From Phoronis australis (Eukaryota > Animalia > Phoronida): DNA of 64,000 bases. Under the pieces are notes generated by a model, which saw only the letters and a list, made by a program, of their open reading frames with translations, was not told the origin of the DNA and did not search any database. Positions 1-64,000 of this stretch are shown one piece after another. Position numbers and translations under genes: made by a program. The stretch is from NCBI GenBank assembly GCA_002633005.1, contig NMRA01000090.1, positions 985,453-1,049,452 of the forward strand. Direction: 5' to 3'. Every line of letters starts with the position of its first letter. Position 1 is the first letter of the stretch.

Positions 1-60
1 TTGGCCACATAGCCTAAATATCTATTAGATACAAAAACTAAGAGGGAACCGAGACGTTAC

Positions 61-214
61 CTTGAGGCTAAATAGCCATCCGACCTCGTGACTGAGAAAG
101 CATGTCGACAACGTGCTGAAAAGCCCGTGATACCTTTTAATTTTATCAAGAGCAGATGACCCAGTGTCTTCCATTAGAGTCATTTGTACACTAACAGTAT
201 TATCGGCCGGGCTA
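61..214 (-). CDS. Possible internal exon of a gene continuing left of the window
   Basis: CTGCAG acceptor, open frame SPADNTVSV...HEVGWLFSLK, AAG|GTAACG donor. No recognisable homology. Confidence 0.3.
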
Positions 215-3200
215 CTGCAGTACATATATGGTCGAAAATACAGTTTCATGTTTTATTAAGAAGTTTCCATCACTTAGAGCGAGTAGGTTCACTTGGATTA
301 GGCCCTACGTGACTAGTTTCGACACGTAACGTGAGTGCGGTGCGCATGCGACGAGAACGAGAATTCATCGGTATAAGCAGGATACCAAGAATGGATGGAA
401 CCGTGAAATGGAGGGAAGTTGGCCTCGGAGGGGAAGTTGGCCAAGTAAAAGTTCTAATTTCTTCCTGGTGTTAGTTACATGGCGCTCGAGGCCTTTTCTC
501 AAAACCCCTCGCTTTCTATGAAAGGATGCATTTTCCGATTTAATTCCTTGCAGAGATTCACGACATCTGAGTTCGAAATCCTAGAGAAAAGGTTCCTTTC
601 CAACTATAAAATATAAAATATAAAAAGGGTTATTGATGTTAATTACCGGCATGGTATCCATTGAACTATCGGTTGCAAAAATATGCACTCATTTTTGCCA
701 TCTCTTGTCGTGCTGTTTCAGGCTTAATTCGAGAATTTCCACAAAAGGGTGGTGCATGCTTAAAGATCAAAATACCATTAACGTTGACATCGTTTCTGTG
801 GAATTTCCTTATCAATGGGTTTCTTCTCGTGTCCACCACAGCGCTAAATTGGTGGATATTTCACATTTCAAAGTTCACCCTCGTCAAAATGTACCCGAGT
901 AGGCCTACCCCCTAAGATAGCAGAATGGGATCGCTGGCGGGGAAGGCAACTTCAGACGACGAGTTTTCATTGTGTTGTAATCCATTGGGGCAAGTAAATA
1001 GAACAGACTATACACATGTACATGGACTTATGTTCGTTTACATGGGTTGACGCCACAAATTCTGACAGATGTTTTTGTACTGATTGTAAGGAGTCGCGCG
1101 ATAGAAGTTAAGTACATTTGTCTATGTAGTATACTGACACCGGGTTATCGGCTGGAACTAAAACTTTTGCCGTACGGTAACTATCCATATAGGTCTCGTA
1201 TGAGGCCCTACGGTGTTTTAACCGGGCAGCACAGCAATGGGTTAACTGGTTTTATGTGCATATAAATCAACGCAATGATGGAATCACCACCTAAAATCAT
1301 TATTTGTAGTTTATGTGACGCCGATGATATTGCGTGGTATAACGATGGCAAGTCTGTGACCCTGCATAAATATGGGATACGTAACGTATAAATTTTCAAG
1401 ATATCAAAACAAAAACTCACCTGGAGATATATTTGGATATCCCGTTCATCAACATTCACACGTCGTAAGTGACCGAACCCAATCTGTTTTCATGGTGTCG
1501 CTTCGTTGCCGGTGCGCTGAACAACTGATGCGCTTAGATCAACGGTAGTCAGCGCCACGCGAGATGGAGACGGAACACTAATGACGTCACGCTAACATGA
1601 GGTTCGACAGTCAAACAAGGGTAGCTATCGACTCAAGAAATTATCGAATGACTGCGTCTTTGAAGTGCTACTTGTTTTCTCAGAATCAAACCTGCTTTTC
1701 CTACGGAGCATTGGAAAGATGTCAATAAAAACTTGTGAACCTATTCACATCGATAATATTTTTCGTCGAGTTTGTCATAATCGAATTACATGCTTAACGA
1801 TTCAAATGGGCTAAACTCTTAAAAACTAGAACACGCGGGAAATCAAGTAAAAAGATTTACTCACAGAAAGTTACACTGAATTCTTGGGAAATTCACTTCA
1901 TTGTGGTCGGTGTTCAAAAGCGCCGGGGAGATGCTGGTGATCCAGCGGAGCCCCTATATTGATGTACATGTAGGATGCCCCTGTAATAGCTTGTGCTCTA
2001 GTGACTGGGTTCCCCACATAGTCCTCGCTCAAAAGATATTGAAACGAAGATGGAAAGCAAAGCATGGGTCCTACCTCGAGGACACGCCCTTCTCAACACT
2101 CCCGAAATCTAAAGTTTGCACTTATATAACTATCTTGGCTTTCAAGCCCGGGCCGTGTGCTTGAACTGGTAGGGTAGACAAAAAGGATGTAGTCTGACAA
2201 CGTCCCCGCAAAACGATAGATTTTTGCACACACATTACACCGAGCATTATTTGACATCTATATGTAGGAGAGAGCGGGGATATTTGAAATGCCATGCTGT
2301 AAGTTGTAACACTCGCCATTTGTCTGAATCTCTGATGACAGTGTCATCCCTCGAGCATCTTATACCGGTATAGAATCGTAACGCGGGATTTCGCATAAAA
2401 CGCGTGGAGCCCAGCTGCTTCGATGTTAAGTCCAAATAACTTATTGTTGACCCCTCAGATAAATAACATGTTTGTCCATGATTCAAATATGCTATGATTA
2501 ATTTCGGAAAGTAATATTTTATGTATAAGAGTCTTGTTAATGCAAATCACATTTCTTTCATTCCGTAACACTTTCTAAACAGCAGTAGAAGTCACAAATT
2601 AATTAGGACAAGTTGCAGTGGGTTACAACTGAGCTTACTCCACCTGGCAAAGACCGTGCACTATAGGTAAAATATGATAAACGTTGTGTGCGAGGAGTGG
2701 TACCATTAGATGGCGCTGCTTACCTGGGAAGGCGGGTAGAACTGTGCTGCTGAATTTTGGTGTAAAATATTATTTGTGAGGAAGACGATTACTTCAAATC
2801 AAACCAGTCGAAGGAGGAGTGGACAGGGATTCCGTAGGTGCTAAAGACTGAGTGCGTACATCACCAAAATTAGTGCTTATGTTTTGTACATTCCCGTTGT
2901 GCCGAAACTTCGTTGTACCTAACAACAATTTGTTTTCGATTACTTCGGGCTTGGTTTAAAATTGAAAGGGGTCATTTCAAGTTGAATTTATGAGAATTGT
3001 ATTGTTGCATTGCGAACTTGAACTATAGTCGATTGACAGTGCGAGATAAAGCAACGAGTAAGGACACCTTTGATTTGCTTACGAGTGGTGGCTCATGATA
3101 TTGGCCAGACATCTGTAATAATATGTTTTGTCTTTCCTTTTTGACGGAATATATTTGAACTTTTTGGGCTACAAAATGTAGAACAACCTTCCTGGTGCTT

Positions 3201-5727
3201 CTCTCCAGTGAGACACGCGGAGAGTGAAGCGCTAACTGGTCCATAAGCGATGACCTAGTTTACGCAGAGAACCTGGTGGATGACCTAGTTTACGAATTGC
3301 TGGTAATGGGCGACCTACAACGTGCAATGTACATTGACTCCGCGGCGTCCATTGGATTTGGCTTTCATCGTGTGCGATTCCGCGTGCATAATTATATACT
3401 AAGCTGGAGTAGAACAGAGACTTGCCTTTATGTACTGAGTAATGAACAGGAACTCTAGTGAAACAAATTCTCTGCTGCATCCAGCATCAGAGGCAGACGG
3501 AGATAATCTGTTTATTCTGGCCTCGAAACAGACTTGTGACTCGAATTCACGTAACATTTTCCATTGTACTTTGGTATGAACTCAAGATGTATTGTGATTG
3601 ATGTGAATGGCTGTGTAATCCTGTTTTGTACCAGATGACCTCAGCATTGACGAGCTCGAGTCTGAACTCAGAATTTCGAATTTTTATTCGAAATCTGATT
3701 TTTTACTCAAGTTTGTAGCTGAAACATTGCGGTCTTTAGCTGCGAAGTTGGTCTTACACAGTGTTTTTTGTAACGCGTAAGATGCTCAAAAACCGGCTGT
3801 TGTCATTTGCCGTTGTCCCTTAATAATAAATAAATAATTAGCTTAAGTTCGTGTTTAAGTGTGACACATGATAAACTGGCAAATGTTTTTCCGAGTTCAG
3901 TTTCGAGTAAAAAGAGTAAATCTCGGTTCCAAATTCAGTTATTTGTTTAGATTATCATAAAGCATTATTTGAAGCTCTTAAGAATCTTTAGTGAAATGTT
4001 GATTTATCACTGCTATCAATATGATATCCAGTCCTATGTAACAATGGGTGTACATGTGGTTATTTACAAGTGCAAAGAGGTTTACCATGTGGGAGACACA
4101 TTCAGTAACACTATATTTTCTCTTGCACCGAAATAATGAGCTATTGACAGTGTACACAAAAACCAACAAACGCACATGCAGTATACTGAAAACATTTCAC
4201 TTCTCAGGGGCCAGTTTTATGAAAGTTACTAAGACTTTGGGACAGAAAATTGGTATTACGCTCCCTCTAGTCTGCACAATTGACTAATAAAGGTTTAGTC
4301 AAGCCTGAGTGCATCACACTCTAAACAACTTGAATGCAATACTTTCAATTGTCAGAACAATACAGTTGAGTCTTAATGACTCGGTCAGCTACCAAAAGCA
4401 CACAGCTGATCTCATGAACTACTACAGCAGTTTTGTGTATTTACTCGAATAGGATATTTATACAAAAATCAAAGTTCATGAAACGAAAACTGTAACATCG
4501 ATATTGAACTTTCAAAAGTTGAGCAAATGTATCAGTTGAAATTTGGCCATGCTATTGATAAAGTTGTTTTGCTGCGAATGTTTACCTTTCTTTTTGTTAA
4601 ATTATAATAAACTAAAGACGTAATTTCATGGCCAGATTAAGTTGACGTATTGGTTTAAAGTAAAAAATCAACTTCCTAAAGATTTTCTACGTTCAGAAGA
4701 TACCGCGGGTACAGTATATACTTTCACATAGCTTTGTGGAAATTGGGCTAAATGCACAAAAAATGACGTCATTCATAACCTTAAAATATTCCGACCTACC
4801 CCACAACAATCTCTGAACAACCAGCCCAGCATTTCAATGGATAATTTGCAAAATGGCGATACATGCGTTTAAGGTGCATGTATGTTTTCAGGCTCACAAA
4901 AGAGTCTTGTTGACTCTGTTAGCTACCGCAAGCAAACAACTGGAAAGTGTTCTTCTTAGAACAAAGCTTTAGAGGATGAAGGATACTACTAATATTACTA
5001 ATTCGTCGGTTCTGAAAAACTACATTTCTAGCTCTAAGTACATTGGAGTTCGTCATGTATACGGCGTTGGAAATTTGTATAATTCCATCACACGTGGTGA
5101 ATATCGGGAATTATAGGCGAAGCAAAAGAATTATGACTCAAAATTAAGATAAGACGGGCGTTTAAAATCCTTTAATATCAATTTGTACTTTGCCGTCTTT
5201 TCATAAGTAACTCCTCCAATGCCATTTCGTTCACATCATGCCGGGCTACACGCTATACTACAAGCTTTCTCACATTTCAAACTAAACACCTCAACACGCT
5301 TTTCATAAATTTCATATTGTCCGAGCAAGCACGATTTTTTTTAAACCGCGATAATCGAAATTCGACTGTGACACCAACACACAAGCCGTAATTGGTGTAA
5401 AATGGTAACTGAAGAATGAGACTCGCCAAGACACTGTAAAACAATTTCACAAAAGTGACACTTGGCTGGAAGTAGTTCCCTGTGAGCCTGTGTTTTGATA
5501 AAGCTAGGACCAATATCATATGTATATTACTCCCAGGTTTGAGTAAAGATTACAAAAAGAAGAGAAAAATCCTTGACGTGGGAAAAACAAAAAAGGTCAC
5601 CCTTAGTGATGCTCGATAAAATTCCTGGCTGACTGACAGCCATGAGCTATGATGAGCCCCGTCGCCTAAAGAGATTTTAGCACCCTGCCCGGAATGACGT
5701 AATTCTTTTCATGCCTTCTTGCGTGAT

Positions 5728-6268
5728 AAGTCCCGTCCACACACACACACAGCCTATCCTGGAACACCTTGCACTAGTATGTGACCACAAAAATTACGTC
5801 CACACACACACATATCTAACAACTAGGGTTAGGCGGAAGTTGTCGCTCTGTGCCTAGCAAAGAACGCCTAATGTGAGTATGGCGCTCAAAAGAAAACCCG
5901 TCTGTACGTAACCGCAGCCGACAATTACTGTCACCCTAGCCCGCTTTTGTGGCCACACGGCGATTACAAGTGGCGCAAGTTACCCTAGAACAATTTACCA
6001 CACCTCAATAATGTGGAGTTAGTTGTCACAAGTGGGATAAGTTACGCACTATCGTCCAGACAGAACTCAAACCTAATGACAACTCTTCCAGGAGTAACTT
6101 GTTCTTGAGTCTGTGTGCGTATACTAGGCACTCGTATCTACAGTCTAGGGTTTGTGGACGGCACTTAAAAGTTGTCACGATCGGAAGTGGGAACACTCAA
6201 ACCAAGCGACAACTCTTTCCAGGAACAACTGAACTTTTTCAAGCTAGCTAGTGTGGATGGGGACTTTA
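5728..6268. mobile_element. MITE with terminal inverted repeats (Harbinger-like)
   Basis: AAGTCCCGTCCACAC at the left end and GTGTGGATGGGGACTTT at the right end, with internal GTCCACAC/GTGGAC repeats. Confidence 0.5.
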
Positions 6269-8575
6269 GAAATTATGCAGGGCATAATCATAGAACTTTA
6301 ACCTTAGAATGCATCTTTGATTTCGTCCTGCTGAGGTTGCGCCGTACATGCGTGGCATTTGTTTGAATTTGTTTGTTCCGGTGTTGGTTATTCCTATGGA
6401 ATATACTGTCAATAAAACTTTTTGCAATCAAATTGAATAAAATTCGTATCATCAGAAAGCACTTCATCAGCTCTTGATAGTGTATGATTATAGTGGAAAG
6501 AAACAATAAAGAATTTAATTCATAAATAATCATCATTTCCCATACCTGACCAATATATCTTTTAATTCTAGAAAACAAGACCGAAAAATAATAGGGTATA
6601 ATTGTTACATAAAAGGAAAATGAACCAGAGAGGTTATATACATGTAAATAAACCAACAGGGAGATAATTTCAATGATTCACGTAAGATTTTTACCCTCTC
6701 AATACAAAGATTTTAGAATATGGATCCCTCACAGTTGCTGTGAAGAATTTTGGAGGCACTGCTACAAAACATGGGATAAACTAATTACTCCAACTACCTA
6801 TCGGAAATTTGCAGAGAAAGACTTTCTGATAGTTAAAAAAGACCATTGGTAAACATGTATAGTGTAGGTTTGAAATGTTTTTTGGATAGATCATTACATA
6901 ATTAAGTTGCAGTGTTGGACTTTGCGTAGTTGTTTGGAAAAAAACTAATTTCATTAGAAATTAACAATCGGTGGTCGTGACAAATGAAGTGTGTTTTACC
7001 GTAAACAAGAGATAGTGTATTGGGACACGTTTTTAGGATTGTTGTGTTAGTAAAGAAAGTGGACTCTGGAAAATAGCGATATTCATGACAAAGAGACAAA
7101 TGAGCACCTGTAGTTGACAGCATTCGAGAATGAAAAAACGGGACAACTGGACTGAAAAGCGGGAGTCTCAGATAAAAATTAGAGGGGCATCTGGGTCAAT
7201 TCCAAAACGCAAATGTTTGCCACATCCGTGACACAAAAGCGTCCTGGCAGCGTTTTTTTGTCGAACAAGAGACGTTACAACACAAAAGCGCCCGACGGTG
7301 TTTTTTGTTTTTGTAAGTCGAATGGACAATTGAAGGGGCCTGAAAAACTCATGCAGTGCCCCCTTTTGTTTGTTTTAGTCGAATTGGAACAAGTGCTATG
7401 TTGCGTGAGACATTACAGGATATGATAGTATATGTATGTCCACGTCGCAGTGTGTCAAAAAGCGAGAAATTTTGTCGGTGTAGTGAGATGATGGGAAGAA
7501 ATTGAAAAAGTCGAGTCCACCAAGAGCGAGACAACTGTCAAGAACAATGTACGTTGTCAGCGACCCAAAGGATTGGATTTTTTGCAAGGTAAACTTCTAA
7601 TTTTTCAAATTATATTTCGCATGTCTGGGTAAATACCACAAGTAACATCCATTGCTCAGAAATAGAACCAGCAAAGAAGAATCTCGGCAACAGGTAAACA
7701 TTGCACAAATGAATTACCGAGAAGCAACTGAACACAGTCATAATTGAGGCCAACACAAACACAAACATACGTCTACGCAATACGAGTACTTTTTTCGAAA
7801 ATCGCGTGAACAAATCTGCTAGTAGGGGTTAAACTTTTCATTAATAATTGCAGAACAAACACACAGAAACCAAATGACTGCTTCATTCCGTAAAAAAAGA
7901 AAAAAATCAGTAGCATACTGTATCATATTTCTAACACCTATGAAAATGACTTGTTGAAGATTTCTAACATGTACATTGATAGGTTGTCGAAAGTGGTTCC
8001 AAAACTGGAGATGAAAATATATCAGAGGCCAGACTCGCTATTCCCGGTATCCGGCCAAAGGCCACGGGTCGGCCCGGGTGCATAAAAGGTAACCAATATA
8101 ATTGTCGGGTTTATTGCCCGGACTTTGCCGGAAGTGCGCAAGCATTATCATGGCGCAGATCGTGAAATCGCTGGTTTCTGAATGTGTAGCTGAGTCAAGA
8201 GTCCCTTGCCTTTGAACACAAATGTCAAAAATTAAAATGAAGCAAAGAATAAAGGCTTGATTTGTGACGACTTCAACACTAGATCAAAGCTGGCCCAAAA
8301 TTCTCATCGGTGCGAGAAGCTCGATCTTACTGCTCACTGAATCAGGGGGTGGCAAGTTCTCGGTCACGTGCAAGAGTTGGCATTCCGGGGCTAGAGTATA
8401 TGATGTAATAAAGGCACGTCACCTCTCAGTTTCACTGCGTGATTAATTGTTCTAAGTTGAGCTCTGATTTTTTAAAAAAAAATAGCAGTTTTGTGATGTT
8501 TCGCCATGTGACACATACAGAACCGATCATGTCGTTGTAAATATTCCGAAATAACCAACAAACATATATCACACT

Positions 8576-8606
8576 ATGCCATACGAAACTGACCCGGGCA
8601 GGGGGG
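8576..8606 (+). CDS. TICAM-like adaptor, putative coding exon 1 (MPYETDPGRG)
   Basis: ATG at 8576 and a strong donor G|GTAAGT at 8607. Phase 1 joins the TT at 17448 to give GTT (Val). Confidence 0.55.
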
Positions 8607-11600
8607 GTAAGTAAAGTCTTGAGTAGGCCTGGGTGGCTACATTCTTCAGAAACTCAGTCGCGACTGAAGCGTAAGATCAAACACACGGCAACTCAGAACT
8701 CACTTAATTGTATGCGGCCGAGAACTAACGCGCGCACGAATTTACTTGCCTCCACGGAAAGCAATCATAAACTACCGGGCACCGTATTCGTTCTCAGTAA
8801 AACCCCGGAGCTGTATTTATCTCATTGTAAAACCCTCTCTCTAGGGGGCGCTCTGCATAACGTATTGCATTTGATTTTGAGAGTATAAAGCTTACGTCTT
8901 CTTTCGGGCGCTGTTATATAGAATGTAGCTGACAGCCTTCATCAAAAACTTCTCTACCATTTATTTACTACAAAGTACAAAGGTAAATAACTTATTGTTT
9001 TGCTGAAGTCTTCGTAAGTAGCATATTCGTTTTTAAGGTTTTGATGGCCGCCGGAAACGGGGAACGTTATGCTGCATTAGTCACTGGGAAAACCCAGGGT
9101 TTTCGGTAGAATCCAAACATTTAGTTTCATTTACTAACTAGGAAAAACCCATTGCAATGCTCCTGTCTTTCCACCATGGCGTTGACATTGAAGGTACGTT
9201 TGTATAAAGCTAATCAAGTTACAGCCGAATTACAGAAGTCACATGTATGTGAATTGAAATAGTTTGTTTTTAAACGACGCAAAAGCCAGGCGACAGGGGA
9301 AACTAATTATAGACGTCATGAGTCACGACAGTTTGAGCCTTCCTTGTTTGCTACCGTTTCGTTACTCGCATCCGTTTTATATCAGTATTTCTCTTCCTGT
9401 TGAAGTCGTCAAATGTCAACCATACTGTGTACAGAGGGGCATACAGCTCAACTTGAGAGGATGATCTCTGTTCTAAAGTGCTGGCTTCGGAGTTCAGTGT
9501 TGTACAGCTGTCTAAACGGTGACCACCGTATCTAGATAGCCGCAGTAGAGATGGTGAAGCTTTTATAGGAGTTTCATATGCCAGAAGATTTTCGGCAAAC
9601 TATGCCTCGCACGGATGTTCTCATAAGATACTTTTGGCGCATAGAGGGATAGACACATTAGGAGGCAGTCAACGTCTTAAATAATTCTTTTGAACTCGAA
9701 CAAATACGCCCAAAATGAAACATTTTCTTCAAGCAGGCCAGTTTTGATACTTGCGTGCAGTCTTAGCGATGACATAGGAGCGCGTGTACTTTAAAATGGC
9801 CTGTTGCCGATTTGAGCAACTGAACGAAGGACTGTTGGAGTTGGAAGGTTCCAAGGTGTCCCTCTATGCGCAAAAGGTACTTACAATAACATGGTTTTGA
9901 TGATTTAATCAGTGTGAGGCATAATTTGCCAAAAAGCTTCCGGCATAGGAGCTTCACCGTGGCCAGCTATAGACGGTGGTCACTGTCTAACAGCTGTCTA
10001 GACAGTGCAGTAGAGATGCCATGATGCTCCCATAGGACCTTCATACAATGGAAGCTTTTCGATGAATTATGCCTCACACTGATTAATCCATCAAAGTCAC
10101 ATTGATATATTATTACCATATGCACATAGAGAGGGACACCTCGGGAGGCCATGGATGTCTTTGATTCCTTCAAACTCGAAAGAATACTCCCGTTATCAAG
10201 CTTTTTTCAAGCAGTCATCATTATGGTATTTCTTTGGCAATAATATCACGTGTGGATGTCCAAGGCGTAGAAGTGATGACCCTGTAATAGGAATTCTGAA
10301 ACTGATTTACCAGGGCATCAGTGACATAAACAAGTACACCCTCGAAAATATGAGTACACTTATAAGTATAATATTGACGTTACTCGTATTATTCGGTAGT
10401 ATTTGAACAGACACAGAGCAGATGTTCTGCGTTTTTCATCACATTTGGCTAGTGTATGTCTGGAAAGAGTGCAGAATATGCTTGTATTGAGCACTGTTTC
10501 TGTTTTAAATTGATTCTAATAAAGAATACTAAACAATATGCAGTCTGGAAACAGTTTCCTTTGAAAAAAAGATTGGAATTGATGGACACACTGACAAAAC
10601 TGCAGTTATCTTCTTTTAATTTTTGTCTTAAAAATGCACTAATTATAGGTCATTGACCAAAATGTTGTTACCTTACTTTTTGTAAGAAAAGTTGTCTGTC
10701 AACAGATGTTATGAGCTATGCAATGCATCGCTGAAATGGAAAGGAATCATCCCAGTGAAAAGGGTTCAATCGATTTATTTTTGATTGATAAAATGAAGGG
10801 TTCAAATTTAGAGCAATCTAAGGGGAAAACTCTACATGTTATATTTTTACTTTTGCTCGTAAGTTTTGAGACAAGAAGCTAAAAATGCTAGCTAGTTCAT
10901 TTTAATGTGTCTTAAACATGTGAAAGTTTTTAACGTCTTTTTGACTTAAGCCAGTACACTGACAAATCTATTTCAATTTCCGTTTTGTCATGAACATAAT
11001 GCAAATTATATAAGTCAGCTGACCAAAAGAAGAAGTTGAATGTGATGTTGGCATAAGAAAACAAGTCTGGCAGCAGACATTGTATCATAGAAAACTGGTA
11101 TGCCACATGGCGAAGTAAATTGCACTGGTAGTCATAGTTAGTAACATTGGAAGGGAAGACAAGTGTTAGTTCTTTATAATTTTCTAATTGTATACCTAGC
11201 AATCTAGCGCAAATCCCAATATTCAAATGAAAATTGAGGTCGCCAAAATTGAACTCTGATCTTGGCCGTTTTTTTTTTGCCAAACAATTCTGTCTTCAGT
11301 CTGTTTACTTTCTCACGTAGTTTAAGTGCTTATTTGATGATATGTGCCAACTAATAGTGAAGGTGGAAAGTGTTGAGTTCACAAAATAATATGAACAGTT
11401 GTGAACCAAAGGTATTGTAATTAAAGTTTGGAAGTCCACACAACTTTTTAAACGGATTTTGCATGAATTATTGTCTGACTTTTATACTTGCTGTGGTGCA
11501 TTCATGGTGACTTGGGATTTTTCCAGGTCGGCAAACACAATCTGAAGTCGTATTGATGAGCTGCAGGTTGCAAAATCGAGCACAGATATTGTAGATAGTC

Positions 11601-14600
11601 TAGCTCATCAATTTCATCCGGGTTCTAATGAGTTATGCATGAAACATCATTCCGGTAGTGACGCTCGTGAACCAGCTTGCCGAAGTCATTCGTGGCCATC
11701 ATTGTTTAAAAGCACATCAGACTGTGTTTGCCACCAGAACTTTAATTTTCAGTCAGTTTGGAGTACTACAGCACCTCTAGTGGCCGTTTTGTGCGATTGT
11801 CCTGTTGTTCAGATGTCTGGTTGATATCTCATAAACCACAAGGGCATGCTAATGGTATTTGAAACAAGGGTATAAGGCATCACTGAGCCAGTGCATGTGA
11901 CTCTCAAATCAACCCTGCCCATCATGGCCAGAAGGGTAGGGCTTAGGAGTGTTTTTGAGCTGAAACGTTTTCGAATATCTGGAGAACGGATGTATAGCTT
12001 TAAGTTAGCTTTGTCTCAATGATTTGTGACGATAATGCATCAGCTCCAGTCAATTTTGAGTGCTCAGATTCGACCTTTGCAGAACCCTTTAGTAGCCTGG
12101 TCTTTATCTATGGGGAGAGAGCTTTTCTGGAGAACCAATTGACCGCTTACACTGAGTCTTTACTTTCACATGTATTTAGTCTTATCAACCAATCATCATT
12201 TTTGGCTTGAGACACTTTTTATGTTTCAGGGACTGTTTGTTTTTCCTCTGAACTGCACTAGTGTCTCCTGTCCTGGCCCACAATGCAATGTGGTTCTCGC
12301 TTTTCACGTGAGTACCTGAGATTATGTTCTTTTTACAACTTTGATTTAATTTAATGTAGAATTTGTCACTTGACACAGACTTATGGTTGCACAATTTAAA
12401 GAATAAACTAAAGAAATGGAAATCATTGTTTTGTTTCTTTATTAGGCCAAAACCCATAATTGGTTCTGGACTGGTTTTTTGAAAATGGAATTGGTGGACC
12501 GGGTTCAGTTGTTTTTTGAGTTGCTCACCATTTCAAGAAGGAAAATCCACGATCAAAAATCATGTGTGATTTTTTCATGCATTACCTTAAGCAAATCAAG
12601 TCTTTTTACCCTTGCTTACGTACCTGGGGGCAGCTTTTGTTTGCTTGTCCGCTGTTATGTGCCCTCGTGTAGTAACACCGTGCAGGATGTTAATGAGATT
12701 TTGCAGAGGTGCTCCTAAAGGTGGATGAGCACAATTTTTGGAACCATATGATGACCACTGCGTCCCCTAGTAGCAATTTTATTTTACATTTCAGTAACTC
12801 AGTAACTATTGTATTCTCGGCATTTTTTCCATGATGAGATTTAATTATTTTTCTAATTGTGTGGAGTAAGGTCATATTTCTTTCTTGAGTCTTTAAGTCT
12901 TTTTCTCTGAGACAGACCCTTGGAGTATCTAACTATGTGTCTGTTACTTCCTTGTAGTCGACTCTGTGCAGCCTGTTGGTGACAATCTTCTAGACAATGA
13001 TGCAGGGTATGCTGTACCTGATCACAGAATGGTGCTTAACTCAGGTGAGTTTCCCTGGTTGGATGATGGAATTCGAATTGGGTGGTCTTAAAGGCGTTAT
13101 ATATCTGCATGTTATTAAGAGATAACATTTGGATTTTTATGTGTCCACATTGCTGTCATTTGTGTTCAGGTGTCCTGTGTCCACTGCTGTATCTCCTGAA
13201 TCCCTTGCCGTGGTAAATTGAGATTTCACAGATGTGCTCTCATCAAAATGACAACAGGACGAAGAATTTTCGAGCCGTCACACTTCTGCTGTGTTCCCTA
13301 TTGGCAATTTTAGTTTTTTACGTTTGTCTCTGTATCGTTGGAGTTCCTTGATGGATGTTCATGAAATCCGATCTTAGATATCTGTTAAGGTGTTGGCGAT
13401 GCCTTCCCATTTTCGGACAGATTAGCCGTATCTTGCTTCACCTAATGACTCTGTTTCTAGGCACCCTGATAAGCAGAGTTCCCTTATGGTTTTTCATGAA
13501 ATTTGGTAAATCAGTCTCTATTATGAAGACAACAATGCTTTGCAATTTTTGAAGAGATTTGATGGATTCTATCTGTGCTGCCTAATGGCCATTTTTATGC
13601 GCCCACATATTTATATGTGGACGCATTATGCCGTCATCTCTGTCCGTCCGTCCGTCCGTCCGTCCGTCCGGGCGGCGTCCGTCCGGCGTCCGGCGTCCGG
13701 CGTCCGCTGCTCTATCTCGAAAACCCTTTGACATACGTTCATGAAATTTGGCACATATGTTCCATTCATGAATGGGACGGCATGTGCGAACTTTCGGACG
13801 GATCCGACTACCGGTGTGCCCCCTAGTGGCAATTTTAGTTTTTTACGCTTACCTTTGTATCTTCAAAAGTATTGAACGGATTTTCATGAAATTTGGTATG
13901 TAGGCACCTATTAGTGAGATGACGCTATCCTACTGTTTTCAGATGGATTCGACGTAGTTTGCGCCACCTAGTGGCCATTTTTACTGTTTTCGAGTCTGTA
14001 TTTTTGCGTCCACCCCTCTATCAACCAAACCGCTCAAAGGATGATTGTGAAAATTGGCGTGTATGTGCTTACTATAAGGAAGACAGCTGACAATGATTTT
14101 CAGACGATTTGGACTACTGTGGCGCCTCCTAGTGGCAGTTTTGTTTTTTTGCGCCCATGGCTGTATCTCCCAAACCGTTTGCAGGATCTTTACTAAATTT
14201 AGCAAGTGTATTTATGTGATGTTGACAACGGACGATGACGACTTTAGGATGATTCTGATTACCGGTATGCCTCTAGTGGCAATTTTAGTATTTGCCTCTA
14301 GTGGCAATTTTAGTATTTTACATTGACCTCTGTATTTTCATAGGTCTTCAGGTGTATACTTTGTGTTACTTCGTGACTGTGAAGGAAAAGTTCCTAGTAG
14401 AAATTTGTTTCTGGCATTCTAATGCTGTGCTAATCTCGTATGTTGGTAAATTTGTTTTTAATTCTATGTTTCTGTGGTGCTTTAAGCAACTGGTGTATAG
14501 GATGTGCTTGTATTATGAAGATTACTCACATTTTGCCCCTAGCCTATTGAGGAGACAATGACCATGCCTTTCCATTTTGCAAAGTATGCCCTCTACTGGC

Positions 14601-17600
14601 CACTTTATGGTACCAATAAACAACCCTAGAAGGATACCGTATGCGGTGCAATTGTGGGCGCATTTCAACGCTCCGCGTTGCTCTTGTTATTCTTTTTGAG
14701 CTCACCTGAGTCTATATCTGCCAAACTGCTCAAGATCAATATCAAAATTGGCAGATGTGATCCCATTGATAAGAGCACGGCTGACATTTGATTTCATATT
14801 GGTCTGTCTACTTTGGCAGCCTCTAGTGCTACTGTCATATTTCATGGAATTCAGCAAATTCATTTTTCATTGGGATGACTACGCCTTCCCATTTTGAACA
14901 AGTTTGATGTGATATTTGTTGCATGTCTAAGTGGTTTTATCTGACAACCCTTAACATTTCTTGACTATCCTGACTGGCCCTGAACTCAGAAGTTTATTTT
15001 TGGGACAAATATGTGGTGTGGGAACTTTTGCAGTTTTATGACAAAATCACAGATGGAAATTTCAAGTAAGAAATCCCTGCAGCTTGCTCCTTCAACTCAT
15101 CGCTGCTAACTTTCTAGATCAAGATACACTTCCAATAATTTTGAAGAAATTAGAAAATTTTGTTGCACAAACAAAAAAGAGCCACTATAAAATCGTTATA
15201 ATTTGTTAACTTTGAAACTTAAAATGTGGTTCCGAATGCTTACGTACATTTTTTGGACAGTTGAAACTCCACTTGTGAGTCCGAATCCTGAACAAGTCGT
15301 GATGTACTAGTAACATCGTTGACAGAAATTCTAGCTGCTATTGCTTTGATCCCAGAAGTCAAGACAAATTATCATCAACATATCTGTCTAAATTTTGCCT
15401 CAACCTAGCCCGACGGACACATCAGTGAGCATATGGGTAGCCCAGTGTGTCCTGGGTGGGGTACTGATCTTAAAACCCCTAACATTTGGTGGAGTCTTGC
15501 CCATTGTACTGGCTGGCACTATTACATGGCTATGACTCAAAGTGCATGGCAACGAATGGGAAAGTATCTCCATTTTATTAAAAAAAAAACAGGCAAACTT
15601 GCTTTCACAAAGAACCTGTTGACCAATAAGAGGGCTCCCGTGAATTTTAGCTCCAATGTTTTGTGTAATAGGCTCAACCATGAGGCCTGGGCACGTCTGA
15701 TGCACTGCAAAAGACATCAGACCGTATGCAGTTTCTTTTTAAATTTCAGGGAGAATATTGCTCTTTCATTAAACTTTTTACTGCCAAATGAAAGACTAAC
15801 ATAAAGTAATTTTCTGATGTTGCAAATTGTCATTAGTGGCATTTTTATAGCTAAAACGTAGCAAACCAGATACAGTGGCCAAAAGCTGATATTGGCATTC
15901 ATGTGGGTCATGTTTGAAGTCTCCAAAAAGTGACGTCAGTGAAAGAGTTGCAACGATGTCTAACTGGAAAGCATACAAAACTGGGGTTTTGACTACAAAT
16001 GAATATTAACACCAAATTAACACTTAAATATTTGCATTAGAAGAATTCACTGAAGAACTTTGCCAGTCAGTCAGTTTGATTAAAGTTCGACGATTCTAAA
16101 TACAATGGACAGTCATGTCTAACTCTTTGAGCGTAGTAATGATGGACAGTGGGATGAGGCTGTGTGTCTTGAACCACAGAATCCAGTTTGCGACACAATA
16201 TAGATAAGTAGTAGCTGAACACTTGGGGAGAGGATACTAATTTCATGATATCTGGTGACTGAAAGAATGTATGAGGCATAGTTTGTGAACAAAAGGCAGC
16301 TGCGCTGGTCTAATTTTGGGGAAGCTATCGCTTTCTATGGTTATATACATCCTTACTCATTTTTCTCTGCAGGCGGAATGGCAGGTTTGAAGCCATTCTC
16401 CAGTCAATGCATTAGAAACCAATAACTGCAGTGCTTGCATTAATTCCAGCCATTAACTCAGGAGTAACGAATTATAGATTATTGTTATTTCCCATATCTT
16501 GACCCCAAGTGCGATTTTGAGGATTAGGGTAAATACCTGCTGAGCACGTGTACTAATTTATTTATCCACATCTTGACAATAAACTCTTACAAAACTCACG
16601 AATATTTAAATGCAGCTATATGCAGCGTAGTGTATCAGCGTAGTGTATCAGCGTAGTATATCAGCGTAGTGTATCAGCGTAGTGTATCAGCGTAGTGTAT
16701 CAGCGTAGTGTAGCAGCGTAGTGTATCAGCGTAGTGTATCAGCGTAGTGTATCAGCGTAGTGTNNNNNNTAGTGTATCAGCGTAGTGTATCAGTGTAGTG
16801 TATCAGCGTAGAGTGTGTGCGTAGTGTAGCAGCATAGTGTAGCAGCGTAGTGTAGCAGTGTAGTGTAGCAGCTAGTGTATCAGCATAGTGTATCAGCATA
16901 GTGTATCAGCGTAGAGTGTGAGCGTAGTGTAGCAGCATAGTGTATCAGTGTAGTGTAGCAGCGTAGTGTATCAGTGTAGTGTATCAGCATAGTGTATCAG
17001 CGTAGTGTATTAGCGTAGTGTGTGTGCGTAGTGTAGCAGCGTAGTGTATCAGCGTAGTGTATCAGTGTAGTGTATCAGCGTAGTGTATCAGTGTAGTGTA
17101 TTAGCGTAGAGTGTGTGCGTAGTGTAGCAGCGTAGTGTATCAGTGTAGTGTATCAGTGTAGTGTAGCAGCGTAGTGTATCAGCGTAATGTATCAGCATAG
17201 TGTATCAGCGTAGTGTATCAAATCAGACACTTGAGCGTCTTCTATCACGGAACATTGCAACATGTCCGTTACGTTTCCTGACAACCGTTATCTCTCATGA
17301 GAGATAACTCTATGGGTTATTACCTTGTAGTTATTTACTGTTCAACTTCAAGCAGATAAATGCTAATATGATGAAAAAGGATTTCATTTCTATTTCATCA
17401 AAGTCTGTTTAAGCAACTTTTCTCATCAATCAACACAACTTTTTCAGTTTCCAGTGGATCTAGTGGGTATGCTTCAGATCTCAGCCGCCAGGTGTCTCAA
17501 GTCTCAAATGAGCCGGAAAACAATATTGTCGATAGCGTCAATGGTCCCTTTGGTGATAGCGAAGATGACAATGATCGCCCTGTAGATGGCATGGTTTTTT

Positions 17601-20600
17601 ATGCTGCTCATGATTATGACGATGCTGAGAAATGGATTGAAGATATCAGGGAAAACGTCAAACTTAGAAATGGTAAGATTCTTGGCAGTTTGAGCATTGA
17701 ACATTTCTCCTGTCATTGTGCAAAGTTAGAGAGAAGGCCTTTCCAAAATATTCCGTAATTGCTGACCTCTTAAAATTTACGTATTGTTGTAACCAGCATA
17801 GCTTACTGTCAGGTTCAAGCTTGTGACTGCTTAAACTTCATTGGAAGAGTAAATATCGAAATTCAGTGCTTCACACTTAGCTTGACGCCAAGATCTGAAG
17901 GTGCATTTGACGACTTGGCAAAAATCGCAGGTCACCAAACAAAATCTGAGGTCGCCAAAAACTGACATTGAAATCGTCAAAAAAGGTCGTGCCATACTCC
18001 GTTCTTAGAAACTTTTGCTTACCTCTCCAATTTCTCCCCGAAAAAATGCGTACCATTTACTCTTTTACTCATATGCCACTGGAGATGAAACGCAGGCGAT
18101 CGCATACACTGGAGGCACGTGTTTCACCGATCTTGCTCGATTTTTGCTGAACAATTCCGACATCTGTCTGTTTACTTCCTGTTGTAATTTAAGCACATGT
18201 TTAATGTTTAACGTGTGCTGACTGTTGTGATGGCAAATGCACTGATTTCATGAAATAAATGGAACAATTGTGAATCAAAGATAATAAATCTAAGAAACCT
18301 GTTAGCAATTTAAAGTTTAGAAGTCAACACAACGGATTTTGGGGGAATTACTGTCTGACTTTGGTACTTGCAGTGGCGACTTTGTGGCGCCTTGGGATTT
18401 TTCCTAGGTCGCCAAAACACAATCTGAGGTCACATTGGGGACCTGCCGGTCACCAAATTGAGCACTAAAATTAAACCAAACCTTTTTTCAGGAAAACCTC
18501 CCGAATTTCGATTATTTGAAGTTAACTATGGAAAGAGCAAGTTTCATGAGCTGGATAAGGCAATGCGTCGCAGTACATACTGGTTGTTTTATTTGACATC
18601 AGAGCCGGACCCTTTTATTTTGAAAGCTCGTGACGAGTGCCTAGAAGAGGCCTTGTCAAACGAAGACCGTAGGTGGTCCATAATACCGATTTTTACTGCA
18701 CCAAAAGACAAGTTGTCAGTGCCTTCTGGTCTAAAGTCTATAGCTGGCATTTATACAGTTAGCACAAATATTAAATCTGTGTATAGCAAGATGAAAAAGA
18801 CATTCAATGAAAAACTCTACGAGAGGCTTGAGAGAGAGGAGCGTTGGAGGACTGAGAAACGGCAGACACAGATGAAAAAAGCAAACATGAAAAAGATGGA
18901 TGAGATACTGGAACGGGAGAAAGCGAAAATTAAAAGAGATGATGAGTTGAGAGACAAGCAGATAGAATTTGAAAAGGAAATGAATAAGGTTAAGCATAAA
19001 CATGCGCAGATGGAGGCTGCTCGAAAGGAGGAACGGCGCAGGGAGCAGCAGAAGTTGGCAGCAAATCCAGTGATTGGTTCATCTGCAATGAGTGGTGTTC
19101 TGGTAATTTTGAGTCTTTGTTGGCATGTTTTTACGAAATTTTTCTCTTGTTATTCTCTTTTTCATTGCTATACTTGACGGTGATTCCTTGAATGCATTGG
19201 TGATGTGTCAGGCATAGGAGCTGTTGCAGCTGATTTGAGTTGATTTCAAGTTGTGGCACATATCCTTGATGTATTCAATTTTTGCATCTTGTACAGTAAA
19301 TTCCAATAACAGGCAGACAAAATGATGTGGAATTCTCTGTCAAAATGACTGAACTTAAGTGTAATAATGCCCCGTCATTACAGCTAAGTGCTAACGGGAT
19401 TCACTGCCAGAGTGCCTGGAATGAACCGAAATGATGGGAAAACAAATTTTTGTCCAATTACTTCTGTGTAAGTCAACAATAAGTTTTCACCAATTCTAGT
19501 ACGGTTCAAGGCAGCCCTGGCTGCTGTCAATTCTAGATTGCTCTGAGTCTTCTCATAATTTCGGAACAACACTCACTCTTTTATTGACACATTGTGTATT
19601 AACCGTGATGTCAAAGTGAAGGCATGCACGCTACTGTAAGGGAGATATTTGTGAATTTTTTTAAGATTAGTGCAGACTGAGCTTTAGTGGTTGGATATGG
19701 TTGGTTGTGAGGACAGTTTGCATTGACTGCTGTTTCTGGTAAAGAACACCCTCAAATAATTCAACATGTCTATATTTTTCAGCCAAGAGAGACTCAATGG
19801 GATGGGGTGAGTGATCAACTCAACAGAGCTCCTGCTGATGTCAGGGGAGGTAACTCCCAGTCTTCACATTGTCACGCCAATGGAGCCTCAGACACCACTT
19901 GCACGGGTGAACGGGATGTGCCAGAGAGTCCTTTACATGGTACATATACATTAGTCACGATTGTTTTGATTTGTTAGAAGTGCTGGGCCCTCAATGCTTC
20001 GATTTTGGGACTGAATGTCGGTCCCATTCCCTTCTGAAAATATTTAAATTCATGAAAATCACCCCAATCAGGCCCAAACATTTCCCTGTGACAAATGATT
20101 AAAAGAATTCTCCTCAATAATGAATCACTTCTAACTCGGGCAGACTCTCGAATTCAAAAGGTTTTAATCTAAAATCTCCACTTCTAAAGCCGTGCCTTAT
20201 TTGAGTTTACTGTCTCGATGTGGAGAACACAATAAAGATTAGTCTATCTCAAGTATAGGTGTGATCACATAGTGTTGAGCAAAGGAAGTCAAGACTGAAT
20301 GTTGTGGCGACCAGGGCTGGAATTGGTGTTGATNGGAGGGGGGGTCTCTCTCAATAAAAAATTCTTTTCTCAGAAGGCACAGACATCTCCCCCTTAGGTG
20401 GGCGTGAGTTTCTCATTGCGTAATTGCTGTTTTAATCTTATTTCTCGTCACTGCAAATTTATTTTGATGACAGTAACTAACTACAATTAATATTATGTTA
20501 AAGACATTTTTCAGACTTGTTTGTTGCAACTTCCATGTTGCAGCTAGAGCACTGCTACAAGCAGACAACATTTTTGAAAAATTGTTGGCAACAACATATC

Positions 20601-23600
20601 AGAATAGCACTTGAAAAACGAGAAATGCAATTTTGCAATTATTTTTGTCCGAAATTGGTGAGATTTTACTGTACTAGGTCTAGAATAATTTTGCCTGATT
20701 ACACACGAGTATGAACTCTTATTTAGGTTTACTGAGAGCCATTGAGCCAGCTGTTAAAGATGGTGGCAACCTAACGGTCAACATAGAAAACCTGCAGATT
20801 GGGAACAACAACCAGGTGATGAAGACATCCTGTGGAGACACAGCAGGTGACAGGGACGGGGATGAGGATGTGGTGTACGTGCGTAAGGACACCAGCCATG
20901 ACCCCCGGTGAGTCGGCGGCATCTGTGCTGGCATTAGCGCGTGGGTTACACATTGTCTCCTATTAATTACAGTAGCAAAGATTGTGGTTAAAAGTAGTCC
21001 TGAGAGCAATGGACTCTTACTGTAATTTCTCTGCCCTTTAATCATTCATTTGTGATTGTTGTCCAGCTCTTTGTTTTGTTGGCTGTTGTTGGAACCAATA
21101 GTCAGAGTCTTGCTTTTATTTCAGTGCTGCGAATAGTCAAGAAGCAAGTGAACAGACATTGGTGATATCTAGTGTTCATAAAGTTGATAGGTGAGTGGGA
21201 AATGTTTGTCAAGATCTTGAGACAACTGTGTCATAAACAGTATCCAGTCACAGGTATACCCAAGATCTGCCCAGGCATATATTTGCCAGCACCAGGTATA
21301 CTCAAGATCTGCCCAGGCATATATTTGCCAGCACCAGGTATACCCAAGATCTGCCCAGGCATATATTTGCCAGCACCAGGTATACCCAAGATCTGTCCAG
21401 GCATATATTTGCCAGCACCAGGTATACCCAAGATCTGCCCAGGCATATATTTGCCACCACCAGGTATACCCAAGATCTGCCCAGGCATATATTTGTCAGC
21501 ACCAGGTATACCCAAGATCTGCCCAGGCATATATTTGCCAGCACCAGGTATACCCAAGATCTGCCCAGGCATATATTTGCCAGCACCAGATCATGTTACA
21601 ACCTGGCCCGGTTGGTTAATGTCAAGTGTTCACCTGTCGTGTGGCATTGCAATGGTGGATACCTGGCTGCTCCAACTACATGTAGGTATCCATCAAGTTG
21701 ACTTTCAGTGATTGCTAATGCCCTTACTAAAGTAAATGCGCTAAGCTTTTGGACAGCCTTCAACAATGAAGGAATGCCGCGATTTAGCTAGGAGGTTGCA
21801 AATCTTGGGCATATAGTTAGAGAGTTACATCACCTCTGGATATCTATACCTGGATTTAATCATGTCTTGTGGCTTCTATATGAAACTGTGAAATTGCCCT
21901 TCAGTTCAAGCCATAACCCCTAAAAAGCTCAAGTCTATAATATTAATTAATTCTACATCAATCCTTTATTTTTTTCAAATTTTGGTACATTTAAATTTCA
22001 GTCCACAAATGGTCTTTCACAACATTTAATTATTCACGACTGTTTGCGTCTCTATTTTTTTCCAAAAGAAGCAAAACTTGGAATTTTTCTCAACATTCGG
22101 TGGGTTTGCTTTTTTGTTCACCCTGTACGATGACTGGGAATTCTGTTTCATCTTGTTGGACCACTTTTGGCAGGCACTGTATTTTATTCTAATGGCCATA
22201 ACACTTCAAGTAACCATTCATTTGGTGGCTCATCAGTTATTGACTCAAGACCAAGTTTGCTTCCGTAATAGGCCCTAAATATGGGTAAATTTGGAACATC
22301 ACATTTCAAAAATGGCTGATTGTATTCTTGTGAATCTTCCAGAGACTACACATTGTTCTCCAAAACACTGTTGGGAAGTGCTATAAAAACATTGTAACAG
22401 TTGAAAATAAGACCTTTCTGATTTCCATGACAAAATGAAAACAAAACGATAATTTTAGAAAAGTGTAATCTCACTCAGCATTTATGGGGTCTCATAATGA
22501 ACATTTACACGAAGTAAAATATTATTATGTTATTGATATCATTGTTTTGCTCTCAGTGGTTTTACCTTTCTTTATACTTAATGTTACTAAAAAGATAAGG
22601 TTAATATGCGACTCAACTAATGGCAGATTGGTACATGAAATGTCAAAGACCAAATTTTAAGGCTTTCTGCTTCTAGAAAACATATACTGCAAACCTCACA
22701 GATACAGACAAAATGCAATTTAATTCGGAAATACCAAATACGAAAGTAACATGAAAAATACCTCAATACTGCCGCTCCCTGGCTCTCCTCACTGATGCCA
22801 AATATGCACTGCCACAATGTGAGTAAATCGAGTCAGCGCACAACTCTTATACTGAAATGAGGGTCGGGTCACATGCAAATTACATTCAGTCTATTCATCC
22901 ATGAATATACACGTGACCATGAGCCACCCGGAGCAAACAAACGTGAAGTATCTTACAATAAAGTTTTGTAGATATTTGACTAAATACACCAGTGAGGTAA
23001 TTTAAGTCTAACAAAATTCCATCTGCCTTTCAGTGATCGTTTAGATGATGCCTGTATCACCAGTGTGAAGAGTACTATGTCCAGTGGTGTGGTGGCGAAC
23101 GTTGCTGGCGCGGAGGCGAGTCTTGCCCCAGGGTTGACCACATGTACAGAACAGAAGGTTTTAAGTCCCAGAGAGCAGCATGAAAACACAGGTGAAATAG
23201 ACTGGCAGATGATGCTGCCCTCTGTTGTTTTCTGGACTCGCTTATTGAATTTTCAGGGATCGAAGTCTGCAGACTGTAATGAGTGTTTGACATAATGTTG
23301 TCTAGTTTTGAGTTTTGACAAAGATTTTGTAATTTCAACCTGGAAATTGGTTATGTTACTGCGATTTGATATCAGTCTGAACTTAAATCAACCGAATGTA
23401 GTTTTTAAAAATGGCGACAATATTGCTTCTCATCAAAACTGAGGAAATTTCGGAACCAAAAATTTCTGTTAATATTTGTATGAATTAGTGTACCAATTAT
23501 TCTTTCTGGTTCAAAATGTTTCTTCTTTGTTACAAAGGTTTTTTCCATACAAATAATTTTTATCATGGCTGAGATTTTGTAGCAATTCAGTTAGCCCTTG

Positions 23601-26600
23601 AAAAGAGGAAATACTGCAACATTAATTTGGGCAATTATTTTTGTGTGAATAAGAAAAAGTCTTAAAACCTAACTTTGAACCTTTGTGTGTGAAATGTATT
23701 GAGACAGTGCAAGTTAAGCCAACCGTTTTTTAATGCAAAATACTTAATATGTGATGGGATGATACAATATGCCGTAACAAAGTTCGGAGTTCATCTACAA
23801 AATCACATGTCCAGTGTTACCAAAGTAACGAAATTGCCTTTGTAGCCTTGCAGTAAAACTTTTGCACCTGTCCAGCAACATGAACAGAAAGTTAAAAAGT
23901 GCATAACATCAAAATATGACAACTATCCAAATTGATATACAGTACAAATTGATATACAGTACAAATTGACATACAGTACAAATTGATATACAGTACAAAT
24001 TGATATACAGTACAAATTGACATACAGTACAAATTGACATACAGTACAAATTGACATACAGTACAAAGTAATTCAACTGGACAATGTGGACTGTTGACTT
24101 TTTTATTACTTTTAGTAAAATTGTAATGAACACGTCAGGCCTTTCCCTACAGTGTGTCCGGGGCATCCAAAAGGAAACTAGATTCAAATTTAGATACCCA
24201 GTTAGAAGACTCTGTTCAGCATTTGAAAACCCAAATAACTGAGCAACTAAGCATTGGCTCCTCTTACTAGCTGCAGCTCAGGGACCAACAGTTCACTTAC
24301 CTGTCCAGGATAAAATAGTTGGTTTAGAAATGATGGAAGACACAAAAAATAGTGCACATCAACCATTTTTTCATGGTAACATACCACAGTATAACAGCAA
24401 TATGATTTGAGATTATAAAATGCTGCTGTGCATTATTGGTCAAGGACGCCCTGAGAAATTGAAAATCTCATTTTGCATGCCTTATTTTGAAACCCTGGAT
24501 GAACCGCTGAATGAACCTCTTGTTTAGTCTGGAGATTTTCGTAGTTTAACTGTGAACAAATTTCTGTGCTTTGTCAGCTTGCTTTGCAAATTTCCTGTGT
24601 GGATAGTAATAATTTCTGTGTTAACATTCATGTTGGCAACACATGCAACAGGATGGGAAGGAGATGAGATCAAACAAATTGGTATCTTTGCAAATACGCA
24701 ATGTGATATGCAGTTTATTTTCAACTTTAGCGTATGTGGAGTCACTGAAGATGATACAGACAAAGTCCGTTCCTGACATTGACGTTGGAGACCCAAAGAG
24801 CTCCAAGTCTTGCAATAGTGCTGTCTCATCTCCTTTCATGGATGGGATGTCCACTCAAGGCGGGACCAGCATCGAGGGTACTTCGGTTAAGGGTTTGTGT
24901 CTGAGCGGCTCTGGGAGTGCAGACATTGCTGATGGTGGAGCTGATGTTCAGAGGGAGACTCCATCGCACTATATCTGCCAGGCGGACGAAGATCCTGCTA
25001 ATCAAGCAGAGATGATGGCCCAGAAATTAGGTAGGAAATGTTCACGGTGAGAAAGGCATGCCCTCTGGTGTAGATTATGCCCGGGTACATGCTTTTTAAT
25101 TTAAAGCGAGAAATAATTAATGATCCTGTGAGCACGGTTCAGTGCCTACAGTCCAAAGGCTGTATTGTATAAAGGTTCAATAGTTGGACAGCAATAGTCG
25201 ATGTCTGTTTAGTTCAAAGACTCCATAATTTGAAGTTTTTATTGGGTGAAAGTTATATAGTTGGTTCTAGAAAACATTCAAAATATAGACAATGTTTAGG
25301 TCACAGACTGCAGCGACCTCTACAGTAGTGAAGTAGAATCTCAGAAAATAAGAGTGTGTTACGAGCATTTTCAGAAAATTGGAAGCTTGAGGATGAAGAA
25401 GTAATTGTCACGTTTGCCAGTCGATACAAAGGGATGGATCTCAGTTTTTGCCAAACAGGTTTACCAATGCGTAAACTGTAAGTTAATTGCTGCGGTCAAT
25501 TCGCAGGCGAGTAGAAATCATGTTCTGTAATCCCTAGTGGCGACAAGTTTTATATTTGATCGCACTTCCATTTTGTAGTCGCTCATGGCAGCTTCGGGGT
25601 TGCAAAGTTATGTCCTGCATGTGTGTGTGTATGTGTGTGGGTGTGGGNTGTGTGTGGGTGTGTGTGTGGGTGTGGGTGTGTGTGTGTTTGTGTGTGTGTG
25701 TGTGTTTTCATGCCCTTGGGAAGGTGCAGCTGTGTCCAAATCTGAGCACTTTTGTCTGTTTACCAATTTTGCATTGTATTGTTTTGAATTGTGTCGATAT
25801 TGAATTGTGTTGTATTGAACTCTATTGTATTTTATAAAGTATTTTCTTGGACAAACAATATTTAATCAAACATATTAAATCAATCAATAAAAAATATGAA
25901 ACATGTCTCAAATTGGTTCACAGTCAAATTACAGGTGATTTCTGGACATAGAATTATCTGGCAGTTATCGCTTAAAGCTTTTGGTTATCTGGATTGGCCA
26001 TGGACGTACTTTTTTTGCAAAACTATCCTAAAAAGCATGGTTACATGACCTAATTAATACCAAATTGGTGTAGAGTCAAAAATACAATTTCAAGGAATTT
26101 CTACTCTCGGAAAACATATAATTTTGCAGAGTTAAATTTGATGTTTTAGTTGATATTTTCCTAAGTGTACAGACTTGGCGACAAGGTCCTACATAACCTT
26201 AAATGTGCGCTAGTGAAGTTGGCTAAGTATCCATTACGGTGCCAAGAATTGATAAAACTGCATCAAAAACATCCAGGTGTATGACCTCCTCATTTGTGCA
26301 AGAGTCACTATAACTGCATCTGTTGATGACACTTGGTCTGCTCCCACCCACTCTGTGGAAATTAAAAATAACCTATTTCTGGTACACGAGATGTAATGTA
26401 AGGATTTATCCCAGCATCTTTCGATCTATTTAAGGTAACTACGAATTGCCAGTCAAAGTACGTTATGCTGGCGTGAACAAAGAATCAGGCACCCCCCAGT
26501 CACTCACATTCACTCAGGCGTCCGTCGATGAAGGGTCCCCGTCTTTGCCATCGTCTGCCTTCCCGACAGTCGTCGATGCACATGGAGAACAGGACACGTC

Positions 26601-26964
26601 CGAGCCAATCAGAATACCAGGGAATGCTGACGAATCATTGCAAAGACACACAGCATGCAGTTATGACATCGGCTGTTCATCGTCAGAGGCTTCTGGAAGA
26701 GGAGAGGAATCTAATGTAAATTGTGAGAGCAGTACTACTTGGTATCGTACACTAGATGATGCTAGTGATCTAAATGGTAGCATGTCACCAGGACAGACAG
26801 CTAGAAGTGAGCAAACGGAGAAACAATGTCTTGACCCATTGAGCCACAAACGCCAGTATTTGACAACAGAGGGCACTCACGCTGAAACTGAACCAGGGTC
26901 AGATGTTGTTGAGGATAGCAGATCAAAAACAAATGGTGGAGGCAAAAAATGTGCGATAATGTGA
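8576..26964 (+). CDS. TRIF/TICAM-like cytoplasmic adaptor: TIR + coiled coil + TRAF6-type motifs + RHIM + C-terminal CaaX (about 730 aa, 8 exons)
   Basis: Exons 8576-8606, 17448-17672, 18492-19102, 19783-19939, 20727-20907, 23034-23191, 24731-25030 and 26435-26964. All introns are GT-AG with matching phases (1,1,0,1,2,1,1). Total 2193 nt = 730 aa + stop with no internal stop. The TIR (GMVFYAAHDYDDAEKW...DKAMRRSTYWLFYLT...WSIIPIF...KTFNEKLYERLEREERWRTEK) resembles the TRIF TIR and its trailing helix. Exon 1 is the least certain. Confidence 0.82.
9086..9104 (+). promoter_or_regulatory. Candidate NF-kB/Rel site GGGAAAACCC within the inverted repeat GAAAACCC-A-GGGTTTTC
   Basis: Matches a known Rel/Dorsal-type site. 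Lies about 480 bp into putative intron 1 of the TIR adaptor gene. Function untested. Confidence 0.35.
9503..10215. repeat. Three diverged copies (+,-,+) of a unit of about 200 bp forming a long inverted repeat
   Basis: GATTTAATCAGTGTGAGGCATAATTTGCCAAAAAGCTTCC (about 9902-9940) is the reverse complement of GGAAGCTTTTCGATGAATTATGCCTCACACTGATTAATCC (about 10050-10090). 9503-9735 is a direct copy of 9990-10215. Confidence 0.7.
11230..11585. mobile_element. Partial copy of the 17864-18467 MITE family
   Basis: TAAAGTTT.GAAGTC.ACACAAC...TGTCTGACTTT...TTGGGATTTTT.C.AGGTCG.CAAACACAATCTGA is shared with 18310-18430. Confidence 0.65.
13592..14688 (+). mobile_element. Helentron-associated non-autonomous element (HINE/DINE-1-like)
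   Basis: Starts in a T-run. Sub-TIR ATGCGCCCACA (13597-13607) lies within a 5' hairpin, followed by a (GTCC)n microsatellite and internal degenerate repeats (CTAGTGGCAATTTTAG). The inverted sub-TIR TGTGGGCGCAT is at 14653-14663, then a 3' stem-loop CAACGC-TCC-GCGTTG and CTCTTGTT. Confidence 0.85.
15400..15725 (+). mobile_element. 5'-truncated 3' fragment of the same LINE family
   Basis: ATGGGTAGCCCAGTGTGTCC...TTAAAACCCCTAA and GCACGTCTGATGCAC.GCAAA match 37915-38185. Confidence 0.75.
16623..17220. repeat. 13-bp minisatellite (CAGCGTAGTGTAT)n containing an assembly gap
   Basis: Read directly; about 45 copies with variants; N run at 16764-16769. Confidence 0.95.
17448..17672 (+). CDS. TICAM-like adaptor exon 2 (SSGYAS motif, acidic linker, start of TIR)
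   Basis: TTTTCAG acceptor and G|GTAAGA donor. Open frame SSGSSGYASDLSRQ...GMVFYAAHDYDDAEKWIEDIRENVKLRN. Confidence 0.85.
17864..18467. mobile_element. Non-autonomous DNA transposon (MITE) in intron 2 of the TIR gene
   Basis: Ends CAGTGCT...AGCACTA are flanked by an AAATT direct repeat. Subterminal GGTCGCCAAAA repeats. A second partial copy lies at about 11230-11585. Confidence 0.7.
18492..19102 (+). CDS. TICAM-like adaptor exon 3 (TIR core + E/K/R-rich coiled coil)
   Basis: TTTTTTCAG acceptor and CTG|GTAATT donor. Lies within ORF 18458-19177. Confidence 0.9.
19783..19939 (+). CDS. TICAM-like adaptor exon 4 (begins PRETQW, a TRAF6-type motif)
   Basis: TTTTTCAG acceptor (phase 0) and G|GTACAT donor (phase 1). 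Confidence 0.8.
20727..20907 (+). CDS. TICAM-like adaptor exon 5 (RHIM motif)
   Basis: TTTAG acceptor and CG|GTGAGT donor. Encodes GGNLTVNIENLQIGNNNQVMK. Confidence 0.85.
21250..21588. repeat. 42-bp minisatellite, about 8 near-identical copies, intronic
   Basis: Unit ACCAGGTATACCCAAGATCTGCCCAGGCATATATTTGCCAGC. Confidence 0.95.
23034..23191 (+). CDS. TICAM-like adaptor exon 6
   Basis: CTTTCAG acceptor (phase 2) and G|GTGAAA donor (phase 1). Encodes DRLDDACITSVK...SPREQHENT. Confidence 0.78.
23928..24067. repeat. 17-bp minisatellite (AAATTGAYATACAGTAC)n, about 8 copies
   Basis: Read directly. Confidence 0.92.
24731..25030 (+). CDS. TICAM-like adaptor exon 7 (low-complexity, symmetric phase 1-1)
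   Basis: CTTTAG acceptor and G|GTAGGA donor. Lies within ORF 24643-25050. Confidence 0.78.
25620..25705. repeat. (GT)n/(GGGT) microsatellite
   Basis: Read directly. Confidence 0.95.
26435..26964 (+). CDS. TICAM-like adaptor last exon, ending in CaaX box GGGKKCAIM*
   Basis: TTTAAG acceptor (phase 1). Frame is open to TGA at 26962-26964 (ORF 26446-26964). Confidence 0.82.
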
Positions 26965-28919
26965 AGTGCTAACTGAAGAGCTATTGGCACAAGTGTACAC
27001 TTAAAATACCAAAAATAACTGGACAATCTCTTACTGTTTATTGTTGGCTGTGGCTCAGAGACACCTGTTGGTGGTTGATCATAGGAGAATTTGTGCATGA
27101 ACTAGTGGCTTTGGTTCGAAACATTGTGCGCTTGGACCTAGTTCAGCAAGATGTAGACAATTGGCGATGTCTTTAAACAAACAATTGGTGTGTATTGTGA
27201 GGAGTTATCTCTGTAATCTTGGGAAAATTGTGTGAGTCAGCTTGCCTCAGATATTGTTGAAGATGGTGGATTGTACAAGCTCAGTATAAATACTTCCATT
27301 CAGTATTTTAAAAGCAGGTAAATTTACCGTTAGATACTGCAAGATGATTGCCCGCATGTTTGTGGACTAAAAAGTTAGTTATTGGATGGGTGTTTGAGAA
27401 ACAAACATTTGTACTTGGCATGTTTGAAAAAATGAATCTTTTATTGTGTTACACAGGCTATTCGCGTTACTTTGATGTGTCCAACACATTTGTTTCAGGA
27501 TACTAGTGGCAAGATTTTTCATCTTATACAATGCAAGTAATGAGCATGGTTGGAGTTGAGTGATTTTGTTGGTTGCCGTTTGTCTTTAATGGGTTGAGGG
27601 TTTTGAAAATGGGCAGTTCCGAAGTATTTTTCCAGTCATGGAGGGCAGGTTCTCGGGGAATGACCCTTAATCTGCCTGTGCCTATCAAAAGGTGCTCAAA
27701 GGCTGTCTATGTTGCCTGTCTCGCTTTGTTCAATCATAGTCAGTTGTTTGTTTTTCTGTATTTATAATATAATAATGAATCATTGGTCTATGGAAATGTA
27801 TGCTCTGTGTAAGTAGATCATCATTTGTTATGCACACTTGGTGAGCGTTGGAGGCTGACCCAAGCTTTTTCTCAGTCATGTAATGATTTATTAAAATGTT
27901 GTGTGGTTACACCTTGTGGAAATACATGTAATAGGCGGAGTTCAGTGTCTAGCTCTGATACACTGGGGTGGCAAAGGAGCAATTCAGTTTTGGGGAACGC
28001 CGAAACGGATCGCACAATGCTTCCGGCGACTCAAAACCATCAGTGAAGTGCAAAGACAATTAATATTTTCCGAAATTTATAAACATTGCATTCATTTTGG
28101 TTTAAAATTTTTCCGATTTCGTAATGTACATCCAGTGAATACTGATATAGTGCGCTCTACGTAACTGTTTATCAAGGTACATGCAGGGTGGTTGCTTATT
28201 TGGTGTGGTTCTTTGAATTGAATTGAAACACTTGCCAGTGACATCTTTGGAAATCATTATTCCCCTAAGTCAGCCTATGGTTTTAATGACTTCAGTCAGA
28301 CCCCAGTTCTGTCTTCTCACTTGTTGATGCATCAATGGCGTCAATCTTGAAAGATAAATTCATGAATCAACTAAAAACTTGATTCTTATTGTGGGTTGTA
28401 TTTACCCACACTAATTATTGCGAAGTTTAGCTAGGTCACGCTTGCTCGTCCAGCGGACTCCGAAATGAGCCAAAATTTTCTCCTAACTTTTGAGGGTTGT
28501 CTAGGGTTACATACATGTAGTATCATTGTGTTTAATGGATTTGTGTGGGAAAGTCGCTTTTACTATGTGGTAGGAGGTCAAACCGGGTTCAAGTTTAATG
28601 AGGCAGGTCATGGCTGAAGCTGAATAACGAAACGCAGTACGAGTTATTGTTACAGCTAGAATTCTTTTCTTATGTACACTAAGTAACGAGGACCGAGATG
28701 GGACTAATTTTTCTAGCAATAGGCACGTACTGATAGATTGAGATCGAATTCTAGAGTGACGAAAATAGCCAAATGCACAGCTTGGTTTTGTTTGACTGAA
28801 GGCGTACGGGATTATTGCCCTTAGAGTCTCAGTACGGAGCAAATCTTGCACGGTAGATTGTGGTCTTGCGTAGTAAACCACGCCCGTTTGTTATGTCATT
28901 TCATTATTCTGTACATATT

Positions 28920-29075
28920 CATGGGCGGTGCAGCTCTGAAAAAATTGGAGGGGAAAGCCCCCTCTCTCCCGTGTGGTGCACCACCTACATGTATAGACCG
29001 TGTGCGGCTTAGCATTGAAGATAGTGGTGGGGCTATAGCCCCGCTCCAGCCCCCTATGGTGCACCACCGCCCATG
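28920..29075. mobile_element. Short GC-rich MITE (other copies at about 44374-44445 and 56460-56528)
   Basis: TIR CATGGGCGGTG / CACCGCCCATG. The internal GGGGCTATAGCCCC..CCCCCTATGGT is shared by all three copies. Confidence 0.65.
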
Positions 29076-29231
29076 ATATAATAAATTAATCGTCTTACAA
29101 CTTCTTGGCTATCTAAATTTCGTAATAACGTAAACAATAATAAGAATTTTCAGAATTCGGATTCAGGATAAGATTACATTATTTTCCAATGCGAAGGGTG
29201 GCGCTGCAAAGTATCGGGTTGAGTCAAGAGT

Positions 29232-29240
29232 TGCGCATGC
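29232..29240 (+). promoter_or_regulatory. NRF-1-like TGCGCATGC element in the probable SLC5 promoter region
   Basis: Lies in a CpG-richer patch upstream of a possible UTR exon ending CAG|GTAAT at about 29545. Confidence 0.3.
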
Positions 29241-29853
29241 CGTCAACGAAAAAGTGCAGTGCACACGTACGGAGTGTGACCTTAGAAAGGTGCTGGTACT
29301 AAGCGACATATCGTCTTTGTAAGGGAACTGATTATACTGAGATGTCTTTCTTACACGTGAGCTTGTTGGAAGGACGAGCCTCCGTTTCTGAAGTTAAATT
29401 GTCAGTTCACGGCGTTTCAGGAGTCTCAAGGGATTGAAATCGCCCAGAACCGAGGCGGAAAGAACTAGTCTAGTTTTCAGCTCATCGGACTTTTCGATTG
29501 TTTAGCAATATGCTAGTTAATTAGAGCTACCCGGCAGTTTTTCAGGTAATAGGCTACTTACCTTCTTTATAGAGGGTCAACTTTTCTTAATTAAAAACTT
29601 TCTGTATTGATAGTAAACCTCTGACTCTACGTGTTTCAAAATATTTTTCGTACCACAACGCATGTAAAATAATGCGACTGTTTCGTTTACTACAATTGTC
29701 TTATTTTTCAGGGAGATATCTGTAATTTCAACAGATCAGTTCCGCTTCAATTTGGTACCTTTGTGCTAGTAGCGGGCCAATGCTAGCCTGTTACCATAAT
29801 GAGAGCTTGTAGGACTCGGGTTGTTTTCCGGAGTAATATCTGCTTACGGATTT

Positions 29854-30013
29854 AGCATCACAGAGTTCTGTCGTTCAGTAACTTTCTCCAGACGTCAGCG
29901 GTACTGAACGTGCGGTACTGAGCTGGGCAGTTAACAAAACAGCCAGATGTTATGGCACGTTCAGCACCCCTCACGTCTGAAAAAGTTACTGAACGACAGA
30001 ACGCTGTAATGCT
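29854..30013. repeat. Palindromic MITE-like hairpin (arms of about 60 bp)
   Basis: AGCATCACAGAGTTCTGTCGTTCAGTAACTTT..CAGACGT..TGAACGTGC pairs with GCACGTTCA..ACGTCTG..AAAGTTACTGAACGACAGAACGCTGTAATGCT. Confidence 0.8.
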
Positions 30014-31498
30014 TCGCGGGTAACCAGCCTCTTCCCCTAAAGCCTCAAGATAGCGCTGATGGATTTAGTCATTTGAGGCTTGGTTATGGCAATTAAGGAT
30101 CGAGTGTACTAGTACTACACACCTTGCTTATGGGAAATGAAATGCGTCACAATTCTGACACATTTTTACGGAAATCGCCGGAATATCACGAATAACGTAA
30201 AGTTATGTCAAATTTTTTGCAGTATAATATATAAATGAAGACTAACGGTGTATTGCTGCAGTTTAGGTCTAAATTATTGCAAGTGATGTACTGATTCGAA
30301 AACATTCTTTGATATACTATAATAAAGAATTGAAATTAAGTACGTCAACAGCATTTTTTAAACAATTAAAACTATGCCTTCTGCTTCATGAAGGGCAGCA
30401 ACAACACCAGACCTGTTAAATTAATTATAACCTGCCTTTGTTTTAATGGGACGTCAAGGCAGCGGCCAATCGTTGCGCAGAAGTTGTTTCCCATAACGAA
30501 GCCTAGAATAGCTAAAACCATGAGCAGATAATTCTTTGCAGCAGGTGGCATTAAAGAACATTGTTTGTTTGATATGGTGAGTGAGGGGCAGCTTTACGAC
30601 GAGTGTATCAGGTGTAGACCGTAATGCTTTTCAAGCATATTATGTACTGTCTCCTCGACCTCCAAAGGTCGTTAATATCAAGGCCTTCGTCCCGGTGGTC
30701 AGACACGACGTTGCTATTTGACCATAAATCCCGGGTTCGCTTGTTTCACATGACTGACAATAAACTCAGTGGCGCATAGCACACGGACTTCAAACATCTT
30801 GTTAAACAATCTGTGCGGGGTACGAGTGGCAGTTTCTACAATGGTCTGGATGACGAAGTTTGACTAATTGCGCGAAATAATTGTCGTTGTCGAAGTCTTG
30901 AGTTGTGATCGTAAGTAAATTTTTGTACCGGATAATGTTTACCGGTGTCTCGCTGTTATCTCAGTCATATGAACAAGCCTGCTAAAATTTGCATGTTGTC
31001 GGATAACATACAAATCGGACTTACAACATACTCTGAAGTCGGAGCCCTGGAGGTATGAAGAATCGTCTATTTTCTATGATTGACTGAGTTCGTGGTCAAA
31101 GCCCGGCAGGGTACTGTAGGTACATGTTAATGCACACTAATTACTGCACATCTGTCCTTGTGCGATAAGACAAGTGGTTCAAAAGCTTTCTGTTGAACGT
31201 CTGTTTGGTAAGCGCCGTCTACGAGTGTTATTGTCAGCGGTTCCTAGCACAATCTTGTTTCTTATACCCGATCACCGAGTCCGGCATAGGTCAACAGGTA
31301 CAGCGGGCCTGCAATAGGTTGCTCAACTTTTAATTGAACTTTGGCCGAACACGAATCGTAGTTTGGTCTAATTAAACCTGTTCATTTTTGAGAGGAATTT
31401 TTGGCTGTAAAGCCACAAAGACTGGTGTTATAAGCTAATCAACATCACAACGCAACGGGTCATCATTTTGCGTTTTCCACTGGAAGAACCCATATTAT

Positions 31499-31652
31499 CA
31501 GGGACGGATCCAGGATCTTAAATTGGGGGGGGGGGGCAGAGTATTAGCCAAGATTTTGCCTGTCAGACATTCTTACCCCCGAACTGCCAAATGGCCGGGA
31601 ATCTGGGGGAATTTTAGGGGTGCGGACATGCACCCCTCTAAATCCGCCTCTG
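31499..31652. mobile_element. Short MITE CAGGG.CGGATC...AAATCCGCC.CTG (second copy at about 60965-61241)
   Basis: Inverted ends and G-runs shared between the two copies. Confidence 0.55.
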
Positions 31653-32220
31653 AATGTTTTCTAGAATTGGATAGATATGTCGTCCACTCAGTCACAGCAC
31701 CACCGTTTATTGATTTGTAAAGTAAACAAAACGTGACTAGATTTTTGTGTCACCCAATAAATGTACTCACCGACAATATTTTGCTAGTTGGTACATCAGT
31801 TTTAACCCATGACCTATTGCAAATTACTATTCAGTTAAACGAATTATAGACGAATATGCGGTATGAAATAAAATCGCACTCAAACTTTATTAATAGTCAA
31901 CGTGTGTATAAATACTAATAAAAATTAAACAACTTTCAACCTACCACTTAGTGACGTATTTTTTAGCACGGAATTTGGCTGATGGAGCCCACGCCGCCTT
32001 TTGTTAAGGCTGTACTCTTACGAGACACACGCGTTAATAGGCAAGGAACAAATTCAGACTAGTTTTAAGAGAACAAAAACTACCTGACCATGTCCCCCGG
32101 CAGACGTGCAGCGTGGAACCTTCATCCTGATTTCTGTAAAACCAGAACCATGGTAGAATTGCGACAGATTTGTTGAAATCCCGTTGTTTTCTTGTTTAAG
32201 GCAGCCTTTAATTTGGCACC

Positions 32221-32367
32221 ATGGCAATAAGATCTTTGTCGTCCGTGGACTACGTTATATGTGGGGCCATGCTGGTGGCGTCAGCTTCAATCGGCATCTA
32301 CTACGACTGCACAGGAGGGAGGCAGAGGACGACAGAGGAAGTGTTTGTGGGGAACAGGCAAATGACT
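32221..32367 (+). CDS. SLC5 exon 1 (coding part)
   Basis: MAIRSLSSVDYVICGAMLVASASIGIYYDCTGGRQRTTEEVFVGNRQMT followed by a GTAAGT donor. An acceptor at 32199-32200 implies an upstream UTR exon. Confidence 0.88.
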
Positions 32368-35300
32368 GTAAGTTGAACATCAGACATACAGATGGCAGAG
32401 CCAGAAAAGTTTGGAGTTAAGCCAAGTTGAGGGCTTGGAGATACCTGAGCGACCGAAACCGAGCTAATATCACTCTATATCACTGCTTGGCCCAAGGCTA
32501 TTTATATACGAGAGGACACGATGCAAAATTCAACCTTTGAGCATAATCTTGACATCCGATCACGAAGAAATGCTTAAAATGAGGTTCCAGTGCATGAGAA
32601 CGTAATTTATTGACATATCGCTCAAGAGCTAAGAATACTGCCTTAGGCATTACAATTCCACGGTGGCGGCAGGCGGCCATCTTAGATTTATCGATGACGT
32701 AAGCAAAACTTAATATGCCATACAGTGTTATTCCTGAACACTCAAAACTAGTCTGAATTTATATGTAAAGATGCCTTGAAATATTTGACCTTACTGTACG
32801 TATCTTTGTGTGGCATATTGTGAGCTTGACCTTTTCGCGTGACCTTGACCTCCAATCACAAAAGTAGTATCGGAATCGATTTTATCATACCTGAAAACCC
32901 ATAGTTTGATGCTCATTTTTAAAGGCATTTATGAGGACTTTCCAATTTAATCAATATGGCCGATATGGCGGCCATCTTGGATTTGAGGGTTATGCAGGCA
33001 AAATCCAGCTCCATATATAACTTTTCTGGATTAAGCACCCCAAAATTTGTTGAAATCAATCATCAGATCTGCATTACATCCAAAAGCCCTCGACAGTCAT
33101 TTTTTTGTCAAATTGGAACCTGACTAACATTCATGCGGTATAAGCATTACAAATGGTCTATACTTTTTAACAAGACATGGAACCACCAGCGTTAGGTACT
33201 TTGCACTGCAATATAACGGAAATTGGGCAATTTTCATCAGATATCTGTCCTCATTGACATAATTGTTCCATCAACCTTCCAGGTAGTTCCAGTCGTCCTT
33301 TCTCAGGTTGCCACCATCTGCAGCGCCATTGCTATACTAGGCACACCGGCAGAGGTCGTCTTGAACGGTGTTGGGTACTGCGCCTTCTCCTTTGGAATCT
33401 GTCTAGCCGGCGTCTTCAGTGCATTTGTTATCGTGCCACTCTTCTACAAACTACAATTCACAAGCATACTTGAGGCAAGTTGTCCTCTCCGAAACTAACG
33501 ATATTAACAAAGATGCTCATTTCAAGATTTGGTGCACATGTATTCAAGTGTTCTACATGTATTTGTGCGCCGACATATAGGCCTTCATATTTTGTGTTAC
33601 ATGTATATAAATATCGTCTGTGTTTGTGCGTCAGGAGTCTGAGCGCTCAAGACTGTATCTCCTAGTATACTCCTGGACGGATCGTAATAAGATGTGACAG
33701 GCCAGTGACAGATGGCAACCAGTTTTTGCCCCTTTTGACAATCTTAGTTTTTACGTTTTCCTTTACATGTATATCTTTTGAGGTCCTGGATAGATTTCCG
33801 TGGCAATTACATTGATATGAAGAGAACGATTTTACCTACCGATCCTCGGACGGATTCTGCTAATTCTACCAAATTTGCCATTTTCACAACTTTTTGAGTG
33901 CATTTCAAGGCGTCCCCCCTTTAGCTGCCAATCCTCGTTGAGGATATGTTTGCGGTGTATACTGGCAAATGTATTCCTGCTGAGAAGACTACGGCGGACG
34001 TTAATTTGCGGGCGAGGTCGTCTAATGTGGCGCCTTGCAATACCGTCTTTTTGGATGGCTGTAACTTCAGAACACCTTAATAGGATTTTTGTGAAAGTGG
34101 CACAAATGTTCCCCAACAAATGCCATGACGTAGGCCTATGACTTTCAGACGGAACCGGGCTACTGCTGCTTTACCAGTCAGTGACAAGTTTGTTTTTACG
34201 GCTACATGTCTAAATGTATCTTCAGGGACAGATTTTCCAATAATTTTGCAATCAGTTCTTTATTAGGGAGACGACTTCATTTTGGTATTGATTCGACATA
34301 ACCTGCGCCACCCAGCAGCCATTTTGTTGTTATTGTCGGGTTTTTTGCCTGCCATATAGCTGCCAAACTGCTGGAGGAGTCATTTTGGAAATTTTCACGC
34401 GTGGTTCCGCTGAGAAAACCACAGCTTACATGTACATTGATTTTGGAACGAGCACAGTGAGCGCCTCCTCGTGGCAATTTCATTTCTTGTATCCGTTCAT
34501 GGCTTATCTTCCTCACACCACCGCAGTAAATTTTGCCAAGAATTTCCCTACAAAAATGAAAACCAATGACGACAACATTACGACGGATCCGACTACTTCT
34601 TTGTTTTACCATTTGTTCCAGTCGCACAGTGTCGGGTGACTGAGAAATGTGCTGTGATTTCAGCTCACCCTCAAACAATTTAGAATTTAAGAACAAATGA
34701 TTTGATGACAACTGTTGTGGATCACATCTGTGGAATTTCTAGCAAACTTGCATTCAGAATATAGTCCCGAGTTGTGTCGAAAATTGGCAGGAAAGTGACG
34801 GTTGTAGGCTGAAGCGTACTGTCAAATTTGAGTTTTTGTCACATTTGCTCTGGCCCTGGCTTCCTTTTTGGGGCAAATTATGGGACAGGGCAACATGCCC
34901 GTGGTTATGTGCAGCGCTTTCCAAGGGAAATGACTCGCTGCTTTTAATTTGGGTCATGGTCTTTTCGAAATGTGTGGAAGAGAAAGGCGCAAAACTACGC
35001 AAGTGGTAAGCCTATGTGCCAAATCAAAGAGGACTGTTTACACTTTCTATGATAACCCAAAAATCCACGATTTATGCCCACATGGGTTACTTTTCCACCA
35101 TAAAATCCCATTATCTCTACTGTAACAAGAACCCGTTACGCTTTCCATTGTTTTCACTGCAATTTTGATTCCTTTCTTTCAGTACTTCGAAATGAGGTTT
35201 TCGAAGGGCATACGGTTTGCCACATTTCTCATGGTAGTGCTGGTTAAGGTTCGTGTTGATGTTTCTTTGTTAAATTTATGTCTGTTTTCTATAGAATTAA

Positions 35301-38300
35301 AAGCCACTGTACACTTTTAGGCTCTTTGCTCATGCCTCCATATCCCAAAACCTACTCACACATATTCTAAATGAACGGCATTTTGATTATTAGTTGTCTT
35401 CTGTTAAAAGTATTGTTAACCCGCCTTCCGTCGAAAATTTTTCTTCTAAAAACGTTTTAGTCACTTATGGTTCATTAAATTGATCTCAGTTTGTCCCTTT
35501 CTAAAATTAGACGTATCATTTGAGCCAAAAGTTTGTATTCCCACCTCACACTTGACTAAGAGTGAGACTTAACACCTTCGTTACCGGTGATGGATTTTTT
35601 CAAATACCTTCACTCCCAAATCATTTATATAACCCATGTAGGTTCTTTGGCACGAAAACTCGGCAGCCTAAATCAAGACTTTCATTTTTCCAGGAATTTT
35701 GACCTTTTTGTTTCTGACAGCTGAGTTCTCGGTATAATAGTCCACAATTAATATCATCATCCTGTAGGTTTCAATAATGCTTGACGCTTTAATGCTATTC
35801 AAAAATATTTCTATCATTGCCTCGCCAACGTGAAATACATATGTATTTTCATTGTCTGGGTAGAACATTATACGTACAGTGTACTTTGACTTGACGGCAT
35901 CGTTGATTTGCTTCTAATGACAATGTTATCTATCGTACAATTAATACTAGTGCTCCGAAAATGATTCATTTTTACTCCTTTACAGAGAAGTACCGCTATG
36001 ATTCGTCATATGGCATCTTTCAATATTGACCATTCACATACAAGTCCAAAAATATTCATTTCATACCTATATGATCACAGAAGGTTTCTCTCGAATTGTA
36101 AAACAAGATATTAAATTATTAGGTGATATCCTTGCACCTGTGCCACACGAATATCTGTTATGCATTCAAAGCACTTTTAACGTACATCAAGATCTGCTCC
36201 GTGTCACAAATCTTCCTTGCAGTGATGTGCCGTCACGCACTTCATAAACTGTTCGCCATGCCTGATCTTTCAGTGAGATCTACAGATCCTTGCCCAAACC
36301 CTAAACACTAAGTGGTAAATCACACAAAGCTATGGATGCAGGGACAGACTGCTGTCAATTTTCTCGGATACTGTGACCAACACTGCAACAAGGTGTGTTC
36401 GTGAGTGTGATACCAGTCTGGTTTCTAAGGTTTGGTCAGGAAGCTAGCAATCTCAAACATCAAACCTGACAGCCAGTTCCACGACCAGGCATGAGTTTTT
36501 ATGGACCAGGAAGCTACTTAAGTTGACATCGACTCTTTGGATGAAACCGGCCTAGTTGTCTGTGCAATGGCAACCCTGAATTCTCTGAGATATGAAAATT
36601 AGGTACATGTATGAGTGAAAGTTGCTACCGAACACAGCCTCAGTTCAGACGGTTGATGCAAGCCCTCCTACGTCGACTTTGGTGAAGTACTATAGCCTCA
36701 CACTAGCTGTACATGTATTACAACTCCAGATCCAGAAATGGTTAAGTGTCTCATTCTGTGCACCGGGGCTCTAAAGTCCATACAAAGCAGGGCACCATCT
36801 GTAATGTGGAATGTGTGCCAGTACTCCAAATGACATTGATTTATGCCGCTGTTATCCGACCTGTAATGTCTTATGCTGCGTCAGTATGGGTAACAGCGTT
36901 AAAACAGTTTACAATTATCAACAATCTTTATCAGACGCAACGTCTTGCTTGTTTGTACACCATCTCTGCTTTTCCAGGAACGCCCCCTACAGCCATGGAA
37001 ATGCTAATCGGTTTACCACCACTGTACATATACATGTACTTGAGGGTGAAGTTGCATGTTCAGGGCTTCGTCTCAGATACACGTATAATCATGGTCAGTT
37101 GGTGAAAACTCACATCCCCGATTCCGTTGCACACGAAAGCCTCAGGAATGTGTGCAATAAGCTAATGGTAAAAATTGGGCAACTACGGAACATGCCTAGT
37201 GATGTCCAGATCACCGCTTCGAATTGGTGATAGATGGCCTACCGCAGAACACAACAACGAGGTGGTTTATTAGAAGCATGACTCTAAACTGGAGAATGGC
37301 CAGACAGTCGCTGGAATGTATTTTCTAAGCCTATATGTTGCAGATGCAGAAAGCTGTGTATCGTAGGCAATCTTGCCATAATGTTCTAGGATGAGATCAC
37401 TGCAATTAATAGAGCTGCTCAACTGGCATGACACTATAACACCGAGCTGAGTAATCAGCCAAATACCTATTTTCAAATAGCCTGAGCAGCAATGAATCCC
37501 TAAAGAGACCAAGGGTCAACTCTCGATGCTTGCATAATGAGCTTAACAAGCTTACACTTGAAAGAACCGTCAATATACACTGGGTCAGAGACCATGTGGG
37601 AATTGACGGCAATGGAAATGCAGACAGACTCGCAAAGACAGGAGCCAGCATTCTGCATTGTGTACATGAACCTGCTATCCTGGTATCTTACGGATGCTAC
37701 AAGATGAGTATACGCAACTGCTGGGTACATACATGTACATGTACCCAATCAGCAGCCCTGTGAGCAACAATTAACTACTGCAGAGAGACGGAAGAGAATT
37801 TTTTGAGCTTCATCAAACCAAAGGTTCAAAAAAACCTTCAGAGTCTCGATACACGTCATTCAAATTTTGACAGACCACTGTAACCTAGCTCCACACAGAC
37901 ACATTTCTGGGCCCATGGGCAGCCCAGTGTGTCCCGAGTGTGGAACTGACGTTAAAACCCCTAATCACCTAAGGAGTAACCTACTGGATGACACTGCTAC
38001 ATGCCTACAACATATAGCGCATGACAACAAACGAGAATGTCTGTCCGTTTTCGTAAAGGAGACAGGCAGAATTGAAAACTTCCTTCACGAAGAACCATAA
38101 CGGGGCTCTCGTGTTTTTAGGTCACGTGTTTGGTGCAATGGGCCCAACCATTAGGCCAGCGCACGTCTGATGCACCGCAAATGAAACCAGTAGGTCTTAT
38201 GCACTGTTTTTTGTTATGACATTGATTCTGAGTCTGACAAGGATAACTAATCTCTCAAGCCACTTAGTTTCTTCTCCACTCATTTCCGCAGAGTGGCCTC

Positions 38301-41300
38301 TCTAATCAGACTGGTACGCGATTGTGCGACGTTCAAGGTTAGATTATACTTTGCAGGTGGGATATTCAGCCATAGCTCTCTATGCACCAGCCTTGGCCCT
38401 GAACGTCGTGACGGGTTTGAGCTTGTGGGCGTCGATTTTAAGCGTGGGAGCCGTTTGCTCTTTTTACATATCCTTGGTGAGTCTTTTCAGACAATAACTT
38501 GTCATTGGTTAATACTGCTTCAAATTAACGCTGGGTCAAAATGTATTTGTAATTTGGACCACGTGCCTACATGTACATTAAACTGTTCTCAAATGGGGCT
38601 ATTCGGAGAATTCTCCTCGCGGTGTCGCTGCTGTACTAGTGGTGATTGAATTGCGCATGCGTGGCTGTCTGCATGTAAACAACTGGTAAAAGATGGAATT
38701 TTTATCAAAATACGTCGTCGCGCTAAGCCTTATTACTGCTAATTTCCCTGGTGCAAGTCTTCGACAGGTGGCCACAAATTCCCAAAAGACCTAAGGTTAC
38801 TATATTCGTGGACAATTGCGGTCAACAGGGTCAACTAACTGACAAAAAGTGTGTGGATGCTGAAGCCCCGTGTGTGCTCTATGTCTATGACTATGCAGTT
38901 CCATTCGGAGACTACACAACATTACTTGGTAAGTTTTTAGCAATCAGTTTCTATCAACATCGTTCGGTGATGTTATCCCCACCAGTTACCCCACTGAATA
39001 ACAGTTTTATTGAGTGGAACTAAGTGTTTCTTTTTGGAAACTCACCCGATGCCGGGTAGGCTAGCAGCACATATTCATATTGTCCTGGGTGGGAGTGCTC
39101 CCAAAATAAGAGGTGTATGGTACGTGATGCACAGAAGTCAAGAGTGACTTTTTCACAGCAGTTTCTCTTCAAAACTATGCTGTTTCCAATAAAATTCTCT
39201 AGATGAGTGAGTTTCCTTATTTTATCATGGACCCCACCCCCAGGACCACCAGCTCAGTTATCGAATTAACATGAATAAGCCTTAATTCAGTAAATGTCGT
39301 AACATTGCATTGGAAAAAAATTGACACCTAGAATGAATTTTACTTGTTGAGATCAGAAGCACATTTTAAGTGTCATGAAAAATACACATTGTTAAATCAC
39401 TTTTAGCCTGTTTCACATATTTTAATTCAGATATTAAATAAGACTTGGGTACAAAGGTTATTAGTTTCTACACATAAACATGAAGATGAAATGTCAAGTA
39501 TGTTCTGCCTTACAAAAGTAGTTTTGTCTTGTCTTTTCTTTTACAATTTGCTAATATTTCTATTCTGTTACAGGCAAGAAAAAACAACTGAAACCAACCG
39601 CCTGACCATCTATTTCACCGTTGGACAAAGTGAAAAGCAATCCTTCAGCAATAACCTGAGAGAATTGAACGTAATTCAGAAATTCAGCACCTGATATGCC
39701 TGATTATGGACTCCCTCGCAATGTTGTTTCTTTCTGTGCTTTTTCAGTTTGCCATTTGTTTTTAAATACACTGATAATTGTTTATTCTCGAATCTTGTGC
39801 ATAGCAGATTCTTATCCAGCTAGCTACAATTGAAAACATACAATAAGACAATCGATGCAGTCACTGAATGTCATTTCCCCATAATCTGTACCAAATTGAA
39901 AAGTTTTTACCAATAGTATAAAGCCTTTCTTCTGAAAGGAAAATTTAATGTCACTCAGCTTTTGGCTTTCATTTCACTGGGTTCTAGTTTCAATGGCCTA
40001 TAGAAGCGCTTGTAAAAAAGGTCCAGTTTCAACACGTGGCTTTCTTTCATGTAACCTCATTCAGCCTCAATAACATCCACAATTAGACCCTTGAAGGTAA
40101 ACACAGCAGCATATCACTTGAATCGTTTTGAGCCCAAAATCAGACTCTGAACTAGACCAGAGTGTGACTAGGTCTTCTTTAGCTTCAGTCCCTCATGTTT
40201 CTTCCAGGAAAGGAAATAAGCTATTGTCCACACATGACTCATTGCCTATGAAAGGGCATCCTCACCAACAAGGCTTATTTGTGTAGCAGTCAGATATAGT
40301 TCGTCTGGATACACAGACACTCCACTGGCACATTGTCTTATGGTAACTTAGTACTGCGATTCACATTTCTCCAGGGCCACTGACTTGCACATTGTGCCAT
40401 GCAGCACTGCTGGTGTGTGGAAGTGCTGTGGGAAGAGAACGGAGTAACAAAGCTTGTCTATGATACAGCTTGAAGTGGCCTTAAAATGTCACTGAACCTG
40501 GAACAAATATTGAAATATGAATAATTAAGTACTCCAGATTGGATCAAAAATGTTATCCCTGTTTTTCAAAAATATATGGTGATTGGTCTACAGTTTCACA
40601 TAAAAGTAAATAATTACTATTTTCAGAAACCAAGGGTGTATATAATGAGTATTGCATAAAACTGTGTCTTTATTTTTTATCCCTAGCCATAACAATTCTT
40701 TAAACGCATCACTTGTCTGTAAAATATACAAGTTTTTTGAGACAACTTCAAACCTTTGTTACCCATTTTCAAGCCTTTTTAATTTTGATACTTTCAGCAA
40801 TTTTAAACTCAGATTACAGGTTCATGGGTCTGTCAAGCATACTTCTAGCCTAAGGTTGAGGGAACCGTTTTTCTTCTAATAGAAGATATGAAGACTTGGG
40901 TCATTTAAAAATGATGGATAATCTTTCTGTTGTTTAAGAGTAATTACAAATCGTAAGGCACCATCAAAAATGCAATTTTCACAAAAATGGCAGTCATTTG
41001 AATTTATAACGACTTGCAACATTTCAAGGCATGAGTTAAGACTATTCAGTCACTGTGAATTCGGAAAATGTAATATATTTTCGTGGTTTTACAATTGATA
41101 CAAGTAGCAAAACAGTTTCATGAAATCAACTTGAAGGGACTTCGTGAAGGTTAAGAATTACCTCACCATGCTCTTTTCCCCAAACATGTATTACCTGTTA
41201 TTTCCACACATTCAGTTGTACCAAATATTACAACCCCCCATGCCAATTCTCCCTCGGGACCTGAATAAGTAATTTAACAAAATGACTTTAAAAATAGCTG

Positions 41301-44300
41301 TTCCTTTTCAAAGGCTTTGTTCGTTGTCTCCAATATTCAAAGTAGGCTTTGACAACAGATCTGCACTGGATGGGAAGATCTTGTTGGTTAGCTGCAGTCA
41401 AATGCTAAAAACCAATTTTTGTCCATTCAGGGACGGTGCAGAAGCGATGCATATCTCCTCTGCACGGTACAAGCCTTCAAACCTAAAAACCAAAGGTTAC
41501 GTGAAAACTGACGTGATAGATTTCCATTTCAACGTGTAATAGATTTCCAGAAGACATATGATAGGGAGTAAACAAATAGTCTAATGCAATGGATATTTAT
41601 CACTCACGTACCCTTTGCCATTGGGATTGGATTGTAATCTTAACTCATTAACCTGTATCGAGTTGACAGCATAAACATTCAGCATTGATTGATGTAACTG
41701 TCACTGATAAACTTTTAGAAATCATTCCAAACAATAATAATGCTTTGATGTACGAAAAGATCCCGATTGCTACGTCAAGTATCGTATCACACATCACAAC
41801 ATACAAAGATTAACTCTGGCTGGCGACTGACTGCCGCGAAGTCGACATCGGCGAGTGCCTCAGTTAACAGGCATCAGTGGAATAATCATGGAATAATCGT
41901 TAAAACAATCACAAACCTTACCTTTGTATGAGGTCGCGCTTACTTCCTCTCATAGAAGCACCCTTTTTACGCAATCTCAGATTCAGTTGGCACGGCTGCA
42001 AGCCATTTCACCATGTATTTAAAGGGCTCGCGAAATCGAGGCTGTTAATCTATCACCACTAGTACACGCACGCCCTCTAGTTATTGTAGATTTTCCGAAT
42101 AGCCCCATTGATCCTTCTTTGCCGTGGCCAAAAACTCCTTATTGTCCTGTGACATCACTTTTGTCTTGCGTCACTGTTCCCCTAAGCTCAGTTGCACGAA
42201 AATGTTTCAGACAACACAAGCGTGCATGGCATAAATTTGTGTTTTACACGCACCCATACTTCTACAGGGTGGAATCAAAGCAGTTGTATGGACCGACGTG
42301 CTTCAAGTTATCTTCATCATGGCAGGTCTGGTTGCCATCTTGATTAAAGGCTCAATTGACATGGGTGGTTTCGCCAACGTTTGGGAGATTGCCGGCAATG
42401 TTAATGGAAGTCGGTTGAACTTCTTCGAGTGAGTACTTTAAAATAACACATAGTCGACTTGCTGTGTTTATTATTCGTATGTTCATATTTCCAGAGAAAC
42501 GGAGCGAAAGTTTCGCCCGTCGGTGGTTGGCCTTACAATCCAAAACTAATCAGGCCCATGAAACTAGTGGATCACATCGAAAATTTTGTATCCGGAGCTG
42601 TGCTCATTTCAGAAACTACATGTATGAAACTAGATTTTCTGCACCATGCCGGAAATTCTTTAATTACTCGCTACATGAACTTTTGCCTCGTTTTCTCGGA
42701 TTTTTTGTTTCTCTGAGGCGGACCTTTTGGCCCTCTTCACCAAATTGGGGTGGGGGGCTCCTTCAAGTCACCCGAGCCCCCCTGGGTGTACGCGTGTGAA
42801 GTTGGCATTACGCTTCCCAAAACCATTTCTTTCTGAACAATTTTTAAACCCCACTTAAACAGAAATGCAACATGTATGAGAATGTACTATTATTTTCTTT
42901 TCACAAATAGTTGTGTCGAGCGAAGAACCAAACTTTTGACTTGACTCTGACGTCACTTTTCATGCAATTGATAGAAGTCTTCAGAATTTTTTGTGCCTAT
43001 TGTCTTCATAAGGCGCAGATTGTTTTGTCATACCTTTCCTGTTATTTCGTTTCCAGCTGGAACCCTAACCCAACAGCTCGCCACACTGTTTGGTCTCTTG
43101 CTATTGGAGGAACTTTCACAGCTACGACGCTGTTTGGATTCAGCCAAGAAAGTATTCAGCGAATGCAATGTTTACCGACACTGAGAAAGGCTAAAATGTG
43201 CGTACAAACACTGTAGCATCCTTGCCTTGGAAACTCAGTATTTACTGGTTTGTGCTGAGGGAGAAATGTCCCTGTTTTAATCATCTGCAAATTCAGTAGA
43301 AAAGGCAATTCCTGGACTAGGCGTTCATCTGGATCTCGCGTGGCTACCAGCATATTCGTAGATAACGTCCTCCATAGCTCCCCATTAAAATGAAAGAAAT
43401 CATCAGTCTTTTACTATTAAAATAATTGTGTCGCAGAAACAAGAGTCGTTAAAACGTAAGCCGTTATAAAACAAGGAAATGCTGTAGAAACAACCTATGG
43501 TACATGAGATGACGCATAAAGCGTTTTTGAGCTACGTGTACATGTACTAATAACAGTCCAAGGGGTCAATCTGCTGTCAGGTACTTTAAAATGCACAAAA
43601 GTTATTAGAGTCAAGAGGTGATTCGGAGCAAGCTGTTACAGGAGTGCGTTTCAAGAGAAGTGACTTGAAATTTGAAGTCAAGAATTTGATCTTACACTCC
43701 ACGCAACTATTTCTGAAAAACAATCAGATCTCATTCGAGCCAAACTTCAGATTCTGAGAATATACAAAAAAACTGCTAACTTCTAAGATAATTTTACCAA
43801 TACGTCTAGTCTGTAAGGCGTAAGTAATTGCTTGACCACAAACATTTGTTTAACGTTCTTGAAGTGGGAGAGTAAAACAAATTTCCGTCTAAGGTCACTT
43901 TTCATTAAACTGACCCCTGACCAGCCTTCGCCCGTGCAAGTCACTCGTGTTACTTCCGGCAGCAGAACTTCCTGAAGATGGAAAACGCAATGTTCTGTTG
44001 AAGATTCTTACTTCTACGCCAGCTGTGACCGTGCATATTACTTTCCGCTTATTTTTTGTTTAATTTCAAATTGTACTGCGCGAACGGGAACACGGCGAGT
44101 CTGGGCATCCTGCGCGTTTTAAGTTGTCATGTAAACACGGCATTACACGTAATTATGAAAGCCGATCTGCAACATTCAAATTTTCACGTGTACTTCCAGA
44201 GCCATGCTTCTGACCGGACCGGGAATAGCGCTTATTATCATCGTTGGCTCATCGGTTGGTCTTGTTGTCTACGCACATTATGAGTCATGTGATCCAATCG

Positions 44301-47300
44301 CAAACAAGGATATACTTTTGGCGGACCAGGTAATTTGCGTTCAGAGAAACGAGATAGATAGTGGCCTCCCGTGACACGGGCGGCACGGCACTGAAAAAAG
44401 TGGGGCTATAGCATCCCGTAGCCCCCTATGGTATGCCGGCCGTGCGTGATTATGAAAGACGTTTGAGGAATGTTTGGATTTTTTCTCGCACTTTAGTTGT
44501 AATTTTTACAGGTACAAAGACACACTTATCATTAAGAATCATTTTCTTTTAAAATTCCACCAACCTTCCTCCTTGCGCCCTGTCTGCTTCGTTCAGCCCT
44601 TCCTCTCTCTTCACGCCTTGCTCCCTCGGCAACCCAACCTCACCTCACTCCAACCATCTCCTCTTTCCTTCCTTTTCATTATCTTTCCTGATGAAATGAT
44701 ACGATTGTGTACGTGTCTACAGGTACTCCCATTTTACGTGATGGACAATTTTTCCACTATCACGGGGTTCCCGGGACTGTTTGCGGCTTGTATATTCAGC
44801 GGGGCACTAAGGTAAGCAAAATAAAAAAATAAATAAACGGCTACGAAGAACGATTAATATACCAGGAATTACCTGAGACCTGCTTAATGAAGGCTATCTA
44901 GGACCCCAGAGAAACGTCCGAATTCGGCTAACTTCGGAGCATTACACTTCATTGGTCTAACCAATGAAATGGTAAGTTACTCTGCCGCACGGTACTCTAA
45001 AACTCCTTTACAAATATCATTGTTCTTTATAATCTGATCCACTTTGACATCATGAGCTATCGAAATTTGAACGGAACTGTTATGAATTGATGACAAAATG
45101 AAAAGCTGTATGAAACGAAGCGAAATGACAATAGAAAACTGCCTCAACTTTTTGACATTTCATCGTGAATATTTATATTGAGGACAATTTGATTTTGATT
45201 TTGTTATTGATCCCGTTGTTGTCTTATGACTTTCTTTGTTACTACATTTTACTATAAAGTTATTATCATGAGTCCCAATCAAGTGAAAAGTCAAATTCTA
45301 CAGACTTTTTACTTTCAGTTGAGTTAAGATGTATAGTTCTGTGTGACTGAACTCACTGACTTTCCGATGGTGTCCTACGTGTACATGCACTTTAGCTTAC
45401 GACAAAAATTTGGTCTTACGCCTCCATTTCACAACTGTTGTATGAACGTTGAGGCAACGCACGACAGTCTAGAAAAAAAATAGGGAAATTTTGTCGAAAT
45501 AACCATAAATTCTGCTTGTGTTCTCAGAAACTTGCATTTTGTTCATATGAGATTAAAGTACCTTTCAGAAAGAGTTGTGCGGAGCAATGGTAAGACAAAA
45601 TTTTTGATTGAAGTCCGAGGTTACTTTTCACGAAATACTGTAGACTCCTGGAGTCTTTTGTTCGGGGAATTGGTGGACAGAATGTTTTGTAAGGAAGTGC
45701 ACCTCAGAGATGAAAAATGCCACTGGCTGGAGACTTAAACAGTGGCGCCTACTGTTGGTAGGAATAAGAAGACACCATGGTGACGTAAATTGTGAGTTTC
45801 TAGTTGCGATAAAGTGCCCTAAATAGAATACGATTTTTACATGGGCTTTAAAGAGTTGGCCACGAAAAGTGATAATACAGATATCAAAATCATTAATAAA
45901 AAGCTTCATACGAGTAGGGTTTCATAATAAATTCAACAAAATTTCTGTTGTAGTTCCGTTTCCTCTGTGTGGAATTCACTCGCTGCCCTGACGCTTACGG
46001 AGGTCAACAAATTTAGGAAGGAACCGATAAAAGACCGCCAGGCGGCGCTAGTCGCAAAGATAATATGTAACGTTTCCCTTGGATTCTGTGGTTTTCCGAT
46101 CTGTAAAGAAAAATGACATCATGAGCGGGTTTTAGATCGACTGAATCATTGTCAGAATTGACCTATCGCCAGGACTTTGAGTGACGGCTTAACTGACCAT
46201 TTAGAACTCATCATTCTTGACACACCTTAGTTTCCAAGCCGCCATTTTACCCGACAAACAACACGTTGCCAGGTAAAACTTATTGTTTGTTAGTCGACAT
46301 TACGCAAGAGGTCGGAGCTCGCGATAGGTCTATCATTCGACAACGTCGGTGGATCGACACCAATTGATATTTTGTGGAAATTTAGCTGCTAGGATAGAAA
46401 AGAAATATAGCCGAAAATCAATGTATTTATTTGCAGCTTTATGCTCCGAACTTTGTCGAATTTTGTTGTCCAGTTTATTTCGAAAACTACTGTGAGAACA
46501 TGTGACCGTAGTGAAACGTAAGTTACGTAACATGTTAAAAAAAACTAGTCAAAAATCGCTCGTTTTGAAGAATCATTTTATTTCTTACATACTTTTTCTT
46601 ACATTTACGAGGCGAGTTTTTCAAATTCGCTTCGTAATGTTTTCGCTAAATTCCACTCCACGATGGTAGACCATGGGTACTAGGCTTCCCTTCCGACGAG
46701 TGGTTGGGCCCATCTAGCGGACATGCTTTACTCATGTGCTCCAGGATGGACTATGAACACTCACCTCACACAGTATTACCTGCTTGAGAAATCAATTCTG
46801 TGCTCGTTCACGCTGGTCCCTTTTCACTTTAAAATTCGCCTAACTATATTGATATCTAATATCCTACTAAATATCAATTTTTGAAAATTCTCTTCTAAAA
46901 AACACATTTCCGACAAAATTCAGCTGCGAGAATTGGCAAATTTATAATAAAATTGTAAAAAAAATAAAGGATTTTGTTTGATATCTTTGGTCAAAACGTA
47001 TAGCTTCAAGTAAATGGGAAATTTGATTCTTAGTAAAAAAGTAACTAAACGGACGGAGAAGATAAAAGTCTCTTTTGTCCTGGAGGTTGTTAAACGCGTT
47101 GTTGGCTCCCTGACCCAGTAAGACTCGATAATGTTTTTGCTATACCGGTAATTAAGTTAATTACGTAGTGTAAACTCAGACGACATTGCGCCTCAATGTT
47201 GGAAAATGTTGTACTCCTCAGCCACGTACTACGTGGCTAAGGAGTGTACATACAATGTAGGTTACATAGGCCGGAAACAAGTTTTCACCGAATAATTAGC

Positions 47301-50300
47301 CAGAGACCTTGGGACTTTCATCTGTCACGATTTAATTGGCTTTTCCTCGGCTTCGGCAAATCAACTTATTTTGAACTTGCGAACACGAGTTCTCGAAAAC
47401 GGCTCTGTAGGTTTCGTTGAAACTTTCCGAAATTAATATTTGTTTATCAAACTCAAAAGCACTGTTAGGATTTTCGATATGAAGGCCTAGTTTTTGTGTA
47501 ATGCATCAAAGGCGAAAACGACTCCTATTTTTTCCAAAAATACCTTACGTTTTGCGAGTTGATTTGTAAATGAAACCTAATGAAAAAGTAATTGAAAATT
47601 CCTAACAGCATTTTTGAGATAACTTGAGAAATGGGGTGATCTTGCTATGGATGCGCTTTCTTAGAAACGAAATTTTGAATTAAAAAGGTGAAACTTGATA
47701 GTAGTAATGTCACATGAATATAAAACATTTTTGTATTCCTTGAACTTTTTTCTTTTGGAAAGGATTTACTTTTACTAGTTGACAATGCCTAGCGTTTTGA
47801 TACAGAAGTTAGTATAGCGGCCACTAGATAAGGTTTGAGAAAAGTTTAAGCAAATCCTAACTGTACACCAGGAGGCAAGCTAAGAATTATAATGACGTCG
47901 CGTACGACATTAGATGAAACTATATAATACTGAGCCTTGGTTTTAATACTTCCTTTGTTGCTGGGAGTGAAGTTCGCGCACAAGCGGATGTGAATTACCT
48001 CCGAAAGTCAGTTTGAGGTTTCGAAAATACACGATGCTTTCCCTATGGTTTATCTTAGTTGTAGTTCTATTGTTCGAAGTATTTTTGTTGTTCACATCTT
48101 TCAGAATTTTATAAATTTTGGCTACACGTTTCAGCTTTCACCTACGGTCTTGTGGGTATCTGTTTTGCATTTGCCGCCGGTCACATGGGTGGGATACTCC
48201 AATCTGCAATTGTGTTATCCGGAACAGTAGGAGGCGTTATGGTCGGCCTGTTATTTCTTGGAATTCTTTTTCCCCACTGCAGCTACAAGGTACGAATATG
48301 GTCGTGTTGATGCAATTTCAAATACTTTGAAGACTATAATTAGAACTTCAACATTATACAGATATTGACCGATACACGACTACCGATGCCGTTTCGTCTG
48401 ATATTTCGCCTCTTGAGACGAGCTACGTATGGCATCATCTTTTTGCTCCGTGGTCAGAGTTCATGGTTTTTATATCGTATTATTGGTCATATCTTAAGTA
48501 GGCATCGGCGCGGCATGCATGAAAAGTTAAAATTCACGCAAAGTCGGTCATTATTACGCTATATTAGACGTCGGACAACGGTTTAGTCAACCAGGGAACA
48601 GTGATCTTATGCTTCGACACTCAAAACAAGAAATTGTTCCCCAAAAGGAATTGTTGAGATCTTCACAAAGCAGGATATGCTGCAAAGTTGACGATATGTG
48701 TGTACACTGTACGTACATGTAGGCCTACTTCAACTGTTCTGCTAGTCATTTACGACTTTCTGCCATTGATTGTGAAGCTTTGTTAGTTTGCACGGCATAC
48801 TTGCTTCCTATGATCCCTTAGTGTTTTGACCCATTCATGCACACAGAAAGTACTGAACAAGTCCTGAGCCGGACGGTCGTCTTGTACTCGGCCATTTAAG
48901 AAATGAATTTATAACAATTAAGACACGTGTTAATATACTTCGTATTATATTGATTGCTACATCAACAAATTTAAGTGACTGATTTTGAACTTTGAGCAAC
49001 AGCAACGATAATCTACGAAGTCAAATCTCTTGTCTACCAGCCATCTGTTACATATTTGTGTAGCTTATATTTTAACCATTTTCTAGAGTGCTTACGTTAG
49101 CTCCATGACTGCTTCAGCATTCATGCTTTGGATCTTCATTGGTTCAAGAATCTATCCTCCGCTTCCTCAGTACCACCTCCCAAGATCAACGGAGGGATGT
49201 GCGACGCTGAACGGCAGCTATCTTAACGCCAGCTCTTTCAACGGCAGCGTTTTTAACGGCAGCCATTTTAACGAGCCCAGATACAGGATCATATTGCCAG
49301 AAGAGGTTGTTACGTCAGTTTCTACTACAAACGAATCTTCCGTTGACAGAGAACGGTGCGGTTCTTGCGGATTTTTAGTTGCTTCCAACTCGTCCTCCTT
49401 TCGAAGACAAAAAATGACTTTTGACCACGTACATGTACCTTTATAAAATTGGTCTCGGCTCCTCATTCCGATTGAAAGTAATGTCTGAGTTTGATAAAGA
49501 CACCCTTGCCACCATCGGTGTCTAACCTAATGTGCTTTCTTCCGAAACCCAAAAGTCACTAATAATATAATCACAAGGAACAAATTCGGCCGATTTATAA
49601 TGGATTGCGTCTGAACTACTGAGATACGGCAGGCAGAAAGACTGGATTTTGTCAGATTTAACATTGATATTAACATCTGTCACATGACACAGTGTACCAT
49701 GTTTGTACTTGCTTGCGCTAAAGAAATGCCACAAACCTAATACATTTGAACATTGTCTCATATCTTTGTTTCGACGGTTGCTCAGTTTTATCTCACTGCA
49801 TTGGATCGTGACTAAACCTTCCTCATGTTGGGATACTGCCTGCCGCCTGCGTGCAATACGTGAACATGTCTACGACGTGGGTAAACCGCGCATAGTTATA
49901 AACACACCAAAGCCTAGACAAGTAGGGGCGAGAATATTGTTGTTTTCGACATACATGTTACAAAAATTTTATTCTCGAACTACAGATCTGGAAACACCTG
50001 TCTTTTTCATGTATTATTGCCTCTGTGAAATTATGCCGTTCGTACTAACTTCGCAAGTAATAGTGTACTATTCAAGAAGAAGGTGATTGAAACTCTCGTC
50101 ATCAAGTTAACGATATATGCCAAATACGTTTTTCACTTTAGAAATGATCTGAAAATATCAGTTTGTGGCATAATGTCGCCGTCTGTCATCTACTTTTTAC
50201 TTTCAACGTAAGCTATACTTACAGTGTTCTTAAAAATTGGATTCAAATTGTTCATTGGTCAAATTAGAGGTGATTTATGGGCTTGGAATAGTCTCAACAA

Positions 50301-53158
50301 ATTGGCACGGTGCGCCATTTATACGCCGAGCGAAGTCTCAGAAAATCAGGGCTGAGTTGCATAAAGCTTCAAAAGATATCCGCTGGATAAATTTGATTGT
50401 TGCATGACGTCATGTGCATTGTTCAACACTAACAACGTGACGCGTGATAATGCGACGTCATTGTTGCTATACGGCGTATAACTTTTATGCAACTGGGCCC
50501 AGAAGTTTATTTTCTTTGAAGACTCTGAAAGCACACTTAGTCACCAGAGCAACGAGCAAAGGCAGACTTGATTTGGAGAATAACGGAACGTAAATTTATA
50601 GCCGTTTTAAGTTGAATGCATTATTGACTGAGTGACCATGTAGATTTTCAGATATTTTACCAGTGTACATGTACATGTTTGTGCTGTGGAAGGAGGCCTA
50701 AAAGACCGTCCTGTATCATGAGAACTGATCAATTTCAGACCAGCCATTGCCGTCTTGTACGCATTGTCTTACCAATTGTATGCCATGGTCGCCATCTTTA
50801 TTGTCTGCTTGACGGGAATTTTGAGCAGCTTTGTAATAGGCAAGTGTGCTTTCGTTTCTAATTCACAATTGGAATGCTACTAGTAGAGAAGTTCTTCGAA
50901 GGTGATGAGATTAATGCATTCGAAGACGGGTCCACAGAGAAGACGCTGATCTTTCTTCAGAATTTCTTATGACCCATGGAAACAGCAACACTCTTCACTC
51001 CACTGACATGGATTCACCAGCGCACGAGTAGCACCACGTCTGTAAATCTTTCTCACAAAATTATGCTTGATGTGACCTAATTTCTTATTCTGGTGTGCAA
51101 CTAGGGGGAAACGCAATTTCATTCGATCACGAGCATTTTAAGACGTTGGACATTTTTGTGTGATTCGAGCATGACGGTGGCAAAGAATTTATAAAAAGCA
51201 CTAGTAAGTACAGTGTATTTCATTTCTTTAAATCCGTACACGGGTGCATCTAGCGACAATGCATGTTTCACCATGTCGCCGCTAAAACGGAAAATGGCCA
51301 GTTTGCGTACTTTACAATAGTCTGTGCAATAAAATTTTCTTTTANGCCATGAGTGCAGGTTCAGCGGTCAGTGGTAGCATATGCAGGGGTAACCCCCCGG
51401 ACATTTAATGACTCAATAACCGCAGTCCAACCGAGTCCAACCTAGGCCAGTCTTAGGGTGAGTCACAACCCAACCGAGTTCAGAACGCGTCCGGGCGAAG
51501 CCTGACCTCACTCCGGTTGAAGGTCACCCGAGGCCTGACTGAGGCTGAAGTTCGTTCGATAGGACATTGGATTCGATCAGCACTGTATTCTTCACAGGCG
51601 CGACACCTCTCAGTGACGTTGATGCTTGTCTGATATCGCCATTAGTGGTTCATCTGCACTGCTGGCTATCTAGTGAGCAAAAAGACTTGTTCCGAAAGAA
51701 ACGTGAACTGGTAATGTTGAAACTTTCCTTGTCTCAAACACTGACTTTTGATGCCTACTCTGAAGTTATATATGAGACTGACATCTATGCCCTTCAACAT
51801 GGACGTTACATATTCCCCAACAGGTCATGGAGTGGGCGGTGCACATGGAAATTGTATTAACATATGGTTATTCAGCCGCAGTAATCGTGTTGCATGGCCA
51901 TAATTATTTTTTCCCGCTGACAGCAAAGACCGGTGAGCAACACATACCACGTGACCACGCGCATCTGCCGTCGCCGAACTCTTCCAGAAGAATGTGACTT
52001 CCTGAAACGCTACACTGCCGTGAAAATATGGCATCCACTCAACTTTCAGTAGTCATTAACCAGCGCCAAGGTTTCTCCTGAAACGAGTGGCCCTAGGTTT
52101 GCTCACTATGGTAGGGAACAATAAGACTTGGCCGGTGTCAGCAATTTAGATTTTTGAGAACGATCCTTCAGAGGGCGACAGTTATATGCGTTTCAGGTGC
52201 CCAATTTTGTTGTGGATTTTTACAGTTAAATTTTAAATTCGCTTTTTCACAAACGCGACTAAGTAGTTTTTTTGTATTATGTTTCAGGAACTTGAATAAA
52301 AAATTGTCCATCTATGAAATTTGAAAAGTGAAAGTCACGGAATTAGCCCAATGCATTCTGCTCAGTAAACTGCTTTGTTGATAAGCTTGACATCCAATTC
52401 GTTTACTTTTGTTTGTTGGTAAATCCTGATATTCCCACCAAATAAGTTATACGCTATAGGTATCCGTCAAAAGAAATTACTAATGTGAAATCTTTCAAAT
52501 GAAAAGCCTCACCATGTTTGAATATATGTAGGGACAACGCTGACTGATATCAGAAGGTCAAAAACCATGACCGATATTTTTGAGCTGAAAATATAATCTT
52601 CATTAACTAAAAATAAAACCCAGGAAAATAATAGCTTTGCGAGTCTTTACCTTTGTAAAGCAATAACGACTCTTAGCTTGACGAAATATAACAACGAATC
52701 AATTTGAATAAGCCCCAACATTTCTTCGAAATCTCCACAAAGTTCGAAGAGAGGTAATTTCATCAACTATCTGAAGACAAGTGTGCACGCGCTTGCATAA
52801 TTAGTCTGTCTATGGCTGGGTTTTCACAAGAGGACCCTAGGTTGGCGTATTCTATCCCTGTTGACATGCAGAATTCATTGTTAGTACATTTTTTGTTGGA
52901 CAGATAATCCCCACCAATCATTTGGATGTTTCACTACTCCAGCACCCTCTGTTGTTCATTTCAATAATGTAATGCACAAAAAATATACTGAGCGTTTTGA
53001 TTTCTTAAGGCGAACCCATTTCTTTCTCCTACCTACATTTTCAGGATACTTCTTCCTCGGGTGATCATGAAATGAAGATGCTTGTGCATGTGGCTGAAAA
53101 CAACGTGGCGCCTCCATTGGAGGTTAAGCAAGATGGCAAGATCTTCGAGGACAGATGA
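32221..53158 (+). CDS. SLC5 sodium:solute symporter (SMCT/SMVT/NIS-like), about 636 aa, 14 coding exons
   Basis: Exons 32221-32367, 33283-33474, 35183-35248, 38357-38476, 42268-42428, 43057-43197, 44200-44329, 44723-44811, 45954-46066, 48135-48289, 49087-49355, 50739-50839, 51598-51710 and 53045-53158. Phases are consistent; total 1911 nt. SSS-family motifs include [64 protein letters not shown] and FPGLFAACIFSGALSSVSS..NSLAA. The specific paralogue cannot be assigned. Confidence 0.92.
33283..33474 (+). CDS. SLC5 exon 2 (GC donor)
   Basis: VVPVVLSQVATICSAIAILGTPAEV...FTSILE followed by AG|GCAAGT. Confidence 0.88.
33690..34640 (+). mobile_element. Degenerate relative of the HINE-type repeat family
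   Basis: Shares unit motifs (TTAGTTTTTACG, GGATTTTT.TGAAA.TGGCACA, GGATTCGAC..A...TGCGCCACC) with 13250-14900. Confidence 0.5.
35183..35248 (+). CDS. SLC5 exon 3
   Basis: YFEMRFSKGIRFATFLMVVLVK, flanked by AG and GT. Confidence 0.85.
36700..38195 (+). mobile_element. Decayed non-LTR retrotransposon (LOA/Lian-like; RT C-terminus, RNase H, Cys/His tail)
   Basis: IYAAVIRPVMSYAASVW..QRLACL..AFPGTPPTAMEMLIGLPPL (post-RT region), HWVRDHVGIDGNGNADRLAKTGA (RNase H) and TDHCNLAPH..SPVCPECG. Multiple stops and frameshifts. Confidence 0.85.
38357..38476 (+). CDS. SLC5 exon 4
   Basis: [40 protein letters not shown] followed by GTGAGT. Confidence 0.9.
38693..38928 (+). pseudogene. Frameshifted first exon of a signal-anchor/secreted-protein gene nested in SLC5 intron 4
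   Basis: ATG at 38693 gives MEFLSKYVVALS. A 1-nt shift continues LLLLISLVQVFDRWPQIPKRPKVTIFVDNCG...PFGDYTTLL into a G|GTAAGT donor. TGCGCATGCG lies just upstream. Confidence 0.4.
42268..42428 (+). CDS. SLC5 exon 5
   Basis: [20 protein letters not shown]...RLNFF followed by GTGAGT. Confidence 0.92.
43057..43197 (+). CDS. SLC5 exon 6
   Basis: WNPNPTARHTVWSLAIGG...SQESIQRMQCLPTLRKAK. Confidence 0.9.
44200..44329 (+). CDS. SLC5 exon 7
   Basis: AMLLTGPG...GLVVYAHYESCDPIANKDILLADQ followed by GTAAT. Confidence 0.9.
44723..44811 (+). CDS. SLC5 exon 8
   Basis: VLPFYVMDNFSTITGFPGLFAACIFSGAL followed by GTAAGC. Confidence 0.92.
45954..46066 (+). CDS. SLC5 exon 9
   Basis: SVSSVWNSLAALTLTEV...AKII, phase 2-1. 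Confidence 0.88.
48135..48289 (+). CDS. SLC5 exon 10
   Basis: FTYGLVGICFAF...GGVMVGLLFLGILFPHCSYK. Confidence 0.9.
49087..49355 (+). CDS. SLC5 exon 11 (TM helix + glycosylated extracellular loop)
   Basis: SAYVSSMTASAFMLWIFIGSRIYPP...LPRSTEGC...NESSVDRE. Confidence 0.85.
50350..50499. mobile_element. Short MITE with CAG target-site duplication (PIF/Harbinger-like)
   Basis: CAG|GGCTGAGTTGCATAAA ... TTTATGCAACTGGGCC|CAG. A related end occurs at 63285. Confidence 0.7.
50739..50839 (+). CDS. SLC5 exon 12 (GC donor)
   Basis: PAIAVLYALSYQLYAMVAIFIVCLTGILSSFVI followed by AG|GCAAGT. Confidence 0.85.
51598..51710 (+). CDS. SLC5 exon 13
   Basis: GATPLSDVDACLISPLV...FRKKREL followed by GTAATG. Confidence 0.82.
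53045..53158 (+). CDS. SLC5 probable last coding exon
   Basis: TTTTCAG acceptor, phase 0, DTSSSGDHEMKMLV...FEDR*. An alternative short terminal exon near 52288 (ELE*) is possible. Confidence 0.6.
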   Translation, partial: DTSSSGDHEMKMLVHVAENNVAPPLEVKQDGKIFEDR

Positions 53159-54825
53159 ACTTACGACCAGGGGTAACAACTACCAGGAAACCTGCATAAA
53201 CAAGCCTACCAATGTAGATAGACAGGTTTACAAACTGAGTTATCGCCAAGCCCCGAAATGACCTCTACATCAATTAAACTATATACTTAGATCATTTTTC
53301 TAAGTACAATGTAAGTGGTTTTGAGAGAAATAGATTTTGTGGCAGAACTTAAGGCACACACCTACTACTTTTGAGACCCGTGATGTGGCATTTTTGCCGT
53401 GCCTGAGCATGAAACTTGCATTTTTATCTCCTTGAATCCTGAAAGTCACATTGAAAGTGATTTTTTATTGTAGAGAGCAGCCTCGAAAGTGAAATTAATT
53501 GGGATGCGTGAACGTGATTAAAAATTTTGATCTGGACACGGGGGGGGGGGTTAGTGGAATTGATGGCGTTGGGCCTAAGAATTTGTGATTGGCAATTGGC
53601 TGAAGAATCGAAAGACGTCCAAGCGTATGTGGAGAGGAATTTATAGTAATCAGTCTGTCCCCGCAGAGACTAGGCTTGGCTTCAAGTTGTAGACAAATTT
53701 TCTGACTTATAGCTTTATTAGGCCGATTTTGTGAAACACGCTGAGCCATTTGTAAACTGTTTAGCCAATATCAAAAGACAATGGAATCTGCGAGAAAACA
53801 GCCCCCAGCCGATGAACGAATAGGCGAATTTCATGAGACACGGTTAGGTACTTGCATTTAAATTGAACGTTTTCGACCGTCACCCTGGTTTCTGTCACCT
53901 TCAGGATGGTAATTTTGAATTGCAGTCATGTGATGAAATTTCCGCATTGGACTAGAACAAATCTACTGGGAACTGCAGATCTTGAAAAAATTCAGTCGTC
54001 ATGCATGCTCAAACCGTGACTTTTGAGCTTGTATTTGGAGCAGTTAAATCTATCATGGGGATGTTAAATATACATATTTCAAATGGCAATTATTTTTCTG
54101 AAACTTCTGGGAATAATTAAAATAGCTTTCACTTCATTAATAATTCCGGCTCAAACACAGCCCAGGTGGTTTTAGTTTTGAATATTGTAGGTACCAATTA
54201 AAGATATATTTATTTTACTTGTACATCTTGTATATAGGCATGTCAATACAAGAGACTAGACAAAATTGTTGGCATTTTTTGACATGGATAGAACAGTCCG
54301 CTGTTGATTCTCATTGTAAGTCATACATTTTGCAAAATCTTGCTGTTATGCGTCAGTGTTTTAAAATTCTTTTGACATGTCCAAACACAACGTCGTTTTG
54401 AAATGTTCACAAACTAGGAACATGGAAATTCCGTTTCTAAAAAAGCGAAATAGTATATGTATACATAACAGAGGGACAAGAAAAACAAATAACGTAAATT
54501 AAGAGTTTCCGTGAAAATTTGCAAGAGTTTGATTTTGGAACACGACTTGAAATGTCGCATTCAAGTTTGGTGGTAAATTTTCGTCCCTCTGGCAACTTCT
54601 TACACATCCATGAATTTAAAACAAGTTTCTACTGTTTTATTTTTCTTCCATTAAGCTGCAAAAATGATATCAAAATTTTCACTTTTTGACAATAGGGTGG
54701 GTCATTTTAAACGCACTTAGTCGTGACTTTGTAAATATTGCACGGAAACATTTGAGAACGCATGCTTGTGTCAATAATTAAGGAACAATTGTACTAGAAA
54801 CTGCTGGTAAAATTTTGTAAGTGAA

Positions 54826-55364
54826 TTAATGGTACGGGACCTGTTTTCTGAACCTCTTTTTCATCAAGCACGAAGGCTTAGATGAACAATCGTTGACATT
54901 AACTGAACAGTTTCTGCCTTCAAAACCAGGAGGACATGAGCACTTGTAGTCGCCAATGCCATCAACACAGATTCCGTTGTTAAGGCATGGGTTTGTCGCG
55001 CACTCGTCGATGTCTGTTTCGCACTGCTTTCCAATGAACCCTGTCGGGCATATGCATTGGTAATCGTCCGTTCTGTCTACGCATGTTGCTTTGTTCTTGC
55101 ACGGATTTGACACGCAGTCATCCACATTATTCTGACAGAGATCGCCATCAAATCCCACTATGCACGAACACGTGGCCTTGTCACCCGCAGCGAAGCATGT
55201 ACCGCCGTTGCTGCAGGTCACCGTTTGGCAAGGATCCAGGACTGTCTCGCAGTGAACGCCAGAATAGCCCCGAGGACACGCACACTTGTAAGACGTGGTA
55301 TAAACTGTCGTATTAACTTGGTCCTGACATGTTCCACCATTTTTGCAAGGATCACTTGTGCAAG
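54826..55364 (-). CDS. EGF-repeat exon (Notch/Delta/fibropellin-type; 4 complete EGFs + a truncated 5th)
   Basis: Acceptor TTTTTTCAG with its AG at 55366-55365. Frame CTSDPCKNGGTC...CPRGYSGVHCE..CSNGGTC..GFDGDLCQNNVDDCVSNPC..TDIDECATNPCLNNGICVDG..GFEGRNCSVNVNDCSSKPSC, stop at 54826. Confidence 0.88.
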
Positions 55365-56902
55365 CTGAAAAAACGGGACACGCAAAATAGGCCTACTTGT
55401 AACCAACGTTCATGAACAAAACAAGAAAAAAAAACGTGATGAGGCACCTGGTGGTACTACTTTTTTTCTTACAATCCATTTTCATGGAGAAAGAAATAAT
55501 GATATAGAGATCTGAAAAAAAAAACAGTCTCCAGTTCCAGCATCAAACCTAAAATGTTCCAATTGGCCGGTACAGAAAGGTTTGACAATCAGATTGTTTA
55601 CTTATTCATCATCTTTGTATATTTAATATACACAAAATTGGACTGTTAAGAGGATAAACAATACTGAAGGGTGGGTGGGGTTAGCAATAAAAATTTGACT
55701 TCGCCAAATACCCACCTCCCCCATCGCCATAACTTCCACACGCTGTGTTATCACCAATTTTGGACCCCCCTCACAGGCGTGCGGATTTGGCTGTTTGAGG
55801 TGCATATCCTGGTAAGGCGGCCTCCAAATACTTGGGCACCCATTCTTCAACATCATATTACGCGCGCTACGCACTTAGGTTATGATTTTGACCTTTAAAG
55901 GTGCAAATGTAACGACTAAGCAACTGTACTGCGGCTGAGAACGCTGGAGAAACACCATGAGAAACAATTTCACCCGCTCGAGATTGTGTACACGGACCAT
56001 CGTCTTGTAAACTTCGATTATATTTTCGTCTATTTCTTAAAGTTGAAATGAAGCCCAGGATCAAGATTCACTTTAATACAGTCGTGTTTGGGGAAAGTTT
56101 ATTTTATGAGAGTCATGATTTGAAGGTACTCTTTGGCAAGGTGAGGTTCCAGGGTCCGTGATGCACTGCCTTAAGTACTATTTCAACATCCCTACTTGAA
56201 ACCATAGGCACATAAAGTGTATGGATGGCAATCGGATTCCCGAGTTTCTGATAGGCGAAATTCACCAAATGACGCCAAATACTTCTGAAACACCAATTTC
56301 TCAGATGTTCTTTTCAGATTATCCAAAATCTAGGGCATTTGTTTAAGAGTCAGATGATAGAACCCAAAGTTCAACCTGCCTCTAAGTTCATTGAAGTACC
56401 GCCAATCTCTTACAAGAATGTAATTGTAAAAATATCATCCTACGAATCAGTCGATTGTTCACGGGCGGCACAAAAAATGGGGGGGGGGGCGCTATAGCCC
56501 CCCTGCCCCCTATGGTGCGCCGCCCATGTGTTGTACATGCAGAAACACATACATGTAGATCTGAAACCAATGAACCTTTGCAGGTTACCAGAAGAAATTA
56601 TCCACCATACTTAGGCCGTTGATCTTGAATTAATCAGTTGTTATATTGTAAGACTTTCTGAAATTCGTAACTCTATGTAGAAATGTGTAGGCAATTCCTG
56701 AAGGCATGTAGCAGGCAGGTACTTGGCGAGCAACCGATATAGCACGGGAAAGGAGCACCACACGGAGTCTGCTGGTCACCTCACAAGGAATTTTCAGACT
56801 AAATTTATCCGTGTTAACATGAGTTCTGGCTAATTCTCATGGAAGCATGTTACGATTTATCAATTAAATTAATTTGCACTTTAGAAATCTCAGAAAGCTT
56901 TA

Positions 56903-57643
56903 CCTTTGCCATTACATGTGGTTTTAGCACCTTTATGCGTTAGACATATACACTAAATACGGTCATCAAAAAATCCCGACAGTCTGGTTGACATGTGTGA
57001 GTCTCGTACGAATATTTACTTCCCCATTAACAAGTATTCGTATTAAAAAGAATGTTCAAATACACAATTCTTGGAATACTTTGGCAAGAAGTATTATGCT
57101 ATCATTACAAAACCACCGATAATCTTGTTTTGTGTAATTCACAAATAGTTGTCTTTAAGTTCTTTAAACCTTGACGGTCATTAATTTTACTTCATTTTCA
57201 AAACAATCTCACATTTTGTTTGTTGAATCCGCATGGCCTAATGCAGCTATGCTTCACGTCAACACATTCCATATTTCTTTCGGTCAAGTTAGAATAGTCT
57301 TTGTTGATCGTCGAGAATTTTTGACCGTGTCAGATTTAAAGGGTTGCAAATGGGAAATTTCAGTGCGCCATCACTCTAAGACAGGACACCGCCTGAAAGC
57401 GGGTCCCTCCTTATGAAGGTATTCCTTAGCACAAAATGTACGATTTCACAAGAACGCGAGGCCTCTAAATAAAAACGAATGTGTTGTTTGAAGCAGGAAA
57501 TGAGCTGCAATTGATGCTACAGTGTACCACCAAGACCCTTCTCCGTTAGGTGCCCAATTAATATCAAGTGTCATACAATTTCAAGAAATAACGGAAAAAG
57601 AGAGCGACAGGTGACTATGTCATCCATTGCAAAAGAGGTGTCC
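56903..57643 (-). pseudogene. Degenerate MAM C-terminal / Cys-rich exon-like segments between the MAM and EGF exons
   Basis: After TTTTAG the frame reads DTSFAMDDIV (like MAM IAIDDI). Frameshifts and stops follow, then CQPDC..DD..C...G.K..CNGK ending at a GTAAAG donor. No continuous ORF. Confidence 0.35.
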
Positions 57644-59145
57644 TAAAAGAAAAATGAATGGAGTGTCTTGAGTAGAATGAAACGATCTGAATCAACTTGT
57701 TGCTCTTCAAAATCTGTGCATAGCAAGTTTTGTTTTTTTCCGAATTTATCGAAGTACGTATGAGTACGAGCACAATTTCAAGTGCATTTAGACTACAGTG
57801 CATGTATTAAAGTCCTAGTTAGGAACTCCGAGGAGTTTATCCAGCACTTTTTGTTGACAAATGTTCTCTTAAAATGTCTCTCTTCCACATATTTCACTGT
57901 TTTTCTTTATTCGACTGCACCCTTCCCCAGGCCCTGCGCCTCTGCCGATCGCCATGGATTCACCATGTCGTCTTCAAATCATTGCGTGTACCCGCCCCCA
58001 CTTCTTACGGACTCGTGCAAAACTGATGTAATTTGCCTTGTGTCTTGTATTCACTTTTGAAGCTTTCGGTTTAATATGAAACGCTTACGTTATGAGGTGT
58101 ATAATCGACAGTATGGCCGTTTTGTTTGCCCAGTAATGCCATGGTTAACAACTAGACTCACAATATTGTATAAAAACAAATGAAATCAGCTGCAAGCTTC
58201 CCAGCTCACTGTCGTCAAGCGACGTAGCTAAGACGTTCGTAGGCAAAAACGATGCTATGTTTTTTCACAGGAGGGTGAACGTGGCGACTAATTTGACTTT
58301 GATAATTGTTCATATCCAGACATAAAGAAAGCTAAAATCGAAGTTACGAACAATATTAATTTCTAGAAAAATGCCGGACTGGCAGTATCAGTAGAAACAC
58401 ACTGCAAACACATGAATCGTGTTATACATGTAGGACAGTTAAACATTAGATTGATACGAACGGACACTGTGTTCTGGTTGTCGTGCTGTCTATATTAAAA
58501 CTGCTTGTATTTGTTGAACAATTACCTACCGCAAGCTAGTAGCGAAACATCATCCAAAACGTGACCGCCATACACTGTTTGGACATTTGTTGCTCGAAAG
58601 ACTACCTGTTGGTAAAAGAAATTGAGTAAGTATATCGTAGAAAACACTGGCAAGGACGTCAGCCTGATTCTTTTCATTTAGCTGACTGTCACTTTGTTCA
58701 AGTGATAACTACCAAGTGCGCTCGTTGAATCATGTTTGTTTCCCGCAATCCTAATCTGACTCCTGTGATATACATGTAAGCCTGTCAATCAGTAATAAAT
58801 ACAGATTATTACATGGCGAAGTCGTTATTCCCCGTAATTTGGTGCCCCAGAGGATTTTTGTCCAGGAATAGAAACAAGTTGACCAAAGAAGTCCATTCAA
58901 ATAAGTATTCCACAATTTTAGAAAAAGGTGGTCTCATTTGGACTCATTATTTGTTGGTGACAAATGTTCCCACCATGACCCTGTGTCTCAAAAGGAATTT
59001 TATTATTACATCTTAACAGATTTAATAGCCTTTTGTACACCTGTTGCTACAAAACAAGCTAAAAATTTAAATATATATTTTTCTGTTATCTTGTTTGTAC
59101 GCAATGGGTGGAAGACTATGGTGGGCCGTTGAGGGGAAAGTTTCG

Positions 59146-59543
59146 CCGTAAAATTACGCTCGTAATTACGAGCGTAAGTTAAATTGCAAAAGTGTTGCAG
59201 TAAAATTACGCCCGTAAATTAAATGGGGGAAATGTCGCCGTAAATTACGCTCGTAAAATACCTTAAGAACGTTCCAAATTTAAACCAATCAGTGATGACC
59301 TAACATATCCGACTGTTGCTGGACAGCTCGTTCTTGCACAATCGCTGACATGGCAGCAGCGATTTCATCCGCCATGATTCAGCGCTCGTATCGTAGACAT
59401 GAAATCCGTCAGTAAATAAGTATTTCTATGAGCCCGCGCGATCGTGGATTGTAAAACCCAACGTCATTGGCAAAGAGTTTAAACTAAATTACGAGCGTAA
59501 TTTTACGCCGTAAAGAATTAAGTTACGTTCGTAATTTTACGGC
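59146..59543. mobile_element. Foldback/MITE-like element with repeated AATTACGCTCGTAA subterminal motifs
   Basis: GCCGTAAAATTACGCTCGTAA at the left and TTACGTTCGTAATTTTACGGC at the right, with several internal copies. Confidence 0.6.
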
Positions 59544-61632
59544 ATATTGTGTTTAGACTGTGTTCATTCCATCACGGCAGTAGTGAATAAGAGTAACTCA
59601 GGTTTGTTGTGGCCTTTGCCAGCAATTATTAAGTGTCTATTTTGTGAGTATTGAACACCCCTTGGTAGAGTTGGTTGTGGCTCACATATGTCATTTCTCG
59701 TGCAAGTGGGTCGAATTCATACGGCCTCAAAGCCGACGAAAGTTCGCTAAATGGGAAATCGAATTCATTGTCTGATTCTTCAAGTACTTGAGTATGCTGC
59801 CCGTATCCACTCCCCTCTCTGTCTGCATAATAATTGTCCAATTCTAGCTCAATATTGTCATTGTCTTCTAACCAGCAGTGTTCCGACATTGCAAATGATT
59901 GTCAAGCGGCCAACCGTCTTCCACCCATTGCATCATTTGGTGGGAAACTTAGAAATAAATAAATTAAAAAAGTTGCAACTATTTTGCATAAAAAGTGCCT
60001 ATTTAGTAAGATTTTATGATATTCGATTCATAATAGCAAACTGAAACCTGAAAAAGTAAGAAAAAGTATGGTGGGAACTCTTAAAGTAGTGTTCTCATTT
60101 TTCTTCATGACGAAATGTTTTCATGTGGCGTTCTGCGTAAAGAATAAAGAAAGAGACACCGTTTCAGTCCAGAAAATAGCCTTGGAAACATTTCAGTCTC
60201 GGCCGCACTAACACTCGACTTCTTACTAACTAGAAATTAGGAGAAAATGCAAATTTAAATCAATACAAGGCGGAATTACAGTTTTCGGCGGAAATGAGTA
60301 AGGCGATATAATATTTTTGTACTTGGCGCAAGCCAAATTCACCAACTTCACTCATGGGAAAGGCGTTGTACATGTAAAAGGTGCATGATACGTATATTTT
60401 AAAGTAAGTTAAACATGTCAAATTTACAAAGAGTCAAACGCGTCTGCTTGTACGTCCTCGTCCAATCCGAGCAAAAGCTCCCAAAGTATTTTATGAAGTC
60501 GGTCATATTACATGTACGTTTAACACCTACGAATAAAATTTCTATTTGTCCCTGGTTGCGTGTTTCCAAAAGAAATTATTTTGAGTTGCGCATATATTTT
60601 ATGATCAGTAACGTGAGTTGAAGCGAACTTAATTTTAGCTTGCACGTAGTAGCTCTAATTGCTTTCTTAGTCGACTTGCGTAGTACTGTAATTGCTGTAG
60701 GGTAACTGAGTTCCGAATAAATTCCACGGGTACTCCCAAAGAAAAGATTTTTCGGAACATGCCGCTCAGAAGAGTCGTATTTTCACATTTTTCATAGTTA
60801 CAGGCTGTCTGTTACAAGTTGTATCATAGGAGCGCAGTATGCCCCAGTGGTCGCACTGCCTCCTCTACAAAATTCCCATATAAAGTTCAGTTTTCCAGTT
60901 ACACACATGTTCATGTACAGAAGGGCTTTCGAAATCAATATTTTAAACTTGCTTCAAATGGAGCCAGGGGCGGATCTAGGATTTTGAGTNAATGACCAGA
61001 ATTTCGACAGATGCACGCGCCCAGCCTAAATGTGGGGACGCAGAGGCCTCGAATGTTTGGGGTTGTGGTACTGTTGACTAAAAAAACGGTAAACGGGGTT
61101 TGTTAAGTTTGTTCAGGGCCTATGCGTTGTTTGTTCACCCCCGAGGAGCCCCTGCTTGCGCGCACCCGAACTCCCGAATGGTATCTGGTAGAATTTTAGG
61201 GGGGGGGCATGGCCCTCTTGCCCACCCTAAATCCGCGACTTGGGGCACTCGTTTTTGACAGCATGGCATCACTTCCTTTACTGTTTCGGACTAATAATGA
61301 TTTAAAAAGCTCTGTCGGAGTATCTGCACGATCATGCAAAATTGGAACATTTCGAAAACAACTACTAATAGCGTTTTGTAGATTAGTGCGTAAAGCACGG
61401 TAACTGAAAGCAGATATGGTTACAATCAGCCATTTCTGAGAAAACACGTTCCAAAGTTCGCCAAAGTGGTAATTTTTCTAGAATGTTGATCAAATTAACT
61501 GGCTTTAGAAATAAGTTACGATGCTGCTGTCGCAATGGTTAAGTCACGGGTATAATTCTGCTGGTCAAATATTGTTCTTTACTTTAAATCGAGTGTCTGA
61601 AGAACACATGCTGCTTGCAAATGCCAATATAC

Positions 61633-61892
61633 CTTGTACGGTGTGGTGGTAAGTTGAGATACGTCGACAAATGCCCTCTTCCAACTGTTGCCCTGTTCTC
61701 CACTTACAGAGAATACATTTACTTCTGTATTGCCTTGAGAGATAGAAACAGTGAGAGGGCCCAGTCCTTGAAAGTCCATGAAGTAATAGAATTCCAAGGC
61801 ACATCCTCTGTATGAAGACAGCTGTGACGTGAGAGTGGTGTTCTTGTTGACAGTTGATTTGTATAACTTTCTTGCCGCAAACATTGCCTTAC
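61633..61892 (-). CDS. MAM-domain exon, probably of the same gene as the EGF exon
   Basis: AG and GT flanks. TLTSQL...CALEFYYFM...GPLTVSI...VFSVSGEQGNSWKRAFVDV...PYK fits the MAM consensus (C.L.FYY.M...L.V...G.QG..W...V). Confidence 0.8.
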
Positions 61893-63187
61893 CTGTAAAT
61901 ATGAAACTTTTGAAAACGCCTTTAACAGATTTTGTTAAAGCAATTCGTCGGCTACGAGCTTCAGATAAGCCATATTGTACAATCGCACGTGGATTTCATG
62001 CAACACCCAACACCAATACAAAACCTGCTTCGTCAACCAGGAATCACCTCTATCACCCACCCGAGGTATAACTGACATTAGAAAATCTTGTTGACACCCA
62101 GTGACAACTTTGAAGTCGATAAGTGAACCTGCACGACACGCATGCCTCCCTTTATCAGTTGCTTATGCCGAGAGAGAGAAGGAAGTGAAACGATACAATT
62201 CATTTAGTTTGACTAAGAAGACGAGAGCGTCAATAGGCCCGTCCAAAATAATGTAGTACAGCACCACACACAGTTCGTGTTATTTACCCAGAGTGCAACA
62301 CGCGCTTCAAGCACTTGTTCTGATTTTTCACATCATGTGATCTGGTAACTACATTGCACCGTAATTATTGTGTAATTCCTCATTGTAATGCAGGCACACT
62401 TGTATTATTTCAATTTGTGTTGCAATGCTGAAACGAAGAAATGGGCAATAAGAGCAAATATCAGTGCTGGGTGTGACTTTTTTGTTATTTAACTCAGGAA
62501 TGCCTGACAGACGGAAAAGTACCAGCCATGGAATGTTTTTTCTAACTTCACAAAAAGAAGAGTTCAGTCCAGGAGAGTCCTAATACATGTGCGTCCATCA
62601 TCGGCAGCTCTCTATGAGCAGAAATACCACTTAAGGGAAAGACAACATTCAACACTTATGAAGGTCAACTTGAACATTTATGATCCCTTGGAAATTTTCT
62701 CTGAAAGAATATTCTTTTTAAAATCACAGGCATTCATTTCTTACATTCGTAAGTAAGCCGGTGCTAGTTAAATGTGGACGCCGTAGTTGAGGTTTTAGAC
62801 ATATTCAGCAATTGCAGGCTACACATTTCCTAGTTGTTCGTTTGGGTTGACTGACAGTTATTACAACCTTGGTACAAAACTGTATAGACATACAGCTTTG
62901 GAACGATGTGGATAAACTGAACAAGTAAAATATGACACAACATTAATGTCATTAATAATACTTGCACATCTTTGAGTATAGCAAACAGGGGAAGAGAGCT
63001 ACATGTACTGTAGAAGAATAAATTGAGCCTGTACCGGTCAATGTCGGTTTACTGAGAGATTTTGAATCCAACTCGCTCTACATGTTGATATCAGTCTCAT
63101 GACGAGGTGACTAACAGAACTACGCGGCTGGTGTAGAATTTCGAGGTCCATATAAAACTAAAAAGCATCAAAGACGAAACACGACTT

Positions 63188-64000
63188 TTACTTAATGCAC
63201 GCATCGTACCCGTATCCTCGTTTCACGCTAGTCTTCGCACAACTGTCTGATAAAGTTATACTGAAAGACGTTACTATCCTCCAGGGCCCGGTTGCATAAA
63301 AGTCTGTATAACTATCCAGCGGATAAGAGCTTATACGCCGGATAAGATTTATACGCCGGTACAATTTCTGGGTACGTTTCTGCTTCTCAATTATCTTTCC
63401 TACAAATTCTCGCAGCTTAGAGGTGCCATGGTTCTTATTTAATGGCCGCCATCTCATTGACGCTGACGTAGAAGCTGCTCCGGAGCTGCTCTGGTTTTTT
63501 ACCACTCTTGCCTCAGCTGTTGTAGCTAGAGCTGGACTGCAAACTTCTTTTGCCTCACATTCTTTGTTATTTAAGGATGAAATTCTAATATCTTGTCCTG
63601 AAAGCCCGGGGAGTGCTTCCGTTGGTGTTACTGAGGTATGCTTTTTTACGCGATCGTTGCTGAGCGCGAAAATGTGTTTTTGATTTACATTCGTTGATGA
63701 CGTGCTAGACAACTCTGAGACGTCATTACCACTACTGGCAACGGACTTTCTGCCAGATATCAAATGTTTAGAACCGGTTATGTCAGACAAGTTTCCATTA
63801 TCCGAAGATGGCATATTTATTTTGGAAGTGGCCAACTCTCGGTGATGGTATGAGGCTGATTTCGTACGAGGAACAGTTAAAGGCACACTCTCATCTTTTT
63901 CTTGCTGATTACTTTTTTGTAACTTAAGTTGATAATTCTCGTTGTTTGTCACACCTAGCGATATTTTGGCTCCCAGACTCCTTTTCTTTGAGAAGTGTAT
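63188..64000 (-). CDS. Ser-rich, probably disordered coding segment of an unknown gene extending beyond the window
   Basis: ORF 63188-63952 stays open to base 64000 (about 270 codons in AT-rich DNA). No recognisable domain. Its C-terminal part runs through a MITE end. Confidence 0.55.
   Translation of the reverse strand: MHFSKKRSLGAKISLGVTNNENYQLKLQKSNQQEKDESVPLTVPRTKSASYHHRELATSKINMPSSDNGNLSDITGSKHLISGRKSVASSGNDVSELSSTSSTNVNQKHIFALSNDRVKKHTSVTPTEALPGLSGQDIRISSLNNKECEAKEVCSPALATTAEARVVKNQSSSGAASTSASMRWRPLNKNHGTSKLREFVGKIIEKQKRTQKLYRRINLIRRISSYPLDSYTDFYATGPWRIVTSFSITLSDSCAKTSVKRGYGYDACIK

Follow-up and report, generated by a model that had tools for sequence, protein, structure and literature searches.

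A gene of the phoronid Phoronis australis joins in one polypeptide a TICAM-type TIR domain, a RHIM-like motif and a C-terminal CaaX box, and, because this spliced layout is common to proteins of molluscs and brachiopods, we regard its product as a likely self-anchoring adaptor of Toll receptors. On balance we favor the interpretation that the protein is a signaling adaptor of the TICAM lineage, which would be farnesylated and would thereby tether itself to membranes. The gene lies on the plus strand of a stretch of 64,000 nucleotides from contig NMRA01000090.1, hereafter the window, and all coordinates given below are positions in it.

That the locus is a genuine animal gene with spliced transcripts is established by RNA data from four runs (X1–X4), which derive from at most two studies and from other individuals bearing the same species label; the raw reads are stranded and place the transcript on the plus strand. 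The exon at 17448–17672, covered by RNA depth, encodes an SSGYAS motif (17459–17476) and, from about 17582, the strand and helix with which the TIR domain opens. It is joined to the exon at 18492–19102 by 9, 10 and 9 reads in X2, X3 and X4, respectively. The latter exon, which is also supported by homologues, contains the remainder of the TIR domain (to about 18817) and a long charged helix (about 18818–19057), and is joined in turn (13, 10 and 8 reads) to the exon at 19783–19939, where a linker opens with the sequence PRETQW (19783–19800). A further joint (15, 19 and 22 reads) leads to the exon at 20727–20907 bearing the RHIM-like motif (20771–20821, with its LQIG core at 20792–20803), an assignment to which profiles of the relatives contribute. 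From there 9, 18 and 10 reads pass from 20907 to 21125, the start of an in-frame exon of 66 nt and phase 2-2 (21125–21190) that had been overlooked in the first-pass annotation. Loose ends before 23034 correspond to the tail of this small exon, both in an X1 contig and in 11 reads of X2 and 19 of X3, and two low-complexity tail exons, at 23034–23191 and 24731–25030, are connected to one another by 12, 16 and 10 reads. The last joint (25030 to 26435; 8, 13 and 9 reads) reaches the final coding exon at 26435–26964, which ends in KK-CAIM followed by the stop codon (CaaX 26950–26961; stop 26962–26964). A single X1 contig of 1377 nt, for which a length of 1375 was computed, spans part of the exon at 18492, those at 19783, 20727, 21125, 23034 and 24731, and part of that at 26435. 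RNA depth runs past the stop into a 3' untranslated region at 26965–28027, delimited by stranded depth and an X1 contig reaching 28027, with an ATTAAA hexamer at 27890 found by scanning. The RNA reads thus link the TIR, RHIM and CaaX exons into a single chain.

The putative first coding exon (8576–8606), recognized from sequence only, begins with an ATG at 8576 and ends in a GTAAGT donor; an A occupies position -3, and a stop codon lies in frame 24 nt before the ATG. An open, in-frame exon of 87 nt and phase 1-1 at 12958–13044 has a strong donor (11.8 bits) and a weak acceptor (3.2 bits). It probably precedes the exon at 17448, as judged indirectly: two X1 contigs begin aligning at 17444, four letters inside the preceding intron, and this overhang fits the end of the exon at 12958–13044, not that of the exon at 8576–8606. 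The first-pass annotation had proposed eight exons encoding 730 residues; all eight exist, with AG/GT ends and an open frame of that length, but the exon count was too low, and the RNA-supported exon at 21125–21190 together with the probable second exon raises the model to ten exons and about 781 residues. The motif order it had read, namely SSGYAS, TIR, helix, PRETQW, RHIM, tail and KKCAIM, is preserved in the joined frame. The flanks offered no informative neighbor for synteny with vertebrate TICAM loci, as 3 of the 103 flanking frames matched Pfam, and a suspected κB site in intron 1 did not fit the consensus.

The TIR domain is of the TICAM (TRAM/TRIF) type according to both a family profile and the fold of a relative. 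We collected 59 homologues of this domain, whose 14 named clusters comprise molluscs, Lingula and an annelid, and the joined query TIR (residues 85–245) scored 124 bits on a profile of these relatives built without the query. Searched against the PDB, a family profile of 29 rows recovered TICAM2 (8e-13) and TICAM1 (1.4e-4) ahead of MAL (0.46) and TLR2 (1.8); one of 60 rows likewise recovered TICAM2 (1e-11) and TICAM1 (0.006), and the mussel relative P0026 on its own matched only TICAM2 (9e-6, all three hits). A structure model of the relative P0036 (pLDDT 87) was closest to TRAM in Foldseek (1e-7), with MAL second. Its VIA Z-scores were 17.8 for TRAM (rmsd 3.1 over 152 aligned residues) and 17.0 and 16.9 for TRIF, a narrow structural ranking, since MyD88 (16.1) lies within one unit of TRIF and is effectively tied with it. 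The TIR fold proposed earlier is thus upheld through the relative, whereas the query TIR exon folded alone as a single sequence (pLDDT 51) gave no fold match, a Pfam scan of single exons detected no TIR, and phmmer searches of single exon pieces against the PDB returned chance hits only. Beyond the TIR domain, the helix and the RHIM-like motif, no local similarity between the query and its relatives was detected, and by eye no hydrophobic stretch suggestive of a transmembrane domain is evident in the 781-residue model.

The RHIM-like motif is weak in the query itself, where it scores 5.9–6.8 bits on profiles of the relatives only and does not fit the strict published RHIM pattern, yet it exceeds all shuffles and recurs at the same place across the relatives, which lends support to its original recognition. 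It surpasses all 1200 shuffles in 24 of the 59 relatives and in 17 of the 23 that are at least 650 residues long, counts in which 14 of the scored relatives had themselves seeded the profile. At 19.8 bits the Lingula relative falls just short of the cut-off of 20, and the post-helix positions of the 60-row profile give a weak match (E 0.21) to the amyloid chain of RIPK3 (7dac). Neither the Pfam scan of single query exons, which the first-pass annotation had suggested, nor the PDB search produced a RHIM match, and one mussel protein has a CaaX box with no detectable RHIM-like motif.

The CAIM-stop sequence forms the end of a spliced and expressed last exon, and similar ends are strongly enriched among the relatives: a C-terminal CXXX occurs in 8 of 59, including 6 of the 23 long ones (binomial p about 5e-6), and five long relatives have both this end and the RHIM-like motif. 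CaaX-type ends among them are CTVS, CKMS, CKIS (twice), CIIQ, CLIS and CTTL, with basic residues upstream, and a Gigantopelta isoform adds CSTM. By the rules of CaaX processing, M, S or Q in the last position directs farnesylation and L geranylgeranylation. The CaaX end accompanies both the TIR domain and the RHIM-like motif in bivalves, in one isoform of a gastropod and in Lingula; 17 of the 23 long relatives lack a terminal CXXX. Some of these are visibly cut models (P0018 compared with P0088); the Haliotis and Ruditapes proteins without CXXX are annotated as full models. The query model itself begins with MP, as read from its putative first exon, and an MG start is found in 2 of the 59 relatives.

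PRETQW, previously read as a TRAF6-binding site, is probably a chance occurrence that is not conserved, given that such a motif appears in 14 of 100 shuffles and that PxExx[FWY] is scattered through 5 of the 37 relatives of at least 450 residues. No pLxIS motif was found in the 781-residue model. A DSG-type motif like SSGYAS lies upstream of the TIR domain in 9 of 46 relatives as well as in the query, and we take it to be suggestive of a phospho-degron.

Under the favored interpretation, a farnesyl-transferase would modify the cysteine of CAIM, and the protein would tether itself to membranes. Because four basic residues and no second cysteine lie nearby, the anchor is expected to be weak and to favor endomembranes. 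An activated TIR-bearing receptor might then nucleate a filament of the non-enzymatic TIR domain, and the resulting clustering would gather the RHIM-like motifs and recruit a RIP-type kinase, leading to MyD88-independent activation of NF-κB or to cell death, by analogy with amphioxus TICAM, for which extracts of PMC6043800 describe signaling to NF-κB through RIP and its RHIM. We infer that the signaling role of TRIF and the sorting role of myristoylated TRAM may be united in one chain, a scheme in which PRETQW would not be required.

The TIR domain has a feature that the first-pass annotation overlooked: its BB loop does not contain the proline that TRAM signaling needs. Among the relatives Pro-x-Gly is seen in 1 of 59 and any loop proline in 21 of 59. 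Mutations of P116/C117 are reported to abolish TRAM signaling (PMC11788365), and the BB-loop motif of the TRIF group is given as ExFxxPG (PMC7075850). The missing proline, together with the unconserved TRAF6 motif and the want of pLxIS, would suit a membrane-tethered inhibitor or decoy, whose TIR domain and RHIM-like motif absorb receptor TIRs and RIP kinases; inhibitory TIR proteins, such as TIRA, TIRC and SARM, are indeed described for amphioxus in part of PMC6043800. We nevertheless hold this to be unlikely, since the TRIF-like order of TIR, helix and RHIM-like motif is kept in three phyla and, according to the same source, amphioxus TICAM with its identical TIR-RHIM pairing activates NF-κB.

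No more probable is a scaffold that does activate through TIR and RHIM but acts outside the TLR pathway, be it with another TIR receptor, in development or in cell death, or in which the CaaX box is an optional, isoform-dependent localizer and no substitute for TRAM. The divergence of the BB loop is compatible with this, as are the minority of long relatives ending in CXXX, the coexistence of Gigantopelta isoforms with and without it, the gastropod relative P0052 that begins with MG instead, and the roughly 550 residues that separate anchor from TIR domain. Against it, CaaX ends are far above chance in bivalves, a gastropod and Lingula, and every joint listed above for the phoronid gene leads toward the CaaX exon.

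We assign a distinctly lower probability to the view that the family is an invertebrate TIR lineage non-orthologous to TICAM (one of the 'ecTIR-DC' groups), in which the likeness to TRAM reflects shared features of non-enzymatic TIRs, with independent acquisition of the RHIM-like motif. Identities of 30–40% in the TIR are to lophotrochozoan proteins only, and none of the 14 named clusters contains a chordate; our tree comprised the query and its 59 relatives only. Extracts of the literature further place TRIF-like TIRs solely in gnathostomes in a survey of TIR domains (PMC7075850), RHIMs in many unrelated amphioxus proteins (PMC4262963), and ecTIR-DC families widely across invertebrates (PMC6321704). 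On the other side, the profile search separates TRAM from MAL and TLR2 by eleven orders of magnitude over the whole domain, and the succession of TIR and RHIM-like motif is that of TRIF. Finally, that the domain cleaves NAD+ enzymatically, as SARM1 and bacterial TIRs do, is most improbable, for, although its nearest ESM Atlas clusters are bacterial TIR_2 proteins (at 0.91), no glutamate occupies the inferred catalytic column in the query or in any of the 59 relatives. This position, placed through a consensus and alignment of the family profile to TRAM, lies four residues after the conserved αC tryptophan and is S, Q or A in the relatives and A in the query; a part of PMC7075850 describes the αC glutamate as critical for NADase activity.

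With the adaptor interpretation preferred, we propose more tentatively that a TICAM with TIR and RHIM existed in the common ancestor of protostomes and chordates, that lophotrochozoans retain it in a prenylated, self-anchoring form, and that in molluscs, annelids and brachiopods it may be the missing adaptor of a MyD88-independent, amyloid-based TLR pathway whose site of signaling is tuned by isoforms bearing or lacking the CaaX box. Reviews and transcriptome papers, as far as their excerpts go, have TICAM arising within the chordates and record no TRIF or TRAM for oyster, mussel or Aplysia, although the downstream components TBK1, RIP1 and IRF are present; for oysters an excerpt of PMC4892480 notes these three components and no recognized TRIF. 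One such paper calls for 'an as yet unknown adaptor', and one mentions a weak TRAM hit in mussel. Since the present family names concrete adaptor candidates, with accessions in farmed and model molluscs, the question of the missing adaptor becomes testable. The relatives are named 'uncharacterized' or 'hypothetical', or carry names from low-complexity likeness only, and it may be that Gerdol et al. 2017 already listed them among the ecTIR-DC families. Our literature searches found no paper on a TIR-RHIM-CaaX protein, though such a protein may have been described before.

Among known systems, amphioxus bbtTICAM likewise combines a TICAM-type TIR and a RHIM in one invertebrate chain, with NF-κB output proposed via RIP; the extracts of PMC6043800 and PMC11788365 treat it as the most ancient TICAM, confined to chordates, and mention no CaaX, and it is absent from the named homologues of the query TIR. 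Human TRAM/TICAM2, the best match of the family TIR in sequence and structure, is a TIR-only, N-myristoylated protein (PMC9440496); it shares with the query a lipid anchor, predicted here, whereas the query has a C-terminal CaaX box, a RHIM-like motif and a long tail, and lacks the BB-loop Pro-Cys. Human TRIF/TICAM1, the second-best match, likewise has a TIR and then a helix, followed by a RHIM where the query has its RHIM-like motif; in contrast, the query has just 84 residues before its TIR domain and thus no TRIF N-terminal domain, lacks pLxIS and a conserved TRAF6 site, and bears its RHIM-like motif mid-chain, followed by 380 residues and the CaaX box. The closest counterparts in layout, with TIR, RHIM-like motif and CXXX end, are the uncharacterized relatives XP_013406434.1, XP_069138396.1, XP_033749753.1, WAQ98041.1, KAK3589016.1 and XP_041372742.1; the tails of the mollusc, Lingula and annelid relatives cannot be aligned with that of the query. 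Drosophila MyD88 is a self-sorting adaptor that reaches membranes through a phosphoinositide-binding tail, and in ZAP-L, OAS1 p46 and the GBPs a CaaX box, sometimes isoform-specific, places an immune protein. To our knowledge none of these is a TICAM-type TIR protein with a RHIM, and a prenylated TIR-RHIM adaptor, if confirmed, would represent a third route of membrane placement besides myristoylation and phosphoinositide binding.

The gene at 8576..26964 on the forward strand of the window is real, and its product represents a conserved and apparently undescribed form of the TICAM kind of adaptor, whose function we infer. All eight exons proposed in the first-pass annotation are present, with AG/GT ends and an open 730-aa frame, but a 66-nt in-frame exon (21125-21190), onto which the RHIM exon (20727..20907) is spliced, had been missed. 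The RNA came from four public runs (X1, assembled contigs; X2-X4, raw reads) under one species label and from at most two studies, sampling other individuals, whose letters differ by a few per cent; it was aligned separately to 17230-21245 and 22900-28400, and 20907 and 23034 never fell within one region. Exonic reads were stranded and originated from the plus strand, with the joints 17672>18492, 19102>19783, 19939>20727, 23191>24731 and 25030>26435 each backed by 8 to 22 reads in each of three raw-read runs. Loose read ends before 23034 are the tail of exon 21125-21190, and a single 1377-nt contig (computed length 1375) spans seven exons from the TIR exon to the CaaX exon (26435..26964). The read joints and this contig bear out the proposed joining of the TIR, RHIM and CaaX exons in one chain. 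RNA depth runs past the stop, giving a 3' UTR of ~1 kb. With a further exon probably present at 12958-13044, as judged from a four-letter overlap, the ten-exon model encodes 781 aa; its putative first exon lies outside the RNA-aligned regions.

Within the 3' UTR, reads from three runs (8, 4 and 19 reads) jump back 64 nt at 27355-27418, which is a duplication allele. Introns carry tandem arrays at 16623-17220, 21251-21589 and 23928-24067, with periods of 13, 42 and 17 respectively; the 42-mer array has long stop-free frames on both strands and lies outside the spliced transcript. Neighbouring features include minus-strand exons of a gene with EGF repeats and a MAM domain (54829-55392 and 61582-61995) and a plus-strand RNase H fragment (37455-37760), probably a decayed retroelement.

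A Pfam search of single exons did not detect the TIR, and in the ESM Atlas the query TIR gave TIR_2 clusters at 0.91. Searching 120 TIR-exon residues with phmmer against 1.84 billion representatives recovered 59 proteins at E <=0.001 (best 1.5e-11), and a profile of these relatives built without the query gave the joined TIR (aa 85-245) a score of 124 bits. Pfam TIR_2 matched 41 of the 59 at E <=0.05 and exceeded its curated cut-off in only one, so annotation misses such relatives. Looking up 30 of them yielded 14 named clusters (8 bivalve, 3 gastropod, 2 Lingula, 1 annelid), a sample biased for CXXX ends because several were picked for that feature. In a tree the query forms a long branch outside both the named-mollusc clade and the Lingula/annelid-cluster clade. 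One relative, P0056, is a fusion of TIR and trypsin-like peptidase domains, the latter exceeding the cut-off of Pfam Trypsin_2.

We favour, on slightly better than even terms, a non-enzymatic TICAM-lineage adaptor. It would likely be farnesylated; its TIR would form a polymer at an activated receptor, clustering the RHIM-like motifs so that they engage a RIP-type kinase. As to the anchor, the expressed last exon ends in CAIM-stop directly after two lysines, and CXXX ends occur in 8/59 relatives and, among the long ones, in 6/23 (at 2% cysteine, binomial p 5e-6). All but one of the eight show CaaX-type letters; the exception, CFNI of a 359-aa record, is probably due to chance. TIR, RHIM-like motif and CaaX occur jointly in long relatives from Potamilus, Argopecten, Pecten, Mya and Lingula (n=5) and in the longer Gigantopelta isoform, which adds CSTM where the shorter one ends before it; the proposed CaaX terminus holds, both as expressed sequence and as a recurrent combination. 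The query has no second cysteine within 30 residues of the CaaX, and only one long CaaX relative does; by the usual prenylation rules, this single cysteine suggests farnesylation and a weak attachment of endomembrane type. Some reads have one A too many in the run of six before the CaaX codons (26944-26949; 5/49 X2 reads, 0/31 X3, 0/28 X4), a frameshift that would abolish the CaaX and that is either a rare allele or a homopolymer error.

The same protein could be a tethered inhibitor, which we think unlikely, or, just as doubtfully, an activating scaffold that either works outside TLR signalling or has an optional anchor. Of the 17 long relatives that lack CaaX, some are cut records but others are annotated as full models, which means that the end is lost or replaced in part of the family. 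Among CaaX-less proteins, P0002, P0007 and P0011 end in DEVD, DELD and SEVD, resembling caspase-site or TPR-binding ends, and the clam proteins P0050 and P0032 end in T-x-V, resembling PDZ-binding ends. P0052 (Patella caerulea), with TIR and RHIM-like motif and no CaaX, starts MGNG, a possible TRAM-like myristoylation site.

The RHIM of the favoured adaptor is a putative one. The published pattern is [IV]Q[ILV]GxxNx[MLI] (as given in a passage of PMC9440496); the query motif departs from it at both ends and has no RHIM match in Pfam or PDB. Two relative-built profiles give it 6.8 and 5.9 bits, above shuffle maxima of 2.4, 3.8 and 4.5, and judged by sequence it is a weak but rightly positioned RHIM-like family member. 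The relatives have a beta-strand and xQIG-type motif C-terminal to the helix, and when they are scored with a profile for which 14 of them served as seeds, 24/59 (17/23 of those >=650 aa) exceed all 1200 shuffles. With Pfam RHIM the Lingula motif falls just short of the cut-off (19.8 bits against 20), and there is a weak match between the family profile and the RIPK3 amyloid chain (E 0.21). In the X1 contig 0/181 letters of the RHIM exon differ, whereas the exons around it have 3 to 14 differences, a signal that from one comparison is suggestive only. The proposed TRAF6 motif, PRETQW at 19783-19800, was set aside as probably fortuitous: PxExx[FWY] arises in 14% of query shuffles, a chance level, and occurs in 5/37 relatives >=450 aa at scattered positions. 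The length of the charged helix is not constant under the species label: at 18995-19010 the X1 contig has two in-frame gaps (9 and 6 nt) along with many residue changes.

A family non-orthologous to TICAM is improbable. The 29-row family profile against PDB gave TICAM2 at 8e-13 to 3e-12, TICAM1 at 1e-4 to 6e-3, MAL at 0.46 and TLR2 at 1.8; a 60-row profile placed TICAM2 top at 1e-11, with TICAM1 (0.006) below some low-complexity matches, and a mussel protein as sole query matched only TICAM2. For a model of the relative P0036 (pLDDT 87), Foldseek ranked TRAM best (1e-7), then MAL (5e-6), TRIF (9e-6) and MyD88 (2e-5), and VIA-align gave Z 17.8 for TRAM, 17.0 and 16.9 for TRIF and 16.1 for MyD88. 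The TRAM/TRIF preference thus has a large margin in sequence and a small one in structure; the BB-loop Pro-x-Gly is missing from the query and 58/59 relatives. An NADase TIR is highly improbable, with no glutamate at the inferred catalytic position in the query or any of the 59 relatives, as is likewise the case in TRAM.

Passages in most of PMC9440496, PMC7075850, PMC6043800, PMC6321704, PMC9334734, PMC3308963, PMC12521104, PMC4892480, PMC11788365 and PMC4262963 place the origin of TICAM in amphioxus and call TRIF/TRAM absent from molluscs. Our literature search, with most subscription journals outside its scope, found no TIR-RHIM-CaaX protein. Full novelty is weakened by one weak TRAM match in Mytilus edulis, noted in PMC3308963, which also cites cnidarian TRIF/TRAM, by a scallop pathway figure in PMC12521104 that includes TRAM/TICAM2, and by TRIF and amphioxus TICAM, in both of which the union of TIR and RHIM in one protein is already known.

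Follow-up and report, generated by a model that had tools for sequence, protein, structure and literature searches.

Gene structure and expression

The window, by which we mean the whole stretch of 64,000 nucleotides of the Phoronis australis genome analysed here (contig NMRA01000090.1, positions 985,453 to 1,049,452), holds on its plus strand a gene of ten coding exons that extends from 12283 to 26964. Together, these exons form one open frame of 779 amino acids from ATG to stop. GT-AG borders are found at 9/9 introns, and five of the nine joints are seen in RNA. The RNA evidence comes from four runs (X1 to X4) of two studies under the same species label, and sequence divergence between these RNA reads and the assembly amounts to several percent.

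The first exon (12230-12307) comprises 5' UTR and the likely ATG at 12283; its 5' edge was placed by the acceptor consensus. An in-frame stop lies upstream of the ATG, which means that this form carries no additional N-terminal domain. The joint to the second exon (12958-13044, aa 9-37), from 12307 to 12958, is covered by 21, 31 and 10 reads and by the X1 contig, which confirms the acceptor. The following joint, 13044 to 17448, was deduced from phase and from the lengths of the contig ends. These ends measure 13 and 17 letters (30 in total), and a contig overlap of 30 letters was assumed from words of 31 letters. A 12-nt micro-exon with its own ATG (16373-16384) was considered at this point and rejected, since the contig ends fit the direct joint. 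The third exon (17448-17672, aa 38-112) encodes an acidic, Ser-rich N-terminus and likely the first strand and helix of a TIR-like domain. It is spliced from 17672 to 18492 (9, 10 and 9 reads plus the X1 contig) onto an exon with RNA-supported joints (18492-19102, aa 113-316) that encodes the rest of this domain and a long charged helix. A disordered linker exon with RNA joints on both sides (19783-19939, aa 317-368) leads to the exon of the RHIM-like motif (20727-20907). The exons of the TIR-like domain, the linker and the RHIM-like motif are spliced into one frame and are expressed from the plus strand.

Downstream of the motif lies a 66-nt coding exon (21125-21190, aa 429-450) that is open in the phase-required frame alone; its acceptor is confirmed by RNA and its donor is predicted. 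A direct joint from 20907 to 23034 was rejected, because RNA shows exon 21125. The last three joints, and with them the tail exons 23034-23191 (aa 451-503) and 24731-25030 (aa 504-603) and the last coding exon 26435-26964 (aa 604-779 plus stop), were placed by splice consensus and phase. Each of these tail exons is open solely in the frame that phase requires.

The RHIM-like motif and its exon

An earlier note on this DNA, made from the sequence alone, had claimed a RHIM amyloid-signalling motif on its own exon. Translation confirms the 18-residue peptide NLTVNIENLQIGNNNQVM exactly at 20768-20821 on the plus strand (aa 383-400), with the core LQIG at 20792-20803. The peptide is part of a 181-nt exon (20727-20907, aa 369-428) that is bordered by an ag/GT acceptor (tttag) and a CG/gtgagt donor, and both joints of this exon are confirmed by RNA. 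The joint 19939 to 20727 is covered by 15, 19 and 22 reads in runs X2 to X4. For the joint 20907 to 21125, the same runs yielded 2, 11 and 10 reads, and a further 7, 7 and 0 reads from a second allele that differs by two letters. The X1 contig contains both joints. In all reads across either joint the first mate lies on the minus strand, which in most stranded libraries denotes plus-strand RNA. The motif therefore does lie on a spliced exon, but this exon is not a stand-alone unit, as the motif fills only 18 of its approximately 60 codons. The exon is entered in phase 1 and left in phase 2, an asymmetry that makes in-frame skipping impossible, and it is not a modular or shuffle-ready RHIM cassette.

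Hydrophobic strands lie on both sides of the core, and the strand upstream of LQIG is presumably one residue closer to it than in vertebrate RHIMs. QIG occurs once in the 779 residues. From the core glycine onward the sequence reads GNNNQV, followed by M. The core departs from the textbook tetrad (V/I)Q(V/I/L/C)G (PMC9444067) at position 1, which is leucine. LQIG is a natural RIPK3 tetrad that occurs in fish and amphibians; when put into human RIPK3 it activates NF-kB, below the wild-type level, and human RIPK3 with LQIG supports ZBP1-dependent death, according to the available text of PMC12119088. As LQIG works in RIPK3, the leucine weakens the description of the motif as a canonical RHIM, and leaves the proposal that it works like a RHIM where it was. 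A pattern that includes the downstream part, [IV]Q[ILV]GxxNx[MLI], is given in PMC9440496. Here, the asparagine is in place, and the last position is V, slightly beyond the M/L/I set of that source. RHIM flanks are described as unstructured (PMC4262963). At this locus, large hydrophobic residues account for 10% of aa 321-360 and 401-440 versus 33% of aa 361-400, and judged by this composition the flanks of the motif appear unstructured as well.

A profile check did not bear out the RHIM assignment: the Pfam RHIM profile, which we take to be PF12721, is silent at E<=10 on both the 60-aa exon and a 30-aa piece. On single exons, NCBIfam and PADLOC did not recognise a RHIM either, the ESM Atlas gave no usable match for the RHIM piece, and no RHIM chain was matched in a PDB sequence search. 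The PDB matches that the RHIM piece did obtain are designed repeat proteins that sum up weak matches, and were rejected as chance. Profiles are reported to detect short, divergent RHIMs poorly (PMC4262963).

The motif against chance expectation

Across six frames, the window contains 14 relaxed cores, two of which are followed by xxN; from 60 shuffles of the window, 0.72 would be expected. The second of these matches lies on the minus strand at ~44172 and has stops on its flanks, which marks it as a chance match. This means that the short pattern on its own says little. Within the protein the motif stands out more clearly. Of 20000 protein shuffles, 65 contained the core with xxN and 12 the core with xxNx-hydrophobic; a single one contained a more complete pattern that was defined post hoc. 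By beta-propensity the motif ranks first of the 544 18-mers C-terminal to the TIR domain, by a narrow lead (1.117 vs 1.114), and it is the 18-mer richest in V/I/L/M/F/N/Q after residue 300. We conclude that it is probably a genuine RHIM-type motif, and that it is expressed.

A TIR-like domain N-terminal to the motif

The region aa 84-218, which ends at ~18808 in the genome, resembles a TIR domain. The searches were run with the larger of its exons (18492-19102), without the first strand and helix. In the ESM Atlas, the top matches are TIR clusters with scores of 0.88-0.91, all of them bacterial (TIR_2) or of unrecorded origin, and all ten of the best ten family-bearing matches share family or clan. 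These TIR matches have 117-146 of 256 features in common with the query, under the 170 that is typical of members of the same family.

Two fold models were compared with known structures. Both are poor over the TIR part, where pLDDT is mostly 30-50. With the first model (single-sequence, whole exon), Foldseek placed TIR domains at ranks 1, 2 and 8 (E 0.58-0.99), and the top rows are AbTir and plant TIRs. With the second model, restricted to the domain part, the TIR domain of TRIF (2m1x) came first, with 23% identity over 101 columns, followed by the TIR domain of TRAM (9dlg) at rank 2 and MAL at rank 5. This second search returned 28 rows from 350,542 chains, with E-values of 3.0-4.5 and probabilities of 0.03-0.05, all of which are non-significant. 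When VIA-align was applied to these 28 rows, no TIR chain reached Z>=2; the sole match, KaiB (Z 2.7, rmsd 6.7, 76 aligned), was rejected. TICAM had been named as the expected family before the Foldseek result.

Sequence searches were silent. Pfam, NCBIfam and PADLOC reported no TIR on single exons, and PDB sequence searches found no TIR chain. Two shared-word homologue searches, which covered longer proteins only and queried parts of the gene other than the RHIM exon, gave 0/1255 candidates at E<=0.001 and 0/148 at E<=10, respectively. A metagenome scan produced 555 pattern matches, none of which was confirmed. A TRIF-type BB loop carries the motif EDFxxPG (PMC7075850). The presumed BB loop of the present protein, FEVNYG in a register placed by eye, lacks the proline and does not match this motif. 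The evidence for aa 84-218 is weak yet concordant and, for TIR and RHIM alike, no single test is significant; on the strength of the modelled fold and the Atlas neighbours we regard the region as probably a TIR domain.

Other parts of the protein

Residues 1-83 are acidic and Ser-rich. The TIR-like domain is followed by a long helix or coiled coil (aa 219-303, ~18809-19063) that is 58% charged and modelled with pLDDT 85-98. A TRAF6-site-like PRETQW lies at aa 317, at the start of the linker exon, and a motif scan with the TRAF6 pattern PxExx-aromatic/acidic found two TRAF6-like sites in the protein. The strict pLxIS motif ([NDQEKR]LxIS, as given in PMC9440496) is absent from the 779 residues. 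The nearest motif of this type, TLVIS at aa 440, falls outside that pattern.

The RHIM-like motif is succeeded by a low-complexity tail of ~380 residues. This tail ends in KKCAIM and a stop, with a CaaX-type box at 26950-26961. The CaaX rule calls for C-aliphatic-aliphatic-X at the extreme C-terminus, with basic residues upstream, and such an end arose in 12 of 20000 protein shuffles. We thus predict a C-terminal prenyl anchor, in a gene model whose last three splice joints are predicted from the frame.

Sequence variation

Compared with the X1 contig, the RHIM exon differs at 0/181 nt and the preceding exon at 9/157 nt (Fisher p 0.0009). Four other X1 pieces, when pooled, differ at 32/929 nt (p 0.006 against the RHIM exon); three shorter overlapping pieces (4/79, 0/127 and 8/127) were left out of this pool. 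Among the 40 difference rows listed, of 181 in total, none lies in the RHIM exon. This contrast comes from one contig, was noticed post hoc and includes synonymous sites, so that a shared haplotype explains it as well as selection does. Another X1 piece elsewhere is likewise free of differences (0/127). Among the 36 exonic differences listed, six synonymous and four replacement changes fall into the alpha/beta domain, compared with three synonymous and ten replacement changes in the charged helix. This suggests that the alpha/beta domain is under more constraint than the helix.

Comparison with known adaptors

The RHIM-like motif (aa 383-400) lies C-terminal to the TIR-like region (aa 84-218), with RNA-confirmed splices between the two. 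In vertebrate TRIF/TICAM-1, too, a single RHIM lies in a disordered region C-terminal to the TIR domain, and TRAF6-type sites are shared as well. Unlike TRIF, the phoronid protein has no TRIF-NTD; instead, 83 acidic residues precede the TIR-like domain. It also differs in the core LQIG, in the proline-free BB loop and in having no strict pLxIS, and it adds a charged helix of ~85 residues and a CaaX-type end. Its motif sits mid-protein, whereas the RHIM of TRIF is found near the C-terminus (687-695; PMC9440496).

TRAM/TICAM-2 resembles the protein in its short N-terminus followed by a TIR domain, and in being, likely, lipid-anchored. According to PMC9440496 and PMC11788365, TRAM is N-myristoylated and has the TIR as its sole domain. 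The phoronid protein, in contrast, has no Met-Gly start; it contains a RHIM-like motif in addition to the TIR-like domain, and the anchor predicted for it lies at the C-terminus. With the RHIMs of RIPK1, RIPK3, ZBP1 and TRIF, the motif shares the Q-I-G core, the Asn three positions past the Gly, the hydrophobic strands and the disordered flanks; it deviates from them in the leucine at the first core position and in being Pfam-negative.

The closest invertebrate parallel is the amphioxus TICAM (bbtTICAM), which similarly combines TIR and RHIM in one adaptor, and which activates NF-kB through RHIM-RIP with no interferon output reported (PMC6043800, PMC11788365). A CaaX-type box and a post-RHIM tail of ~380 residues, as seen here, go unmentioned for bbtTICAM in the available text of these sources. 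No sequence match between amphioxus TICAM and the 779-aa protein was obtained. The authors of PMC9440496 state that their own scan did not find the RHIM in lancelets.

Discussion

The presence of a probable TIR domain and a RHIM-type motif in one expressed protein poses the question of which pathway it serves. We favour, with moderate confidence, the reading that the protein is a TRIF/TICAM-like adaptor and recruits its partner, a RIPK1-like protein, through a putative RHIM amyloid. Here, aa 84-218 would act as a TICAM-type TIR that binds a Toll-like receptor or another TIR adaptor. Receptor TIRs would template the TIR of the adaptor, and TIR filaments, together with the coiled coil, would cluster several adaptor copies. 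The clustered RHIMs could then meet and, together with a RIPK1-like kinase that carries a RHIM itself, nucleate assembly into a cross-beta structure. The TRAF6-type sites may contribute ubiquitin signalling, and the CaaX-type box, if prenylated, would hold the adaptor on the membrane, a job that myristoylation does in TRAM. Since TRIF-NTD and the strict pLxIS are missing, the expected output would be NF-kB, which is also what is reported for amphioxus TICAM, and not interferon.

A partner of this kind is plausible. Zebra mussel, Lingula, other spiralians and lancelets are reported to possess a RIPK1 that contains a kinase, a RHIM and a death domain, and in the zebra mussel its RHIM is required for full NF-kB activation (PMC12119088). 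The same source, as far as its available text goes, found no RHIM-bearing RIPK1 in echinoderms, tunicates, cnidarians and arthropods, and no RIPKs were found in Aplysia (PMC9334734, likewise to the extent of its available text). The earlier note had proposed a RIPK- or IMD-like partner. The TIR-like domain in the same protein, which the note did not mention, speaks for the RIPK1-like half of this proposal and disfavours IMD. The note's reading of the peptide as a RHIM is partly supported: a RHIM-type motif in the disordered region of an immune adaptor is the best interpretation, and neither Pfam nor the ESM Atlas recognises the motif.

The same parts might also make up a feedback inhibitor, which would hold TIR adaptors and RHIM partners on the membrane without signalling. 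The amphioxus protein TIRA, an NF-kB target that binds and inhibits RIP1b and TICAM (PMC6043800), provides a model for such a role. The presumed BB loop without proline would fit an inhibitor, as mutation of the BB-loop proline blocks TRAM signalling (PMC11788365). An inhibitor would also agree with the promoter-type sites near a candidate first exon, which comprise a kB-like site at 9086 (GGGAAAACCC) and two AP-1 sites, one at 8191 and the other at 9319. These promoter sites are short and common, however (the window holds 17 loose kB and 22 AP-1 strand matches), the first exon is itself a candidate and the loop register was placed by eye. Moreover, the RHIM-like motif is intact and accompanied by two TRAF6-like sites, and we consider an inhibitory role unlikely. 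It is also improbable, in our view, that the protein is an orphan TIR protein in whose long disordered tail the motif arose by chance, as an Asn/Gln-rich stretch without RHIM function. The absence of a profile match, the non-consensus first core residue, the tail of 460 residues of low-complexity sequence and the second full pattern match that arises by chance in the same window would all agree with this. Orphan TIR-only proteins are, in addition, common in invertebrates, as illustrated by 17 of them in Aplysia (PMC9334734) and by the ecTIR-DC class (PMC6321704). Against a chance origin stand the low frequency of such motifs in protein shuffles (0.06-0.3%), the position C-terminal to a TIR with TRIF and TRAM as its best structural neighbours, the invariance of the exon in the X1 contig, and the fact that LQIG is functional elsewhere.

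Finally, the motif could be a real amyloid motif that serves self-assembly, for example of a NADase-type TIR, or that engages, in place of RIPK1, a partner other than a kinase (IMD-like, NLR or effector). The bacterial TIR_2 neighbours in the Atlas and the AbTir and plant TIRs among the top rows of the first model point in this direction. Invertebrate RHIM proteins are known to vary in architecture (PMC4262963), and several phyla are without RHIM-RIPK1 in the available text of PMC12119088. On the other hand, the second model prefers the adaptor TIRs of TRIF, TRAM and MAL, a catalytic glutamate could not be placed, and the order of TIR and then RHIM is that of TRIF. Taken together, we deem self-assembly or a non-kinase partner very unlikely, and retain the TRIF/TICAM-like adaptor as the preferred reading.

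As invertebrate RHIMs are known (PMC4262963), the motif alone is not new. TRIF/TICAM adaptors are stated to be chordate-only (PMC6043800, PMC4892480, PMC9334734, PMC6321704, each in its available text), and TIR and RHIM have been described together in vertebrate TRIF and in the TICAM of amphioxus (PMC6043800). A literature search that included few subscription journals returned no report of a non-chordate TIR-RHIM adaptor or of a CaaX TIR adaptor. The possible novelty thus lies in the combination of TIR, RHIM and CaaX box outside chordates. An oyster study posits an unknown adaptor (PMC4892480), and further background is given in PMC9835746, PMC13506858 and PMC11507063. It is tempting to speculate that a TRIF-type TIR-RHIM adaptor outside chordates, with a prenyl anchor in the same chain, is the missing upstream partner of spiralian RHIM-RIPK1, and that an amyloid-based, MyD88-independent TLR branch predates the protostome-deuterostome split; we regard this extension as doubtful at present. 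If true, prenylation of a TIR adaptor would be an additional way of bringing TLR adaptors to a membrane. A gene whose TIR and RHIM both go undetected by Pfam is of the kind that such surveys would overlook.

With regard to the remainder of the window, Rfam returned no matches. An EGF exon has best identities of 33-50%, which are spread over all animals. The CpG observed/expected ratio is 0.78 in the window and 0.56 in the gene body; such values are those of mosaic invertebrate methylation, unlike the global depletion of vertebrates.

Short motifs and variation in the probable adaptor protein

The predicted TRIF/TICAM-like adaptor ends in KKCAIM (26944-26964, + strand), a predicted CaaX-type prenylation signal encoded by a last exon whose splice joint was placed from the reading frame. 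Among the papers listed by a literature search on the subject, none described a prenylated TIR adaptor. Closer to the N-terminus, the protein contains the sequence SSGYAS (17459-17476, + strand), which is similar to the beta-TrCP phosphodegron pattern. The turnover of the adaptor could be under the control of such a phosphodegron-like element. The charged helix that follows the TIR-like domain (18809-19063, + strand) is strongly variable within the species, with ten replacement versus three synonymous changes among the differences listed, and a contig assembled from one RNA run carries deletions of 9 nt and 6 nt within it.

Upstream region and introns of the probable adaptor gene

A candidate non-coding first exon lies within 8865-9330, with its donor at 8982/8983 and low RNA depth on the + strand. 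Position 9086, downstream of this candidate exon, holds a kB-like site (GGGAAAACCC), and a putative AP-1 site lies further on at 9319. The introns hold two tandem arrays, one of 46 copies of 13 bp (16623-17220) and one of eight copies of 42 bp (21251-21589), as well as a repeat element at 13300-14900. RNA depth over this element is very high, with peaks near 1,500 per run for reads of one orientation, and the element is probably a dispersed repeat carried inside many transcripts.

Neighbouring genes

A gene with a MAM domain and tandem EGF repeats, recognised by Pfam, occupies 54826-62000 (- strand); no close relative was found among the 120 matches listed. A multi-exon sodium:solute symporter (SLC5-like) gene spans about 33300-51050 (+ strand), its extent being set by eye. 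Its exon at 42277-42426 matches Pfam SSF with an E-value of 0.0012, short of the curated cut-off. Opposite this gene, at about 44172 (- strand), is the second match to LQIG-x-x-N in the window, which sits between stop codons and which we attribute to chance. At 36746-37763 (+ strand), broken frames resemble, by eye, part of a decayed non-LTR retroelement, the end that carries reverse transcriptase and RNase H.
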